Part shown: positions 1 through 64,000 of the stretch, piece by piece
Position numbering within the stretch: position 1 is the stretch's first letter
How the letters are laid out: every line of letters begins with the position of its first letter
IMG/VR virus record: IMGVR_UViG_3300033074_001205
DNA length: 64,000 nt
Direction: 5' to 3' (one strand)
Origin: an uncultured virus (IMG/VR IMGVR_UViG_3300033074_001205)
Taxonomy: Duplodnaviria > Heunggongvirae > Uroviricota > Caudoviricetes
Notes under the pieces: generated by a model
The model's input: only the letters and a program-made list of their open reading frames with translations
Told to the model about the DNA's origin: nothing
Databases searched by the model: none
Position numbers and translations under genes: made by a program

Positions 1-91
1 CCAAGGTATCTTTTCCAAGGTATCTTTTCCAAGGTATCTTTTCCAAGGTATCTTTTCCAAGGTATCTTTTCCAAGGTATCTTTTCCAAGGT
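1..91. repeat. Tandem array of the 14-bp unit CCAAGGTATCTTTT (6 perfect copies plus a 7-nt partial; may continue beyond the window edge)
   Basis: Units read directly at 1, 15, 29, 43, 57 and 71; partial CCAAGGT at 85-91. Confidence 0.97.
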
Positions 92-483
92 TTAGGCGGG
101 GCGGGTCTATATTAGGTCGAGGCAGGGAGCTGGTTTGAGTGTCGAGAAATCCCCCACAAAGCTATTTTTGAAACTACCTTAAAGTAAGCTTAACTGAAAC
201 TACCTTTAAAATAAATACCCAGTACAAATCTTAGGTACAACTCAGCCATAGAAAAAGCCACCGCCCACAAAACAATCCTTGTGGAAACCCTCTCTACACC
301 AAGATTCTAGGAAAATTACCTTAGTATAAGTTAAGGAGAAGTATTTTATATAATTTAAGTAGGGAGTTTTAAGTAGGTATTATAGTATAAACCTTAGTAA
401 AAGTCTTAGTGTAGCTCAAGTAGCAATCGTGACACATCTATGTAATAATTTCAGCTACCTTTAAGCATAAATCTTTAGACAAT

Positions 484-511
484 AAAAAAAGGGAGTCCAG
501 CTAAAACTCCC
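484..511 (-). terminator. Rho-independent terminator ending the leftward operon
   Basis: Minus strand reads GGGAGT-9 nt loop-ACTCCC followed by T7, downstream of the 662..895 gene. Confidence 0.75.
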
Positions 512-661
512 AGCTACAGTTTATAATAAACCATAACTAAGAATCCTAACCAGACTCCCTCATAAATTTCCTGAATATATTTCAACTCAATTTTCTAAAT
601 CAATATTTTTCAAAATCCCATAAAAAGTAATTTTGACTTTCCCTTTATTACTATCTTTGTT

Positions 662-895
662 TCAATCCCAGAACTCTTTCAAATCTTTAACTATTGCAAA
701 GAATCCAATCCAGAAACCTGCTTGAACATATTGATACCAAAAGGTATAATCTTCCTTTGGAGCTATTCCTGTTAATGCACTCAAGCCCCAAATAACACCA
801 TAAATAATTCCCGCACAGATTAATATAACAAGCCCTGCTAAAATACATCTGAATAAAAACTGTGCAAACTCTTTTAATTTATTTTTCATGTTCAC
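662..895 (-). CDS. Small membrane protein (about 2 TM segments)
   Basis: 77-aa ORF with two hydrophobic stretches and GGAG upstream. Confidence 0.7.
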   Translation of the reverse strand: MNMKNKLKEFAQFLFRCILAGLVILICAGIIYGVIWGLSALTGIAPKEDYTFWYQYVQAGFWIGFFAIVKDLKEFWD

Positions 896-907
896 TCCAT
901 AATCTCT

Positions 908-1501
908 TTAGCAATCATTTCCACAACAAGCATCACAATCACACTCTTCATAGATACAATCATCTTCAACAGTTACATCAAGATTTAATTTATAAGTACC
1001 TGAGTTAAGTATTTCACAAACTTGCTCTGCTGTTTTATATGCCATATATATTTTTTCAGGCTCTAACCATTCACCTGCTAAAGAATATTGGAAGATTCCA
1101 TCTGTATCAAGAAATATGAAATAATTCTCTTCACCAAACTCAAACTCATAAGCCCCACCAATACTATGTGCTAAAGCTTCCAATCTGTTTGCTCTAATAT
1201 TTCTTCTAGCTGAAACCCAAGCAGACTCTGCTGTATTTCTAATCAAACCTAACCTACTTAAATCCTCAGCACATTCAAAGCAAATATCTTCACCAATATT
1301 ATGAATTTGTAAATCATCATTATCTGCTAAAACATATACATAATCATCTGGAACTTCAACTCCTGCTGTTGGGTCTAGCTCAGCTTTCTGTGCTTCTTTC
1401 TCATCAAACTCTTTAATTTGTTCTTTTGCCTTTTCTACTAAGAACTCACTATGCGTTAAAAATGATTCTAATTCTTCTCTTGTGTATTCTCTATTTTCCA
1501 T
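908..1501 (-). CDS. Hypothetical acidic protein with Cys-rich C-terminal tail
   Basis: 197-aa ORF with AGGA RBS; ends in CIYEECDCDACCGNDC. Confidence 0.75.
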   Translation of the reverse strand: MENREYTREELESFLTHSEFLVEKAKEQIKEFDEKEAQKAELDPTAGVEVPDDYVYVLADNDDLQIHNIGEDICFECAEDLSRLGLIRNTAESAWVSARRNIRANRLEALAHSIGGAYEFEFGEENYFIFLDTDGIFQYSLAGEWLEPEKIYMAYKTAEQVCEILNSGTYKLNLDVTVEDDCIYEECDCDACCGNDC

Positions 1502-1532
1502 AATATTTCCTTCTTAAAATTTTAATATATAG

Positions 1533-1724
1533 TCAGCTTCTAATTAAAGAAGCAACAGCTCTTGTATAATCTACTAATAAAATGCAATGCTCATATTCTT
1601 CACAATATAAACAAGCAGGTATATCTTTACTTTCAATACACTCTTCAATATTGATGCGTTTCTCTTGTAGGAAAGCATCATCTTTGATAAGTTGTAGAGA
1701 TTCTCTATAAGTCAGTTTGTTCAT
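1533..1724 (-). CDS. Hypothetical protein with CxxC motif
   Basis: ORF 1533..1754; likely start MNKLTY; contains CLYCEEYEHC. Confidence 0.55.
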   Translation of the reverse strand: MNKLTYRESLQLIKDDAFLQEKRINIEECIESKDIPACLYCEEYEHCILLVDYTRAVASLIRS

Positions 1725-1983
1725 TCTCTGTCCAATGCTTGATGTGCTTCTCAATAAATTCTCTTTGTGAGAGAATGTAACCTAAAGTATATGCTTCATA
1801 TATTTCTGGAACTACTTCACAAATAAGGTCTTGTGGGGATTCTTGTCCTATAACTCTCCTCCCATTTATCATATAAGAATAATATCTACAAACATAAGGA
1901 TATATTTTATCTATTTGTTCAAACTCTATCTTAACAACATCGCCCTTAGCATTTATATAACTTTTACCTACTTCAATCTTCAT
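1705..1983 (-). CDS. Hypothetical phage protein
   Basis: Likely start MKIEVGKSY at 1983, overlapping the end of the upstream gene. Confidence 0.65.
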   Translation of the reverse strand: MKIEVGKSYINAKGDVVKIEFEQIDKIYPYVCRYYSYMINGRRVIGQESPQDLICEVVPEIYEAYTLGYILSQREFIEKHIKHWTENEQTDL

Positions 1984-2179
1984 CTTCAAAGATTCCTTCA
2001 ATAAATTCTGAGCCAGTATAAGCTCCAAGTAAACCTCCTGCAATGCTTCCTAAAGCAGTAACTGTTCTATCTCCACCACTTATATCTGAGGCAATAGTTT
2101 TACCTAAATCACTTCCAAGTTTCCCACCAAAAACTGCACCACCTAATGTTGCTACATCTTCAAATAAATCATCAAACAT
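1973..2179 (-). CDS. Glycine-zipper small protein
   Basis: GGAVFGGKLG and GSIAGGLLGAYTG GxxxG repeats; AGGAG RBS. Confidence 0.7.
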   Translation of the reverse strand: MFDDLFEDVATLGGAVFGGKLGSDLGKTIASDISGGDRTVTALGSIAGGLLGAYTGSEFIEGIFEDED

Positions 2180-2199
2180 TTTCTTCTCCTTTAGTTTTG

Positions 2200-3111
2200 T
2201 TAGTTGTCACTCCAACCCTCCCACTCAGCTATTTGTAAAGCTAGTTGTCTAAACTCCCACTGAGTCTTTGGCTTCGTTCTTAACTTCAGCATATTATCTA
2301 AAACTCTTGGCATCATTCCTGTCCATATTTCTGTATAAGCTCCTTGAGGAATAATCCTCCTAGCATCTTGTGGTTTAACTCCTTGCTCAAGTGCTGAGTA
2401 GTAATGATTCATACAAATGTCTATAACTTCTTGAGTTGTATAATTTCCAGTATATTCAGTAATATCATTTACACTTTTAATCTTCTGCATTTTCTCATCA
2501 ATATAAAAATCAAAAGGAACTTTCTTACCACTCACATATCTTCTACTAAGTTCTTGTAGATGGAAGTTATGTCTATTCCACTGCTTAGATGTTGCGATGT
2601 CCATTTTAACTTTATATACTTTATAGAACTTCTTGATAATCTCTATATCTTCCTCGGAAGTGTTGAAGTATTTCTCACTAAGCTCTTGTGCTTTTTTATA
2701 ATCAGTTGTCCAGCCTAAGTCTTGCAATAATGCTCTTAGATTTGTTAAGAGGATTCTCTCCCCGTTATAATCAAACACCTCACCAAACACAGAAGAATCT
2801 GGTTGTGGAATTGTATCAATTATTTCTTTAAAGAACATCTCAGCATTCGTACTTTCTCTAATTAAAACAGGAATAAAGGCAAAGCTACTACTAGGAATCC
2901 CTATATCTTCATTAGCAAGTCTATCATATAAGCTTTCACTCCCAATCTTATCAGGAGCTTGATAGCAAATAGATGCAACAGCAGTCACTACATTTAACCT
3001 TGCTTGATGACTTGAGTTAGCTTTACTAAAATCATATTCTTGAATGAAGGCAATGTTGTCATTAAACACATTATTATTTTCTCGCACCATCTCTGGTAAA
3101 TTATTTTTCAT
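2200..3111 (-). CDS. thyX: FAD-dependent thymidylate synthase
   Basis: Variant ThyX motif QWNRHNFHLQELSRRY, plus GVKPQDARRIIP and LKLR...QWEFR. Confidence 0.88.
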   Translation of the reverse strand: MKNNLPEMVRENNNVFNDNIAFIQEYDFSKANSSHQARLNVVTAVASICYQAPDKIGSESLYDRLANEDIGIPSSSFAFIPVLIRESTNAEMFFKEIIDTIPQPDSSVFGEVFDYNGERILLTNLRALLQDLGWTTDYKKAQELSEKYFNTSEEDIEIIKKFYKVYKVKMDIATSKQWNRHNFHLQELSRRYVSGKKVPFDFYIDEKMQKIKSVNDITEYTGNYTTQEVIDICMNHYYSALEQGVKPQDARRIIPQGAYTEIWTGMMPRVLDNMLKLRTKPKTQWEFRQLALQIAEWEGWSDN

Positions 3112-3429
3112 TTATTTCCTTTTATATTCATTACCATTGTAGATTGCATCTATTATATTCTCAATCTTTTCCTTATAATAACCGTCTCCAATGTTATCAA
3201 CAGACCTAATATAACTTCTTAGGTCATACAAATCTTCTGCCATTTCTCTTGTAATAACACTCTCAACAATATTAAAGTAAAGGTTATTTACATCTTGTCT
3301 CCTTAAGTTCCTAACTTCATCTTTACCTACAGCAAAATTAATACCAAACTTAATATGTATTTGGCTATCCTCCTCAGTTATATTTTTACCAAGGAAACCT
3401 TCACAAGTTTCATATAGTTTATTTTTCAT
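3112..3429 (-). CDS. Hypothetical protein
   Basis: 105-aa ORF with GGGGAG RBS, tightly packed in the operon. Confidence 0.7.
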   Translation of the reverse strand: MKNKLYETCEGFLGKNITEEDSQIHIKFGINFAVGKDEVRNLRRQDVNNLYFNIVESVITREMAEDLYDLRSYIRSVDNIGDGYYKEKIENIIDAIYNGNEYKRK

Positions 3430-3438
3430 TTATCTCCC

Positions 3439-3780
3439 CTAAATCTTTCCATCATATTCTGCTTGACAATCTTCTAACAAACTTTCCTCAGCAATATCTT
3501 CAAAGATATATGTAGAGTTTCTTGTTACAACAGTTATTACTTTATCCTTAACCTCAATGCTTTGCAAGATACTTGTTCTATAATTATAAGGAGCAAGTCC
3601 TCTAGCCTCTTGAACAAATAACACTGCTCTATCTTTATTATCTTCACATTTAAATTCATAAATGTCAATCTTAACCATACACTTATCTAAATGTACAAAC
3701 ATAGGATTGCTTGAAGAAACTTGTCTGCATCTGAAGTTCTGTAAAATTGTAGCAGGACTTTGCTTAATATTTTCTTTCAT
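3439..3780 (-). CDS. Hypothetical protein
   Basis: 113-aa ORF with AGGAG RBS; RTS...TRNSTY pattern typical of small phage proteins. Confidence 0.7.
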   Translation of the reverse strand: MKENIKQSPATILQNFRCRQVSSSNPMFVHLDKCMVKIDIYEFKCEDNKDRAVLFVQEARGLAPYNYRTSILQSIEVKDKVITVVTRNSTYIFEDIAEESLLEDCQAEYDGKI

Positions 3781-3971
3781 TAATTCTCCTTCGCCTCTTC
3801 GGCTTGTTGTTTTCTTAATTTCTTGTCTTGGTCTAGTTTATTTTTAGCCAACTTGAACCTAACATCATCTTTTGTTAAATATTTTGAAGGAATCTCAATA
3901 GAGTCCTCAACTAAATCTCTCATTAGTCCTTTATTATTATATCCCACCCAAGGTCTATCTTTAGTTTGCAA
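3780..3971 (-). CDS. Hypothetical protein
   Basis: 63-aa ORF coupled to both neighbours. Confidence 0.6.
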   Translation of the reverse strand: MQTKDRPWVGYNNKGLMRDLVEDSIEIPSKYLTKDDVRFKLAKNKLDQDKKLRKQQAEEAKEN

Positions 3972-4299
3972 TTCCGCCCCTTTTCCATATTCTGTAATTT
4001 TCTAAGATATAATCAATCTCAATCAAAACTATAATAGTATCTCTGTTGTAATTCTTGATGAAATACCCTAGAAAGACTACCCACATTAATGCCCCATAAA
4101 AAGGAATTAACCAAGAAGCCCACTTCTGTAATCTTGAAAGTGGCTTACATCTTTTAATATAAATCTCAGCATTTATGTTGAATATTGTAGGGTCATCTTT
4201 AGACAAAACCTTAACACTAAGCAGAATTACAACAACCACAAACATAATAACATTCAACAACCAACCCAACATAATCCAATTTAAAATCTCTTCCATCAT
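3961..4299 (-). CDS. Membrane protein
   Basis: 112 aa with two hydrophobic helices. Confidence 0.7.
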   Translation of the reverse strand: MMEEILNWIMLGWLLNVIMFVVVVILLSVKVLSKDDPTIFNINAEIYIKRCKPLSRLQKWASWLIPFYGALMWVVFLGYFIKNYNRDTIIVLIEIDYILENYRIWKRGGIAN

Positions 4300-4613
4300 A
4301 ACTTCACCTTTACTTCATAATTTATTTCACAAGAATCTTTCATAACCTTTTGATAACCTTCCCTACTTTCTAATTCAATAGATACATCATAAGTTTCTTC
4401 AAACAACCTTGTCATATTTGTTATAACTAAACCTAGTTGGATAGCTCTTTCACGAATATAGCTTGGAGTGTGTGGTTGAGACTCTCGTATGGTTGTCTTG
4501 GCACAATGTTGTTGCAAGATTTCCTTTACTAAAGTCTCTGGTGAAATAAACTTAGACTCAGCTTCTGCTGTTAAATGCTTTAACAATGCTTCATTTTTAA
4601 TTTCTAGTTTCAT
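4296..4613 (-). CDS. Hypothetical protein, possible N-terminal ribbon-helix-helix-like domain
   Basis: N-terminal strand-helix-helix pattern; 4-nt gene overlaps. Confidence 0.6.
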   Translation of the reverse strand: MKLEIKNEALLKHLTAEAESKFISPETLVKEILQQHCAKTTIRESQPHTPSYIRERAIQLGLVITNMTRLFEETYDVSIELESREGYQKVMKDSCEINYEVKVKL

Positions 4614-4804
4614 CTTACTTCCCTAAAATCTATTTTAACATCTTCATCATAACTAGCTCCTATAGAGCCAACAACTCCATCATTCTCATCAACTATATAA
4701 ATAATAGTTTCATCTAATGTTTGATATAAAGAGAAGGTTGCATAATCTCCAACCTCTTTTACTTCATTCCCTTGTATTTTAAATACTTTGTCTAATGTTG
4801 CCAT
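4610..4804 (-). CDS. Hypothetical protein
   Basis: 64-aa coupled ORF. Confidence 0.6.
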   Translation of the reverse strand: MATLDKVFKIQGNEVKEVGDYATFSLYQTLDETIIYIVDENDGVVGSIGASYDEDVKIDFREVR

Positions 4805-5167
4805 TTAATTTCCTTCACAATTATAAATATTTTCTTTAAACCAATCTCTTTCTTTACCTTTTATAAAAATAGCCCTTACTATAAACTTCATAAAGATATA
4901 TAATAAATATATGAAAGAGCCAATAGCAGATAACATTATACCTAAGATAACAACACCAACCACTAAGGTTATACCTTGTGTTAGATATACCTCAGCAGGA
5001 CTGCTAAAAGCCCTAGTACCAACCACACAAATATCTGATTGAATTGTTGCATAACCAACTGCATAGAAAATACTACAAACAATTAATGCTAATACTCCTA
5101 TAAAAATAATCGCAGCTAAGAAGGTTGTTATAAAATCCTTAACAGGTTGTTGTAATTTGCATTTCAT
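4805..5167 (-). CDS. Membrane protein
   Basis: 120 aa with two long hydrophobic segments. Confidence 0.7.
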   Translation of the reverse strand: MKCKLQQPVKDFITTFLAAIIFIGVLALIVCSIFYAVGYATIQSDICVVGTRAFSSPAEVYLTQGITLVVGVVILGIMLSAIGSFIYLLYIFMKFIVRAIFIKGKERDWFKENIYNCEGN

Positions 5168-6552
5168 CCAACAATCTCCTCATAGCTCGTTGCTGTATTT
5201 TTATCTTCTCTTACTTCAACAAATCTTGGTAAATACAAACTGGCTGGTTTATCTTTTTTACTTTGTATAAACTTATTATATTGAATCTCAATAATCTTTC
5301 CAATAAATTCATCTGGGTGTTTGTTTCTATCTAGGTCAGTTAATCCTGAACCACAATCCACTTCAATTCTTCCACAAGTTGTTTGCAGAATTAATGAACC
5401 AATCTTACCTTCATACTTACCTTTACCTAACTTAATCCCAACACAGTATAGGTCTGCATCATATACCTCTTTAATCTTTACCATATCTTTTGAAGTTCCA
5501 TCTTCCCAGATTGTATCTAACTTTTTAGCAACACCACCTTCTTCACCTTCTGAGATAAATTCATCTACAATAACTTGTGCTTCTTTCATTGAATAGACTC
5601 GGTAAGAAGGAATTGGTTGTAAACTTTGTGTCATAAAACTCAAACGAATAGCTTCACCAAATCTTTCTGTGTAGGGTCTTGTTGAAAGTCCATTCTCAAA
5701 TTCCTCTAAAGTTAATGAGTCCCATACTTGAAAGTTTATTCCAGAATCAATCCAATTAAATTCATCTCTCTTTTCAGCCAAGTCAAGTTTTGCTTTAGTT
5801 CTTCCACTTTTAGCTTTATCTTCTAAAGTTGCTAAAGTAGATTCCCTTTTAATAAATTTTGTAAGCAATCCATTTCCAGTCTTTCTATCAAATACTTTTC
5901 CATCTTCTATTATTAAAGCCTCACCAACAATTACACAATTAGGTAGCTGTTTGAGTTCTTTTGAAAGTTTATCTGAAGTCCATTGTGTTCCAGCTCTTGT
6001 TAGGAAACTTACCTCACCCTCTTGTATAATGATATAACTAAAGACACCATCAGCTTTAAGCTGTGTTAAAAATCCATCAGGCATTGTGTCAAATCTCTCT
6101 AAAGCTTTCTCATCTAATTTTGAGCATCTACAATATGGAATTTCCTCAATCAAATTTTTATAAACTTCATTGATAATCCCTACACCAACCCCTGCTCTAA
6201 TATCCCGACCAATAGCTAACTCAAATAATTCTCTAATAGTTTGGTTGGCTTCTAAGAGGAAGTTTCTAACATAATTTATTGCCTCAGCTCCTGTTGCCAT
6301 TCTCCCCGAAAGAACATTTAATATATCTCTTAGTCCAGATAAATCTTGCTCTACATATTCCTCAGTTTCATTCTTTGATATATCAGGAAGCTTTCGCATA
6401 TAATAATTAATCCTTGGATTATAAACTCTAATTAAAAACTCTTTGAAAGGTTCATAATCAGAATATCTTGCAAGGACTTCCTTCTTGTAATTTAGAGAAG
6501 CATCTGCTCTCAACTCTTTTATAATTTCTAATATAAATTGTGTGTCTTTCAT
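5164..6552 (-). CDS. ATP-dependent DNA ligase (T4 gp30-like)
   Basis: Motif I QLKADG, motif III VGEAL, IIIa FQVWD, IV EGGVAK, V VKIK; OB domain ending SLYLPRFVEVREDK. Confidence 0.95.
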   Translation of the reverse strand: MKDTQFILEIIKELRADASLNYKKEVLARYSDYEPFKEFLIRVYNPRINYYMRKLPDISKNETEEYVEQDLSGLRDILNVLSGRMATGAEAINYVRNFLLEANQTIRELFELAIGRDIRAGVGVGIINEVYKNLIEEIPYCRCSKLDEKALERFDTMPDGFLTQLKADGVFSYIIIQEGEVSFLTRAGTQWTSDKLSKELKQLPNCVIVGEALIIEDGKVFDRKTGNGLLTKFIKRESTLATLEDKAKSGRTKAKLDLAEKRDEFNWIDSGINFQVWDSLTLEEFENGLSTRPYTERFGEAIRLSFMTQSLQPIPSYRVYSMKEAQVIVDEFISEGEEGGVAKKLDTIWEDGTSKDMVKIKEVYDADLYCVGIKLGKGKYEGKIGSLILQTTCGRIEVDCGSGLTDLDRNKHPDEFIGKIIEIQYNKFIQSKKDKPASLYLPRFVEVREDKNTATSYEEIVG

Positions 6553-6684
6553 CTAAGCCACCATCTCCACAATCATTCCACCAACAGCTCTTGTTCTAAC
6601 TTCTTGTTTATACTTTGTTGCCAAATACTTATACTCCATTAATCTATAAGCTCTTTCTAATAATTTATCTTCACTTTTCATCAT
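6553..6684 (-). CDS. Small hypothetical protein (43 aa, absent from the ORF track)
   Basis: MMKSEDKLLERAYRL...EMVA* with AAGGA RBS; fills the gap between neighbours. Confidence 0.5.
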   Translation of the reverse strand: MMKSEDKLLERAYRLMEYKYLATKYKQEVRTRAVGGMIVEMVA

Positions 6685-6701
6685 TGAATCCTTTAACTTG
6701 C

Positions 6702-6926
6702 TCATAATAATACTCCTTTAAATTTTTTAATTGAATCTTCCAACTCCACAATCTTAGCACAGCTCTCTTGGTAAGCTTTACCTAACTCTTGACATCTGGC
6801 TTTAACTTTAAACATTTCATCTTTGAAGCCTAACATTTCTTCAAAGTCATCTTCGTGTAGAGTTAGCTCAAGTCCACTTCTAAGAACATATTTTGTGTAT
6901 CCATTTCCTTCGTATAGACTAATCAT
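6702..6926 (-). CDS. Hypothetical protein with coiled-coil C-terminus
   Basis: 74-aa coupled ORF. Confidence 0.65.
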   Translation of the reverse strand: MISLYEGNGYTKYVLRSGLELTLHEDDFEEMLGFKDEMFKVKARCQELGKAYQESCAKIVELEDSIKKFKGVLL

Positions 6927-7321
6927 TAATTTTCTCCAATCTTAATCAAACCATCTTTATAAGCCTTAACAAAACTCTTATCATAAGCTAAGTTTCCATT
7001 CAAACCATTATCTCTTAATTCTTGTGCTAAGTTTTTCTGCTCAGCCTTCATATTTTCTCTATCTTCAGTTTCTTGTATTTCCTCTTGAGTCATATCCCTT
7101 TCAAAATCTAACTCAATAGTTTCATAGGCATAATTTTCTCCATACTCTAAATAACTTCTTGCTTGAAATGCTATTGTAGTAAGTGTTGCATTATTATGTT
7201 TAGATAATTCTTCTTGAACTCTTTGCACCAACTCTTTTGAAAATTCTTCAAACTCTTTGATTGATTCCCAGTAAAGTGAATCGCCTTGACTATATAATTC
7301 TACTGTTTGTGATGTTCTCAT
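6926..7321 (-). CDS. Hypothetical protein
   Basis: 131-aa coupled ORF. Confidence 0.7.
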   Translation of the reverse strand: MRTSQTVELYSQGDSLYWESIKEFEEFSKELVQRVQEELSKHNNATLTTIAFQARSYLEYGENYAYETIELDFERDMTQEEIQETEDRENMKAEQKNLAQELRDNGLNGNLAYDKSFVKAYKDGLIKIGEN

Positions 7322-7500
7322 TTATTTTTTTCCTCCATCTTTGTTATTATAAATCCTAAAAATATACATATAAGTAGTAATTCCACCATTAGTATCTTAT
7401 CCTCAAAACTGTATATAAGTTCATATATAATAAAAAATATGAATATTATAACAAATCTAAATATTAGAGTATAAGTAGTATTATACATTACTCTCTCCAT
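7318..7500 (-). CDS. Small membrane protein
   Basis: ORF 7318..7524; likely start MERVMY; two hydrophobic segments. Confidence 0.6.
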   Translation of the reverse strand: MERVMYNTTYTLIFRFVIIFIFFIIYELIYSFEDKILMVELLLICIFLGFIITKMEEKNK

Positions 7501-7774
7501 ATCTTTCCCTCTTATATTCATCAAGTTCCTCTTCTAATCTTTCAAAGAAGCTATCTTCACCATCATCCCCACTAAATAACCAATCTAATCTTTGTGTATA
7601 AATTTGTGCTAGATTTAAGTAATCTATTCCGTTTGAAATCTCTTGAAGCAACTCTTTCTTCTTATCGTATTGATGATATTCTTCATCATTCTCTATTTTA
7701 ACTTTTGTTTCTTCTAACTTCTCAATAATATCTTGTATGTGATATTGTTGGTACTCAAAGTATCCACCTGACAA
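7481..7774 (-). CDS. Hypothetical phage protein (MSGGxFxY...DWxxSGD type)
   Basis: SGGYFEY and LDWLFSGDDGED; AAGGAG RBS, TTG start, promoter upstream. Confidence 0.75.
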   Translation of the reverse strand: MSGGYFEYQQYHIQDIIEKLEETKVKIENDEEYHQYDKKKELLQEISNGIDYLNLAQIYTQRLDWLFSGDDGEDSFFERLEEELDEYKRERYGESNV

Positions 7775-7808
7775 TGTTAACTCCTTATTAATTTGTTTCT
7801 TCAGTGAT

Positions 7809-7841
7809 ATTATACAAGTAGTTTTATAAGAGTTTGCTTAA
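7809..7841 (-). promoter_or_regulatory. Sigma70-type promoter, TTAAG-N22-TATAAT
   Basis: TGTATAAT with -10 at 7809-7814 and TTAAG at 7837-7841 on the minus strand. Confidence 0.65.
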
Positions 7842-7911
7842 ATTGTGTTATATTTTATGTTAAATTTATGATTTTTGTTTGATTATTTATACTTTTGTAG
7901 TATTTTTGTAG

Positions 7912-7939
7912 AAATTATAGGGAAAAGTCCCTATAATTT
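7912..7939. terminator. Hairpin / probable terminator
   Basis: AAATTATAGGGA-aaag-TCCCTATAATTT perfect inverted repeat downstream of 7972..8160. Confidence 0.55.
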
Positions 7940-7971
7940 GATTTTTGTAGTATTAATTCTAAGTTATTTGA

Positions 7972-8160
7972 CTAGAACCAAGTGTAAATTCCGTGTATAA
8001 TACCTATTGGAGGTAAGAACACACCTATTGTTGCTAAAATAGTTTCACCAGTTGCTGTGAAAGTTTCTAATTTGAATATGTATAGGATATTTGAAATATA
8101 TCCAACAAAGCCTACCACCCAAAGGAATAGTAAGGTTAATCCTGCAATTAATCGTATCAT
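7972..8160 (-). CDS. Small two-TM membrane protein
   Basis: 62 aa, hydrophobic, IGVFLPPIG. Confidence 0.7.
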   Translation of the reverse strand: MIRLIAGLTLLFLWVVGFVGYISNILYIFKLETFTATGETILATIGVFLPPIGIIHGIYTWF

Positions 8161-8169
8161 TTGTTTTCC

Positions 8170-8649
8170 TTATTTAGTTTTATAATATAAGCTTCCAATA
8201 TGATAAGCATCAGCTATATCATACTTTCCACTAGATATTGTTTTATATCTTGATTCAAACTTCTGCTGAATCTTATTGGGTAAAGCTTTCCACATATCTG
8301 GTTTCTTAGCTTTACCACTTCCTGTTGCACTTTTCTTAACTGCGGTTGGGGCAAACTCTTCCCACTCTAAATTATTGATATGACATAGAATCAGTATCTG
8401 AAAGTATATAGCCCCGAGAATTCTAACACTACTAGATATACTGCCAAAGCTAAGCCCTTCCAAAACAACTTTGTCAATATTTTCTTCATCAATAATCTGC
8501 TGAAGTCTATTTGCTAGTTGATATAGCTTAATATGTTGCTCCTCAGCTTTGTTTAAAGGCTGTATAACACCAAAGTCATATAGTAAGCCATCTTCAAAGA
8601 TGCAATATCCCAGTGAAGAAAGTGAGGGGTCTATTGCTAGAACTCTCAT
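8170..8649 (-). CDS. RuvC-like Holliday junction resolvase
   Basis: Start MRVLAIDPS with GGAGG RBS; VVLEG, PTAVKKSATGSGKAKK and DIADA motifs. Confidence 0.88.
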   Translation of the reverse strand: MRVLAIDPSLSSLGYCIFEDGLLYDFGVIQPLNKAEEQHIKLYQLANRLQQIIDEENIDKVVLEGLSFGSISSSVRILGAIYFQILILCHINNLEWEEFAPTAVKKSATGSGKAKKPDMWKALPNKIQQKFESRYKTISSGKYDIADAYHIGSLYYKTK

Positions 8650-9362
8650 ATTATCTCCTCCCCATTTAAGGTTATAGGTGTAACTTCCCTTCTCCAAAAA
8701 TAACCACCTGCATGTGGTAATTTGCCTAATATTACTTTACCAATACTTTGATTGGGTATTAATGTATCCCTCTCTGCCTCGTTAATACTTGAGTATTTAT
8801 TAATTACTATCCCGTCTTGTATTTGATATATTATAACTTTCTTAGGTATATACTCTAATACCACACCCTCTTGTAGAATACACATAACTTTATCTCTCAC
8901 TACAAGAGCCTCAGGTAAGGTTTTATACGTACCAAAATAATACTTTATCTTATTTAACTTTACATCTACGGTAAAATATCCATTGGTTACTTTTATAAGA
9001 GGCTCTCCTGTTTTACTAGTTCTGTACACTCTATGTATAGGCTTTAAATTATTTTCCCACATATGTTTAATATTTTCTGTATTAGTTACCCACTCTAAAT
9101 TACCTAGGGTGTTATCTGTTTTCACCCCATTCTTGTGGTTTACTTGATTTTTCTTTTCAGGATTTGGAATAAAATGTTCAGCCACTAATCTGTGAATTTT
9201 TTTACAAGATACTTTACCTAAAACATTAAAATTCACTGTTAAATATCCATTTTTATCGGGCACTAACTTTCTTTTATATTTAGTGCCTTTTGCATATGAA
9301 AAAACTTCCCCATCAGAAGTAATACTATAAATTCCCTCATATCCTTTTACAAAAACTTCCAT
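8646..9362 (-). CDS. NUMOD4-HNH homing endonuclease with C-terminal DNA-binding modules
   Basis: VKGYEGIYSITSDG (NUMOD4), HRLVAEHF...VNHKNGVKTDN...NLEW (HNH), YSSINEAER (NUMOD1-like). Confidence 0.9.
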   Translation of the reverse strand: MEVFVKGYEGIYSITSDGEVFSYAKGTKYKRKLVPDKNGYLTVNFNVLGKVSCKKIHRLVAEHFIPNPEKKNQVNHKNGVKTDNTLGNLEWVTNTENIKHMWENNLKPIHRVYRTSKTGEPLIKVTNGYFTVDVKLNKIKYYFGTYKTLPEALVVRDKVMCILQEGVVLEYIPKKVIIYQIQDGIVINKYSSINEAERDTLIPNQSIGKVILGKLPHAGGYFWRREVTPITLNGEEII

Positions 9363-10048
9363 TAACAATCTTTACAAATTAATGCTTTAGAATAATCTGC
9401 TTTATACAATGTGTCTGGTGATTGTTGAGCCCATTTTTCCCACTTTCCTGAAGCACCATTCTCAGCCCATTCTTTTGCTTGAATTGGGTCTTGCTCTCTT
9501 GAGTTAATTTCAGCTAAACACTCTTTCATAGCTTTTCTGAAACAATATCCTAGTGATTTAACTCGCTTAGGTATTTTCTTATACTCTTCATAATTAACCA
9601 GCATAGCTTCAGATAAACCTTTGTTTGCATATCCCGATTTAGCTAATGAGCCTGTAAAGACCACAAAACGGTCACATAGTGAATCAATAATTTCATCAAT
9701 TACACCATCTGCATCAATTTCTTCTTTAGCTTCCGAAGCATACATATCTAACTCACTTGCTTCATCATAATCTATGTTATTTCTTTGGATATTCCAATCA
9801 ATAATTTGGGATTGAATTTCTGCAAGTTTATAGTTAGGAATCTCGTAATCTTCCCCTAATAATTTCGTAGCGAACTGTAAGCCTAATTCAATTTGCTTAT
9901 GATTGAGCTCAGGTAATTGTGCTATACTAACTGTTGCAATAGCTTCAGCCTCTTCTTGCTCAGCAATCCCTAAAAGACCAACCCCATAAAGAGTATCAAG
10001 CTCATCTTGTGTTAAGTCTTCATTTATTTCTGTTAAATACTCTGCCAT
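9362..10048 (-). CDS. MazG-like / all-alpha NTP pyrophosphohydrolase
   Basis: Acidic helical motifs SEAKEE and EIIDSLCDRFVV, followed by EINSR...GKWEK. Confidence 0.6.
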   Translation of the reverse strand: MAEYLTEINEDLTQDELDTLYGVGLLGIAEQEEAEAIATVSIAQLPELNHKQIELGLQFATKLLGEDYEIPNYKLAEIQSQIIDWNIQRNNIDYDEASELDMYASEAKEEIDADGVIDEIIDSLCDRFVVFTGSLAKSGYANKGLSEAMLVNYEEYKKIPKRVKSLGYCFRKAMKECLAEINSREQDPIQAKEWAENGASGKWEKWAQQSPDTLYKADYSKALICKDC

Positions 10049-10275
10049 TATAAATCTCCCTCAAACTTATCTTCTACTTTTACTTTTAAAACTAATGCAA
10101 TAAGCCCAGCAAATAATGCTACAACTATTGCTACATCTCCAAACACCTTACTATCTAAACAAAATGATGTAATAACTCCTGCACCAACAAATGCAAGTAG
10201 AAACACTAATGCAATAATTGATTCAAGAATATTCACACCAATAAGTTTCAGAACATCTTTCTTACTCTCCATCAT
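10048..10275 (-). CDS. Two-TM membrane protein
   Basis: Likely start MMESKK; two hydrophobic helices. Confidence 0.65.
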   Translation of the reverse strand: MMESKKDVLKLIGVNILESIIALVFLLAFVGAGVITSFCLDSKVFGDVAIVVALFAGLIALVLKVKVEDKFEGDL

Positions 10276-10576
10276 CTTCTCCATTAGTTAAAGCATACCA
10301 AATATCAATACCAAATCCTTGTGGAAATTGTTTATCCCACTCTTTAACAAATTCTGAATCTTCTTCATAAGTTGCCATTAGTTCAAAATCATCTTTTTCA
10401 AAATTACCATCAATCTCTGAATGTTTTCCTGATATTTCCCCTAAATAAATATAGCTTCCTATTTTAGTATTTAAAAGTTCAAATGCCTCTTCTGTTAATA
10501 GTTGTACCTCTTCCCCAAAAGCATCCCTTAAACCAAAGTCAAATCTAACTAAGTATCTTTTCTTACTCTCCATCAT
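10262..10576 (-). CDS. Hypothetical phage protein
   Basis: Likely start MMESKK with AAGGA RBS; YLGEISGKHSEI motif. Confidence 0.7.
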   Translation of the reverse strand: MMESKKRYLVRFDFGLRDAFGEEVQLLTEEAFELLNTKIGSYIYLGEISGKHSEIDGNFEKDDFELMATYEEDSEFVKEWDKQFPQGFGIDIWYALTNGEDDGE

Positions 10577-10937
10577 AATATCCTTCATTTATAAATGTTA
10601 AATCTAAATCATTAGATTTCTGTATAGGCACTTCTAAAAGTCCTATCGTTGTTTTTACTTTAACAGAAACCATATTGAAATGATTCAATAGATATTTATA
10701 TGAACTACTTGCTATATTAACCTGCTGGAGTTTTATACATTTTCCTGCATTAATATTATGTAGCTTAGAAATACCACCTAAACCATTATAACAAAGGAAA
10801 GGTTGAAGAGTTTGGCAATCACCTACTACTTCAACCTTTCCTAAGAATTTTGACAAATGTTTTCCCTGTTTAAAGTTTCCGTAAAGCCCTATTGAAATAA
10901 TCTCGTCAGGAACTTTATTTGTTTTTACTTTAGCCAT
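10563..10937 (-). CDS. Hypothetical protein
   Basis: 124-aa ORF in the operon. Confidence 0.6.
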   Translation of the reverse strand: MAKVKTNKVPDEIISIGLYGNFKQGKHLSKFLGKVEVVGDCQTLQPFLCYNGLGGISKLHNINAGKCIKLQQVNIASSSYKYLLNHFNMVSVKVKTTIGLLEVPIQKSNDLDLTFINEGYYDGE

Positions 10938-10946
10938 ATCAATTTC

Positions 10947-11192
10947 TTAAATTTCATCTACTTCAAGATATTCAACATTAAATTCTTCACCTTTTTTACC
11001 AGCTTGATATGCTAATTCCATTAATTTTTCAATTCTAAAGCAATCACTAAAGTTTCTATTTAAATTAGAATCTTCGGGTTCTCCATCATAAACTTCAAAT
11101 TCGTCTTTGCCATTAATTTTTATTAAGAGAGCATTACAATAGTCTCTCCTTTCAATTTCCTCTTCAGTCAGTGTATATATTTCAACTTTCAT
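10947..11192 (-). CDS. Hypothetical phage protein
   Basis: 81 aa; DGEPEDSNLNRNF motif; AAGGA RBS. Confidence 0.7.
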   Translation of the reverse strand: MKVEIYTLTEEEIERRDYCNALLIKINGKDEFEVYDGEPEDSNLNRNFSDCFRIEKLMELAYQAGKKGEEFNVEYLEVDEI

Positions 11193-11258
11193 TTTATTCC
11201 TTTAATTTATAGTTTGCTAACCTTTCAGGTAGGAGTGTTAGCTCCATACCTTTGAATA

Positions 11259-12254
11259 TTACTCATCTGAATCTGCAAAAGGGTCTGATTCCTCGTCAGC
11301 TTCAGCACTCGCAGGAGCTTTATCTTCAGTTGTTTTAGAACCTTTTGCATAAGCTACTTGGTCTTGAATGAACTTAGCAATCTCTCTTGTAGTACCAAAT
11401 ACAATATCTTTCAACTCAGTTATTTCAGCACCTTCCATCTTTCTAATTGGTTGGATTTGAATGATTGGATTCTCTCTAACATCATTTCCAGTAATTTGTA
11501 ACTCATTAATCCAAGCAGATTTCATTCCAGTTGCTTCTTTGTTGAAGATTGCTACAAGGTTTTCTTTCTCGTCATACTTAGCAGAAAGTTCCATATAGAA
11601 TTTTTCCCATTTATCTTCAATTAAAACTAATCCAAATAATACTACTCTAAACTTTGTTTTAAGTGTATCAGGAACTTTAGCTTGAGTTTTACCTTGCTCA
11701 CCATCAGGATATTGTTTCTTTAACTTTGTATTAATAGAAAGTGCAGACTCTCCACCTTTAATATTGAACATAACTTCTTGGTGTGATGGGAAAATACCAT
11801 CTGCTAAAGTTGTTTCAAAGTTTGTTGGTAATGGTTTGTTTTGGCTATCAAAAATATTTCTCACTAATTTATATGCAACTTTGTTCACAATGATTGTTGG
11901 TCTTTCTCCAACTTTAACTGTTGAACATTTATCTAAATCAAAACCTTTTTTATCTTCTGTTTTAGCAATTACTGTATTATAGTAGAATGTTTCATCTTCA
12001 AATAACTCGTCTTTTTTGTTTTTCTTTAATTCTTTATTAAGTTTATACATCGCTGATTTAGGGTCAACTTTGTAGAATTTTAATTCGTTGAATCCCTCAG
12101 GTTTGTATTTAAAATTACCACCAACAGAGTCACTAATAGAACCTTCTGAAATAGCTTGTGATAAAGCTTCCTCTTCTGTAATCCCAAATAATTCCACATA
12201 ATCTGTGATAATCATCATCTCTTCGTTTGTTAAGTTTGCTATAGTCTTTGCCAT
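11259..12254 (-). CDS. Probable single-stranded DNA-binding / annealing protein
   Basis: 331 aa with an acidic tail containing PF (ADEESDPFADSDE); replication context. Function is inferred. Confidence 0.5.
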   Translation of the reverse strand: MAKTIANLTNEEMMIITDYVELFGITEEEALSQAISEGSISDSVGGNFKYKPEGFNELKFYKVDPKSAMYKLNKELKKNKKDELFEDETFYYNTVIAKTEDKKGFDLDKCSTVKVGERPTIIVNKVAYKLVRNIFDSQNKPLPTNFETTLADGIFPSHQEVMFNIKGGESALSINTKLKKQYPDGEQGKTQAKVPDTLKTKFRVVLFGLVLIEDKWEKFYMELSAKYDEKENLVAIFNKEATGMKSAWINELQITGNDVRENPIIQIQPIRKMEGAEITELKDIVFGTTREIAKFIQDQVAYAKGSKTTEDKAPASAEADEESDPFADSDE

Positions 12255-12341
12255 AATCTTTTCCTTTATCTTTATATTTTTTTAATCTTTAGCCCATTGC
12301 TGGGAAACTTGTCTGAAAACCCTTTAACATTCTTCTTATTG

Positions 12342-12405
12342 AAGAACATTGCAAACGCACTTTGAGATAACATGGAAAAACTTAAAGTGCGTTTGCAATG
12401 TTCTT
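12342..12405. repeat. Perfect 22-bp inverted repeat with 20-nt spacer
   Basis: AAGAACATTGCAAACGCACTTT (12342-12363) / AAAGTGCGTTTGCAATGTTCTT (12384-12405). Confidence 0.95.
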
Positions 12406-12416
12406 TGTTTATATTA

Positions 12417-12876
12417 AAGCAAGAAGAGGCTTGAAAAGTAATCGTGACCTTTCTGGGTGAGCTTTCTTGCTTATTTGTCGAAGAGGTATGAAGCTAAATA
12501 CATAGTTTCAACTAAAACCCTTCTTGTTCATTGATATAGTTAAGCAATGCCTTCATAATATAGTAGTAGCTACGCTGTACGTACGTTCTACATAAAATAT
12601 TAATATAAACTTACCTAATTAAGTTATCTTCGTAAGAGATTAGAACTCTTGGCTATCTTGGGCTTGGGTATCTAGTCCCACCTTGATAGTCTAGCTAGTA
12701 TCAACCTTTAGCCTCTCAGTCAACGAAGATTTTGATATAGCTTGTATGGTGAGCTATGGAGTTAGACCCCGACTCTTACTCGGCACTATATCTGATAGGA
12801 TTTCCACCTACGCCCTTGTCCAGCGGAAACGACTCCGAAACAAGGCTCACTCTACTAGTTCGTAATTCAAGTGAGC
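12417..12876. ncRNA. Candidate structured non-coding RNA(s), family unknown
   Basis: ORF-free, locally GC-richer, with many nested helices (12417-12472, 12626-12730, 12747-12850, 12845-12876). Confidence 0.55.
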
Positions 12877-12925
12877 AGTTATTTGTTATAATGTTTCAAC
12901 AGAGTAATTATAGGATTACTTTGCT

Positions 12926-13990
12926 TTAGTTTTGCTTAAATCTAGCAAGAAAATTCTCTTTTGTACTTTTATTTGCACCAGATTCCCCTTTAGCATAATT
13001 CATAACAGTTCCTTCAAAGAATCTTTCATTAGTTGCATTAAAATCTAACCAGTCATTAAACCATACAAAAGGATTTTTAACACCTTCGTAAAGTTCAGGC
13101 TCTCCTATTTTAGAGAAAGCTTGATTAGCTAAACTTTGAATGAACATTTCAATAGTTTTATCAGATATTCCTAATATTCTATTTCCTGTAATATATTTAC
13201 CCCAACCTATTTCTAAATCAACTGCTTCTTTGAACATTGCTTTTGCTTTTGGTAGAATATTAGCATACTCTTTAGGGTATTCATCTTTGCATATTTTAAT
13301 AAATGATGCGAATAGCTCTGTATGAGTTGTGCCCTCATCTCTAGCAATAAACCTAATCGACTTTGCTGACTCTTTCATTTTACCAAGCTTCTGGAAGTTA
13401 CCAAACACCAAGAAAACACTATAAAAATAAATATGCTCTAATGCTAAGTTAGCAAAGAAGGCTAATATTTTATCTTCAGTTGATACCTTATCACTGGCTT
13501 TTAATCTTTCATAAACTTCTAATATATGTGAGTTCTTTTCATACATAACATTATCTGTTAGGAACATATTATATATCTCCTCTCTATCTAGCTCAAAAGT
13601 ATCAATCATCTCTAAGTATTGAGTACAATGTAACGCTTCCTCCATTCCCTGACGAATGATACAAAACTTTGACCAAGTTTCTGTAATAAAAGGTAGAATA
13701 TTTATAGGAAGATTTCCTGTCTGAATCCCATCTAAATTTGAAGCAAAAGCTAAGGCAAGTTTAAATGTTCTCTTCTCATCATCAGTCATTTTATAGTTCC
13801 AATCATAAACATCTTCTGTAAGATTAGTTTCATCAATGAACCAAGTATTTGCTAACATAGCTTCCCAGATATTTTGACCCATAGGTATAACTTTACCTTT
13901 TATTTCTACTGTATAGGGTGAGAAGTCAAGACGCATTGTCTTGTCTTCTTCTCCATTAATCAATCTTATATTTCTATTTTTATCTTTCAT
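12926..13990 (-). CDS. nrdB: Ribonucleotide reductase class I beta subunit
   Basis: NLDGIQ, EEALHCTQY (radical Tyr), LEHIYFYSVF, RDEGTTH, C-terminal FFEGTVMNY. Confidence 0.95.
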   Translation of the reverse strand: MKDKNRNIRLINGEEDKTMRLDFSPYTVEIKGKVIPMGQNIWEAMLANTWFIDETNLTEDVYDWNYKMTDDEKRTFKLALAFASNLDGIQTGNLPINILPFITETWSKFCIIRQGMEEALHCTQYLEMIDTFELDREEIYNMFLTDNVMYEKNSHILEVYERLKASDKVSTEDKILAFFANLALEHIYFYSVFLVFGNFQKLGKMKESAKSIRFIARDEGTTHTELFASFIKICKDEYPKEYANILPKAKAMFKEAVDLEIGWGKYITGNRILGISDKTIEMFIQSLANQAFSKIGEPELYEGVKNPFVWFNDWLDFNATNERFFEGTVMNYAKGESGANKSTKENFLARFKQN

Positions 13991-14005
13991 TAAATTCCTT
14001 AAATT

Positions 14006-16345
14006 TTAATCACACCCAGCACAAGCTATATTACTTTCTTTCTTATCCTCAAATGAGGCAGACAACTTAGACCTATTCTTTAGGTAATATGTTGATTTTA
14101 ATCCTAACTGCCAAGCAAGGATATAAAGACCCATCATATCATCAAAATCCCCATCTAAAGGTTTAAATAAGTTTAAACTCTGTGACTGTGTTAACCACTT
14201 CTGCCTTTTAGCTGCCATTTTTAATACTAACTCTTGATTAATCTCCTCAGCAGGTTGATATTGTTGGTAGTTATTAATAGAAATACTTGGTGCAGTTACT
14301 GCAATCATATCTCCATTCTTAGCTTCTTCCATATATCTTCTTTTATACACTGGCTCAATACAAGGTGTAGTGCCTAAATGAACTGATATAGTTCCTGTTG
14401 GAGCAATCGCTGTTAAATTAGCATTTCTCATACCATCTTTTTGAACTTTTACCCTTAACTCCGACCATTTAAACCTAGGGGTGTCTTGTAAAACTTCACC
14501 AGTTCCTAACTCAGCAGTTAAAATACCTTTTGACCAAGAGCTTCCTTCAAATGTTTTATATTTACCCCTTGATACAGCCAAATCACTACTTGTCTGAATT
14601 GAATAATAATCCATAGCTTGATAAACCTCATCAATATAGTTACTATGCTCTAATGTTCCAAAATAAATACCTCTTTGAGCTAATGCTTCCATTTCACCCA
14701 TAACGCCTAGACCAATGTTTCTATCTTCCATTCCTGCTTTATATGTTTCGGGAGTTACATATTTATTTATTGTAATAACATTGTCTAACATCCTTACACC
14801 AAGTCTTGTAACTCTTTCTATATTTTCTTCATTAACCCTTGCAAGATTAATTGAGGCTAAGCAACAGATATTAGTTTTACCTAAATTCCACTTCTCAATA
14901 GCGTTTCCATCTGCATCTAGCTCCCATCCTATGAAGGTTGTAGGCTTAGCTACCACACCAATTTCTACACATAACTGGCTTGACTTAATAATCCCATCAT
15001 GTGCTTGTGTATTTCTTCTATTAAAGTTATCTCTAAATAAAATAAATGGAGCACCTGTACCATCTAAAGACTGAATAATCTTTTTAAAGACCTCATAGGC
15101 ATCATACGACTTCTTCTTTATATGTTTATTTTGTTCAAACTCTATATAAAGTCTTTCAAACTCTTCACCCCAAACTGTGTTTAATATAGCTACTTCTTTA
15201 GGGTCAAATAGTGTCCATTCTTCTCCTGCTAAAATTCTTTTGAAGAATAAATCTGGAATAAATAGCTCAGGATAAATACCCTTACCTTTCACCCTTCTAG
15301 CCTCATCTCCTGACTGTTTCTTTAACTCAATAAAGTCGAATAAATCCCAGTGATAAGGTACAATAGATATTGCTCTACTTCCATTTCTAGTCCCTGCTTG
15401 GTTATATTGCATAGTATATCCATGTGCAGTTTTTATGAAAGGAACAACTCCATTAGCACCACTTACAAAGTTTCTTAATGATGAACCATTACATCTTAAA
15501 TCTGTAATATCATCTCCAACACCTCCCCCATAAGAAGAACATTCTGCAAAGTTTGCATCACTTCTTACTCTTGATTTTAAAGTATCACCCACAGTCCCAA
15601 CAAAACAAGCAATTAACATACCATAAGGAGTCCCTGCATTTGCTAAAATAGGAGTTGAGCCTGATAACTCAAACTTAGAATAAGCATTATACATTTCAAT
15701 AGCCCAACAATGTCTATAAACATTTTCTATTGAAAGAAGTGGGTTCTTTTTAACTACTTCTTGAATTAATGATTCAGGCAACCAATCTTTATCAAAATCT
15801 TTAATAGATACTGCCATCGCAATCCTCATAAAGAAGTGTTGAGGCATTTCTATTAAAACACCTTGTTTATTATATTTAGCATATCTATCTCTAAAAGTAA
15901 TTATTCCATTATATGTGTATAAGTTATCTCTTGAGGTATCAATAAATGTATCTAATAAGTTTAAATCATATTCTAATAAATCATTTACATAAATACCTTC
16001 CTCAACAGCCTTTTCTACAACTTCTTTTAATGGTTTATATTTATTTCTTCTTCCAGCGTCTTTTATTAAAGACTGTAGCTCCAACCTCGCACCAAGGTAT
16101 GTATAGTTTGGACTCTCTACTCTAATCTTATCATTAACAGTTTTCTTTAAAGTTGTTTGAATTTCATTTGTAGTAATTCCCTCAGTAAATACTAAGTGAG
16201 AATCTCTCTCTACTTCTAAAATATCAATTCCTTCAATACCCTCACCAGCTTTCTCTAAAGTTTGTCTAATCTTAATTATATCTAAAGGAACTTTTTTACC
16301 ATTTCTCTTTAATACATTGATATTATTCAAATCATTTCTCCTCAC
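14006..16345 (-). CDS. nrdA: Ribonucleotide reductase class I alpha subunit with N-terminal ATP cone
   Basis: VLKRNG ATP cone, TPILANAG, ACF, QLCVEI, AIAPTGTIS, GLKSTYY, C-terminal CAGC. Confidence 0.97.
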   Translation of the reverse strand: MRRNDLNNINVLKRNGKKVPLDIIKIRQTLEKAGEGIEGIDILEVERDSHLVFTEGITTNEIQTTLKKTVNDKIRVESPNYTYLGARLELQSLIKDAGRRNKYKPLKEVVEKAVEEGIYVNDLLEYDLNLLDTFIDTSRDNLYTYNGIITFRDRYAKYNKQGVLIEMPQHFFMRIAMAVSIKDFDKDWLPESLIQEVVKKNPLLSIENVYRHCWAIEMYNAYSKFELSGSTPILANAGTPYGMLIACFVGTVGDTLKSRVRSDANFAECSSYGGGVGDDITDLRCNGSSLRNFVSGANGVVPFIKTAHGYTMQYNQAGTRNGSRAISIVPYHWDLFDFIELKKQSGDEARRVKGKGIYPELFIPDLFFKRILAGEEWTLFDPKEVAILNTVWGEEFERLYIEFEQNKHIKKKSYDAYEVFKKIIQSLDGTGAPFILFRDNFNRRNTQAHDGIIKSSQLCVEIGVVAKPTTFIGWELDADGNAIEKWNLGKTNICCLASINLARVNEENIERVTRLGVRMLDNVITINKYVTPETYKAGMEDRNIGLGVMGEMEALAQRGIYFGTLEHSNYIDEVYQAMDYYSIQTSSDLAVSRGKYKTFEGSSWSKGILTAELGTGEVLQDTPRFKWSELRVKVQKDGMRNANLTAIAPTGTISVHLGTTPCIEPVYKRRYMEEAKNGDMIAVTAPSISINNYQQYQPAEEINQELVLKMAAKRQKWLTQSQSLNLFKPLDGDFDDMMGLYILAWQLGLKSTYYLKNRSKLSASFEDKKESNIACAGCD

Positions 16346-16616
16346 CTTCTTTTAATTTTTCTAATTTGAACATATCTCGCTCAAATATTTTTCTCAAACC
16401 TTTTATATTTTTCATTCTAAATTTAACTGCCTCACCTTTTATTATATCATTCTTTTTCAAGTGATAAATCAAAGTTTCTTGGCAAGAAAACTTATACCCA
16501 AACTTAATCTCAACCATTTCAGTAAGTTCTTGATAAGATAAGTTATTAATATTATCTTTTAAGAATGTTATGATTTGGTCGTGTCTAGGATTGTGCCTAA
16601 GCTGTTGATTGCTCAT
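16332..16616 (-). CDS. Hypothetical basic protein, possible HTH
   Basis: 94 aa; LSYQELTEMVEIKFG helix pattern. Confidence 0.6.
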   Translation of the reverse strand: MSNQQLRHNPRHDQIITFLKDNINNLSYQELTEMVEIKFGYKFSCQETLIYHLKKNDIIKGEAVKFRMKNIKGLRKIFERDMFKLEKLKEGEEK

Positions 16617-16618
16617 TA

Positions 16619-16906
16619 CTAAACCTTAAACTTATGATATGAGCAATAGAATGTGTCTGAATCATTTATATATTCTCCATACTCATCATTTGCAACATTC
16701 TTTAAACAAAGGCCATCTTCATCTCTTAAATCAAAGTTTGCAAAAGTATCAAAATACTCACAAGTATCACAGCACTTTCTTCTACAGTCCACAGCATATT
16801 CAGGACGTATACTATAAGGTGGGTCTATTCTAGCCCTTTGATAAATTTTAACCCATGCAAGTCTTTCTCGCTCAGTCAAATCTCTAGATTGTTCAACATA
16901 ACTCAT
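16619..16906 (-). CDS. Cys-rich hypothetical protein
   Basis: CCDTCEYF...GLC...FYC. Confidence 0.65.
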   Translation of the reverse strand: MSYVEQSRDLTERERLAWVKIYQRARIDPPYSIRPEYAVDCRRKCCDTCEYFDTFANFDLRDEDGLCLKNVANDEYGEYINDSDTFYCSYHKFKV

Positions 16907-17277
16907 CTATACTCCAATAATTCTGGATTCTCATAAATGTTACCTATCACACATTCACAAGTCCAATCATATAAATCTTGTATTTCATTATCAAATTCAA
17001 CAACAAAAGCACCTTTATAAAATTTAACTTCACCCCAACAACCACTATGACTATCTAACATATAATCACCTTCATATATTTCCACATTGTTTGTATCAGT
17101 AAGCCCAGTGAATTGCATTAATTCTGTATTAAATCTACACCCTAATAAAATTTCTGTTGAAGTGTAATCCATATACTCATTTGGAATATTTACACCAATA
17201 CCTGACTGGAAACTCATTGGAAATAACATTTTACTATTTTTATAGTCCCAAGCCCTAAATTTATATTCTCTACTCAT
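16903..17277 (-). CDS. YopX-family protein
   Basis: REYKFRAWD, LMQFTGLTD..VEIYEGD, VIGNIYENPELL. Confidence 0.92.
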   Translation of the reverse strand: MSREYKFRAWDYKNSKMLFPMSFQSGIGVNIPNEYMDYTSTEILLGCRFNTELMQFTGLTDTNNVEIYEGDYMLDSHSGCWGEVKFYKGAFVVEFDNEIQDLYDWTCECVIGNIYENPELLEYR

Positions 17278-17861
17278 CTCAGCCCAATCCTTTCACTTTC
17301 TTTCTCAAGTTTCTTACACAATCTATTGAAGAAAGTTCGAACGTATCCTACACTATCTGTGTTTAAAACTTCCTTAAAAACTAACACATCAATATCATTG
17401 TAAAGGTTATATCCTGCAAAAGACATTTCAATAACTAACTTTTCTTGATTTGTTAAATTGAAATCTCGCTCGTGTTGATAATAAATTTCCTTCTGCGTTG
17501 TCAAATCAAAATCATTTAGATAAAGATATGTTTCTTCATTGTTTGTGTCATATCCACCAGTGATTTCATCATTGAATGGAGACTTCCATATTACTTTACC
17601 ATCAGCATCTTTTATTTGATAACACCCTGCTTTAGGTCTTGCCTTTGTTCTTATGTAAAGATAAACTTTTCTCTCAGCTTCTGACTCAGATGTTTCTGAA
17701 TAATCAGCTAGTTCAAGTATCTTTTCCTTATGTTCTGCCCAAACTTCTAATGTAGCACTTTCTCCTAAATCAATAGGAACATCATACCTATATAACAGGT
17801 AATTTGCTACAAGAGTTGTTAGTGATAGAATCCTTTCAAAACTTAATGTTTTATCTTGCAC
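17274..17861 (-). CDS. Hypothetical protein, possible sigma region-4-like C-terminus
   Basis: 195 aa; LTNQEKLVIEMSFAG...YVRTFFNRLCKKL resembles region 4 of sigma-like factors (weak). Confidence 0.55.
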   Translation of the reverse strand: MQDKTLSFERILSLTTLVANYLLYRYDVPIDLGESATLEVWAEHKEKILELADYSETSESEAERKVYLYIRTKARPKAGCYQIKDADGKVIWKSPFNDEITGGYDTNNEETYLYLNDFDLTTQKEIYYQHERDFNLTNQEKLVIEMSFAGYNLYNDIDVLVFKEVLNTDSVGYVRTFFNRLCKKLEKESERIGLR

Positions 17862-18094
17862 TAATCTCCCTTACCTAAATGATTTAATCCCATACTTAAC
17901 ATAACCTTCGCAGTAGCTTTTGAACAGGTCATCATTGAATCAACTTTATTTCCATCTAAAGAATATAACCCAATGAAATTCTTCACATTATATCTTCGTA
18001 ATAATAAATCTAAATCATATTCAAAATCTTCTTCCTCAGCAACTACACAACTAAACTCTTCGTCTAAATCTTCTCCCATATAACTCCTTCTCAT
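17861..18094 (-). CDS. Hypothetical protein
   Basis: 77 aa; promoter immediately upstream; true start may be MGEDL after AGGAG. Confidence 0.6.
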   Translation of the reverse strand: MRRSYMGEDLDEEFSCVVAEEEDFEYDLDLLLRRYNVKNFIGLYSLDGNKVDSMMTCSKATAKVMLSMGLNHLGKGD

Positions 18095-18107
18095 TTACTT
18101 ATAGTGT

Positions 18108-18129
18108 ATTGTATCTAATTATTGCTTAA
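18108..18129 (-). promoter_or_regulatory. Promoter TTAAG-N11-TACAAT
   Basis: Matches the recurrent motif with exact 11-nt spacing. Confidence 0.65.
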
Positions 18130-18136
18130 TCTTTTC

Positions 18137-19573
18137 TTAAACTAATAAAGTTTTCTCCCAATTTACATGATAACCCGTGTTATCATAACACATCACTCCT
18201 AAAAAATTAACATCAACACTTTCTTCAGAAATAAAAGCATCAAACAACAATAAATTGACTGACATCTTCTCCCTAATCACATCTAAAATCTTTGCCTCAA
18301 TTCCTTGGTAAATAAATGGTATCACCTTGCTCTTAAACTTTTTCCATTCAGTAAATCTAAGAATACTCCCTAATTCATTCCTAATAATCCACTCACCATC
18401 AAACTTGCATTGTCTTTTATAATATTCTTGTAGTGTTTCATTTAGGTCTAAGCACTCAGCAACAAGCTCCTTAATTGATTCATCTAAGAGTATTGTATCT
18501 AATTGTTCCTTAGAGAAAGCTTTATACAACTTACTTTGGCTATGTAAATTTTCAACATCAATCCCAAAGAATAAACTTGTCAGATATTGCTTGGCTTGTT
18601 TCTCTTCAAAACCTAACTCTATAATCTTGTTTCTATAAAAATCTTTATCAGAAATATAAGACTCAATGTATGGATAGTATTTATCTATATTAATCTTTGT
18701 TAAATGTTGTGTTAAAATACTTGCAACACTTGTAGCAATATCATATTCATATTGTCCTTGAAATATAATCTTTCTCATAGCTTTAGAAGCATTTTGAAGT
18801 GAAGCATAGCCAAAGCCCTGTGTTCTGTTAAATAACCTTCCAAACTTACTTCTAGTATATCCTAGCTGTGGATTTCTCTCCAACACTTTCTTAGTAATAC
18901 CTAACCAAGTTATTGTTGTTTCCATTTCTAAATCACCATTGCCATTATATTCTGCACGAAGCTTTAAATAATGCTCGTTCATATATTCTTCATTCCAAAT
19001 TACATAGTGCATTGCATCAAATCTCTCGTTAGTTTTTAGTTCAATGTCTTGCTTCTTTCTATTTATAGGCTCTGTGAATAGTGAATAATACTCAACCATT
19101 TGCAGAGAATCTAGCTCTTTTCTTTTCATATTAAATTTTTCCTTAATTTCTTTCTTTGTTTTGTATAAATTGTTTTGATGTAAATATCTTTTTATAAATA
19201 TCTTTTCCTTAGTTACTTTAATATATTCTGGCAAGATTAGCTGGTCAAGAACCTCCATAAAGAACTTATACTTTAATCTATAGCCTTTGCTTATATTATC
19301 TTGTGGGTATAGAAGGTTGAAGTGATAATTTTCATCAACATCTATGAACTGATATATTGCTAAGGTCTTTTCTTTATAACCTTTACTACTTAAGCTAAAG
19401 TAACTATTTATCTCAGCTATTGGTATTCTCAAATAACCATTCCCTTTTAGGGCTTGAAACAACAATCTTGTTAAAAAAGAGATTGTGCTATATAATTCCT
19501 TCTTGGATAACCCTTCTAAAGAATATTTGTAAATAAACTTATCAACATCTATTAGTGTAAAACTTTCTAACAC
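18137..19573 (-). CDS. Divergent family-A DNA/RNA polymerase-fold protein without exonuclease domain
   Basis: In order: FGRLF, SLQN, motif A-like EYDIATSVASIL, motif B-like AKQYLTSLFFG, IYQGIEAKIL, motif C-like LLLFDAF. Confidence 0.7.
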   Translation of the reverse strand: MLESFTLIDVDKFIYKYSLEGLSKKELYSTISFLTRLLFQALKGNGYLRIPIAEINSYFSLSSKGYKEKTLAIYQFIDVDENYHFNLLYPQDNISKGYRLKYKFFMEVLDQLILPEYIKVTKEKIFIKRYLHQNNLYKTKKEIKEKFNMKRKELDSLQMVEYYSLFTEPINRKKQDIELKTNERFDAMHYVIWNEEYMNEHYLKLRAEYNGNGDLEMETTITWLGITKKVLERNPQLGYTRSKFGRLFNRTQGFGYASLQNASKAMRKIIFQGQYEYDIATSVASILTQHLTKINIDKYYPYIESYISDKDFYRNKIIELGFEEKQAKQYLTSLFFGIDVENLHSQSKLYKAFSKEQLDTILLDESIKELVAECLDLNETLQEYYKRQCKFDGEWIIRNELGSILRFTEWKKFKSKVIPFIYQGIEAKILDVIREKMSVNLLLFDAFISEESVDVNFLGVMCYDNTGYHVNWEKTLLV

Positions 19574-19608
19574 ATCTTTTCTCCTTATGTTGAATTAGTT
19601 TCAGTGGA

Positions 19609-19641
19609 ATTATATAACTAGATTTCTTTCAAATAACTTAA
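19609..19641 (-). promoter_or_regulatory. Promoter of the PolA-like gene, TTAAG-N22-TATAAT
   Basis: -10 at 19609-19614 and TTAAG at 19637-19641; overlaps the outer left arm of the inverted repeat. Confidence 0.6.
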
Positions 19642-20197
19642 GCAGGAAGGTATAAGGTATGTTATTATCACTTATTTGACCATGTTGTTGCTTCAAAATC
19701 GCTACAAGCCCGATGTAGTCGTGGCTAGAGCCTTGCACAACTTTTGCATTATTTAGAACATATGTACTACAATATAGTTCAAGTTAATTTACCATATAAG
19801 ATACTTTAGACACAATTAACTATCTTAATTTATGTAATAGGATAAATTAGTTAAATAAGAGCCTACAAGGCACGAAAGGTATAGACCCTAGTCTTACTAT
19901 TCCTTTATGGAAACTTTACCTTGTGTTGAGGCTGAGCTATGTCTATGAGCATTTATGTATTAGCATTAAACTAAAGTATTGGTATAGAGTTTTACTTAAT
20001 AGAAAAGTTGTATAACACTTAAAGGGTATGTTATTACAAAAAGTGTTGAGATTAATATTAAAATGTTGCAAAAGTTGTGCAAGGCTCTAGCCACGATGTG
20101 GTGGTGCTTACAGAGATTTTATATCAACAACATGGTCAAATAAGTGAGATAACTACTTCTATTTCCAACCTGCTAGGAATCTTTTAATCTAATCTAG
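19618..20197. repeat. Long imperfect inverted repeat (arms 19618-19748 and 20067-20197; 318-nt spacer), candidate origin
   Basis: Perfect blocks of 30 bp (19719-19748/20067-20096), 23 bp (19668-19690/20125-20147), 6 bp and 7 bp, all symmetric about 19907.5. Confidence 0.93.
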
Positions 20198-20437
20198 CAA
20201 AATACTTATACAATAAACTTATATAAAATCTTGTATCATACTACAATAAAATACACCACTATACTTACTAATATTATAGATTTATTCAGAAGTATATGTT
20301 TTAATATAAGCTAAGCATTGTTTAAGTAATATTTAGCTAAAATCTATATAGAAACTATTTTAAAGATATAAATAAAGTTAGTTGTAAATAAGTGTGTAGG
20401 AATGATTTTATATGCACACCCTAGTCTTACTATTCCT
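19885..20437 (+). repeat. 20-bp direct repeat ACCCTAGTCTTACTATTCCT (2 copies)
   Basis: Exact copies at 19885-19904 and 20418-20437. Confidence 0.9.
20322..20343 (+). promoter_or_regulatory. Rightward promoter TTAAG-N11-TAAAAT
   Basis: Same motif and spacing as the leftward promoters; upstream of the structural block. Confidence 0.55.
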
Positions 20438-20541
20438 GAAAATAGTTTAGGTCTTGTAGCTCAAATATGATAGGTTTATGAAGGTTTTTAAATAGTAGTT
20501 AGATGTGAAAGAATTAAATAAGATTTTGAAAGGAGAAATAG

Positions 20542-20988
20542 TTGGATATAATTGCATTATTAGAAAGCAGGTTTGGTACAAATTATATTTATGAGATACT
20601 AGAGTATAATGAAATAAAATCATTATCTTTAGTTAGGGTTATATGTAAGAAGCATAACAATATTGAAGAAGGGCTTGTTATAAATTTATTACATAAGAAA
20701 ATACCTTGTGGAATTTGTGAGGAAGAAGATGGGGGAAATATAGAGGGCGAGAAAGTGGAAAAATTAAATAGAAAGAAGTATCAGTTAGCTGAGTTGATAG
20801 AAAAGTTTGAAGCAGTACATGGGAATAGATTTCTATATCATGACTTAGCTTATTTTTATGTTAATATGAAAGTGCCAGTCAATATCAAATGTGTGAAACA
20901 TAATCACTTTTTTAAACAAACACCAAGTAATCATATAAATACCAAGGTGTGCTGTGATAAATGTTTAGAAGAATTAGTAAATTCATGA
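20542..20988 (+). CDS. Zn-binding repeat protein (two DUF723-like CxxH...CxxC units), no nuclease domain seen
   Basis: VICKKH...PCGIC and IKCVKH.HFFKQTPSNH...CDKC; AAGGAG RBS, TTG start. Confidence 0.7.
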   Translation: MDIIALLESRFGTNYIYEILEYNEIKSLSLVRVICKKHNNIEEGLVINLLHKKIPCGICEEEDGGNIEGEKVEKLNRKKYQLAELIEKFEAVHGNRFLYHDLAYFYVNMKVPVNIKCVKHNHFFKQTPSNHINTKVCCDKCLEELVNS

Positions 20989-21196
20989 GGAAATAGTGAT
21001 TAAAATTTACAGACAGTTTTGATACTAATCAAGTAAAAGTAGTGTAAAATGATGAATATTAGTGTTTTTCTAAGTTTATTTTAAGTTATATTTAGATAAG
21101 CAACATTGTAAGTACCTTAGAATGGGCTTCCAATTTTATTGATACAAAAAAGGGCATAGCAACACCTATTGTTACTATAAATGACGAAAGGTTGAT

Positions 21197-21745
21197 ATGG
21201 GAGAGGTTGAAAATAAACTCTTACAGTTAACTTCATCGGGAAGTTCATCAAAGTCTGTTGCGGAGGTTGGTGCTGAGTTACCTGCTGAAGTTAATATAAG
21301 ATTAGATGAGATAGAAGATTTAACAAATAGGTCTAGCAAGATTCTATCAAACTTAGATTACCAAATATTAGTCGCAATGACTGGAATCGTTGGTGAGGAT
21401 AAAGTTGCTGAAGAGTTTGGTGTGACTAAAGGTTATATTAGAAAGTTGATGCGAAGTGCTGATGGTAGTGAGTTTTTGAAAGAACAAGCTAAGCAAAAGG
21501 CTGAGATGAGTTTAGCAATTTCAACGAATATGTTACACGAGGGATTGAACATCTGGCAGAATCATATTGGGGAATTGATGGCTAAGGGTCAGACTGAGAT
21601 GGCTCTCTTTCATTTATTTGGGAAGAGTTCATTGTCTGATGTACAAGCTTCAATTCATAAACAGCAAAGTGCTACTCCCGAAGATAATGGTAACGGGCTT
21701 ATGAACTTATTCGCTTCTATTACAGTTAATGGGGGTGGCAAGTGA
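21197..21745 (+). CDS. Probable terminase small subunit
   Basis: HTH-like KVAEEFGVTKGYIRK; directly upstream of and overlapping terL. Confidence 0.65.
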   Translation: MGEVENKLLQLTSSGSSSKSVAEVGAELPAEVNIRLDEIEDLTNRSSKILSNLDYQILVAMTGIVGEDKVAEEFGVTKGYIRKLMRSADGSEFLKEQAKQKAEMSLAISTNMLHEGLNIWQNHIGELMAKGQTEMALFHLFGKSSLSDVQASIHKQQSATPEDNGNGLMNLFASITVNGGGK

Positions 21746-23166
21746 GTGAAGCTAAACAGTTAATAACCTCTAAAGATATTTTAGAATTTAGAAAGTATCA
21801 AGGCACAATATCTCCAATAGCAGTAGCTGAGATGTTGGGGCAACCTCTTCATAAAATTCAAGCAGATATAGCTAAATACTTTGAAAAGCCTTTGATAGAT
21901 ACTTGGCACGAAGCTACGTGGTTAATGTCAAGAAGGTTAGGTAAATCATATCTTGGTATTAAAATAGCAACAAGCTTAATGCTAACACCTTATAGTAAAA
22001 TTGCATTAATAGCACACTCAACAAGTTTATCTGAGGTTTGGTTTAAAGAAATATTAAATGACTTAATGTCAATCCCTGAAATAAGAGATAAAGTAACTTG
22101 GGAAAAGAAAAATGGTATCATAGAGATAAAAGAGCTTAATACCTTGTTTATTTGCTGTTCATATCTTAATGCTGACACAAAATTAATTGGAAAGAGCTTC
22201 AACTTTATTTTGAAAGACGAATTCTTTCTGGTGGACAAAATATATCAGGAAGAAATATATAATTTAGTTACACCAACTACAGCTAACTTTGGTTCTAATG
22301 AAGGAATTAAATATGCAAAGCAAGTTATCTTAAGTACTCCTAGGGGTACTATAACTGGCTCACACTCAGGTAGAACGTATCTAAAAGGTTTAAATAAGGA
22401 AAAAGGATTTATCTCATTTAAGCACGATATTTATGAGTCTCCATTCTTAACAGAGGGGGAGATAGAGTTAATAAAGCAAACTACCCCTGAGTCAGTCTGG
22501 CTACAGGAATTTTGTTGCTGCTTCACCCGTCAGGAGGCTTCAGTAGCTAGGGAATTTGATAAAAATAAACACGTAATTCATATATCAGATAAAATGATAC
22601 GAGATATGATACACTACTGTGACATTATTGTAGCCTTGGATACGGGGGTACGTGATGGAAACGCATTTTCTGTGGTACTTTATAATAATAAAACTGAGAC
22701 ATATTACGCTGTAGCTGAACACTATAAGCAAGGTGAAATTGTATACGATTTTATAAAAAATGCAAAAGACACAGCTACAGCTTTTTGTAAGAAATTTGAA
22801 GTACCTTTTAATAGGGTTTATTTCTTCATAGACCCCTCGTCAAGTGAGGCAAAATTACAGGCAAATAAGTTATTTGACCTTACTATGCACAATGCAAAAA
22901 ATAATAGAGATGCAGGAATAGATTATCTAAATCAAATATTACAAGGTAATGGTGAAGCTAAAATACCTAAACTATTCATATCAGATAAGTGTGAAGTTCA
23001 TATATCTCAACTAGAATATGCTGAGTTTAAAGCTGTGTCTGGTGTTATGTCAAACCAATTTGCGAAAGACCCAATACGAGATTCTCACTATGATGTATTA
23101 CAAACATTAATCTATGCAACATTTACCCATTATAAAACCTCGCACAGTTCATTCATAATATCCTAA
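21742..23166 (+). CDS. terL: Terminase large subunit
   Basis: Walker A SRRLGKS, Walker B FILKDE, coupling motif LSTP, QEFCCCF, RNase H-like ALDTG, IDPS, HYD. Confidence 0.92.
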   Translation: MSEAKQLITSKDILEFRKYQGTISPIAVAEMLGQPLHKIQADIAKYFEKPLIDTWHEATWLMSRRLGKSYLGIKIATSLMLTPYSKIALIAHSTSLSEVWFKEILNDLMSIPEIRDKVTWEKKNGIIEIKELNTLFICCSYLNADTKLIGKSFNFILKDEFFLVDKIYQEEIYNLVTPTTANFGSNEGIKYAKQVILSTPRGTITGSHSGRTYLKGLNKEKGFISFKHDIYESPFLTEGEIELIKQTTPESVWLQEFCCCFTRQEASVAREFDKNKHVIHISDKMIRDMIHYCDIIVALDTGVRDGNAFSVVLYNNKTETYYAVAEHYKQGEIVYDFIKNAKDTATAFCKKFEVPFNRVYFFIDPSSSEAKLQANKLFDLTMHNAKNNRDAGIDYLNQILQGNGEAKIPKLFISDKCEVHISQLEYAEFKAVSGVMSNQFAKDPIRDSHYDVLQTLIYATFTHYKTSHSSFIIS

Positions 23167-23179
23167 GAACAACAATCCC

Positions 23180-23251
23180 AGTATAAGGATTGCAAGAATA
23201 GCCCAAGCGGAAAACCTAAAAGGTGGTTTCAAGATTTCTTGTCCTTATACT
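23180..23251. other. Intergenic multi-stem hairpin
   Basis: AGTATAAGGA/TCCTTATACT (10 bp) plus CAAGAA/TTCTTG and ACCT/AGGT. Confidence 0.6.
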
Positions 23252-23280
23252 AAAACAAAAACCAACACAAAGGAGAGACT

Positions 23281-23610
23281 ATGAAGTTTGATAAAATAAA
23301 CTTTGTTTTAAATGTATTATCTTCTGAAGTAGTCTTAAAAGGCAAACAAAACCTAATAAAACTCTTCATAGTAGATAGTATAGCAGATACGCAAATATCT
23401 GAAGTAGAATATAAGCTACAAATCAATGATGGAAGAACAGCCACAATTCTTGTCAAAGACTGGGCTACATTAGAGCAGCTGGGTGATTTTTTCACGGATA
23501 CCTACATCCCAACTTTCACAAACAAATCTACCATAGAATTATTAGTAAGAATCACTGACACGGATGGGAACATCTATGCTATGTCACACAACTTACAAGG
23601 AGTTATATGA
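23281..23610 (+). CDS. Hypothetical beta-rich (Ig-like?) virion-module protein
   Basis: 109 aa with AAGGAG RBS, between terL and portal. Confidence 0.7.
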   Translation: MKFDKINFVLNVLSSEVVLKGKQNLIKLFIVDSIADTQISEVEYKLQINDGRTATILVKDWATLEQLGDFFTDTYIPTFTNKSTIELLVRITDTDGNIYAMSHNLQGVI

Positions 23611-24986
23611 TGGGCTTGTTTGGATTCACTAAGACAAAATCACAACCAATTAAACAAAGAGAAAAGACTGTTATAACTGCTTCGGAAGCTGCTGCCTATC
23701 AAAATGGTGGGAATCTTCCAACAGATAATAGAAACTTTCAAGCCTACATTAATGCAAGTTCAAGATTAGACACTTTAATACGAACTTCAGCATTAGTTGC
23801 TTCAAGTGCTAGATTTCAATATGGGAAAGTTGATACTAAAGGGAATTTTAAAATAGTTACATTTAAACAATCTGATGGGTTATATATGAATGATTATCAA
23901 ACAGAGAGTGATTTCATATTTGAGCTATTTGGTACCTTAATGACTTATGATAAAGTATTATTGATTCCAGAACAAAGCAAATATCCATTCAGAAAAGGTA
24001 TGATAGATTGGTCTATTGTTCCTGATGACCAGTTCTCTGCTAACTTAGGAACAAATCAATCCATAGAAACATTCACACATAGAAGTTCAACGGGGATTGA
24101 AACAATCTACAAATACTCGGAAGTAGTTTATATAACTAGAAACCTTACAGCAAACAACTTAATATATGCTATACCAAAGATTAAAGCATTGATGAAAACT
24201 ATTGAAAATATTCTTGGTATTCACAACTTTATGGGAGAATATATTGCAAGTGGTGGTAAGAGTTCAATTATAGCTTCTAGCGACAGTTTACTTAGTGAGG
24301 AACAAGGTAGAGCTGTTAAGAAGTCACTACAAGATTTCTTAGGTTCAAATGCACCAAAAGCATTACTAATCAACTCAGAAAAGTTTACACTAGATAAAGT
24401 ATCAGACAGCCTCACAACAGCAGGTGTATTAGATATTATAACAAAACTTTCTGACGAGATTAGTAAATCATTCAATATGCCAAGTTATTTGCTTGGAGAA
24501 TATTCAAGCTCAACGCAAGGTACAACTATGCAAATGGCGAATCGAACTTGGTTTCAGATTCAGCTAAGACCTTTATTCACAACTTTATCAAGTGCTTTTA
24601 CCAGATATTATAGAGACTTTGGTGGTGTGAAAAATGTAAGTGTTAGATTTGATTTTAGTGAGATTGACCTGCTAGAGGATAGTGATACAGATAAATTGAA
24701 AATTGCTAATGATTCACTTAAATCAGGAATTAGAAGCTTAAATGAGGCAAGAGTTTATTGTGGATTACCTCCATTAGAAACTGAGTCTGCTGATTTACAC
24801 ATATCACCTGCTTTCTTGACTGGGCAATCACCTGTTTCTTTTGAAAACTTTGAAGCAGATATTGCAAGAAACTTAGCTTCAAGTAATGCTAATACTTCTA
24901 CTGGGACTGGGACAACACCTAGCGATGGTATTCCAAACGGAGAAGGTGGTGCATTAAATGAGCCAAACAATTCAGGGAGAGCTTAA
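23607..24986 (+). CDS. Portal protein (HK97/T5-like)
   Basis: Position; ISKSFNMPSYLLG, LRPL, SLNEARVYCGLPPL. Confidence 0.9.
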   Translation: MMGLFGFTKTKSQPIKQREKTVITASEAAAYQNGGNLPTDNRNFQAYINASSRLDTLIRTSALVASSARFQYGKVDTKGNFKIVTFKQSDGLYMNDYQTESDFIFELFGTLMTYDKVLLIPEQSKYPFRKGMIDWSIVPDDQFSANLGTNQSIETFTHRSSTGIETIYKYSEVVYITRNLTANNLIYAIPKIKALMKTIENILGIHNFMGEYIASGGKSSIIASSDSLLSEEQGRAVKKSLQDFLGSNAPKALLINSEKFTLDKVSDSLTTAGVLDIITKLSDEISKSFNMPSYLLGEYSSSTQGTTMQMANRTWFQIQLRPLFTTLSSAFTRYYRDFGGVKNVSVRFDFSEIDLLEDSDTDKLKIANDSLKSGIRSLNEARVYCGLPPLETESADLHISPAFLTGQSPVSFENFEADIARNLASSNANTSTGTGTTPSDGIPNGEGGALNEPNNSGRA

Positions 24987-25007
24987 TATGAGAGGTGTTG
25001 AGATAAT

Positions 25008-26393
25008 ATGAAACAACAATTAAATTTTAAAACATATAGTGGATTTGAGACAAAAGCTCTTGAAACCACTGAAACAACAAAAGAAGGCGAAGGTGTAATT
25101 TACATAGAAGGTTATGCTTCTAAATCCTATGATATGGGGAAGCCAGTCATTGACTATGATGAAGAATTTGTTGATATAAAAGGCTTTGACCTTTCAACTT
25201 GTACTTCATTACTTTTTAACCACGATGGCGAAGAGATTAAGATAGGAAAATGTAGATTAGAGCATAGAGCAGATGGTGCTTATTTGTATGGTGAAGTTCA
25301 CGAAAAGTTAAATGATAAGGTTTACTACGCAGTTAAACATGGAATCATGACAGACTTTTCTATTGGATTCTCTGCAACAAACTATGAATATAAAACTATT
25401 GAGGGAAGAGACATATTAACTTTCACAGAAGGTTTTGTGTGGGAAACTTCTATATGCAATATTCGAGGTGCAAATCCAAAATCTAAGATAGAAACTACTA
25501 AAAAACTTAGACAAGATAAGAAGATGTTAGAACTCGCAAAATGGCTAGGCGATGCTCCTAGTGAAGTTCAACTTGATGCCTATACAGAAGTTAAATCAGT
25601 TATCCAAGATGGAAAATGTGTAGGTTTTAGCTGTGATATTGAGCAATTAAAGAAAGCTAATCCAACGCAAGATTGCTCTTGTATAACTAAAGAAGGGAAT
25701 AAATTGAAAGATATAAAAGAAGTAATGAAGGGCTTGACTTTCGAAAGTACAGAAGCTGAGGGATACAATCAATTAAGAAAGCTAAGATTTTATATGGAAA
25801 TCTTAGAAGAAACTCTTAGTGATAATTTTTATGAAGTTATTTGGTACGAAGGTATGTCAGGAGAAGAAGCTAAAGCTAATATGTTAGGAGCTTTATCTGC
25901 ATTTACAGACAAGCTTGAAGAGTTTACTCTATTAGATAAACCTGTTGAGCCTACAAATGTGGAAAAAAATAAAGGGGAAGAAGTGACAATAACAAAATCA
26001 GTAGAGACAACTGAGTCAGTAGAAACTACACCAGCAACTGAAGAAGTAATTTTAGAGGGAGAAGAACAAGCAAGTAATCCTGAGCAGGTAGAAGATAAAG
26101 CTCCTGAACAGATTTCAACTGAAACTAAAGAGGAAGCTACACAAGCAGATGTTGCAGTAGAGCCTACTGAAGTTGTAGAAGAAGTTGATGCTGAAGCTTC
26201 GAGTAAATTAAATGTTGAGTATTTGGCTTCAGTTAATTTAGAAGAACTTTCAGATGATGAAGTTGAGGAACTTTATAATGAAGCATCTTATCTAATTGAT
26301 GATTTGATGAAAGATGATAAAGTTAGATTATTGGCGTCAGCTAGTGATATTTTAGAAAAGATTGATGCTTTAATAGAGGCATCAGCTAACTAA
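25008..26393 (+). CDS. Prohead protease with long acidic scaffold-like C-terminus
   Basis: IEGYAS, LLFNHD, FSIGF, WETS...ANP (HK97-type protease). Confidence 0.88.
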   Translation: MKQQLNFKTYSGFETKALETTETTKEGEGVIYIEGYASKSYDMGKPVIDYDEEFVDIKGFDLSTCTSLLFNHDGEEIKIGKCRLEHRADGAYLYGEVHEKLNDKVYYAVKHGIMTDFSIGFSATNYEYKTIEGRDILTFTEGFVWETSICNIRGANPKSKIETTKKLRQDKKMLELAKWLGDAPSEVQLDAYTEVKSVIQDGKCVGFSCDIEQLKKANPTQDCSCITKEGNKLKDIKEVMKGLTFESTEAEGYNQLRKLRFYMEILEETLSDNFYEVIWYEGMSGEEAKANMLGALSAFTDKLEEFTLLDKPVEPTNVEKNKGEEVTITKSVETTESVETTPATEEVILEGEEQASNPEQVEDKAPEQISTETKEEATQADVAVEPTEVVEEVDAEASSKLNVEYLASVNLEELSDDEVEELYNEASYLIDDLMKDDKVRLLASASDILEKIDALIEASAN

Positions 26394-26468
26394 TCAAGTG
26401 CTGTTGGAAGAGCTAAATGTTCTTCCCTTTTAAAATTATATAAAATAAACTAATCGGGAGATTTAAGA

Positions 26469-27710
26469 ATGAAAAAAGAAAATAGATTTAAGGCAAAGTT
26501 AGCCGAAGTTGCTACTGAGGCAAAAGAAATGAATGTGGCTAAAATGCCTGACAATGTTGCACCAAAAAAGGATAATGTAGTGGAAAAAAGTTTAGTAAGA
26601 ACAAAAGAAGTAGATGAAATTTTAGATATGGCATTTATGCTTAAATCTGTAAAAAGAGCTGTTGGTCAAGATTTAACAGAAAAAGACTTAAATATGTTTG
26701 CAGCAGAGCTACACTCAAAAGCAGCAACAACTATTGCAGATGTTTCGGCAGTTATTCCTTCAGGATTCTCTGGAAGATTCTGGCAAGATATGTATGCAAT
26801 GACAACTTTAAAAGATGTTATTCCACAAGAAACTATTGCTAACTTTGGTATGACAGATACTATTGGTGATTTCGCAATGACTGCGCATGTAGTTGCTGAA
26901 TTAGGTACTTCTGCTGACTCTAACGATGTTATGATGGACTTCATTTACTTAGGTACAAAATTAATGTCTAAAACATTCATCTCATATGAAGCTATTGCAG
27001 ATGCAAACATTGATATGTTAGCTAATAAAAGATTAGGATTAATGAGAGCTATGGCTGTTGCATTAGAAACAGCAGTATTAAATGGATTAGCTGGAGATGC
27101 GGGAGTACCTGCTGGAGATGCTAGAACAGCATTTAGAGGATTAAGAAAATATGGGTTAGGTAAACAAACTGTTGACTTTGGTGGAGAAGCATTAACTGAG
27201 GCAGTATTTAAAGCTAAAATTTTAGAAATGCAAGAGGCTGGTGGTTTGTATACTTCTTGGGAAGAAATTGGGGCAGGGAATGTTCTATTATTAGTACCAA
27301 ACTCAGTTTATAATAAAATCTTAGAATTTGATACATTCGTAGATGCTTCTAAAGCAGGTGTGGCTTCTACTTTAGTATCAGGTAGAAAAGTTTCTACTAT
27401 CTTCGGAATCCCTGTTGCTTCAAATAGATTCTTTCCAGCAAAAGTAGATGCGACTGGTGTTGTTTCAGCAACTGGTGCTAATAATTTATTCCAATCAATT
27501 ATTATGTTTAACACTTCAACAGTGAAAACATTTACAATCGCGAATTCAGCATTATTAGAAACTGATAGAGATATTCAAACTCAATCACAAGTATTAGTAA
27601 ACACATTAAGATGTGGATTTGGTTCATTATATGATGCTATTTCTACTAATCCAACTGCAATTAATTCAGCTAAAAAGAATGTAGTAGCTGGTATTAATAT
27701 CAAGTTATAA
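26469..27710 (+). CDS. Major capsid protein (HK97 fold)
   Basis: Position; VIPSGF, LETAVLNG, FRGL, TIFGIPV; followed by a strong terminator. Confidence 0.9.
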   Translation: MKKENRFKAKLAEVATEAKEMNVAKMPDNVAPKKDNVVEKSLVRTKEVDEILDMAFMLKSVKRAVGQDLTEKDLNMFAAELHSKAATTIADVSAVIPSGFSGRFWQDMYAMTTLKDVIPQETIANFGMTDTIGDFAMTAHVVAELGTSADSNDVMMDFIYLGTKLMSKTFISYEAIADANIDMLANKRLGLMRAMAVALETAVLNGLAGDAGVPAGDARTAFRGLRKYGLGKQTVDFGGEALTEAVFKAKILEMQEAGGLYTSWEEIGAGNVLLLVPNSVYNKILEFDTFVDASKAGVASTLVSGRKVSTIFGIPVASNRFFPAKVDATGVVSATGANNLFQSIIMFNTSTVKTFTIANSALLETDRDIQTQSQVLVNTLRCGFGSLYDAISTNPTAINSAKKNVVAGINIKL

Positions 27711-27712
27711 TT

Positions 27713-27740
27713 TGGGAGGGTTCGCCCTCTCATTTTGTTT
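27713..27740 (+). terminator. Rho-independent terminator
   Basis: TGGGAGGG-TTCG-CCCTCTCA-TTTTGTTT. Confidence 0.85.
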
Positions 27741-27763
27741 AATTAAAACTATAAAGGAAATTA

Positions 27764-27970
27764 ATGAAAGTAACTTATAAAGGTGAAGGTGGGTTTAGTT
27801 CAAACAGAGTCTCATTCAATCCAGATATAAAAGAATATGAAGTAGCTAATGAATTTGGTGAATATTTAGTAAAAACTTTCCCAAACCTATTTGATGGAAT
27901 TATTGCAAAAGTTGTTAAAGAAGTTGAAGAGAAACCAAAGGCAGAAGTAGCTCCTAAAAAGGTTAAATAA
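27764..27970 (+). CDS. Small head-associated protein
   Basis: 68 aa after the capsid gene; Lys-rich tail. Confidence 0.65.
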   Translation: MKVTYKGEGGFSSNRVSFNPDIKEYEVANEFGEYLVKTFPNLFDGIIAKVVKEVEEKPKAEVAPKKVK

Positions 27971-28728
27971 TGGCTTCTTTTACAGAGTTTAAATTAGCTC
28001 TTGGAATCAAAGGCTCAGATAGAGATACTGAGTATGCTTCAATTTTAAAAGGGCTCATTAAAGAGTTATATACAACTTATGGTATAGCTATCACTAAAGA
28101 TATTGAAACTGCTTCTGAAACTATAAATTCAACTTATGGTGCAACAATACAACTCGCTTATAAAAATATAGTTAGTTTAACTATTCCAAGTTATGTTGAA
28201 GGTGTAGATTACACTTTAGATAAAGTTTCAGGTGAATTAGTTATCTTATCAACTGGCTCAATGTTAGAAAGCACAAACTATAATGTAAGTTATAGCTACT
28301 ATGTTTTTATAAACGAGTCTAATGAGATAATTTATCAAATATATCCTGATACAACTTACACAACATATAATATTGAAATTAGACCAAGCACACTTATGAA
28401 GATAGAGTATAATGGGAATGTTTTAATAGAAGGTATTGATTACTATTACTACAACAATACTTTTGAGCCTACCTTAACAATTACTAATACAAGAATCCCA
28501 TTCAAACTATATTTACAAGTAGGATATGAAGATATTCCTATGGACTTGAAACAGTGTTTTTATGAATTAGCTGGAATAAGATTTGACCTAAGAGATAATA
28601 AAACATACCTTAGAGAAAAGTCAACAGACAATGCACAAGGGATTTCAACAACATATAGGATGGACTCTTTACCAAAACATATTAAAAGTGTTTTAGATGA
28701 ATACACAGGTAGAAGATTTATTATATGA
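27970..28728 (+). CDS. Head-tail adaptor (gp15/gp6-like) with internal beta-domain insertion
   Basis: FTEFKLALGI at the N-terminus, VGYEDIPMDLKQ, LPKHIKSVLDEY; repeated EGxDY. Confidence 0.75.
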   Translation: MASFTEFKLALGIKGSDRDTEYASILKGLIKELYTTYGIAITKDIETASETINSTYGATIQLAYKNIVSLTIPSYVEGVDYTLDKVSGELVILSTGSMLESTNYNVSYSYYVFINESNEIIYQIYPDTTYTTYNIEIRPSTLMKIEYNGNVLIEGIDYYYYNNTFEPTLTITNTRIPFKLYLQVGYEDIPMDLKQCFYELAGIRFDLRDNKTYLREKSTDNAQGISTTYRMDSLPKHIKSVLDEYTGRRFII

Positions 28729-29237
28729 TAAGTAAAGATGTTAACTCATTTAGTATTAGGATTAAGAAAAGATTGAAGGTTATGTCTGAGGAAGCTTTTA
28801 AGGAAAAAGTTGGGCGTTTAAGTGATAGGATGAATAATATTATGGATATGTCTAAGAATGCTGTGGTGAGTTATTTAAAAGGTGATTTTGGATTGGGTGC
28901 AAACTATGGGAAGATTCCAAATGTAATAAGTGGGAATCTAGTACAAAAGATTGCTCAAGGTAAACTAGACTCTAAACCTAAGTATAGACAAATAGGCTCA
29001 GTCCTTGTTGCAACTTTTAAAGGTTGGTATGCTTTAGATAATAATGGCTCTGGTGCTCATACAGTTACTACTTCAGATGGTAGAAATGCTCCATATGCCT
29101 CATACTTAAATTATAGCAAAAGATTCCATTCTTATAATGGCTTCTTTGACTTAGCTAAAGATGTTTATAGACAATCTCTTATAGATAAATTTGAAGATAG
29201 CTATAATCATTCTTTTGAAAAAAAATACAGATACTAA
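28725..29237 (+). CDS. Neck / tail-completion protein (HK97 gp10-like)
   Basis: PNVISGNL and NAPYASYLNY; position. Confidence 0.6.
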   Translation: MISKDVNSFSIRIKKRLKVMSEEAFKEKVGRLSDRMNNIMDMSKNAVVSYLKGDFGLGANYGKIPNVISGNLVQKIAQGKLDSKPKYRQIGSVLVATFKGWYALDNNGSGAHTVTTSDGRNAPYASYLNYSKRFHSYNGFFDLAKDVYRQSLIDKFEDSYNHSFEKKYRY

Positions 29238-29246
29238 AGGGAAACA

Positions 29247-29675
29247 ATGGCAAGTTTAAACACAAAATTACCAATCAATGAACTTAAAGCAATACTAGAA
29301 GCAATGAACTTCTTTGCTAAAGTCTCAGTTGGTAAGGTTGAGGATTTAATAACAGAAACTACATTACCAAGCATTTATATAACATTAGACTCAGATATAA
29401 ATGAAAATAATGGTCAAATGAGGACTGATGGAGGTGAATATAATAGGATTCTTATTGTAACACTTAGCATTCATTTAGACCAAACTTCTGAGGATGATTT
29501 ATATTATTTAGATGTTAGGGATATGGTAGAGTCTGCAATCTTGAAGGATAGTTTGCTTTGGCAATCAGTCATTGATAGAGATGTAGTAGGTAGTAGGTGG
29601 GATAAAGGTCAAAACTTACCGAGGAAACAAGGTGAGATGGCTTTAAGATTATTTACTAGAGGTTGTGTTGTATAA
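29247..29675 (+). CDS. Tail terminator protein
   Basis: 142 aa, acidic, LPSIYI; immediately before the tail tube gene. Confidence 0.6.
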   Translation: MASLNTKLPINELKAILEAMNFFAKVSVGKVEDLITETTLPSIYITLDSDINENNGQMRTDGGEYNRILIVTLSIHLDQTSEDDLYYLDVRDMVESAILKDSLLWQSVIDRDVVGSRWDKGQNLPRKQGEMALRLFTRGCVV

Positions 29676-29706
29676 CACATTATATAAATTTTTAAAAGGA
29701 AAATAA

Positions 29707-30708
29707 ATGGCAGTTTTAAATAGTGGAACTATTATAGCAGTTGCAGAAGAAACAGTGTTAGGTGCTGGAAAAGCTACAGCTTGGGTTGATGGTGATGTAA
29801 TTTCTTGTCAAGATGATTCTGGGCTAACACCTGCGATTGAGTCTTTAGAGAGAACAAACTTTAATGGAAGCTTTATTAAATGTCCAGCAGTAGCAGGTCA
29901 AGAAAGTACAAGTGGAAGTATTAATATGGAATTAACTTTAGATACTAGTGATAAATTAGGTGGACATTTAATCTTCAAATCTGGTTTAGGTGTTTATGTA
30001 GCAAATGCTGCGGATATATCTGTTGCTAACAAAATTAGTGAAGAGGCTGACCCAATAGCTAATCCAACAGGTTCTGGATTATATAGATTATCAAGACCAA
30101 CTGAAGCAAGTACAACTTTAGCTGTTAGAGAGTTTATAGGTGGAACTCAATCAGTTATCGACTCAAAAGGTTGTGTTGTAGATTCAATTAGCTTTGACTT
30201 CTCAGCAGGACAATTAGTAAAAGCTTCAACAAGTTTATCAGGAATTGCATTTACAAACTTAGAAGGAATCACTCCACTAAATTCTTTAGGTTGTGTTTCT
30301 GCTCAGGCATTTGTAACTAAATCTGCTAAATTCATTGTTGATGGTGTTTCTTTAGCTGCATCAGGTGTTACATTAGAGATTTCAAATGAAGTTTCTGATA
30401 GAAATTATGTTACAAGCAATGGAATTGGCTCAAAGGTAGTTGTAGGGAAAGGTGTTACACTTAACTACACATTAGACTTCGTTAATACTGCTGAATTAAC
30501 TAAAATGAAAAACAACACAAAAGCTGAAATCTTTATTGAATTAATAAATTCAGCAAATGATAAAGTTTCAATTTATTTACCAGTTGTATCATATAGCTCA
30601 GTTGAGTTAGGTAATGATGGTGGAGTTAAAACTCTTTCAATCAGCTCAATGGCATATAATGATGCTGAAGATAACTGCTTATACATAGCAACAACAAAAG
30701 CTCCTTAA
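29707..30708 (+). CDS. Major tail (tube) protein
   Basis: 333 aa; IAVAEETVLG, GSINMEL, GCVVDSISFDF, SIYLP; position. Confidence 0.8.
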   Translation: MAVLNSGTIIAVAEETVLGAGKATAWVDGDVISCQDDSGLTPAIESLERTNFNGSFIKCPAVAGQESTSGSINMELTLDTSDKLGGHLIFKSGLGVYVANAADISVANKISEEADPIANPTGSGLYRLSRPTEASTTLAVREFIGGTQSVIDSKGCVVDSISFDFSAGQLVKASTSLSGIAFTNLEGITPLNSLGCVSAQAFVTKSAKFIVDGVSLAASGVTLEISNEVSDRNYVTSNGIGSKVVVGKGVTLNYTLDFVNTAELTKMKNNTKAEIFIELINSANDKVSIYLPVVSYSSVELGNDGGVKTLSISSMAYNDAEDNCLYIATTKAP

Positions 30709-30727
30709 TAAGAGTTTTATAGAGGGA

Positions 30728-30759
30728 CTTTGGGGATAATCTCCTCAAGGTTTACTTTT
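30728..30759 (+). terminator. Probable terminator after the tail tube gene
   Basis: TTGGGGA-taatc-TCCTCAA hairpin followed by a T-rich run. Confidence 0.5.
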
Positions 30760-30850
30760 AGTTTAGTCTTTTAGAAAAATTAAATTAAGTGTAAGGTAAA
30801 AGGTGAGCATTTAGATAGGCTCGGATATGTTAAAAATTAAAGGGAAAATT

Positions 30851-31252
30851 ATGGCAAGAGAATTTGTTACAGTATCATTAGAAGAAAGAAGTTATGTTCC
30901 AAATGATTGGAAAGATGAAAAAGGTAAGCCTGAAGCTAAGGCATTAATATTTAAGTTTAAGCCTTTGTCAAAGAGACAATTAGCACAATATTCAGACAAT
31001 AGTTCAAGATTAAATATTGGCTCAAATACAATCTCATTAGGAAATGCTACAAATGCTATTGACTTATTTAAAGTAGCAATCACTGGTTGGGATAACTTCA
31101 TTGTTGATGGTAAAGCAAAACCTTTCAAAAAAGAAGGGAATGGATTACTTGATGAAGAAGTTATAGAAGTACTTCCATTAGATATTATTGAAGAAGTTGC
31201 TAACCACATTTTAAAAGTAAGTAAGTTTCCAGAAGAAGAAAAGGGAAAGTAG
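30851..31252 (+). CDS. Tail assembly chaperone (gpG-like)
   Basis: Start MAREF with AAGGG RBS; between tube and TMP genes; ends in G GGA AAG TAG. Confidence 0.85.
   Translation: MAREFVTVSLEERSYVPNDWKDEKGKPEAKALIFKFKPLSKRQLAQYSDNSSRLNIGSNTISLGNATNAIDLFKVAITGWDNFIVDGKAKPFKKEGNGLLDEEVIEVLPLDIIEEVANHILKVSKFPEEEKGK
31243..31249 (+). promoter_or_regulatory. Programmed -1 frameshift slippery site GGGAAAG
   Basis: Identical to the lambda G-T heptamer; the -1 frame is open from 31243 into ORF 31327..31644. Confidence 0.9.
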
Positions 31253-31644
31253 AAGAGGCTCTCAGTATATATTTTGATGATAACTTTAAAGAGTATAAAT
31301 GTCAAGATTGTACTGATACATTAAAAATGTCAAGGTCTTGTGGTTTAGAAGCTTACAAGGGAATGAAGCTAAACAATCCAGTCAGGATTAACTTTGGCAA
31401 GAAAGTTATCACAGAATGTCCTAACAGCTATGCTAAATGGGAATATGTTGGAGATGCTATGGAAGCTTGGCAATATTATAAAGATGGGTATTTGCCAGAG
31501 GTTTATGATGAAGGAACAAAGAAGCCTTTGTCAATATTAGACCAGAGTGAGTTTTTTACAGTTGCACATTCTTTAGTAGAAAGTGTTAAAAATAAAGCTG
31601 AAGCACAGGTGATGCAGAAAGCACAAAATAAAGGGAAGAAATAA
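31243..31644 (+). CDS. Frameshift extension of the tail chaperone (gpT-like part of gpGT)
   Basis: -1 frame reads GKVEEALSIYFDDNFKEYKCQDCTDTLKMSRSCG... continuous with ORF 31327. Confidence 0.85.
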   Translation, partial: GKVEEALSIYFDDNFKEYKCQDCTDTLKMSRSCGLEAYKGMKLNNPVRINFGKKVITECPNSYAKWEYVGDAMEAWQYYKDGYLPEVYDEGTKKPLSILDQSEFFTVAHSLVESVKNKAEAQVMQKAQNKGKK

Positions 31645-31646
31645 AA

Positions 31647-32036
31647 ATGGCAAGAGAATTTAAAAAAATAGTTAGAGAAGAATTAAGTTATGTACCTGAA
31701 ATGTTCATTGGAGAAAAGAAACCATTAACATTTAAAATGAGAACATTAAGCCAAAAAGAATTAGCAAAGTTTGCTGATGCAGGAACTAGATTAAATGTTA
31801 ATTCAGGAATGTTGATTTTAGGTACAACAGAGATTGAGTATGAAATAGCTAGGCTATGTATTACTGGTTGGGATAACTTTATTGTAGAAGGTGACACAAT
31901 AGCTTTCAAAAGAGATGGTGCTGGGAAACTAGATGAGAGAATTATTGAAGATATTGATGGATTCTTTGACATATTAGTTGAAGTAGGAAAGTATATTTCA
32001 GTTGTTTCTAAATATCCTGAGATGGCTATTAAATAG
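31647..32036 (+). CDS. Second tail assembly chaperone paralogue
   Basis: Shares MAREF...SYVP, LxFK, RLN and ITGWDNFIV with 30851..31252. Confidence 0.8.
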   Translation: MAREFKKIVREELSYVPEMFIGEKKPLTFKMRTLSQKELAKFADAGTRLNVNSGMLILGTTEIEYEIARLCITGWDNFIVEGDTIAFKRDGAGKLDERIIEDIDGFFDILVEVGKYISVVSKYPEMAIK

Positions 32037-32042
32037 AGAGTT

Positions 32043-32069
32043 AGGTTAGGTTTCGTGCCTAGCCTTTTG
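32043..32069 (+). terminator. Rho-independent terminator
   Basis: AGGTTAGGT-ttcgt-GCCTAGCCT-TTTG. Confidence 0.65.
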
Positions 32070-32166
32070 TTCGTATGTTTGAGTTGTATTAAGGTTAGAA
32101 TTATGTTTGGTAATTTTAATAGAGTTCAAGTATAGAAAATAGTAATAGCTTATAAAAGGAAATTTA

Positions 32167-33255
32167 ATGGAAGGGAAAGTTAAGTACACAACGTGGAATC
32201 AAGATATTTTAATAGAAAAGTTAGTTGAAATATTTGGTAATAAATACGATTATTCAAAAACTGTTTGGAAAAATGCCCAAACTAGATTTACACTAACTTG
32301 TCCTAAGCACGGAGATTTTTCATTAAGAAAAGATTCTATCCACAAAGGTTGTTCAAAGTGTAAAAGCGAGAGTACTTTTACAAAAGAATTATTCATAGAA
32401 AAAGCAGTGAATAAACATGGAAATAAGTATGATTATGCTGAGGTAGATTATCAAGGCTCAGAAGTTAAAGCAAAGATTTGGTGCAACACCCATAAAGAGT
32501 TCTTTTGGCAAACACCTAACAAACACGTGGATGGGAGAGGTTGCCCTAAGTGTAAAGTAGATTCTATAAAGGAGAAGCAAAGACACTCTTTAAGTGATTA
32601 TTTACCTAAGTTGGAGCAAATGTATGTTGGAGTTTTAGATTTTAGTAATACTAAATATATAAACTGGAAAACTAAGATAGAAGTATTAGACTTAAAATAT
32701 AATGATATTATACAGACTAATGTTGGTAGTTTATTTAGAACTCAATACTTTCCAAAGGTAATAAATAAAGATAGGTTTTTAAAAGAGGTAACTTTCAGGG
32801 ATATTGAGGGTTATGATTATTCTAAGATAATATGGAAAGGGAGTAATTTTAAGGTAGATATAGTATGTAATAAATGTAATAGTGTTTTTTCACAAACTCC
32901 TTCAAAACATTTAGATGGGAGAGGGTGCCCTTACTGTAAAAGTTCAGGGTTTAGAATTAATAAACCCTCTCAATTATATTATTTAAAAGTAAAATATGAA
33001 GATAATTTATATTATAAAATAGGTATCACAAATAGGACATATAAAGAAAGATATACTTTAACAGACTTAGCATTAGTTGAAGAAGCACACGTACTATTTT
33101 TTGATAATGGACAAGATGCTTTAGACTTAGAGACTAAAATTAAAAGGGAATTTAAAGAGTATTTATACACAGGAGGCTCTATTATTTTACAAGGAGCAAA
33201 AGGCAATGCAGAACTTTTTACTAAAGATGTTCTAAATAAATTTAATGCAGAATAG
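32167..33255 (+). CDS. Free-standing homing endonuclease: DUF723-like Zn repeats plus C-terminal GIY-YIG-like domain
   Basis: Repeats YDYS...C..H..F.QTP..H..GRGCP.C; LYYLK...YYKIGITNR...LETKIK...ELF. Confidence 0.8.
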   Translation: MEGKVKYTTWNQDILIEKLVEIFGNKYDYSKTVWKNAQTRFTLTCPKHGDFSLRKDSIHKGCSKCKSESTFTKELFIEKAVNKHGNKYDYAEVDYQGSEVKAKIWCNTHKEFFWQTPNKHVDGRGCPKCKVDSIKEKQRHSLSDYLPKLEQMYVGVLDFSNTKYINWKTKIEVLDLKYNDIIQTNVGSLFRTQYFPKVINKDRFLKEVTFRDIEGYDYSKIIWKGSNFKVDIVCNKCNSVFSQTPSKHLDGRGCPYCKSSGFRINKPSQLYYLKVKYEDNLYYKIGITNRTYKERYTLTDLALVEEAHVLFFDNGQDALDLETKIKREFKEYLYTGGSIILQGAKGNAELFTKDVLNKFNAE

Positions 33256-33270
33256 TGAAAGGAAAACTTA

Positions 33271-36200
33271 ATGGCAAATACAAATGTAGTAGAAGAAATA
33301 GCTTTTTCAGCAGCAGTAGAGACAACTAAGGCTGATGAAACTTTAAAGCTTCTACTAAATAAGTTAATTCAAATAGAAAATAAGCTCTTAGATATTTCAA
33401 AAAAACCTATAAAATTTGGTGGAGGAATTGCTGGAGTTGTTACTGATATTGGGAAAGTTCAAACTGCAATTAATAATATTAATAATCAATTAAATACAAA
33501 TAATACCTCTTGGTCAACAGCAATATCTCTGGTGAAAGACTATGGTAAGAATATTTATGAGATTGGTAATAAAACAGAAATCCTAAGTAAACAAATTAAT
33601 GCTAGTAATAAAAAGTATTTAACCGAAGTACAAAAAACAGCAGTAAAAACTAAATCAGTGATTGAAGATATGACTAAAACGAGTCCAATGCTTCAAAGTA
33701 TGAATAAGTATTACTCTGATTTAGAAAAAAGTAGCACAAAAGTATCAGAGGCTGAGTACAAAACTAGATTAAAAAATGTAAATGATTTTGTAACTAAGTA
33801 TGAACAAGTCTCTCAAAACTATGGTAAAACAATGCTTAATTCAAGAAAAGCTTTGATTGAAGATATGACTAAAACGAGTCCAATGCTTCAAAGTATGAAT
33901 AAGTATTACTCTGATTTAGAAAAACAAGGAAGCTCTTTAAATAAAAATGCTTTGGAAGAACAAATAGCAACAGCTAAAATAGCACTATATAGAAACTCTG
34001 AGGCAACTGCTTTAAACACATCTGTAGGTAGAGCACAACTAAAGTATAGACAATTACAAGCTGAATTAAATATTTTAAAAAAAGCTGAGCAAACAGAAGA
34101 AAATATTGCTAGAATAAAAAAAGTACAAAATTTAGCTTCAGCACAACGAACAACTATTGATGTAGCTAATTTAAAACAAGCAGAATTAAACCAAAGAGAA
34201 GCTGATTATAATAATGTTATGTCAGTACATTCTGCTAAAAGGGCTTTAGGATATACAGCGTTATTTGCTAGTATAGGACTTGTTACAAGTGCCTTTGCTA
34301 AAGGCATTGCTTCAGTTATAGAATATGATAAGGCAATATATCAATTTCAAGCAGTATTAGACGCCACCCCTGCTAAAGCTAAGATTTTAGAAAATACACT
34401 ACAAGGGCTATCTATACAATATGGAGAACAGCTAGGTAATCTGAATAAAGTTGCTTTAGAATTAGGAAGAGCTGGAGTTGGGTATGATAAGTTAGGTCAA
34501 GCAACAAAAATTGTTACTCAGTTAGCAATTTTAACTGGAGATACGATAGAATCTTCAACTGGAGCTCTTGTTACATATCTTCAGGTATTTGGCTCGGATA
34601 ATTTTGGTAGGGTATCTCTAAATGTTCAGGAATTAGGTGCTAAATTAGCATTTTTAGCAAATTCATCTAAACTTAGTACTGAGGACATTAATACATTCTC
34701 CAACTATGCCCTTGCTTCTGCAAAAGCAGTTGGGATGACTATAGACCAAGTAAATGCCCTAGCAGTTGCACTTAGCAACAATGGAAAAGCGGCAAGTTCA
34801 GTGGGAACAAATATAAGAAGATTCACTGAAATGTTAGGGGATACAAATCCTAAAATACAACAATTTTTTCAAAGTATTGGTGTTAATCAACAAACCTTAC
34901 AGAGACAGATAGCCCAAGGGGGGTCTGAGGGAAATAAGGCATTTATAGGTTTTATAGATACTTTAGGGAAGTATTCAAAAGAAAGTATTAGTGTGTCTCT
35001 TAATGGGGCAGACACACTAATGAGGGATACAATACTTTCAATGGCAAATGCCTCTGAGGAAATTAAGAAAGCTTTTATTGGAAGTATAGGGGTAACAAGC
35101 TCTGAAATAAATAAGGCAGATAAAGTTACTGAGTCATTTGATAGAAGAATGAAAAGCTTAGCTAATACTATCACAGGAACATTTCACGAAATGCAACCCC
35201 TACTTGCTGGATTAGCTGGAATATTAGAAACAATAATAAAAAATTGGGAATTGGCAGCGGTTGCATTAGGTACATATATAACAGCAACCAGATATGCTTC
35301 ACTTAGTTTAAATATACTAACAGGAGCTCTTTCAATAGCGACTGTTGGAACTGTAGCATTTACTTCTGCCTTATTAGCAAACCCATTAATAAGAACTGCA
35401 ACGCTAGTTGCAACTGGTATAGGGGCAGTAACATATGGTATTAGTGAGTATGCTTCAGAAACGGATACTGCAACTACTGAAACAACTAAGTTCTCTCTTT
35501 CTATTGATAAAGCTCGTGAAGCTCAAAAAAGGAGAGAACAAGAAAGAAGAGCTTCTAGTGAATCTGAGCAGAAAGCCTTAGAAGAAGGTAAGAAAAAATT
35601 ACAAGAATATGAAGCAGTAAGACAAAACATAGATAAAATATCAAACCAATTATCTAAAACTAATGATGATAGAATTAAAAGTCATCTACAACTTGCCTTA
35701 GATTCACAAAAGAAAAAGCTTGATGGGCTTAAAACTTCATTAGAGCAAGAGGGTACATTAACAGTACAAGCTACTAATAAAATTTTAAAAACATTCTCGC
35801 AGGGAGATGCTTTAAAGGAAAATATAGACTTAGCTAAGAAGTTATTTGATGAGCCTAAAACGAGAGAAACAGCATTAAAATTAGTAAATGGAGTGAAGGC
35901 TGATTTAGAAAAGATTTCTAAAGAAGTGATTCCTAATTTAACTAAAGATGTAACAAATACAGATATATTAAATAACTGGAAAGATTTGGGGAGCAAGTCT
36001 GGTGATGAATATTTCATAGGATTATTAGGACTTCAGGGTAAGATTAAGATTTTAACAACAGCACTAAATGCTGAGCTCAATACTTTAGTAGATAAAACTG
36101 ATGTAGAGTCTTTAAGAAAATCTAATGAAATTAAAACAGAGATTGAATCCTTAAATAATTTAATGGGAACTGTTGGAAATGTAAGTACGGTTGCAGTTGA

Positions 36201-39200
36201 GGCAACACTAGATAAAAAAGTAAACTCATTAAATAAAAGTGCAGAATCAGCAGCAGAGAAAGCTTCAAAAGAACTTTACAGAAGGCTTGAGGCAGAGAAA
36301 GCAATAGCATCTTTAAACTTAGAGATTTCACAATATCAAGAAGGAAGCTATGGCACAGCTCTTGGTCAAGCACAAGTTGCACAACAAAACCTAGACTTTG
36401 CTAACAAGAATCTTGAAACAGCTATTCAAGCAAAAGCTGAGGCAACAGAGATTGCTAAACTTAAAAGAGACATTAGCAAAGCTGAGCTGGAATCACTTAA
36501 AGCTAATGACCAAGCTAATAAACAAGCACTTGAGCAAAAGCAATCGTGGGAAGATATTGGCTTAGCTTGGAAACAGTTTCAAGATAGTGATACAAGCCCA
36601 ATCAATGAAGCATTAGAAACAGCACAAAACAATGCAAGAAAAATTCAAGAGCAAATTGATGCAGGGGGCTTGAACTCTATTGATTTAGAGAAAAAGAAAC
36701 AAGAGTTATTAAATGCTCAATTAGATATTAAGAAAGCACAACTTGCAGTAGAGATTGAAAGCATTGAGTTAAAAGCTAATAAAGAGTTACGAGCATTAGA
36801 AGCCCAATCAGCAGTATTAGAAAGAATGAGCATTATTAGAGACTCAATGGCTTCTACTGAAAATGCTTCTATAAATAATGCTTTAAAGTTTGCGGATACA
36901 TTAAGCTCAACTGCTAATAGGGAAATAACTTTACAGCAAGATAGAATAAAGTTAAAAGAGCAGTATGATAAAGATGTTTTAGACACAAGTAAAAATCAGG
37001 ATGAAGTTAATAAGAAATATCTTCACGAGGATAAACTTCTAAAAGAAAAAGCAAAGACTTCTGAGATAGCTGGGTATGGACAAATTGCAGGAGCAATCGG
37101 AGCAATGTTCAAGCAAGGTTCTAAAGAAGCAGAAGCCTTCCAAAGAATCCAAGCAGGACTTGCTATGGTTAATGCTGTTAATGCAGTATTAATGGCAGGG
37201 GCTACTATGCCAACACCTGCTAACTTTGCTTCAATGGCTACTATGGCTGGACTTGTTACAACAGTTTTAGCAAATGCAAGTATAGCTTTTGGTGGGATTG
37301 GTGGTACAAAAACTACTACAACAAAAGATGCGTTCTCAGCAATGGAAGCAAACACTGGAACAGGTTCAACTTTAGGAGATACTGAGAAACAATCTGAATC
37401 AATAACCAAAGCAATGGAAGTGTTGAAAGACTATGCTAAACCTGAATATCAAACTTTGCTAAGTATGAACAAGTATCTTGCTAATATTTCTAATAGTATT
37501 GGTGGAGTAACTTCTTTACTGATTCAAAGCGGAGGTTTTGCTTTTGGTGAAGGATTCACAGCAACAGACTCTGGTTGGAAGAATAAAGTAGGTGGGGGCA
37601 CAACCAGTGTTGTTGGTCTAGGTGTAAATGCAGCAATGGGTGCAGCAGCTTCAAGTGCTACGATGGGTTCAATATATGCAGCAGCAGAGCTTTTTGGTAC
37701 AGGTGCTACTTCAGCTCTGGTTGGTGGAATTAATGCAGGATTATCAGCAGGATTAAGCACAGCTGCAATGGGAGCTTTAGCAGGTACTGGAATAGGTATT
37801 GTTACTATGTTAGCTGATAAGTTCCTTTTAGATGGGACTATATCAAAAGGTATAAACTCTATTGTTGGTGGGGTATTTGGTAAAACAAAAGTATCACAAG
37901 ACTTAACAGATTCTGGTATATATTTTGCAGATGAACTTATGAAAAATGCAATAGAATCCTTTAATGGAAGTGCATATCAAACTATTACAACTACAACTAC
38001 TAAAAAGTCTTGGTTTAGTAAATCTACTAAAAAATCTGTTAATAGTTACTTTGAAGATTTAGACTCAGAAACGGAAAGACAATTTAGTTTAGTTTTAAGC
38101 AACATCTATAACACAGTTTTAGCAAGTGGTGATGCTTTAGATGCAAGTGCTTCTACTTTACAGAATCAATTAAATAACTTTGTTGTAAGTATTGGAAAGG
38201 TGTCTCTAAAAGATAAAACTGGGGATGAAATTCAAGAAGAGCTTACTGCAATATTTGGAAAAATATCTGATGATGTGGCTAAAGCAACATTCCCATTACT
38301 AACTCCTTTCCAAAAAGTTGGAGAAGGTTTATTCACAACCTTAACAAGAGTTGCAACTGGGATGGAAGAGGCTGAGTATTATATTGAAAGATTAGGTACA
38401 TCATTCCAAGACCTTAGTTATACAGATATTCTAAATAAACAAGGTGATGTTGGTTTTGAAGCTTTACTACAAAGTATTATTAAAACTGATGAAGCAGTTT
38501 ATGGCTTAGATAATAACTTAGTTAATATTATAGGAAACTTAAATTCAACTGCTGAAGAATTATATGGAGTTTACACTGCTTTAGATGGATTAAGAAATAT
38601 ATTAAAATTCTTAAAACTAGATACTGATGCAGTTTCTTATGCTTCAATTAGAGGTGCAGGAAGTGCAGAAGCTCTTGCCCAAGGTATGCAAAGTTATATT
38701 GAAGGCTTCTTAACAGAATCTCAGCAGTTAGCTCTTAGTACAACTCAGCTTCAAATAGAGTTTAATAAGTTAAATATTGCAATGCCCACTAATAAGGAAG
38801 CATTTACAAAACTTATTGAGAGCCTTGATTTATCTAGCGAGGCGGGGCAAGAGTTATATGGTAGATTGATAATTCTTAGTGAAAGTTTTGCTTCAGTTGC
38901 TGATGGGGTAGCTGAGAGTATTAAATCCTTACAGGATGAGTTATCAAGCTCTATGCAAACGGGATTTGATGATTTTGTGGCTGGAATTGATGCCTTATTT
39001 GCTTCATTACAAAGCAATATAAATAAAACTCAAGATTTAATCACAAAATTAACTGATAAAAGTGCACCTGAAAGTTTGACTACAAGTTTGATTAAGTATA
39101 ATCAAGCCTTTGCAGATTACCAAAGCACTGGGAGTCAGGAGAGTTTAGATGCCTTATTAAAGTATGGAGAGCAGGCTTCGGATTTAGGTGGGAATATTCC

Positions 39201-40578
39201 TCTAATTGTGGATGAGCTAAAGAATGTGTTAGGTGGATTAACTGAACAAGAAAAAGTTGTAAGGGTTAATATTGTAGATGGGTTAGGTGCACTGCTTGGA
39301 TTAAATTCTGAACAGATTTCCCAACTTAAAGTTGTAGCTAGTGATGGTAAAATTACCAATGCTGAGTTGGCTTCAATAGGTACTTTATCTACTAATCAAT
39401 TAATGGAACTAATGTCCGTATCTACTCAAGTAGATAATGGAATTAAAGTAACTGATGCTCAAATTCAAGGACTTACAACAGTATCTATGGAACAAAAAGC
39501 AGCATTAGTAAAAGCTAATAGTGATGGTATTATTACTAATGCTGAGTTAAAATCTATAAATAGTCTAACTCAGACTCAAAAAGATGGTATATTAGAGTTT
39601 GCTAATAATAGTAATTATATATCTACTGAGGGAACATTATCTGACTTAGTAACTTATTCTAAACTACAACTTGATGCTTATAGACAAGGTTTAGCTGAAG
39701 AAACAGTAGGGTTATCTAAACAAACACTTACTTATGGGGATTATGTAGGAAAGCAAGAACAGATTGATATTGCTAAGACTTTAGGGGTAAGTTATGAAAC
39801 GGCTAAACCTTTAGTGGAGAAGTTACAGGCATTAAGTGTAAGTAAAAATGCAACAGCAGATATATTGAACATGGGTGGATTTAATGGGGAAACTTTTACA
39901 AACACTTCAGTAGTATCTCAACTAAAAGCATTAGCTCCGTATTCAGATATAAATATCTCTGGTGTTATAGATAGTTATACAACATCTGGATTAGCTAAGC
40001 AACAAGCTAGACTAGCTGAGGAAAAGAGAGCATCTGAGGCTAAGGCACTTTTTGAGTCAAATAGAGCTACTTGGCAAAATTCATACAATAGTACATTAGC
40101 TACATTTGAAGCTGAAAAAAATGCGTATCTTACAGAAATGGCACCAGCAAGAGCTCATTGGGGAATTGTGGAACCAGATTGGTCACAAGGTAAATCAATG
40201 TGGACTTATAGAGGTGCTGTATCAAGTGGACATTACAATCCAACACAAAACTGGAATGACTCTTTAAATGCGTATAATCAGGTACAAAACCTATTACGGG
40301 AAAAAGCTCTTAAAGGATATTCTTCTGGAGGTTACACAGGTGATGGAGGAAAATATGAACCAGCTGGGATTGTTCACAGAGGAGAGTATGTTGTAAACTC
40401 AGAAACAACTCGTGACTTAGGTTTGAACAATAACTCTGGTGGAGTTTTCACAGAAATTGTTGCAGAACTTAAACAAATCAAGAAAGAAAATAGTGATATG
40501 AAGTTATTGATGGTTAAACTAACTGCGGATAATTCAAAAATGTTAACAATAGATAGAGCTACTTATGCTAGTAAATAG
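33271..40578 (+). CDS. Tail tape measure protein (2435 aa)
   Basis: Very long helical ORF after the chaperones; TP901-like core; C-terminal GGYTGDGGKYEPAGIVHRGEYVV as in lambda gpH-like proteins. Confidence 0.93.
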   Translation: MANTNVVEEIAFSAAVETTKADETLKLLLNKLIQIENKLLDISKKPIKFGGGIAGVVTDIGKVQTAINNINNQLNTNNTSWSTAISLVKDYGKNIYEIGNKTEILSKQINASNKKYLTEVQKTAVKTKSVIEDMTKTSPMLQSMNKYYSDLEKSSTKVSEAEYKTRLKNVNDFVTKYEQVSQNYGKTMLNSRKALIEDMTKTSPMLQSMNKYYSDLEKQGSSLNKNALEEQIATAKIALYRNSEATALNTSVGRAQLKYRQLQAELNILKKAEQTEENIARIKKVQNLASAQRTTIDVANLKQAELNQREADYNNVMSVHSAKRALGYTALFASIGLVTSAFAKGIASVIEYDKAIYQFQAVLDATPAKAKILENTLQGLSIQYGEQLGNLNKVALELGRAGVGYDKLGQATKIVTQLAILTGDTIESSTGALVTYLQVFGSDNFGRVSLNVQELGAKLAFLANSSKLSTEDINTFSNYALASAKAVGMTIDQVNALAVALSNNGKAASSVGTNIRRFTEMLGDTNPKIQQFFQSIGVNQQTLQRQIAQGGSEGNKAFIGFIDTLGKYSKESISVSLNGADTLMRDTILSMANASEEIKKAFIGSIGVTSSEINKADKVTESFDRRMKSLANTITGTFHEMQPLLAGLAGILETIIKNWELAAVALGTYITATRYASLSLNILTGALSIATVGTVAFTSALLANPLIRTATLVATGIGAVTYGISEYASETDTATTETTKFSLSIDKAREAQKRREQERRASSESEQKALEEGKKKLQEYEAVRQNIDKISNQLSKTNDDRIKSHLQLALDSQKKKLDGLKTSLEQEGTLTVQATNKILKTFSQGDALKENIDLAKKLFDEPKTRETALKLVNGVKADLEKISKEVIPNLTKDVTNTDILNNWKDLGSKSGDEYFIGLLGLQGKIKILTTALNAELNTLVDKTDVESLRKSNEIKTEIESLNNLMGTVGNVSTVAVEATLDKKVNSLNKSAESAAEKASKELYRRLEAEKAIASLNLEISQYQEGSYGTALGQAQVAQQNLDFANKNLETAIQAKAEATEIAKLKRDISKAELESLKANDQANKQALEQKQSWEDIGLAWKQFQDSDTSPINEALETAQNNARKIQEQIDAGGLNSIDLEKKKQELLNAQLDIKKAQLAVEIESIELKANKELRALEAQSAVLERMSIIRDSMASTENASINNALKFADTLSSTANREITLQQDRIKLKEQYDKDVLDTSKNQDEVNKKYLHEDKLLKEKAKTSEIAGYGQIAGAIGAMFKQGSKEAEAFQRIQAGLAMVNAVNAVLMAGATMPTPANFASMATMAGLVTTVLANASIAFGGIGGTKTTTTKDAFSAMEANTGTGSTLGDTEKQSESITKAMEVLKDYAKPEYQTLLSMNKYLANISNSIGGVTSLLIQSGGFAFGEGFTATDSGWKNKVGGGTTSVVGLGVNAAMGAAASSATMGSIYAAAELFGTGATSALVGGINAGLSAGLSTAAMGALAGTGIGIVTMLADKFLLDGTISKGINSIVGGVFGKTKVSQDLTDSGIYFADELMKNAIESFNGSAYQTITTTTTKKSWFSKSTKKSVNSYFEDLDSETERQFSLVLSNIYNTVLASGDALDASASTLQNQLNNFVVSIGKVSLKDKTGDEIQEELTAIFGKISDDVAKATFPLLTPFQKVGEGLFTTLTRVATGMEEAEYYIERLGTSFQDLSYTDILNKQGDVGFEALLQSIIKTDEAVYGLDNNLVNIIGNLNSTAEELYGVYTALDGLRNILKFLKLDTDAVSYASIRGAGSAEALAQGMQSYIEGFLTESQQLALSTTQLQIEFNKLNIAMPTNKEAFTKLIESLDLSSEAGQELYGRLIILSESFASVADGVAESIKSLQDELSSSMQTGFDDFVAGIDALFASLQSNINKTQDLITKLTDKSAPESLTTSLIKYNQAFADYQSTGSQESLDALLKYGEQASDLGGNIPLIVDELKNVLGGLTEQEKVVRVNIVDGLGALLGLNSEQISQLKVVASDGKITNAELASIGTLSTNQLMELMSVSTQVDNGIKVTDAQIQGLTTVSMEQKAALVKANSDGIITNAELKSINSLTQTQKDGILEFANNSNYISTEGTLSDLVTYSKLQLDAYRQGLAEETVGLSKQTLTYGDYVGKQEQIDIAKTLGVSYETAKPLVEKLQALSVSKNATADILNMGGFNGETFTNTSVVSQLKALAPYSDINISGVIDSYTTSGLAKQQARLAEEKRASEAKALFESNRATWQNSYNSTLATFEAEKNAYLTEMAPARAHWGIVEPDWSQGKSMWTYRGAVSSGHYNPTQNWNDSLNAYNQVQNLLREKALKGYSSGGYTGDGGKYEPAGIVHRGEYVVNSETTRDLGLNNNSGGVFTEIVAELKQIKKENSDMKLLMVKLTADNSKMLTIDRATYASK
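33659..33924 (+). repeat. Exact 71-nt direct repeat inside the TMP gene
   Basis: 33659-33729 equals 33854-33924; encodes IEDMTKTSPMLQSMNKYYSDLEK twice. Confidence 0.93.
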
Positions 40579-40614
40579 GTGAGGTAGCTCTCACTTTAAA
40601 TTAAAGGAGAAATT

Positions 40615-40878
40615 ATGTCAAAACCAACCCATATAATAGAGTACTTAGGAGCAATGGTAGTAGAACCTAGAAAGCAATATTTATCAGCAGATGTCAAAAC
40701 CAAATACCCAACAGCAACTGTTATGAAAATGAAAACAGAAGGAATCAAAGTAACAGTTGATGGTTCAGATATGTTTCCTGTATCTTATGATGATGAATCT
40801 TATATAACTACTGGGCGAACATTTATGTTTAGTGACGCTTGTACAATAGCTATAGGTAGATATGTAGCAATAACTTAA
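40615..40878 (+). CDS. Small tail-module protein
   Basis: 87 aa with AAGGAG RBS; follows TMP. Confidence 0.7.
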   Translation: MSKPTHIIEYLGAMVVEPRKQYLSADVKTKYPTATVMKMKTEGIKVTVDGSDMFPVSYDDESYITTGRTFMFSDACTIAIGRYVAIT

Positions 40879-40888
40879 AAGGAAATAT

Positions 40889-41812
40889 ATGCAATATATA
40901 AAACAAGAACTTACAGAATTTACTTCTACAAATCTTACTGATAGTTATCCTGATTGGAGTCCCACCACAACTTATATAGTTGAACCTGATAATGCTTTAA
41001 CAAGTGCTTCTGTTGCAAGATATGGTTCATACTATTATAGAAGTGTTACTTCAACTAATTTAAACTTTAATCCAAACACTTATTCTGATATTAAATGGGT
41101 AAAACATGCAGTTTCTAATAAATATGCTATGTTAGATATGAGTTCAAATTCTAAATCAGTAGTTGAGGGGGGAGATTTAACAGTAACTTTCTTACAAAAT
41201 CAATCTTCTGTAATTGGAATAGGAAATTATGAGGCAGATTATATAACAATAGATATTTTAGCACCAGATGGAACTACTGTATTATGGACTTATAATACTC
41301 CTTCAAATATTAATGCAAATGTTTATGATTATTATGATTATATATACGAACCCTATAATCTTGACCAAGACTTTACTACAAAAGTAAACCTACCAATACA
41401 AGGTAGGTATGTTAGATTAACTTTTCACAAACTATTAATTACAAATAGGTCGGCTTGTGGTTATTTAATAGTAGGAAATCCAGTGGATATGGGTATGAGT
41501 TTGATGCAACCTAAGTTCGGATATAACTCACTAACAACAAAAGATATATCTTCATTTGGAAACCTTGATATAAATAAGTCATTCATTCAAGACATAGTGG
41601 ATTTTGAGACAGTTATTGCTTCAGGTTATTTACCAAGAATGAGAAGAGAGCTTAAAAAGATTTATGATGAAATTGTATTATTTATAATTGATGAGAGAGA
41701 TGTTTCTGAGTATGAAAACTTAATGACTCTTGGGGTGATTCAAGATGCAAGTGTAGTTTTAGAGAATAATGTTGAGAGTGTTATATCATTTAGTGTGGTA
41801 GAAGCTCTTTAG
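40889..41812 (+). CDS. Tail tip / distal-tail-like structural protein
   Basis: 307 aa, beta-rich; N-terminal DWSPTTTY...YYYRS...W carbohydrate-binding-like motif; position. Confidence 0.6.
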   Translation: MQYIKQELTEFTSTNLTDSYPDWSPTTTYIVEPDNALTSASVARYGSYYYRSVTSTNLNFNPNTYSDIKWVKHAVSNKYAMLDMSSNSKSVVEGGDLTVTFLQNQSSVIGIGNYEADYITIDILAPDGTTVLWTYNTPSNINANVYDYYDYIYEPYNLDQDFTTKVNLPIQGRYVRLTFHKLLITNRSACGYLIVGNPVDMGMSLMQPKFGYNSLTTKDISSFGNLDINKSFIQDIVDFETVIASGYLPRMRRELKKIYDEIVLFIIDERDVSEYENLMTLGVIQDASVVLENNVESVISFSVVEAL

Positions 41813-41842
41813 GATTTTATTAAAATATTATAGGAGAAATAA

Positions 41843-43351
41843 ATGCCAATAAATAGTATAACACAGACAATTAGTACGCTTCCTGAAGCGGGACATCGCG
41901 GTGTTGATGTACAGACTCAGTTTGTAATTAAACAGGAGGATTTTCAAGACCATTTACAGGGTACAACTGTAACTGAACTTAATACATTAAAAGACCAACT
42001 TAATTCAAGAATTGGTGAAATAAATTCAACAACAACAACTATGAATGGGTACGCTAATACAGCTTCAGCAGGAGCTTCAACAGCAACAACTAAAGCAGGA
42101 GAAGCTTCAATAAGTGCCTCAGATGCGTTATCTTATAAGAATCAAGCTGAGACTTTTAAAAATAATGCCTCAGCTAGTGCTACAAAAGCTAGTCAGTGGG
42201 CTGATAATAATTATAATGTTGAAGTAGAAACTGGTAAATATAGTGCTAAGCATTGGTCAACAGTTGCACAAAATGCTACAGCTAATAAAGTTGATAAAGT
42301 TACAAGTACAGATAATGCTATTGTTAGGTTTGATGGTGTTACTGGTCAAGTACAGAATAGTAGTATTATTATAGATGATAATGGTAATGTTGGTATTGGG
42401 ACAAGTAGTCCAATATCTAGACTAAATATAGTAACTACTGGTATAACTCCTACTGCAATAAAACAAGGAGCTTATAATACTGTTTCAAATTCAGATAGTA
42501 TTGTAGCCGTTAGCGAAAATTTAGGTTCAAGCGGTGATGGAAATCTTACTTTCGGAGGGAGATTTGGAGCTTCGTTTAGAGGAAGTGGTACAGGTGGTAT
42601 TTCATCAGGTACAAGTATAGGGTACTATGCTTTTGGTGGTCAGTATGGAAATGATGATACATACCAGCCTACGAAAAACCTATATGCAGCGTCAATAGTG
42701 GGTATAGCAGAGAATGTATTTTCATCTACAACAAATATGCCAACTGCTATATCATTTAGGACTGGTTCTGTGGGAAAATCATTAGACACAGTAAATACTA
42801 CATATGGTACTGAAAGAATGAGGATTGATTCAGCAGGAAAAGTGTCAATAGGAACTGGTGGAAATTCTAGTTATGGTTTGCTAGGCGTAAATGGTCAATT
42901 AGGGGTAAATTGTAGTTCATTAGATGTTATATCTGCTAGAGGGTTACAGTTTTTTATAGATGGAAATAAGCATGGTAATCTTTCTGTTGATAATTATGAT
43001 AATTTATTATATATAGGTAACGGAATTGGCTATGGAACTGGAGCAGGTGGAACAGTCACGCAATTAACAAGTAAAAGTACAACAGTAACTCTGAATAAAC
43101 CAACTGGGCAGATAATAATGAATAATGCAGCTTTAGCTGCAGGAACTGAAGTAGAGTTTGTATTTTATAATTCACTTATTGGGTATAATGATAATATTTA
43201 TATTACAGTAGTTAGTAATGGAAATTATAAAGTAAAAAATACATCTGGTTCACTAGGATTTACATATGTTAGGGTAAAAAATGAGACAGCTGGGAGTTTA
43301 TCTGATGCAGTTCAACTTATATTTTCACTTATAAAAGGAGCAAATTCGTAA
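41843..43351 (+). CDS. Tail fibre / receptor-binding protein
   Basis: Ala/Ser coiled coil, YSAKHW, DNAIVRFDG, GNVGIGT, ERMRIDSAG, C-terminal GAGGTVTQLTSK domain. Confidence 0.85.
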   Translation: MPINSITQTISTLPEAGHRGVDVQTQFVIKQEDFQDHLQGTTVTELNTLKDQLNSRIGEINSTTTTMNGYANTASAGASTATTKAGEASISASDALSYKNQAETFKNNASASATKASQWADNNYNVEVETGKYSAKHWSTVAQNATANKVDKVTSTDNAIVRFDGVTGQVQNSSIIIDDNGNVGIGTSSPISRLNIVTTGITPTAIKQGAYNTVSNSDSIVAVSENLGSSGDGNLTFGGRFGASFRGSGTGGISSGTSIGYYAFGGQYGNDDTYQPTKNLYAASIVGIAENVFSSTTNMPTAISFRTGSVGKSLDTVNTTYGTERMRIDSAGKVSIGTGGNSSYGLLGVNGQLGVNCSSLDVISARGLQFFIDGNKHGNLSVDNYDNLLYIGNGIGYGTGAGGTVTQLTSKSTTVTLNKPTGQIIMNNAALAAGTEVEFVFYNSLIGYNDNIYITVVSNGNYKVKNTSGSLGFTYVRVKNETAGSLSDAVQLIFSLIKGANS

Positions 43352-43782
43352 TGAAAAAGTTAATATTAGTATTAGACCAAACTAATTGGCTAGAAGCAAC
43401 TTGGGTAGAAGAAATAGTTACTCAAGTTGAAGATGGGGAGGATATAGTAGAAGCTACTCAAGTATGGTGTGAGTCATTCAGTGGGCATCCAGAACATATT
43501 GCTATGCTAAGAGCAAAAGCTCTTGAGTTCGAAACTGAACTAAGTGAGTATGAGGAACTAATAGCTGAATGTGAGAGTAACTTCGTAGCTCCAACAGAAG
43601 AAGAAATTCAAGCTGAGATAACAGCTAATTTAGTACAAGAAGCTAAAAATTACTTAGCTAGTACAGACTATAAGATGACTGTTGATTACTTTGCTACTTT
43701 AAGCAAAGAAGAGCAAGATTCTCTTGTAAAAGAAAGAGCAGAAAAAAGAGAATTTGTAAGATTAAACGAGGGAGCTAAATAA
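43351..43782 (+). CDS. Tail fibre assembly-like protein
   Basis: Follows the fibre gene; EAKNYLASTDY...RAEKRE motif. Confidence 0.7.
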   Translation: MKKLILVLDQTNWLEATWVEEIVTQVEDGEDIVEATQVWCESFSGHPEHIAMLRAKALEFETELSEYEELIAECESNFVAPTEEEIQAEITANLVQEAKNYLASTDYKMTVDYFATLSKEEQDSLVKERAEKREFVRLNEGAK

Positions 43783-43949
43783 TGGCAAATAGTAGAATAT
43801 ACTTTAAAAGTGAAGCTGGAGGTACTACGGTAGTCTCTAGGGGCACAACAGCTACGAGTGGGAATTTTGATAGATTAGTGAAAGAAGTTCAAGATGAATT
43901 AATAGCTAAAAGAGCTGAAGCTAGAGAGTTTATACGAGGTAATAGCTAA
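43782..43949 (+). CDS. 55-aa ORF (not in track) whose C-terminus resembles that of the upstream gene
   Basis: TAATG-coupled on both sides; EVQDELIAKRAEAREFIR versus EEQDSLVKERAEKREFVR. Confidence 0.6.
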   Translation: MANSRIYFKSEAGGTTVVSRGTTATSGNFDRLVKEVQDELIAKRAEAREFIRGNS

Positions 43950-44653
43950 TGGAATACATACTAATAGTAGTAATAATAACACTTTGTGCTTTATGTAATA
44001 GACTTAGAGGTACTGGAGTGATAAAACACTTTGGAACTCTGAAAGTACTTGATAAAGAAATTGAGATTAAGTTTAATGGTAATCATCTGTATGGATTGTA
44101 TCTGACATTAGTTCTAGGATTATTTACCATGAATGCTTGGCTAGGATTAGCTATATTAGTAGCTTACTTAATAGGTGAAGCAAAAGGTTGGGGTGAGTGG
44201 GTTGGAAGTTTAACTAGACACGAGCCTTGGGACGAAGCTATGATTCAAAGGAACTACTTAGATGCTGAAGGGAAAACTTTCCCATTTATCCACCAAATAG
44301 CTAACTTTATAATCCCCGAAAAGATTAATGGCACATTTGAAGCAAGAGCAAAGCAATATAAACACTATGCAATCTTAGCCTTAGCTTTAAGGGGATTCTA
44401 TTGGTGGTCTTTTGTGTACTTCACTCTTGCAATATTTCAAGTCATACAGTACCAAGAAGCTTTAATTATAAGCATTTTACTAGGAGTCGCTTTCCCAATA
44501 GCCTGTGAAATAGGTAAAAGGCTTACATTTACAAAAACATATGATTTAAGCTTTATTAACTTAAATTTTAGTCAAGGCTGGGAAAATCAAGAAGTAGTTT
44601 ATGGGTTGTTTCAAGGAATTGCTCTTTGGTATACAATAATATTTTTAATCTAA
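43949..44653 (+). CDS. Polytopic membrane protein
   Basis: 234 aa, about 5-6 hydrophobic segments, NRLRG and GWGEW motifs. Confidence 0.75.
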   Translation: MEYILIVVIITLCALCNRLRGTGVIKHFGTLKVLDKEIEIKFNGNHLYGLYLTLVLGLFTMNAWLGLAILVAYLIGEAKGWGEWVGSLTRHEPWDEAMIQRNYLDAEGKTFPFIHQIANFIIPEKINGTFEARAKQYKHYAILALALRGFYWWSFVYFTLAIFQVIQYQEALIISILLGVAFPIACEIGKRLTFTKTYDLSFINLNFSQGWENQEVVYGLFQGIALWYTIIFLI

Positions 44654-44669
44654 AAAGGAATTTAGTGAG

Positions 44670-45017
44670 ATGACCGATAATGAGTTGATAGAAAAAGTAA
44701 TTAGGCACGACATTGAGTTTAAATCTCTAACAAAATCACTATTTGAACTCAGTGATAGTATGAAGCAACTTACGAGAGGACTTGAGCAGGTTATTGTTCT
44801 AAATGAGAGATTAGGCTCTATGGACACTAACTTAAAAGAATCTTTTAGTAGAGTTCATATAAGAGCTGATGAAGTTGAGAAAAAACTAAACACATTTATG
44901 ACTGATATGGAATTAGTTAGAATCTTGATTAAGTATCCTAAGCTAACAATGTGTGTGGTAATTGGACTGTATGTTATGGCATTTGATAGTGTTAGACAAT
45001 CCATATTTGGAGTATAG
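44670..45017 (+). CDS. Coiled-coil protein with C-terminal TM (holin/antiholin-like)
   Basis: Heptad pattern followed by one hydrophobic helix; lysis-region context. Confidence 0.55.
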   Translation: MTDNELIEKVIRHDIEFKSLTKSLFELSDSMKQLTRGLEQVIVLNERLGSMDTNLKESFSRVHIRADEVEKKLNTFMTDMELVRILIKYPKLTMCVVIGLYVMAFDSVRQSIFGV

Positions 45018-45028
45018 GGAGGATTAAT

Positions 45029-45544
45029 ATGATAGGGATAGGATTTATAGATGATTTAATAAGTGAAGTAGGGATGCCTTTGGTGAAAAAAGGCGTGAAA
45101 GCTCTAACTGGAATTGATTTAGAATCTAAAGAATTAACAACTGAGGACAAGCAAAAGATTATGGATTCTCAGATAGAAATTATGAGGATTGATTTTGAAA
45201 CATTAAAGCTTGAAAAGGAAACTGTTTTAGAGAATAAAAGATTGGATATACAGAACACAAATAATGCACAAGTAATGAATACACAAATTCAAGCAAGTGA
45301 ATTTAGCTCAAAACTTGCGAAGAATACTGCATACATTATTGACTTAGTTTTAGTGTTATCTCTTGTGGTATTAGTTTTCTGCTTATTTATATTTAAGTTA
45401 CCTATTGAGAATAAGGAGTTAGCTTATACAATGTTTGGAAGCTTTTTAATGTATGTGGGGACTGTGATAAATTTCCATAGAGGTAGCTCTAAAGGAAGTA
45501 ATGAAAAGCAAGAGCTTATTAATCAAATTAAAGGGAAATTATGA
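45029..45544 (+). CDS. Probable holin
   Basis: Amphipathic N-terminus, coiled coil, two TM helices, NFHRGSS (FxFGSS-like). Confidence 0.65.
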   Translation: MIGIGFIDDLISEVGMPLVKKGVKALTGIDLESKELTTEDKQKIMDSQIEIMRIDFETLKLEKETVLENKRLDIQNTNNAQVMNTQIQASEFSSKLAKNTAYIIDLVLVLSLVVLVFCLFIFKLPIENKELAYTMFGSFLMYVGTVINFHRGSSKGSNEKQELINQIKGKL

Positions 45545-45882
45545 TAAAACTTGACCCTATAAAAATTGGGGATTCAATTATATGGAAAATGAAGTTAAAA
45601 AATGCAGATAACACTGCTGTAAATTTAACTGGGTTTCTTATAGATATTGATGCTTATAACAAGACAAATAATGCACAACTCTTTAATATTACAAGTTCAA
45701 CTGGAACAACTAATATGTATATTTCTGAAACAAACTTAGTCTTAGGTGAATACAGTGTTGTGATAAAAGACACAGCAACATTCCCAGCAGGTGATTATTT
45801 GGTAGATGTAGAATATACAAGTGTGGATGGCTTTAAAAGGTCAACTCCAACATTTCAGATAAAGATGGTTGAAAGGTTATAA
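45541..45882 (+). CDS. BppU-N / Ig-like virion structural protein
   Basis: IKIGDS...AVNLTG...DTATFPAGDYLVDVE. Confidence 0.6.
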   Translation: MIKLDPIKIGDSIIWKMKLKNADNTAVNLTGFLIDIDAYNKTNNAQLFNITSSTGTTNMYISETNLVLGEYSVVIKDTATFPAGDYLVDVEYTSVDGFKRSTPTFQIKMVERL

Positions 45883-45883
45883 T

Positions 45884-46210
45884 ATGGCAGATTCTATAAC
45901 AACACTTCAGCCAGACAATACTTTAGTAACTTTCATACAAAATACTGAGCCTTTAATTGGTGTTATAGAGCCTGATGTAGATATTATAAACATAACTACT
46001 GAAAGCACCTTAATAGAGTTTACAACTTTAGGCACACAAGGTATGGTTGGAGCTAAAGGAGAAAAGGGCGATAAAGGGGATAAAGGGGATATTGGAAATC
46101 CTCTTGAGTTTGAATTACTTACTGAACAACAGAAGTTAGAGTTAAGAGGTGATGTAGGGGATACATCTGTAAATTATGCGAATCTATTTTATGATTCGCT
46201 ATTGAGTTAA
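45884..46210 (+). CDS. Short collagen-like virion protein
   Basis: GTQGMVGAKGEKGDKGDKGDIG then FELLTEQQKLELRG. Confidence 0.75.
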   Translation: MADSITTLQPDNTLVTFIQNTEPLIGVIEPDVDIINITTESTLIEFTTLGTQGMVGAKGEKGDKGDKGDIGNPLEFELLTEQQKLELRGDVGDTSVNYANLFYDSLLS

Positions 46211-46219
46211 GGAGATTAA

Positions 46220-46747
46220 ATGAGTTTAGATTCAAATTTACAGAGTGCTTTTACTGCTGTAGGTACTGCTGTTAAAAGTAAGATAAGTTCAAGTGAAAAA
46301 GGTGTAGCTAATGGGGTTGCAACATTAGATGGAACAGGTAAGATTCCTAGTGCACAGTTACCAAGTTATGTTGATGATGTTGTTGAATATGCTACTTTTG
46401 CATCATTCCCCGCAACAGGTTCTGCTGGGATTCTTTATATAGATTTAGCAACAAATAAACAATATAGATGGGGTGGGAGTGCTTATGCTAAAATCACTTC
46501 AGGAGCTGTTGATAGTGTTGCTGGTAAAACTGGAGTTATAACTTTAGGTACAGCAGATATTACTGGATTAGATACAGCATTAGGTGGTAAAGCATTAGCT
46601 ACACATTCACACATTATTTCTGATGTAACTGGACTACAAACTGCTTTAGATGCTAAGGCTACAGCTTCTTCAGTAACTACACTAAGTACAAATGTAGGTG
46701 CTACTGATACAAACTATGTGACGGTGTTTAACGCTGCCTTAGTATAG
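46220..46747 (+). CDS. Fibre / head-fibre-like protein
   Basis: KGVANGVATLDGTGKIPSAQLP, VDSVAGKTG, HSHIISDVTGLQTALD. Confidence 0.75.
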   Translation: MSLDSNLQSAFTAVGTAVKSKISSSEKGVANGVATLDGTGKIPSAQLPSYVDDVVEYATFASFPATGSAGILYIDLATNKQYRWGGSAYAKITSGAVDSVAGKTGVITLGTADITGLDTALGGKALATHSHIISDVTGLQTALDAKATASSVTTLSTNVGATDTNYVTVFNAALV

Positions 46748-46756
46748 GAGTCTATT

Positions 46757-47275
46757 TTGGATTTAGTATCAAGAATATCGGAAGTAATTACTGCAATAGG
46801 TGTTGCAGTAAAAGGGAAGCAAGACAAAAGTATTAATAAAATATTAAGTATGGATGTAACACTAAATACAACTACCTTAGTTCCTTTATCAGATTTTAAT
46901 GTAACCCTCCTACCCAATAAAGTGTATCAGATAGTGGCATATATCCCCTTCGTCCATAGTACCTCTGGGGCTGTATGTAATATAGGCTATGCCACCCCTT
47001 CTGATGCTATATCATTTTTAGAAGTATTGACTCCTATTAATACAGGAAATTTGGCAGTATATGATTATTATTCATACCTATATAGTAGTAATACCCCTAT
47101 AACTGATGCTAAAGCGGGATATACTTTATTAACTAATGGGGACAATAACCCTTGTATAGTTAAAGGCATTATAAAAACTATTAGTGGTGGTACATTTAGT
47201 ATAAAAGTAGCAAGTGAGGATGGTACAGCGGTTGTAATAAAGCAAAATGCGACGTTAATACTAATCCCTAATTAA
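46757..47275 (+). CDS. Fibre tip-like protein
   Basis: N-terminus similar to the preceding gene (ITAIGVAVK versus FTAVGTAVK); beta-sandwich C-terminus. Confidence 0.6.
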   Translation: MDLVSRISEVITAIGVAVKGKQDKSINKILSMDVTLNTTTLVPLSDFNVTLLPNKVYQIVAYIPFVHSTSGAVCNIGYATPSDAISFLEVLTPINTGNLAVYDYYSYLYSSNTPITDAKAGYTLLTNGDNNPCIVKGIIKTISGGTFSIKVASEDGTAVVIKQNATLILIPN

Positions 47276-47295
47276 AATAAATTTAAAGGGAAATT

Positions 47296-47958
47296 ATGAA
47301 CAATAAAATACAAGAAAAACTTAGAGGAAAATATGGTGAGGATTATGTTAGAGCATTAGCCTTCACTTCAAGTGCTGAAGGTGCTTTTGCAAATAGAAAA
47401 GCTGATAAAGGTGGAATAACTTATAAAGGAATTTCACAAGTATATAATCCTAAATGGATTGGTTGGAATATTATAAACAGATATTTAGACAAGTATCCTG
47501 AGCTAAAGATTCCTTACGAAGGTAAACCCCCTGCAAGTATCCATAAATTAAACTTTGAGTTAAATGCTAATGAAGAGCTTGAAACACTTATTTATGATTT
47601 CTACTACGAAAATTATTGGAAGAAATGTGGTGCAGATAAGATTGGTGGCAACTCAGGGATTGTTTTATGGGATATTGCAGTGATTTCTGGTATTAAGAGG
47701 TCAGCTAAAACTTTACAAAGATTATTGAACAGAATTTTCAATCAGAAATTGTTGGTAGATGGTGTTGTAGGGTCAGTTACATTAGGAATTATGGCTGAAG
47801 TTATGAAAAAAGAAGGTGATGCTCGAGTTTGTGCTGAATTATTACATGAATATATGGATAATATTCTTGAGGCAGGGAAGCTTGAAGGTAATGAAGCTAA
47901 TATAGCGGGGTGGATTACTAGGGTTAATAACTTAAGAAACTATTTAAGAATAAACTAA
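47296..47958 (+). CDS. Endolysin, glycoside hydrolase family 108-like
   Basis: AEGAFANRKADKGGITYKGI, FYYENYW, VDGVVGSVT, GWITRV. Confidence 0.88.
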   Translation: MNNKIQEKLRGKYGEDYVRALAFTSSAEGAFANRKADKGGITYKGISQVYNPKWIGWNIINRYLDKYPELKIPYEGKPPASIHKLNFELNANEELETLIYDFYYENYWKKCGADKIGGNSGIVLWDIAVISGIKRSAKTLQRLLNRIFNQKLLVDGVVGSVTLGIMAEVMKKEGDARVCAELLHEYMDNILEAGKLEGNEANIAGWITRVNNLRNYLRIN

Positions 47959-47965
47959 AATTTAC

Positions 47966-48637
47966 TTAGTTTATTCTTTCAGATAACTTATGTGGTAAAT
48001 TATTAGCAAGGATGTATTCATTTCTTGCTAATATAGCATCCTCTATATTCTTAAACTGACCTATATGCTTCTTCTTATTTTGGAAAGATAATTGTGCCAC
48101 CCATACTTCATCTCTAGCCTTCCAATTAATACCTAGAATACCTGATGTATTATTTATAGGTATTCTTTTATTAATGTTTTGAGTTGTCCTATCAGCCCAT
48201 CTACAATTCTCAGGTGAATACCCTTTATCATTATTAATTCTATCAACACTTACCCCCGATATATTAGGATGTGTTGCCTCACACCAAGCCACAAAATTTG
48301 TAACATCCAACCATTCCTCACAAACTGTAATACCACGACCACCATATCCAGCGTAATCTCTATGTGAGGTATTTAAACATCTTGCTAAAATATTAACCCA
48401 AGTAGCATAGAATCTATGTTTATAAAATAAATGAGTACCTGCACGCCCTATTAGACAGCCACAACTTCTCGTAGTACCATTTATAACATTGGATGTTCGT
48501 GCTTCAAACTCCTTGCCACAATATTGGCACTCAAATAAACCAAATACCCTCTTTTTAGTACTCTTCTTTGTTGCATATTTTCTAAAAATTTCACCAATCA
48601 ATTTTGGGGTCATATCCTTTTCTAATGCTTCTTCCAT
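47966..48637 (-). CDS. HNH-type endonuclease with C-terminal AP2 domain
   Basis: CQYCG, SCGC, YGGRGITVCEEW, DRINNDKGYSPENCRW, NNTSGILG. Confidence 0.88.
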   Translation of the reverse strand: MEEALEKDMTPKLIGEIFRKYATKKSTKKRVFGLFECQYCGKEFEARTSNVINGTTRSCGCLIGRAGTHLFYKHRFYATWVNILARCLNTSHRDYAGYGGRGITVCEEWLDVTNFVAWCEATHPNISGVSVDRINNDKGYSPENCRWADRTTQNINKRIPINNTSGILGINWKARDEVWVAQLSFQNKKKHIGQFKNIEDAILARNEYILANNLPHKLSERIN

Positions 48638-48685
48638 TAATCTCCTTTTATTAATTTATTTATTAGGCTCATAGACCTATGTAGG

Positions 48686-48758
48686 AAGCCCTACAAGCCA
48701 TAATAAAGATTAAGTAAGGTAAATCCTTGCCTAAGTTCTTTTGAGGCTTATAGGGCTT
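48686..48758. other. Long intergenic hairpin
   Basis: AAGCCCTAcAAGCC / GGCTTaTAGGGCTT plus inner AAAGA/TCTTT and GTAAGG/CCTTGC. Confidence 0.65.
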
Positions 48759-48765
48759 TATTTCG

Positions 48766-49119
48766 TTATAATACTCTTATATACTCAATAGCATTATTCA
48801 TACTCCAACAATGACCACAATTATCTCTAACCATGTCAAAGCCAACGCCTTGCCATTTTACTTCATAAGTTCCTGAGTACTGCCACTTTCCTTCAAAGTT
48901 TTCTCCTCCCCAACATTCACAAGTATCTCCATCAAAAATTTCAATACCATTTATATCTTTTTGTGTGGTTGATAACTTCCTACCTACAATCTTAAAATCT
49001 TTCAACGAAGGACTATCTGATATTTCATCAAACTGAAGTCCTTGCTCAATTTCTTCTAAAGTAAATATTTTACTAAATGTATCAACACCATTTGAATAAG
49101 TATATTTGAATTGGTACAT
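48766..49119 (-). CDS. YopX-like protein
   Basis: Likely start MYQFKY; STTQKDINGIEIFDGD. Confidence 0.7.
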   Translation of the reverse strand: MYQFKYTYSNGVDTFSKIFTLEEIEQGLQFDEISDSPSLKDFKIVGRKLSTTQKDINGIEIFDGDTCECWGGENFEGKWQYSGTYEVKWQGVGFDMVRDNCGHCWSMNNAIEYIRVL

Positions 49120-49496
49120 TATAACACCTCCACAATAAAACTTACACCAACCCAATCATCAGGTAAGTTCATATAAGGACTCCAAAACTCCCATCTTTGA
49201 ACCAACTCTTCATAACTCATATTCTGCTGAAACATTCCATCATAATACTTTATTCCTAATATTTTATAATAAGGTTTGTTGTTAGCTATACCCTCACTTA
49301 AATCCCCACTCTCTATACTTAAATAAAAAGCATCAATCTCTTTTAAAACATCCTGTGTAACTTCTAAGTAAATACTTTTATAAGTATTGTATTTGTCATA
49401 TTTGAGTGTTGTAGGAACTTCTGCGAAAGTTACTCCTAGAGCTACTATCTCTATCTGACCACTTACCCTATCTCCCAGTTGTACTACTTGTTTCAT
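49119..49496 (-). CDS. Hypothetical protein
   Basis: 125 aa with AAGGA RBS; promoter-like TTAAG-N22-TAATAT upstream. Confidence 0.7.
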   Translation of the reverse strand: MKQVVQLGDRVSGQIEIVALGVTFAEVPTTLKYDKYNTYKSIYLEVTQDVLKEIDAFYLSIESGDLSEGIANNKPYYKILGIKYYDGMFQQNMSYEELVQRWEFWSPYMNLPDDWVGVSFIVEVL

Positions 49497-49560
49497 TTTA
49501 ATTCCTTTCTAAATTGTTGTTATAGAATATTAATCTATGTTTGTTTAAAGTTTGCTTAAC

Positions 49561-49800
49561 TTAGTTTAAATCAAAAGGCTTAGCATATCTAGTTCGATAT
49601 AATCTAAACTCAGTTTTTGGTAAAGTCTCATCAATATCTCCTGCATAGCTAAACTCTCCACTGTGAATAATAATCCAAGATTCAGTCCACTCAGTTCTAG
49701 TTATTTTATAAAATCTATCATCACCTATTACATATAGTAAGTCTCCTACTAAGATGTCTTTATAATAACACCCACTTAAATCTAATGTTAATTTGTTCAT
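49561..49800 (-). CDS. Hypothetical protein
   Basis: 79-aa coupled ORF. Confidence 0.6.
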   Translation of the reverse strand: MNKLTLDLSGCYYKDILVGDLLYVIGDDRFYKITRTEWTESWIIIHSGEFSYAGDIDETLPKTEFRLYRTRYAKPFDLN

Positions 49801-50036
49801 TTTAATTCCTTCACCTTTAATTTTGCATCTTCTATGTTTATGAAATTTTCTCGCTTAAAGGGGTAGATATTATACCCCAGTAGCACTACAATATTGTCCC
49901 ATTTGTTAAATCTATAATGACATTGAGCAATATCTCGCTGTATGTTTGTTTTATCTACATACATATACTTCCTAGAAACAAAGTATAAGTAATCTACTTT
50001 AGGAATTAAATCCTTGTGTATTAGTATTTGGTACAT
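49797..50036 (-). CDS. Hypothetical protein
   Basis: 79-aa ORF with GAGG RBS. Confidence 0.6.
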   Translation of the reverse strand: MYQILIHKDLIPKVDYLYFVSRKYMYVDKTNIQRDIAQCHYRFNKWDNIVVLLGYNIYPFKRENFINIEDAKLKVKELK

Positions 50037-50058
50037 ACAATCCTCTCTTATTTTAATT

Positions 50059-51405
50059 TTATTTTATGAAAAATACTACTTTTTCACTTGCCCTACTAAT
50101 TGCAACATAAAGCAATCTGTACAAACTATCATTATCTAAAAAGTTGCTCAAACTAGATAACTCATTCAAGTCAATAAACACATAAGGTATAGAACTACCT
50201 TGTGATTTAGTCACAGTACAAGAGTAAACATAACTCACTGATTGAAATGAATTTTTTAATTCAAAATATCTTTGCCACAACACTGTTTTAACAGCCCCTA
50301 CAGCCTTCTTAGCTTCTTTAGCTATATCAGATAACTTATCTTTAAACTCAACCAAACAACTCATATCAACACACCTAAACATTGTATCTTTGGTTGTTAC
50401 AACCTTCCAATATGTTATATCATTTACATTATCATAACATTCCTCACAAGATTTTACTTCTACCACTTCATTGTTTGCATGTATCTGTTCTTCATTTTCT
50501 ATGTGAGATTCCAACATCACCAATGATTCGCCCTCAATTATAGAATCAACTTTACCTAGATTAAACTTCCTAGCCTTATTATTATACATATTTACTGTTG
50601 CATTTTTATGGCAAAGTATTTGAGAAGAATTATAATCAATTTCCTGATACCTTTTATAGAAATCATCTATCTTATTATATATCTCAATATCTTCACAAAC
50701 ACTATCTTTAATCAAATCTTCCATAGATTTAAATGGAGGATATTCCTGAGAGGTAATATACTCTCTAATTTTAGTAACAAGTTGTATAATCTTATTGTCT
50801 TGGGCTTGACGAACAATCTCTGTTAAAACATACTCTGAGCAAGGAACTAATCCTTCATATAGGGGATTTGCATCTCCAACCTCAACTGGCTTTAATTGAT
50901 TATCATCCCCCACAAAGATACATATTTTAATTGTTCCGTTAAATAATTGTGCTTGAATCATTTCAAATAGATTTGAGCTTATCATACTACTCTCGTCAAT
51001 AAACAATACATCAACTGGCTCTATTGGTTTATCTAAGTTTTGTACTAATTCTAAAGTTCCTGTGCTATAATTTTCAGTTACTTTACATCTTAAATAACTA
51101 TGAATAGTTTTAGCTTCAACTTTGTTAGCCTCACCCATTTTAGTAATGATGGACAAACTTTTATGTGTCGGGGTTGTTATGATAAGTTTATTAACAATAT
51201 TTTTAAGCTCAGCAACAAGTACTGTTGTAAGATATGATTTCCCGCAGCCCGCTGCACCTCTTATACTAAAGATTCTATCCTCCATCTCTACCTCAACATT
51301 ACTCTTCAAACTTTTTTCAACTTTGATTAAAATATCTTCAGCAATAATCCTTTGTGAATCATTTAGTGAAGATAACCCTGCTGGGATTGTTTTATTAGTT
51401 TTCAT
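50059..51405 (-). CDS. Dda/RecD-like SF1B DNA helicase
   Basis: GAAGCGKS, TPTHK, TIHS, IDESSM, GDDNQLKPV, LTEIVRQ, TVTKSQGS, LYVAISRA. Confidence 0.93.
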   Translation of the reverse strand: MKTNKTIPAGLSSLNDSQRIIAEDILIKVEKSLKSNVEVEMEDRIFSIRGAAGCGKSYLTTVLVAELKNIVNKLIITTPTHKSLSIITKMGEANKVEAKTIHSYLRCKVTENYSTGTLELVQNLDKPIEPVDVLFIDESSMISSNLFEMIQAQLFNGTIKICIFVGDDNQLKPVEVGDANPLYEGLVPCSEYVLTEIVRQAQDNKIIQLVTKIREYITSQEYPPFKSMEDLIKDSVCEDIEIYNKIDDFYKRYQEIDYNSSQILCHKNATVNMYNNKARKFNLGKVDSIIEGESLVMLESHIENEEQIHANNEVVEVKSCEECYDNVNDITYWKVVTTKDTMFRCVDMSCLVEFKDKLSDIAKEAKKAVGAVKTVLWQRYFELKNSFQSVSYVYSCTVTKSQGSSIPYVFIDLNELSSLSNFLDNDSLYRLLYVAISRASEKVVFFIK

Positions 51406-51437
51406 TTTGTTTTCCTTTTCAGTTTATTGATTTAGGA

Positions 51438-51459
51438 ATGATATAGTAGGTTTGCTTAA
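51438..51459 (-). promoter_or_regulatory. Promoter TTAAG-N11-TATCAT
   Basis: Recurrent motif upstream of the Dda-like gene. Confidence 0.55.
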
Positions 51460-51526
51460 TTGTAGGTTAAATTGTTTGATGAAGCAGGTTGATTTATTTA
51501 TGATAGAGTAAAATGTTTATTTATAT

Positions 51527-51654
51527 GTTGCGAAGCAACTCAAGCGAAGCTTGACAGTAAGCATAAGTTTTAGATTAAGTTTATGTAGGAGTTTATTAGA
51601 AACTGTTTCAGGAAGTTGTAGCCTCTTTTATTTACTTCGCTACGCTTCGTAAAT
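51527..51654. other. Cluster of GNA-loop DNA mini-hairpins on opposite strands (origin-like)
   Basis: GTTGC-GAA-GCAAC (51527-51539), TCAAGC-GAA-GCTTGA (51540-51554), and minus-strand ATTTAC-GAA-GC-GTA-GC-GAA-GTAAAT (51630-51654). Confidence 0.7.
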
Positions 51655-51734
51655 TGACATATAGAATCAGTTGTTTGTATTGATAATATTGCTTAAATTT
51701 AGTATTTGCTTTTATATAAGTCTTTTTAAGGGGT

Positions 51735-51772
51735 GCTCTAACAAAGCTCCCATTTTAAGGGCTTTGTAGAGC
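51735..51772. terminator. Hairpin downstream of the SF2 helicase gene
   Basis: GCTCTAaCAAAGCTC / GGGCTTTGTAGAGC. Confidence 0.5.
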
Positions 51773-51818
51773 TTTTTAAGAGCAATGTTTTGCTTTTAGC
51801 TTTTCAAATGTCAAAGCA

Positions 51819-53042
51819 TTAATTATCTAGCCATTCAAGCAATAACCTTTTCATTCTGCTTGAGGGTAAATATAAATCAATTTTTCTTTGCTCAGGTGCG
51901 TCCTTTATGTTTCTTATTCTACTTCTCCAAATCCATTGTAACAAGATTGATAAAGCATAGAAGTCCTTATTAATCTCCTGCATACCTCTATTATTAAAAT
52001 ATCTAGTTAAACTGTAATGTGGAAATACATTAAGCATATAGGCTAAGGCGTAGCACTCTCTATAATCATTTGTTGCTCTAATGTTATATGCACAAAAGCC
52101 TTTAGTATAACCCTTACCTTTAAGTTTAGTCTTATAATCATTAAAAGTACTCCACATAGATTCTTTTGATTTAGCTTTAGTATACATCGTAAAGAAATTT
52201 ATTAGATTAGCTTTTAATCTTTCTACATAAATAGGTTTCCCTATATGGGATTTATACCAAGATGAGCTTAAATCAAACTCCTTCTCACCTATCTCGTCTA
52301 ACTTTGGTGAAGATACTATATTAAGTAATGACTTTAGCTTTTGCTTTTCTTCTTTAGAGGTTTCTTTATAAGGTACTACCTCTCCATCTTGTATTGACTC
52401 TAATGTATATTCTATGTTGAAATTATCAAAATATGGTTTTTGTACAGAGCCCTCAAATAGATATGTTAGTATAATTACTTGCTTAAACTTTTTAAAAATC
52501 TCAACAGGTAACTCCCACATAAGTAATTTATCATCAACTTGTACTAAATTTTTATTAAGGCATAAACACATTTCCTCGTAGAATTTACTTCCTTTAGAAT
52601 ACTTATCTATTGGGTGCTTTTCTTCATCCCAGATACAATAACCATTTACATCTATATAGGCATAATGTGTAAAGAAGTCATCTTTATCACTCTGTGTGTT
52701 AAATGTAAATTGCTCTACTACATTAGCAACCTCATCAAGAATTAAGGTATATTCTGATATTTTAATATTTTCTTGAATCTCTAAATCAAATCTGCCTAGT
52801 AGTGCGTGTGTAGAAACTATGCTCCTACCTTGTGCTGTTAACTCCCTAATATGATTTAGTTTAGAGCCTTTAATAGGTCTTGGCTCTATCAGTCCCACTT
52901 CATCCTTAATTCGTTTTACTTCATTAAGATAGGGCGTAATGTAAAGAAATTTCTCACTAGGTCTTTCTTTCATATAGCCTATGAATTTCGTTGTTTTGCC
53001 ACTCCCCATAATTGAATCTATTACTTTTATATTACTCTTCAT
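51819..53042 (-). CDS. SF2 helicase-like protein (candidate origin-binding protein)
   Basis: DSIMGSGKT, YITPYLNE, STHAL, LILDEV, LTYLF, QWIWRSRIR. Confidence 0.8.
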   Translation of the reverse strand: MKSNIKVIDSIMGSGKTTKFIGYMKERPSEKFLYITPYLNEVKRIKDEVGLIEPRPIKGSKLNHIRELTAQGRSIVSTHALLGRFDLEIQENIKISEYTLILDEVANVVEQFTFNTQSDKDDFFTHYAYIDVNGYCIWDEEKHPIDKYSKGSKFYEEMCLCLNKNLVQVDDKLLMWELPVEIFKKFKQVIILTYLFEGSVQKPYFDNFNIEYTLESIQDGEVVPYKETSKEEKQKLKSLLNIVSSPKLDEIGEKEFDLSSSWYKSHIGKPIYVERLKANLINFFTMYTKAKSKESMWSTFNDYKTKLKGKGYTKGFCAYNIRATNDYRECYALAYMLNVFPHYSLTRYFNNRGMQEINKDFYALSILLQWIWRSRIRNIKDAPEQRKIDLYLPSSRMKRLLLEWLDN

Positions 53043-53472
53043 CAGATACTCTCTTCATTTTTAATGTAGGTAAGTTTGTAATTTCATCTATTATAGTTCC
53101 TACATACTTAAAGCCAAGATTCTCTGCCAAATAAAAGAATAGAGTATTGCTTGTATCTAATTTTAAAGTACCTTTGTAAGTGTCTATACAGTGCTGTAGG
53201 AGCTTTTTACCATATCCCTTATGCCTATATCTAACATCAATAATAAAGCCAAATATAGCCTCTCTATGAGGTGATACAATACATCTGCCTACAACCTCAC
53301 CAAAATTATCACATATAAATACAAAGTCAAAATTCCTATCTAGCATATCAAAGCTAGATAAATATCTAATAGTTTTCTCTCTAAATTCTTCTCCATAAAT
53401 TCCTGCTGAGGCTTCAATCCACTCTTCCCTATCTGTTACTTTTGTTGTATAAAATATTATATTACTTTTCAT
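53032..53472 (-). CDS. GNAT-family acetyltransferase
   Basis: IDVRYRHKGYGKKLL acetyl-CoA motif A; ENLGF. Confidence 0.82.
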   Translation of the reverse strand: MKSNIIFYTTKVTDREEWIEASAGIYGEEFREKTIRYLSSFDMLDRNFDFVFICDNFGEVVGRCIVSPHREAIFGFIIDVRYRHKGYGKKLLQHCIDTYKGTLKLDTSNTLFFYLAENLGFKYVGTIIDEITNLPTLKMKRVSDEE

Positions 53473-53674
53473 CTTTAATTCCTTTCTCTTTCAAATATTC
53501 CTCTTCAACTTTATCATAAGTTATTTCAATCCCCATATTCTTCATACACCTAAAAACTGCAATACAAGCCTCTCTATATGGTATAGAATGCTCTTCAGTA
53601 AGTTTTAGGGAGATATTAAAGCACTGCATTGTATATAATTCTGCAAACTCTTTTGCTTGTTGTTTATGATTCAT
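53462..53674 (-). CDS. Hypothetical protein
   Basis: 70-aa coupled ORF. Confidence 0.6.
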   Translation of the reverse strand: MNHKQQAKEFAELYTMQCFNISLKLTEEHSIPYREACIAVFRCMKNMGIEITYDKVEEEYLKEKGIKDEK

Positions 53675-53952
53675 TCCACATCTTCTTTGCCAATCTCTTC
53701 AAGCAATTCTTTAGCCAAAGCTACATTAATATAATTAGATTTCAAGTATTTACTTAACAGCTCCTTCTTTTCTTTTCTTCGTCCTGACATAATTTCATCA
53801 TATCTTTCTTTTGAAATTATCTCATACTTATTTTTGATATAAAAGTTCCCTTCACTTTCTACTAAGGTTTGCTCTGCATTAAGTTCTTGCACTTTATTCC
53901 AGATGTGAAGTCCTTCAAAGATATTGTCTGTGTATATTACTTCTTGGCTCAT
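53671..53952 (-). CDS. Hypothetical protein
   Basis: 93-aa coupled ORF. Confidence 0.65.
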   Translation of the reverse strand: MSQEVIYTDNIFEGLHIWNKVQELNAEQTLVESEGNFYIKNKYEIISKERYDEIMSGRRKEKKELLSKYLKSNYINVALAKELLEEIGKEDVE

Positions 53953-54455
53953 TTTAATTCCCTATCCAACTTAAAATAGTTTTGAGCAAAGCTACTGCTA
54001 GTCTCCATAGCCTCTTCCTCTATCTTTCTCTTGTCTTCCAGAGGCTTAATATCATTAATATAATAGTTGTTGGCTATCCTATACATAAAATCTATCAACT
54101 CATCCTCGCTACTTTCTGTGTAAGTTAATTTATCTAATGAGTCCTTTAATTGTCCATTTAAACATAATAATTCATTTTTAATATTTAAAGAATTACAACT
54201 TACTGTACCTCTCCCATAAAATTCATATCTTATTATATTACTCTTTTCATCTTCATCATATAAAATATAGATAGTCTCTCTTTGAGTTTCATTATATTTT
54301 ATTTTAATGTATTTAGGGTTTCCAAACTTTGACTGATAATCTTTATACCTATCATATGAGTATAAAAACCAATCTACTTCACAACCTCTATGCTCTGTGA
54401 ATGCTAATTTCATAGGTATTGAGTTTATAAATTCTAACTTATTCTGTTTATTCAT
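53949..54455 (-). CDS. Hypothetical protein
   Basis: Likely start MNKQNK after AAGGA; promoter upstream. Confidence 0.65.
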   Translation of the reverse strand: MNKQNKLEFINSIPMKLAFTEHRGCEVDWFLYSYDRYKDYQSKFGNPKYIKIKYNETQRETIYILYDEDEKSNIIRYEFYGRGTVSCNSLNIKNELLCLNGQLKDSLDKLTYTESSEDELIDFMYRIANNYYINDIKPLEDKRKIEEEAMETSSSFAQNYFKLDRELK

Positions 54456-54488
54456 TTTAATTCCTTTTCTAAAGTTGTTTAACAATGT

Positions 54489-54521
54489 ATTGTATATGGA
54501 TTTTACTTAAAGTTTTATTAA
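54489..54521 (-). promoter_or_regulatory. Promoter TTAATAAAACTTTAAG-N11-TACAAT
   Basis: 16-nt upstream block identical to those at 63484-63499 and 63735-63750. Confidence 0.75.
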
Positions 54522-54539
54522 TTTAGATTATTTGTAGAA

Positions 54540-54564
54540 GATTCTAGGTAAAATTCCTAGAATC
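54540..54564. terminator. Hairpin / probable terminator
   Basis: GATTCTAGG-taaaatt-CCTAGAATC just after the stop of 54571..55869. Confidence 0.55.
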
Positions 54565-54570
54565 ATTTTG

Positions 54571-55869
54571 TTAGATTATTGATGCTAAATTAATTAGCTT
54601 AGTATCTTCTATATTCCCCTCACTATTTACAAAGAATATAGTTTGACTTGGTATAATGCTTCTAAATCCATTAGAAGTACCATATTCAGTATTTCCTACA
54701 AGAGTCCCATTAGAAATACTTACGCCCCCATACTGATTAGCACATACATTACCTATATGAAAATGCCCATTGATAGAGTGCTTAAAAGTTTTGTTAAACA
54801 TACCTAAGCATATATCTTGTGCTTTACTTATCTCAGTGGGACTATATGGTTTAAAGTTCCTCAAAGAATCACCATGAAATGCAAATATATTAGCCCCATT
54901 AATAGTTACTAAATGATATTCGTGCTTAGTATAATGGAAGTTGATGTTAGAGTGTCCTTTAGCCTTTAAAACCATCTCTAAGAACTTAGCTAACATAATT
55001 CCAAAGTTATCCCACTTATCTACTGATGTAGGTTTATCTGTCTTTCTATCATGATTAGAATTTGTTATATAAATATCAATATTATTATAATATGGAATCA
55101 ATACATCATACACTTTCATATAAGCTTCCACTACCTTTAACATTGAAGTAGTTACTCCATCTAAACTCGTATATACGCCCCCGTGTAAAAGTCCCTTTAA
55201 ATCATCGAGAAGGTGAAACATTGTTAAATCATTACTTTGTTTGTTAAAGAGAATAATCTCATTAGCAACCTTCAACATCCTCTTTTCCATAATTTCATAG
55301 TTATAATTATTGTAGGGGGTTACCTCAGAAACAACTTCATCACCTCCGTGTATATCAGATAAGATAGCACAAAGTCCTTTTCTCTGTATTTGTTCTCCAA
55401 TATAATCTTGTGGAATCTCTAGTTTTAAAGTTGGAAACTCCATTGATTCTATCTTCTGTTTAAAAGCTTCAATCAAATGCTCTACAACATCCTCAGTTCT
55501 AGCCTCCCTCCTACTCTCTCTTCTCAAAGCATTCGCCTCATCTCTAGATAAAACTAAACTTTGATACAACTTCCTATTCTTATTACTAAGCCTATCAACA
55601 TCTTGCTCAAGCTCTTTAACAAGTTTCACCTCATTAATATTACCCTCGATACCAAGCCTATATTTCATATCTTCATATGAGCTGTATCTTCTACTTTTAG
55701 GAAATTCCAAACCAAGCCTTGCTAGAAAAGCCCTCAAAGGCATCTCTGAAACATTATATCTACTACAAAGCTCCGACCTAGACTCACCTTCTAAATAACT
55801 CTGTATAAATTCCTCAAAGTTAAAGCCTGAGTGCTTCTCTTTAAATTTTTCTATTGTATCTTTTAACAT
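54571..55869 (-). CDS. HTH / coiled-coil / calcineurin-like metallophosphoesterase fusion
   Basis: LSDIHGG, LDDLKG, SNHDR, FHGD, NGHFH; N-terminal SRSELCSRYNVSE. Confidence 0.82.
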   Translation of the reverse strand: MLKDTIEKFKEKHSGFNFEEFIQSYLEGESRSELCSRYNVSEMPLRAFLARLGLEFPKSRRYSSYEDMKYRLGIEGNINEVKLVKELEQDVDRLSNKNRKLYQSLVLSRDEANALRRESRREARTEDVVEHLIEAFKQKIESMEFPTLKLEIPQDYIGEQIQRKGLCAILSDIHGGDEVVSEVTPYNNYNYEIMEKRMLKVANEIILFNKQSNDLTMFHLLDDLKGLLHGGVYTSLDGVTTSMLKVVEAYMKVYDVLIPYYNNIDIYITNSNHDRKTDKPTSVDKWDNFGIMLAKFLEMVLKAKGHSNINFHYTKHEYHLVTINGANIFAFHGDSLRNFKPYSPTEISKAQDICLGMFNKTFKHSINGHFHIGNVCANQYGGVSISNGTLVGNTEYGTSNGFRSIIPSQTIFFVNSEGNIEDTKLINLASII

Positions 55870-55890
55870 TTTCCCTCTTTAATTTTAGTT

Positions 55891-56151
55891 TTAATATTCA
55901 TAAGTAATCTTAATATTTTTGGTTATTACATAAATCTCATTTGTTGCTAGAAAGGTATTCAGTTCCCTATCATCTTTAAAGTATTGTTCCCATACTTTAG
56001 CTAATTCCTCATCTAAATCCTCTACATCCTCATATTCTAACTCAGATAAGGTCATATAAAATGCACTAGGTATGCTCACTTGATAATCAGAATCTGCCGA
56101 GGCTATATCCCCAACCTTAAAACTGTGTTCTTCTTTATTTAAGTATTTCAT
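55891..56151 (-). CDS. Hypothetical protein
   Basis: 86-aa coupled ORF with AAGGAG RBS. Confidence 0.65.
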   Translation of the reverse strand: MKYLNKEEHSFKVGDIASADSDYQVSIPSAFYMTLSELEYEDVEDLDEELAKVWEQYFKDDRELNTFLATNEIYVITKNIKITYEY

Positions 56152-57296
56152 TAATCTCCTTTAATTTTAACATATTCATATTGCCCAACTTTTACAACAA
56201 AAACCTGAGCACCAACTTTAACATCTTCACCATCAAACTTTTCCAGCTCAAATTCTATTACATTCTTGCTTAATATATTCTGAAGCATAACTTTACCTTC
56301 AACATAATTAAAACCTTGTGCAATATATCTTGAAATAGTTAAGTCGGATAAATCTAATATTTCATTCCTGAAGAAAGCAAAGCCTTTAGGTCTTTTCAAC
56401 AACTCTTCAATAAACATCTCCTCATCAAAGTAGATTGAGCCTAAGCCTTTCTTTACTTCAAAACTATTCTTAAAATCTTTGAAAGCACTTAAAGAGTTAT
56501 TGATTCGCCCAAAATCGCCCAGTAAGTATCTCAAACTATTTTGTAGTGTAAATTTATCTTTGTGAATAAACTTTTCAACAACCTTCTTTTTAGTTGTTGC
56601 AATGTAACAAGTCCAAGTATTATTGCTAAAGTTTCCTATAATAGAAATCCTAGCATATTTTTTGAAGAAGTTTTCGACAAAGCTCTTATTCTCAAAGTTT
56701 GTTATAACTTCCCCATCAAGCTTATGAAAATAAATTAAGTTACATTCCTCTTCCTCAAATATTACAACAGGATATTTAGGCTTCCTGATTCTTTTCTCAA
56801 CTACCTTTACAACATCACTAGCAAAATCAGTTAGCTTAGGCTTTGGTACGAGTTTTTGCATACCAAACTTATTATAAAGTTGAATCAAAGTATCTCTGTT
56901 TAAATATGTGATATTAATTCTTTTGTAAAACTTTATCAAGAACTGCTCAACATCTTTGTTCTCACAGCTTGAAACAAACAGCAATACCTCAGTCATTAGC
57001 TCAGTTGATGTATTAGCTTTCTGTGCTGAATAATGTAGCTGAACTAAGTTAAGTTTATGCTGTGTACTATTCTCAAAATTAGCTTGAAGAAAGCCTCCTT
57101 TAAAGGTTTCCCCATAAAGAAGTTGGTTCAAGTAAATTGAAATAAGATACTTTATCTGAGAATGTTGCATAGCTTGTTCTAAATACTCTGTTAATACTTT
57201 GAGCCTAATTTCTTCTTCAGGGAATCTTGCTAGGGATTCCGTGAACTGGTAGAAGTCAAGAATGTAGAAGTATTTAATGTTGTAATTGTTTTTCAT
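56151..57296 (-). CDS. Hypothetical protein (possibly degenerate DNA ligase-like)
   Basis: 381-aa ORF; weak by-eye similarity to the N-terminus of the ligase at 5164..6552. Confidence 0.6.
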   Translation of the reverse strand: MKNNYNIKYFYILDFYQFTESLARFPEEEIRLKVLTEYLEQAMQHSQIKYLISIYLNQLLYGETFKGGFLQANFENSTQHKLNLVQLHYSAQKANTSTELMTEVLLFVSSCENKDVEQFLIKFYKRINITYLNRDTLIQLYNKFGMQKLVPKPKLTDFASDVVKVVEKRIRKPKYPVVIFEEEECNLIYFHKLDGEVITNFENKSFVENFFKKYARISIIGNFSNNTWTCYIATTKKKVVEKFIHKDKFTLQNSLRYLLGDFGRINNSLSAFKDFKNSFEVKKGLGSIYFDEEMFIEELLKRPKGFAFFRNEILDLSDLTISRYIAQGFNYVEGKVMLQNILSKNVIEFELEKFDGEDVKVGAQVFVVKVGQYEYVKIKGD

Positions 57297-57462
57297 TAAC
57301 TTTCTCCAACAAAATTATTAAGCCAAGTGTTTCATAACTTAATTCCTCAACTCTTAATATATCAAACAACTGTTCAACACTTTCATAAACCTTTGCTTGA
57401 AATTCCTTTGATTCATTTATCATTAGTTTGTCTAATGTGAATCTTATTGATATTTTGTTCAT
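57274..57462 (-). CDS. Hypothetical protein
   Basis: 62-aa coupled ORF. Confidence 0.55.
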   Translation of the reverse strand: MNKISIRFTLDKLMINESKEFQAKVYESVEQLFDILRVEELSYETLGLIILLEKVNEKQLQH

Positions 57463-57554
57463 TTCGATTCCACCTTGTACTTATAATAAAATATTCCTAA
57501 CACGATTGAGTTAAAACTTAACCAAGCTAAGATTCCTATTTCTAATAATGTCAT
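57459..57554 (-). CDS. 31-aa single-TM peptide (not in track)
   Basis: MTLLEIGILAWLSFNSIVLGIFYYKYKVESK*; AAGGA RBS; ATGA overlap with the next gene. Confidence 0.5.
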   Translation of the reverse strand: MTLLEIGILAWLSFNSIVLGIFYYKYKVESK

Positions 57555-57568
57555 TTAAAATTCCTTTA

Positions 57569-57742
57569 CTACCTGTTATAATAATCACACAAAGATGTGT
57601 TTGAGTTTTGTTCCATCCATTTTATCATCTCTTCATATTCTTTAATTTTTACCTCGTATCTTTCAATAGTTTCATACAACATCTCTGCAACTACTTTAGG
57701 GCTATTCATTAAATATCCTTGTATTACTTGTTCTTTTGTCAT
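57569..57742 (-). CDS. 57-aa hypothetical protein (not in track)
   Basis: MTKEQVIQGYL...DYYNR*; AAGGA RBS. Confidence 0.55.
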   Translation of the reverse strand: MTKEQVIQGYLMNSPKVVAEMLYETIERYEVKIKEYEEMIKWMEQNSNTSLCDYYNR

Positions 57743-57852
57743 TTTCTAATCCTTTCTAATATTATTTCAATAGGAATCTTACAAGAAGACTCCTTTCATA
57801 TAGCTTAATTGATTTATTTTGTTGTGATTGTTTTTAAGTGTAGGAGGGAAAC

Positions 57853-59544
57853 TTATTCAGTTTCCCATTTTAGTTTTGAGCAGTCGTTCTGCCGAGTGAT
57901 TGTTAGTGTATTATCTACATTCTTAATCACTTGATTATGACTAACTATAAAGATAAGTTTATTAGGAAACTTATACTTAATTTTATTCAGTAATAGTGAA
58001 ATAGATTCCACACCAGTTGCATCCACTGCTGATAGAATTTCATCTAGGAATAAAACATTGATAGAGATTCCTGTTAGGATTTCTACTGTTTTATTTAAAG
58101 CTAAGCTTATTAGGAGCATAATCCTGCTCTTAAAACCAGAACTTAAACTGTTATAATTTAGTATAATTTCGGAGTCATCTACAAATAACTCAAAACCAAC
58201 ATTTTTACTTTTATTAATACTAATCTTATAATTAGTACCTAGAAGCTCTTTACCTAGCTCATATAGCTCTGAGTTAAACAATGCCAGAAAAAGTTCCACA
58301 CGTTCTTTTATATATCCTTTTGAGCTTGTAGATTGTGATATTAATTCTAAAATATATACCTTATCCTCAAGTTCGGTTAACTCTGTTTGTTTTGTTATTA
58401 ATAGATTAATTGCATCAGTTCTTTGCTCCATTAAACTATCTCTAATACTTTCCTGTTTTTCAGCATTAGCTTGATTATCTTTCCCTGCCTTATATTGTTG
58501 CAAAGTATTTCTATTAACACTTATCTCAGATGCTACCTTACTAAGCTCTTCCTCAATAGTTTTTAGCTCAGCTTTTTTTGTTAAAACTTTCTCAAAAATA
58601 CTTTCAATATCTTTCTTTAAGTTTTTAATTAAACTTTTATCCGTCTTAGGCAAAAGCTTATCTGTACTTTGCTGACAAGTTGGGCAACTACCAGATTTAA
58701 TTAATGCTTCTTCTTTAGTTAAAGTAGATTCTAAATGTTTAAGCTCTGACTTTAACTCTATTTCCTGCTTTGTAATTTGTTCTAACTCCTTCTTAACCTT
58801 ATCATAGTTTTTCTTTATAATCTCTCGCATATCATCTTGCCTAGATATATCAGCAGATAGTGTATTAATTAACTCAGTAAAGTCTGTCTTATCAAATGTA
58901 GGGACTAAGTCTAATTGTTTACTTAGATTCTCCACTTGTTGCTGGTACATATTAATTTCCTTAATCTGCATATTCACTTCACCTTTGTAGGTTTTTAAAT
59001 CTGCTGAGGATTTCTTATTTATATCATTTATGAACTCAATAGATAATAAACTTTGAATAAATTTACTCTGAGCATCATTGGACACATTTGAGAACAGACT
59101 CTGCGTTGATGGGCTTACATAAATAAGCTGTGAAAATAGAAAGAAAGATAATCCTAATATATCTTCCATTTCAGATAATACATCTTTCTTCCTCGTAAAA
59201 TCTAATAAGACTCCATCTTTGTAGATTTTACATAAATTGTTTTCATAATCATTCTTTATTACATAATCTATACCATCTCGCTCAACTGTAATAGTTACTG
59301 CTGGTTTTTGCCCAGTATATAAATTGCCCATCTTTTCAATAGTTATGTTTGCTAAGTTCTTACCAAATAACCCTTGAAGGATTACATCAGGTAGTGTGCT
59401 TTTACCTACTGAGTTGGATTGAAATAAAGGATTATCTAAATTAGAACCCTCAAGACTAATTATCCCAGATTTATCCTCAAAACTTATTTCAGTATCTTTT
59501 AACAATTTAAAGGTATTAATATCTAAATGTTTAATTTTTATCAT
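57853..59544 (-). CDS. SbcC/Rad50/gp46-like recombination ATPase
   Basis: Walker A SNSVGKS, zinc hook CPTC within coiled coil, signature LSSG, Walker B LFLDE, VSH. Confidence 0.93.
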   Translation of the reverse strand: MIKIKHLDINTFKLLKDTEISFEDKSGIISLEGSNLDNPLFQSNSVGKSTLPDVILQGLFGKNLANITIEKMGNLYTGQKPAVTITVERDGIDYVIKNDYENNLCKIYKDGVLLDFTRKKDVLSEMEDILGLSFFLFSQLIYVSPSTQSLFSNVSNDAQSKFIQSLLSIEFINDINKKSSADLKTYKGEVNMQIKEINMYQQQVENLSKQLDLVPTFDKTDFTELINTLSADISRQDDMREIIKKNYDKVKKELEQITKQEIELKSELKHLESTLTKEEALIKSGSCPTCQQSTDKLLPKTDKSLIKNLKKDIESIFEKVLTKKAELKTIEEELSKVASEISVNRNTLQQYKAGKDNQANAEKQESIRDSLMEQRTDAINLLITKQTELTELEDKVYILELISQSTSSKGYIKERVELFLALFNSELYELGKELLGTNYKISINKSKNVGFELFVDDSEIILNYNSLSSGFKSRIMLLISLALNKTVEILTGISINVLFLDEILSAVDATGVESISLLLNKIKYKFPNKLIFIVSHNQVIKNVDNTLTITRQNDCSKLKWETE

Positions 59545-60604
59545 TTATAGCTCCCACATCATAGCTATGATAGGTTCTTTTAATATTCTCAACCAAATCA
59601 TTTCTACTATTATTTTTTAATATAAATTCCAACAAGTTATTTGATACATCTTTTGAGGATAATGACTCAACTACTTTTTTAGCAATTTCATTATTCTGTT
59701 TCTCAAAAACTAAATCTGTAATACTTGGCTCAATTACTGCAAAATGTTTATAGTTATTTACATTAATTTGCTTTAAATTATGCTTCTTATCTTGAATAAC
59801 ACATTTATAGAAGTTATTATTCAATAAAGCATCTTGTTCTAAACTCTCAATATCTTCTAAAAACTTTTTTACAGAGGGATACACACGTTTATATTTCCTA
59901 TGAGTACTTGTAAGGGTATCTGCCCACTTCCATTCTAAAGTGCTCTCATTTAAAAGCAACACGCTAGGTTGATGGTCGGGTAACTCATTTGAGGAGCCAA
60001 ATGAGGTATCTATAGGTGACCCTGTATATACAATATTATCGTAGGTTAATTTCCAATGTATGTCCCCCAAAATCACTAAAGCAGCCTTATGATTTAGTAA
60101 TGAAACATCTATCTCATCTGAGGCTATACCAGTAATCCCACTACGAAAATGACTAAACACTATATTATAGTTCTTACTAAGTTTTTCTAACTTACTTATA
60201 TTTCCGTGGCTACAATATAAGGTATTATCTACCTCAATATAATCATAAACTTTTACTCCATAATTATCCCACCATTTTACTTTCATTAAATTGGGATAAT
60301 ACTTCTTCTCCTTAAGACCCTCAATTAGACAATGATTCCCACTTAGCATAATTATTTCTAAATCTTTTTCTTTTAAACTCAACATAAAGTTGTGGAATAA
60401 TTCTAATGAAGTTCCTATTGGAGGTGAATCAAAGGTATCCCCTGCTAAAACTAATTTAGTTATTTCATATTCATCTATTATATCTAAGATTTTATTTTGG
60501 GCTTCCTTTTGGGCTTTCTCTTCAAAATCTTCTAAATCTTTATTCTTATACTTCCTATCAGTTAGATGATAATCTGCTAATACTAAGGTTTTAAAGTTGC
60601 TCAT
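59531..60604 (-). CDS. SbcD/Mre11/gp47-like nuclease
   Basis: ADYH, AGDTFD, SGNH, FSH, GDIH, YTGSP; adjacent to the SbcC-like gene. Confidence 0.92.
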   Translation of the reverse strand: MSNFKTLVLADYHLTDRKYKNKDLEDFEEKAQKEAQNKILDIIDEYEITKLVLAGDTFDSPPIGTSLELFHNFMLSLKEKDLEIIMLSGNHCLIEGLKEKKYYPNLMKVKWWDNYGVKVYDYIEVDNTLYCSHGNISKLEKLSKNYNIVFSHFRSGITGIASDEIDVSLLNHKAALVILGDIHWKLTYDNIVYTGSPIDTSFGSSNELPDHQPSVLLLNESTLEWKWADTLTSTHRKYKRVYPSVKKFLEDIESLEQDALLNNNFYKCVIQDKKHNLKQINVNNYKHFAVIEPSITDLVFEKQNNEIAKKVVESLSSKDVSNNLLEFILKNNSRNDLVENIKRTYHSYDVGAINDKN

Positions 60605-61278
60605 TTTATTTCCTTGTTGTAATCTGTTGAAAGCTTATGTGGTAGATTATTCTCAATTATGTAATTGTCTCTTGCGAGGACTGCTTCTTCTTTTGTTTTA
60701 AATGTTCCTATATTAAATCTTATTTTATTTAAATCAATAAAAGTCCTCCACTTATTATTTTTATTATTCCCATAAACTCCCACAAAACCTGAGGTATTAT
60801 TCTTTTGTATTCTTTGGTTTGTACATTGAGTTGTTTTATCTACCCACCTACAATTTTCAGGAGAGTAACCTTTATCATTATCAATTCTATCTAAAGTCAT
60901 ACCATCAACATAAGTTTGGTCGCACCAAGCTACAAAATTTCTAACATCAAGCCACTCCTTACAAACTGTGATTCCACGCCCCCCATAATGTATGTAAGTA
61001 TGATTTTTAAGGTTAGCACACCTATCTAACATAGCAACCCACCTATTATAAAATTTATTTTGATGGAGTCCATGGGTGATTTGTGCTTCTCGAGTGTTAC
61101 AACCACAACTTTTAGTATCACCACACTTAACATTCTGCACCATAGTTTCAAACTCTTTACCACAATATTGGCACTCATATATCCCGTATTTACACCTTTG
61201 TCGGCTTGTCTCTGTAGGCTTTCTTAAATAGGTTTCACCTACCAACTTAGGTGTCATATCCTTTATCTCTTCTTCCAT
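60601..61278 (-). CDS. HNH-type endonuclease with C-terminal AP2 domain (paralogue of 47966..48637)
   Basis: Likely start MEEEIK; CQYCG, YGGRGITVCKEW, DRIDNDKGYSPENCRW, NNTSGFVGV. Confidence 0.88.
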   Translation of the reverse strand: MEEEIKDMTPKLVGETYLRKPTETSRQRCKYGIYECQYCGKEFETMVQNVKCGDTKSCGCNTREAQITHGLHQNKFYNRWVAMLDRCANLKNHTYIHYGGRGITVCKEWLDVRNFVAWCDQTYVDGMTLDRIDNDKGYSPENCRWVDKTTQCTNQRIQKNNTSGFVGVYGNNKNNKWRTFIDLNKIRFNIGTFKTKEEAVLARDNYIIENNLPHKLSTDYNKEIK

Positions 61279-62213
61279 CAAATTCCCCATTCTAACTCCT
61301 CCATTAAACCTGCCTCACCGATTTCATATAAATACAATTCTAATTCATCACTTATCTGTCCGCTAGGTTTCCAATTCAATAAATCCTGCTTCAATTTTTC
61401 AAACTCCCTTTCTTGTTTTTCTGTTAATTTATCCCTATTAGTAAATATACTAATTAACTCCCAGTTTAACTTTATCTTCTCTAATCCTACATCTTCTTTA
61501 ATAGCTGTTAGAGCTTTTATTATGTGGTGTTTATTCCGAGTAGTTGCTCCTTCAATTTCTAAAACATTATCTAAATCAAAATCCTGCATTGCTTTAAATG
61601 TTTTGAAATGATTAACAAGCATTAGAGAAGTTTTTTCACCAGTAAATCCAGTTATGGAATCAATTTTATCGCCGTTGAGGCACTGATACATCTTGAATTT
61701 AGTCTGAGATAAACTTTTAAGCTTAGCCTCAAAGTCATATTGTTTCCCTGATTTAGTATCATATAAATTCCTACAAGGAATTGCAGTATATAAATCCTTA
61801 TCAGCACTAAGTATTAATACCTCATAACCTTCTTCTGTCAACTCTTTAAATAATATCCCCAAGATGTCATCACACTCAAGCTCATAAATATTTCTATAAA
61901 AGAAAATATCATTAAATTTATGTAAGTTTTTATTAAATTGTCTCATCTCAAGAAGCCTAGCAGAAGCCTTATCATCTAATTTCTTATTAGCAACTGCTCT
62001 ATCTCCTTTATAATTTTCTAATAATTTCTTCCTATAACTTGAGTGCCCAGAATCTCCTATACAATAAATTGCATCAACACCTATTGCAAGTTTTAATGCT
62101 CTTAGTGTATCAATTAAACCTGCTCCAAACTTTGCTTCATTCTTACCTAATCTGATATTATGTAGTATAATCGATGTGTCTAATAATGCAATAACTTTTT
62201 TACTTTCCTTCAC
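61278..62213 (-). CDS. 5'-3' flap exonuclease (T5 D15 / T4 RNase H-like)
   Basis: LLDTS, SYRKKLLENYKGDR, LECDDILG, SADKDL, GDKIDSITGFTGEKT. Confidence 0.92.
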   Translation of the reverse strand: MKESKKVIALLDTSIILHNIRLGKNEAKFGAGLIDTLRALKLAIGVDAIYCIGDSGHSSYRKKLLENYKGDRAVANKKLDDKASARLLEMRQFNKNLHKFNDIFFYRNIYELECDDILGILFKELTEEGYEVLILSADKDLYTAIPCRNLYDTKSGKQYDFEAKLKSLSQTKFKMYQCLNGDKIDSITGFTGEKTSLMLVNHFKTFKAMQDFDLDNVLEIEGATTRNKHHIIKALTAIKEDVGLEKIKLNWELISIFTNRDKLTEKQEREFEKLKQDLLNWKPSGQISDELELYLYEIGEAGLMEELEWGI

Positions 62214-62410
62214 AAATTCTCCTTTCTCTTTTTGTTATGAACTTCTCGTTCTAAATAATTAATATAATTTAATCTACTACCCTCAGACTTATCCATATAT
62301 CTATCCATTGAGGTTAAATTAAGACCTAAATATTTCTCCAGCTCTATTACATATTCACTCTGCCAAAGTCCACCCATCTTTTTAAACTCAATTAGTGTTA
62401 AACATTTCAT
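62210..62410 (-). CDS. Hypothetical protein
   Basis: 66-aa coupled ORF. Confidence 0.55.
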   Translation of the reverse strand: MKCLTLIEFKKMGGLWQSEYVIELEKYLGLNLTSMDRYMDKSEGSRLNYINYLEREVHNKKRKENL

Positions 62411-62582
62411 CCCTAACCCTTTCTCCCTCTCTCCAAAGATAAACTCTACCTAACCTACTCAGCTTTATTCTCTCATGCCATATTAAATTGTTTCTAATAA
62501 ATTTAAGTGCATCTTTAATATTATCAAACTCATCATAATAGGAAAAATAGCCATATCTACATACTATGTATTTATCCCTCAT
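62388..62582 (-). CDS. Hypothetical protein
   Basis: 64-aa coupled ORF. Confidence 0.55.
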   Translation of the reverse strand: MRDKYIVCRYGYFSYYDEFDNIKDALKFIRNNLIWHERIKLSRLGRVYLWREGERVRDEMFNTN

Positions 62583-63232
62583 CTAACCCACCTCATATCC
62601 AACACATTCTCACCTAAACCCAGCACAAATCCTTTATTAACTTTCTGCCCAGACTTACACCTAAACACCTGCATCTTCTCCAAATCGCTATCTCTACAAA
62701 ACTTATTCACAGCAATCTCTCTTGTACTAAAATCTTGCTCAAAATTTCCTTCAGCCCATTCCTTATCAATCAAGTAAGTTAAAACCCTCATAGAGCTACC
62801 ATACTTGGCTAATATGATAATCAAACCTTTCGGTAATAGTTTGAGCTTCCTTAAGATAGATTGGGGCAAATAGCTATGCTTATGACCTTGTAATGACGTG
62901 TTATACAAATACAATTCATTAACATCTGCTGGGATATATAAAAAATCATTCTTAGCATAGTACCCATCAATTTCATCCATTGAAACTAAGTGCATTGAAA
63001 AGTTTGGCAAGTCATCTTTCACAAGAATCTTTTTAAAAACTGGTTCAAACTGTTTCAACTTAATATAGAATGGAATATTTTCCAACTTAACCTTATCTTT
63101 ACCTTTATAATAATCTTGTAGCCATAGAACCCAATCAGGTGAAATCCTTCTAAGGTCTTTTAATGGAATCTTATCCAGAGAAAGTAATGTGAGGAAGGAT
63201 ATAGCTCTTGCTTGGTTTAGGGATTTATTCAT
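62579..63232 (-). CDS. Hypothetical protein
   Basis: 217-aa ORF. Confidence 0.7.
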   Translation of the reverse strand: MNKSLNQARAISFLTLLSLDKIPLKDLRRISPDWVLWLQDYYKGKDKVKLENIPFYIKLKQFEPVFKKILVKDDLPNFSMHLVSMDEIDGYYAKNDFLYIPADVNELYLYNTSLQGHKHSYLPQSILRKLKLLPKGLIIILAKYGSSMRVLTYLIDKEWAEGNFEQDFSTREIAVNKFCRDSDLEKMQVFRCKSGQKVNKGFVLGLGENVLDMRWVR

Positions 63233-63431
63233 CTAATTTTCCTTTCAAAAATTTTGGATTACAAACTCGGTCAAGTTCTAAGATTAATATATCTAAATCA
63301 TAATCTTTACAATCAAACCTTATCATAGAGCTGTCTGTGAAAAATATGACTATTACTCCTGCTTTTTCTTCAAAACTATATGTCTGAATTTGGTCAACAT
63401 TTATTCTATGTGTTCCTATACAAATGTACAT
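63225..63431 (-). CDS. Hypothetical protein
   Basis: 68 aa with AAGGA RBS and promoter upstream. Confidence 0.65.
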   Translation of the reverse strand: MYICIGTHRINVDQIQTYSFEEKAGVIVIFFTDSSMIRFDCKDYDLDILILELDRVCNPKFLKGKLDE

Positions 63432-63466
63432 TTTAATTCCTTTCTTGTTTATTTATTTAACAGTGT

Positions 63467-63499
63467 ATTGTATGATTAGTTTGCTTAAAGTTTTATTAA
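63467..63499 (-). promoter_or_regulatory. Promoter TTAATAAAACTTTAAG-N11-TACAAT
   Basis: Exact recurrent motif. Confidence 0.75.
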
Positions 63500-63717
63500 G
63501 AGTGTATATAATTGCAGTTAGTTGTGGGTATTGTAGTTATTATGTAAGTATAAGGTTATGTATGTTTTATGTATATTTTAGTGTTTATTTGGTGAAATGT
63601 GTAGGTTTTATGTATGTGGTAAGAAGATTGTAATTGCTGTTTTATTAACAATTACAATCTTAGTTTAAACTCTCTAAAAAAGATTACGAGAGTTAGGTTT
63701 TATTTTAGAGTAATGAA

Positions 63718-63750
63718 ATTATAACAAAGCATTACTTAAAGTTTTATTAA
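63718..63750 (-). promoter_or_regulatory. Promoter TTAATAAAACTTTAAG-N11-TATAAT
   Basis: Exact recurrent motif. Confidence 0.7.
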
Positions 63751-64000
63751 GTGGTTTTGTTTTTAGTTTATTTCAGGGATTTTATCAGATAGACTCTCAA
63801 TCAATTCCATTTCGTTCTTATATTTCTCAGTTAGTTTAATATTTATAACTTTATATTCCTTACTTTTCATCTCAGTCTTTGAAGATAATATTATAGGCTT
63901 TCTATCCAACTTAGCTTGTGTAAATAAATTATCCAAGAAGTTCTGCCTAAAGTCTGTTACATATACTGACTGAATGTTAAATATAGTTAAAAAGTCAGCA

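Follow-up and report, generated by a model that had tools for sequence, protein, structure and literature searches.

The 64,000-nt window analysed here, the whole of a stretch of DNA from an uncultured member of the Caudoviricetes, carries a 478-aa polymerase-like gene beside a long inverted repeat. The initial annotation saw in this pair an undescribed system, in which a site-specific polymerase would act on the two mirror-image arms. Two questions follow: what kind of polymerase this is, and whether it has anything to do with the repeat. The ORF (18137..19573, minus strand) is a real gene, with a GTG start, a Shine-Dalgarno AAGGAG 7 nt 5' of it (19581..19586, minus strand) that is invariant in 7/7 aligned strains, and a place at the head of a leftward early operon that is kept in all three phages of the group (the window, L001 and L003). 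Downstream of it come ORFs of 77 aa and 195 aa and one for a YopX-domain protein, none of which has a Pfam match to a helicase or SSB. No tRNAs were found at the locus, and metatranscriptome contigs (the runs were examined as contigs only) cover the polymerase gene as well as the spacer, in no decisive way.

All of the motifs from which a polymerase was first proposed were located, and in the order given: ISKGYRL at residue 94, GRL at 245, LQN at 259, EYDIATS at 276, K328, LFFG at 334-337, QGIEA at 423 and LFDAF at 443. They go beyond chance, since R246, D278, R314, K328, E426 and D445 are invariant in 80/80 diverse relatives; G337 is kept in 78/80. The structural check suggested in the initial annotation was run on an AlphaFold (AF2) model (pLDDT 81.0, pTM 0.67) and agreed with a family A palm and fingers bearing two catalytic Asp. 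Foldseek returned 113 matches in pdb at E <= 0.001 (best 4.3e-6, prob 1.00), the top ones all being Pol I, Klenow, Taq, Bst or Pol theta. Aligned with VIA-align, model residues ~171-478 gave Z 12.1 with apPol (264 aligned, rmsd 5.1), 12.0 with Pol theta, 11.9 with yeast mitochondrial RNAP, 11.7 with Klenow, 10.7 with T7 RNAP and 7.5 with N4 RNAPII gp16 (6dt7). For the family A polymerases the values ran from Z 11.4 to 12.1. By the model, these alignments and the conservation among 80 relatives, residues ~188-478 (18140..19012, minus strand) are a minimal core of the family-A polymerase and T7-type RNA polymerase fold, with palm, fingers and thumb. The predicted thumb consists of two helices (195-208 and 215-233) directly ahead of a beta-hairpin (strands 238-241 and 247-249) that carries the invariant R246; D278 and D445 lie in the palm, K328...F336-G337 in the fingers and Q423-G424-x-E426 in motif 6. 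As had been proposed, a 3'-5' exonuclease domain is absent: polymerases align to residues ~171-478 alone, the N-terminal part gave no nuclease fold, and neither model shows an exonuclease fold.

Two positions within this core may bear on its choice of nucleotide. Among the 80 relatives, position 283 is occupied by H (37), A (26) or V (15) and position 446 by G (54) or A (19), the motif C consensus being H-D-G/A-F; Glu is found at neither (0/80 in each case). We take 283, five residues after the motif A Asp, and 446 to be the equivalents of the Klenow steric-gate Glu and motif C Glu. With no Glu at the family-A steric-gate position, ribonucleotide use by the family is possible, as far as aligned residues can indicate.

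Residues 1-170 (19064..19573, minus strand) form a module that is basic, as first described, with a pI of 9.2 against 5.7 for residues 188-478. In the model, residues 1-112 have a winged-helix-like topology, and residues 113-170 form a long beta-hairpin followed by the conserved TKKEIKE...R..LD helices. For the winged helix-turn-helix that had been expected here, the matches in fold comparison are weak (VIA Z <= 4.8, Foldseek E >= 0.58); nearly all of them are to winged-helix proteins, plasmid and ORC initiators included. A winged helix is weakly suggested, and the module possibly binds DNA.

The gene looks like an orphan because no Pfam, NCBIfam or PHROG model covers its family. Against Pfam, PF00476 and PF00940 included, the ORF matched nothing at E <= 10 and none of the 80 relatives had a match at E <= 0.01. 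NCBIfam had no match to the ORF, and PHROGs offered just two families of unknown function, at E 0.017 and 0.16, both above 0.01. No match was returned by blastn of the locus or tblastn of the protein against 50,697 phage records, by a search of the same records with the broad-clade member P0100, by a PDB sequence-profile search with the ORF (0 at E <= 10) or by searches of IMG/VR with the single relatives P0013, P0040 and P0077. A scan of genome contigs gave no confirmed relative, and the ESM Atlas yielded 'hypothetical protein' clusters only. A profile search of proteins nevertheless recovered 870 representatives (clusters at 50% identity) at E <= 1e-3 and 247 at E <= 1e-10, mostly of 400-570 aa. 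The family also occurs in 7-11 kb plasmids and circular elements, the small plasmids having their own Rep, and a serine recombinase is present in 4/6 of its IMG/VR loci and in 2/2 Polaromonas plasmids.

The family appears to have a name. One family profile (A2) matches a single place in the genome of Microcystis phage Ma-LMM01 (E 1e-3), a 506-aa hypothetical protein adjoining transposases. In hhalign this protein scored 96.6% with a second profile (A7; E 5e-10, 188 columns) and 92.8% with A2 (E 4e-7, 191 columns), against 0.5% for the family versus the co-resident canonical PolA. As the only match in that genome, and in a transposase context, we infer it to be the Ma-LMM01 member of the TV-Pols, the predicted primase-polymerases of Iyer, Abhiman and Aravind (2008, Biol Direct 3:39; PMC2579912). 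On this sequence evidence the 478-aa protein belongs to the TV-Pol family, described in 2008, and the system is hence not an undescribed one; the proposed role in primer synthesis accords with the prediction set out for the family in that account (PMC2579912).

The protein is probably not the replicase, as had also been suggested, because related phage contigs carry a canonical PolA too. It was detected as PF00476 in G002 and G003 (132 and 126 bits), two of the three related contigs, and in the syntenic relatives has 884 aa and an exonuclease region. The G002 PolA gene sits just past the segment matching the right end of the window, and from this synteny the canonical PolA of the present phage would be expected past that end.

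The explanation towards which we lean, with modest confidence, is that of a TV-Pol-type accessory primase-polymerase that acts early while a separate canonical PolA copies the genome. According to this model, the basic and possibly DNA-binding N-terminal module precedes a TV-Pol-type catalytic core in which a two-helix thumb, an Arg hairpin, a palm with two Asp and small fingers would carry out catalysis without proofreading. Early in infection the enzyme would begin or extend short DNA or RNA chains, and the canonical PolA seen in relatives would copy the phage genome separately from it.

Among the alternatives, one that we consider unlikely is an accessory enzyme working outside the start of replication, in repair or gap filling, in recombinase-linked replicative transposition or in counter-defence. 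The family is dispensable for vegetative replication in Polaromonas, since mini-replicons without an intact homologue still replicate, pH8NP1 having none and pW9NP1 only its last ~140 nt (PMC6015842), a result that also counts against the favoured reading. The recurrence of the family with serine recombinases points the same way, replicative transposition having been proposed for the recombinase context in the account of Iyer et al. (PMC2579912), as do the two paralogues of the TV-Pol-type gene in G002. However, no recombinase was found among the scanned ORFs of the window, and the position at the head of the early operon, kept in 3/3 phages, suggests a core early role.

Rather improbable, in our estimate, is a role in transcribing phage genes as a small single-subunit RNA polymerase, in the manner of T7 gene 1 or N4 RNAPII. 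The core aligns with the mitochondrial and T7 enzymes (Z 11.9 and 10.7) much as with DNA polymerases (Z 11.7-12.1), Glu is missing both at the steric gate and after the motif C Asp, a canonical PolA coexists in relatives, and the gene is the first early gene. Against this, no multi-copy conserved promoter-like sequence was detected in the 64 kb, and the repeat blocks and 20-mer described below are confined to this locus; neither PF00940 nor any other Pfam family matches the protein, and a private RNA polymerase is implausible in the 7-11 kb plasmids and circular elements that harbour the family. A repeated phage promoter was rejected as a candidate: apart from one 16-mer with three copies, the k-mer census of the 64 kb gave only the contexts of ribosome-binding sites.

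The second question concerns the inverted repeat at 19608-20207, which is real, as the initial annotation had it. Its arms are 147 nt each, 71% complementary and 306 nt apart. The left, gene-proximal arm (19608..19754) holds block B at 19668-19690 and block D at 19719-19748, and the right arm (20061..20207) holds D at 20067-20096 and B at 20125-20147. The two blocks (B 23 nt, D 30 nt) are exact inverted copies, each found at these two places only in the 64 kb. Between the arms, AT-rich stretches (20-24% GC) flank a central GC-richer element (19848..19935, 42% GC), which contains the 20-mer ACCCTAGTCTTACTATTCCT at 19885-19904; a second exact direct copy lies on the plus strand at 20418..20437, ~105 nt ahead of the first ORF that runs rightward (20542). 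For blocks B and D and the 20-mer, 0/100 shuffles reach two matches. In three runs, the match of contigs to the window starts at 19848-19852 and extends to the right only.

This repeat is part of a control region of ~1 kb that separates the early and late operons, and could be an origin, a set of operators or a packaging site. The promoter claimed to overlap one arm was not recovered: a sigma-70-type scan gave 6 sites against 9.5 expected in shuffles, with no minus-strand site inside the arm. An RNA element at the repeat likewise found no support, with no Rfam match at gathering score (a CRISPR-DR match at E 0.68 is a chance one) and no significant fold among eight of 101 nt placed across the arms, centre and second 20-mer site (z -0.96 to +1.82). 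A TTGCA-N7-TGCAA operator in block D was set aside as well; it occurs once in the window, also in 11/100 shuffles, and is absent from L001-L004.

Could the repeat be the cognate origin of the enzyme, which would bind the mirror arms through its N-terminal domain and lay primers or start divergent transcription there? The repeat lies directly beside the gene, ~35 nt from the start codon, and the layout is symmetric, running from arm through AT-rich stretch, central element and AT-rich stretch to arm. The basic N-terminal module has its weak matches to winged-helix proteins, initiators among them, blocks B and D are all kept in 5/9 of the strain loci that have upstream sequence, and CCPol-MP, too, is described as priming preferentially at a site adjoining its own operon (PMC7581432). 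However, the repeat is preserved only in near-identical strains. Co-occurrence with homologues, the check named beforehand, failed: among loci of more distant homologues (29-39% identity), 0/4 have a comparable long inverted repeat upstream, the longest there being 28 nt at 71-75%. Nor are changes in one arm mirrored in the other, L011 and L014 being altered in one arm each, L009 lacking the proximal B and L010 having a diverged distal B, and in the strain variant L019 a 263-aa methyltransferase-like ORF splits the repeat from the polymerase gene. The terminase/HNH block is equally near the repeat, which could therefore just as well serve in packaging or regulation. A link between repeat and enzyme is therefore not supported, and we think the cognate-origin proposal quite improbable.

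The same low credence attaches to a bolder combination, in which a gate-less TV-Pol would make RNA primers at a mirror-symmetric origin, replacing a DnaG or AEP primase and feeding the canonical PolA. The setting of that proposal is a large virulent phage with no recognised primase among its scanned ORFs. Neither a primase nor a DnaB-type helicase was recognised in those of the window (46 with PHROGs, 31 with Pfam) or in 30 ORFs scanned for relative G002 (two early minus-strand arms; 79%-complete). Least credible is a replicative DNA polymerase of the phage that merely lacks proofreading: the catalytic residues are intact and the scanned window ORFs (46 with PHROGs, 31 with Pfam) yielded no second DNA polymerase, but the PolA with an exonuclease region in the syntenic relatives, its place just past the window-matching part of G002, the thumb of two helices only and the presence of the family in small plasmids with their own Rep all stand against it.

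The gene is of wider interest. In the 2008 account, TV-Pols were proposed to represent a minimal core ancestral to Pol I-type and T7-type enzymes and a third kind of primase (PMC2579912), and as of 2020 CCPol-MP was, by its authors' statement, the sole TV-Pol assayed (PMC7581432). Here is a large family, with 870 representatives, that Pfam, NCBIfam and PHROGs all miss and that is without the ribonucleotide-rejecting residues of family A. In an abundant wastewater phage, a gene heading the early operon provides a handy enzyme for testing priming by the bare core and its nucleotide choice, and with a family profile, genes listed as 'hypothetical' in phages, plasmids and small circular elements would gain a name by the hundreds.

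Set beside known systems, the protein shares with T7-type RNA polymerases, N4 RNAPII included, the core fold (Z 10.7 for T7, 7.5 for N4 RNAPII gp16) and, presumably, a small residue in place of Glu at the fifth position past the motif A Asp. It is about half the size of T7 RNAP, and neither promoter-recognition elements nor, in the 64 kb, repeated promoters were identified. With canonical family A enzymes (PF00476) it shares the fold and, in the same order, a TGR-like G-R-L, LQN, the motif A Asp, motif B K...Y/F-G, motif 6 QG and motif C (H/F)D. It differs in having no detectable profile similarity (hhalign 0.5%), in lacking an exonuclease domain and both Glu residues, that of the steric gate and that of motif C, and in a K+4 residue that is never aromatic (T, I or L). 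The 19 family A clusters of Czernecki et al. (2023, PMC10201439) could not contain the present family, since they were built from PF00476-tagged sequences only.

CCPol-MP of SCCmec, whose CCPol is counted among the TV-Pols by Iyer et al., is described as a proven primase that synthesises primers de novo (Bebel et al., 2020, PMC7581432). It resembles the present protein in its family-A fold, mobile element, truncated N-terminus and shortened thumb (PMC7581432; Rice, 2023, PMC10061031). In contrast, CCPol is, in those descriptions, annotated as A-family, retains the rNTP-excluding residues of Pol I, uses dNTPs and needs an adjacent OB-fold partner, MP, together with the helicase Cch2 (PMC7581432, PMC10061031), whereas the present family has a PF00476 match in 0/80, a Glu gate in 0/80 and no partner gene recognised in the window.

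The TV-Pols as Iyer et al. portray them have neighbourhoods with a resolvase, integrase, transposase or D5-like helicase and fingers with a conserved Asp (PMC2579912); at position 309 the 80 relatives have D (31) or N (38). Three features depart from that portrait (PMC2579912). The RxxxK motif of the fingers is not present as written, the residue four before K328 not being Arg and R314 and K328, both invariant (80/80), standing 14 apart, a spacing that the Ma-LMM01 protein has as well. The N-terminal domain predicted there is all-helical, whereas the model of ours combines helices and strands in a winged-helix-like arrangement. Beside the window gene a recombinase or D5 helicase is missing: of the scanned ORFs (46 PHROGs, 31 Pfam), none next to it was recognised as a resolvase, integrase, D5 helicase or OB-fold partner. 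Other features are shared (PMC2579912): a length of 400-600 aa, here 478, with no nuclease domain; a two-helix thumb, a hairpin with an absolutely conserved Arg and two palm Asp, all as modelled here; an extra N-terminal globular domain in a subset; gamma-delta resolvase or transposase neighbours, paralleled by the serine recombinases of the wider family; and occurrence in phage genomes that keep polymerases of their own.

The 478-residue ORF that the initial annotation took for a candidate undescribed system encodes a polymerase of a known kind, the TV-Pols, as judged by profile homology to a protein of cyanophage Ma-LMM01. The gene occupies 18137-19573 on the minus strand, starts with GTG, has AAGGAG 7 nt upstream, and contains every polymerase motif named in that annotation, in the order stated there. 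A close search found ten relatives (33-96% identity), and an AlphaFold2 model based on their alignment had a mean pLDDT of 81.0 and a pTM of 0.67. Foldseek matched this model to 113 PDB entries with E ≤ 0.001; the top-scoring ones all belong to DNA polymerase family A, led by Aquifex Pol I (4.3e-6) and continuing with Klenow, Bst, Taq and Pol theta, each at probability 1.00. VIA, a structure search independent of Foldseek, aligned 264 residues of the segment spanning residues ~171-478 with apPol (Z 12.1, rmsd 5.1), and gave the same segment Z-scores of 12.0 with Pol theta, 11.9 with yeast mitochondrial RNAP, 11.7 with Klenow and 10.7 with T7 RNAP; N4 RNAPII scored 7.5 against the model. Because DNA and RNA polymerases are matched comparably, the core as modelled is the fold that family-A DNA polymerases share with T7-type RNA polymerases, and the nucleic acid made by the enzyme cannot be told from the fold alone. 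The earlier call of a polymerase fold is thus upheld by the model and by both searches.

The N-terminal 190 residues, modelled separately (pLDDT 87.2), have only weak fold matches (VIA Z ≤ 4.8, Foldseek E ≥ 0.58). Winged-helix proteins account for nearly all of these, among them MarR family members, ORC2, TubR, MotA and the N-terminal domain of a plasmid initiator. The N-terminal module (residues 1-170) is basic (pI 9.2), and a winged helix in it is plausible.

A profile search of 1.84 billion representatives retrieved 870 proteins at E ≤ 1e-3, of which 247 reached E ≤ 1e-10 and 33 reached E ≤ 1e-30; most of the proteins are 400-570 residues long. In an alignment of 80 sequences from among the best 150 relatives, R246, D278, R314, K328, E426 and D445 are invariant, Y239, Q260, R267, K310 and G337 are conserved in 90% or more, and the consensus reads Y..E..SGRLY...NLQN...YDYDIxNCH...K..L.AL.YGA...LAHLLQGxEA...LLQHDGF. 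In contrast to canonical PolA, the family lacks Glu both five residues past the motif A Asp, where 37 of 80 members have H, 26 have A and 15 have V, and at the residue following the motif C Asp, where 54 have G and 19 have A, and it has no aromatic residue at position K+4. None of the 80 members matches PF00476 or any other polymerase Pfam family, none of eight tested, the ORF among them, matches an NCBIfam model, and hhalign gives 0.5% between the family and the canonical PolA of a related phage. A published 19-cluster PolA classification was built solely on PF00476-tagged sequences and therefore could not contain this family (PMC10201439).

The inverted repeat upstream of the gene is real: its 147-nt arms (19608-19754 and 20061-20207) are 71% complementary and align through perfect blocks of 23 nt (block B) and 30 nt (block D), separated by a diverged stretch of ~28 nt. 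Within the 64 kb, each perfect block occurs only at its two positions in these arms, and two matches were obtained in 0 of 100 shuffles. The arms have a GC content of ~40-42% and the enclosed centre 42%, against 20-24% in the stretches that flank the arms; the centre holds a 20-mer with an exact second copy at 20418. In three runs there are contigs whose match to the window begins at 19848-19852 and extends rightward only. Searches turned up no Rfam family, no tRNA and no significant fold. Near-identical gene copies (92-99% identity) are present on 15 metagenome contigs, nine with upstream sequence; both blocks are found in both arms in five of these, a partial set in three and a single block in one, the contig ending inside the element in two of the four incomplete cases. 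In the alignment, block D contains the best-conserved piece, a core of 24 nt. When one arm changes, the other shows no matching change, which means that pairing between the arms is not being maintained.

A partnership of enzyme and repeat, in which the polymerase was proposed to act on both arms, fails the comparison that the initial annotation itself prescribed, since the loci of the more distant homologues (L001-L004) hold no comparable repeat; nor was the suggested overlap of the promoter with one arm confirmed on checking. In a strain-variant locus (L019, 669-1460), a 263-aa DNA methyltransferase-like ORF with a DLPYG motif lies between repeat and polymerase gene, a strain-variable cassette at the operon start that the window lacks. 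Because this ORF separates the two, the repeat marks the operon boundary rather than the polymerase gene. It may be an origin, an operator pair or a packaging site.

The phage is novel, tailed and of low GC (~31%); neither the locus nor the portal matched any of 50,697 deposited phage records, and the runs holding the stretch are labelled as wastewater, anaerobic digester, sludge, estuary and aquatic metagenomes (20 rows, 12 studies). Early and nucleotide-metabolism genes lie on the minus strand (1-19573 and 47966-64000) and include thymidylate synthase-like, ATP-dependent ligase, RuvC-like resolvase, class I RNR, Dda-like helicase, SbcCD and 5'-3' exonuclease genes. The single-copy polymerase gene opens the leftward operon and is separated by a non-coding spacer of 968 bp from the plus-strand packaging and structural genes, which run from 20542 and include TerL (21742-23166) and portal (23607-24986); an HNH-like ORF and the terminase genes lie a short way to the right of the repeat. 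Four scattered HNH-type ORFs (8646-9368, 20542-20988, 47966-48637 and 60601-61290) look like homing endonucleases, the last two being paralogues with 70-77% DNA identity across stretches of 118-125 nt. Seven head-to-tail copies of the 14-nt unit CCAAGGTATCTTTT at 1-98, followed by a GC-richer stretch, may represent a contig end, a genome end or a repeat array. The 16-mer TTAATAAAACTTTAAG has three exact copies on the minus strand (54506-54521, 63484-63499, 63735-63750) upstream of early genes, each followed by a TACAAT- or TATAAT-like box, and a degenerate fourth copy at 18094-18140, just past the end of the polymerase gene; these sites are candidate early promoters.

The window's scanned ORFs include no recognisable DNA polymerase, primase or DnaB-type helicase. 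Within the same phage group, four copies of the gene (29-39% identity) lie on three IMG/VR contigs, one of which, G002 (72 kb, 79% complete), holds two paralogues; the window, L001 and L003 share the order TerS/TerL, spacer, polymerase gene, ..., RNR. A canonical PF00476 PolA is encoded in addition by G002 (132 bits) and by its close relative G003 (126 bits, an 884-aa ORF), in agreement with the earlier view that the enzyme is not the replicase. No such PolA was seen in G001 (45% complete), and no PolB was found on any of the three contigs. Synteny with these relatives suggests that the PolA of the window's phage would lie beyond the right end of the window. On G002, a 406-aa reverse transcriptase (L002 17574-18794, minus in the locus; phrog_1423, E 2e-92) adjoins a tail protein gene and may belong to a diversity-generating retroelement. 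The RNR large subunit of a related phage (L001 14936-18331, 1131 aa) contains intein-splicing and LAGLIDADG domains.

The broader clade extends to six further IMG/VR loci, with a serine recombinase in four and ParA in two. Four of the six are ~11-kb contigs whose terminal direct repeats (55-141 nt, identical or 99% identical) indicate complete circles; on three of these, phage head, packaging or tail genes can be recognised. These circles (L023-L026), visibly higher in GC than the window, bring together ParA, a serine recombinase and a TV-Pol-like gene with either head or packaging genes (TerL, portal, protease, capsid) or a tape measure gene. They could represent mini phage-plasmids or capsid-forming satellites of a plasmid-like kind. 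Two Polaromonas plasmids (7.2 and 11.2 kb) encode a homologue with 31-33% identity over 97-98% of the clade member P0100, along with RepA, ParA and a recombinase; the pH8NP1 gene (L036 6095-7600) is named 'Clp protease N-terminal domain-containing protein' in RefSeq, which looks like a misannotation. Cloned REP modules that exclude the homologue (pH8NP1) or keep only its last ~140 nt (pW9NP1) still replicate in Polaromonas (PMC6015842). The family thus recurs as a passenger in phages and small replicons, and is not the essential initiator in these plasmids.

TV-Pols were defined in 2008 by Iyer, Abhiman and Aravind, who describe proteins 400-600 residues long in which the thumb consists of two helices, a beta-hairpin bears an Arg that is absolutely conserved, the palm carries two Asp and the fingers are small; some members possess an additional N-terminal domain and adjoin gamma-delta resolvases, integrases or transposases, and others are fused or linked to D5-like helicases (PMC2579912). 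The same account predicts primase and polymerase activity and names Ma-LMM01 as a carrier (PMC2579912). Our 80-sequence profile has exactly one match in the 162-kb Ma-LMM01 genome (E 1e-3), a 506-aa hypothetical protein adjoining two transposase genes, which we infer to be the member named there. With this protein hhalign gave 96.6% (E 5e-10, 188 columns) for a 12-sequence sub-alignment and 92.8% (E 4e-7, 191 columns) for all 80, over a region spanning the Arg hairpin to motif C. The RxxxK motif of the definition is not found as written; instead, a conserved Arg and Lys lie 14 residues apart in both the ORF and the Ma-LMM01 protein. CCPol of SCCmec is given as the sole assayed enzyme counted among TV-Pols (PMC7581432), and together with the OB-fold protein MP it is described as priming with dNTPs (PMC7581432, PMC10061031). 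On the strength of family membership and the CCPol precedent, the most likely function predicted for the ORF product is that of an accessory primase-polymerase.
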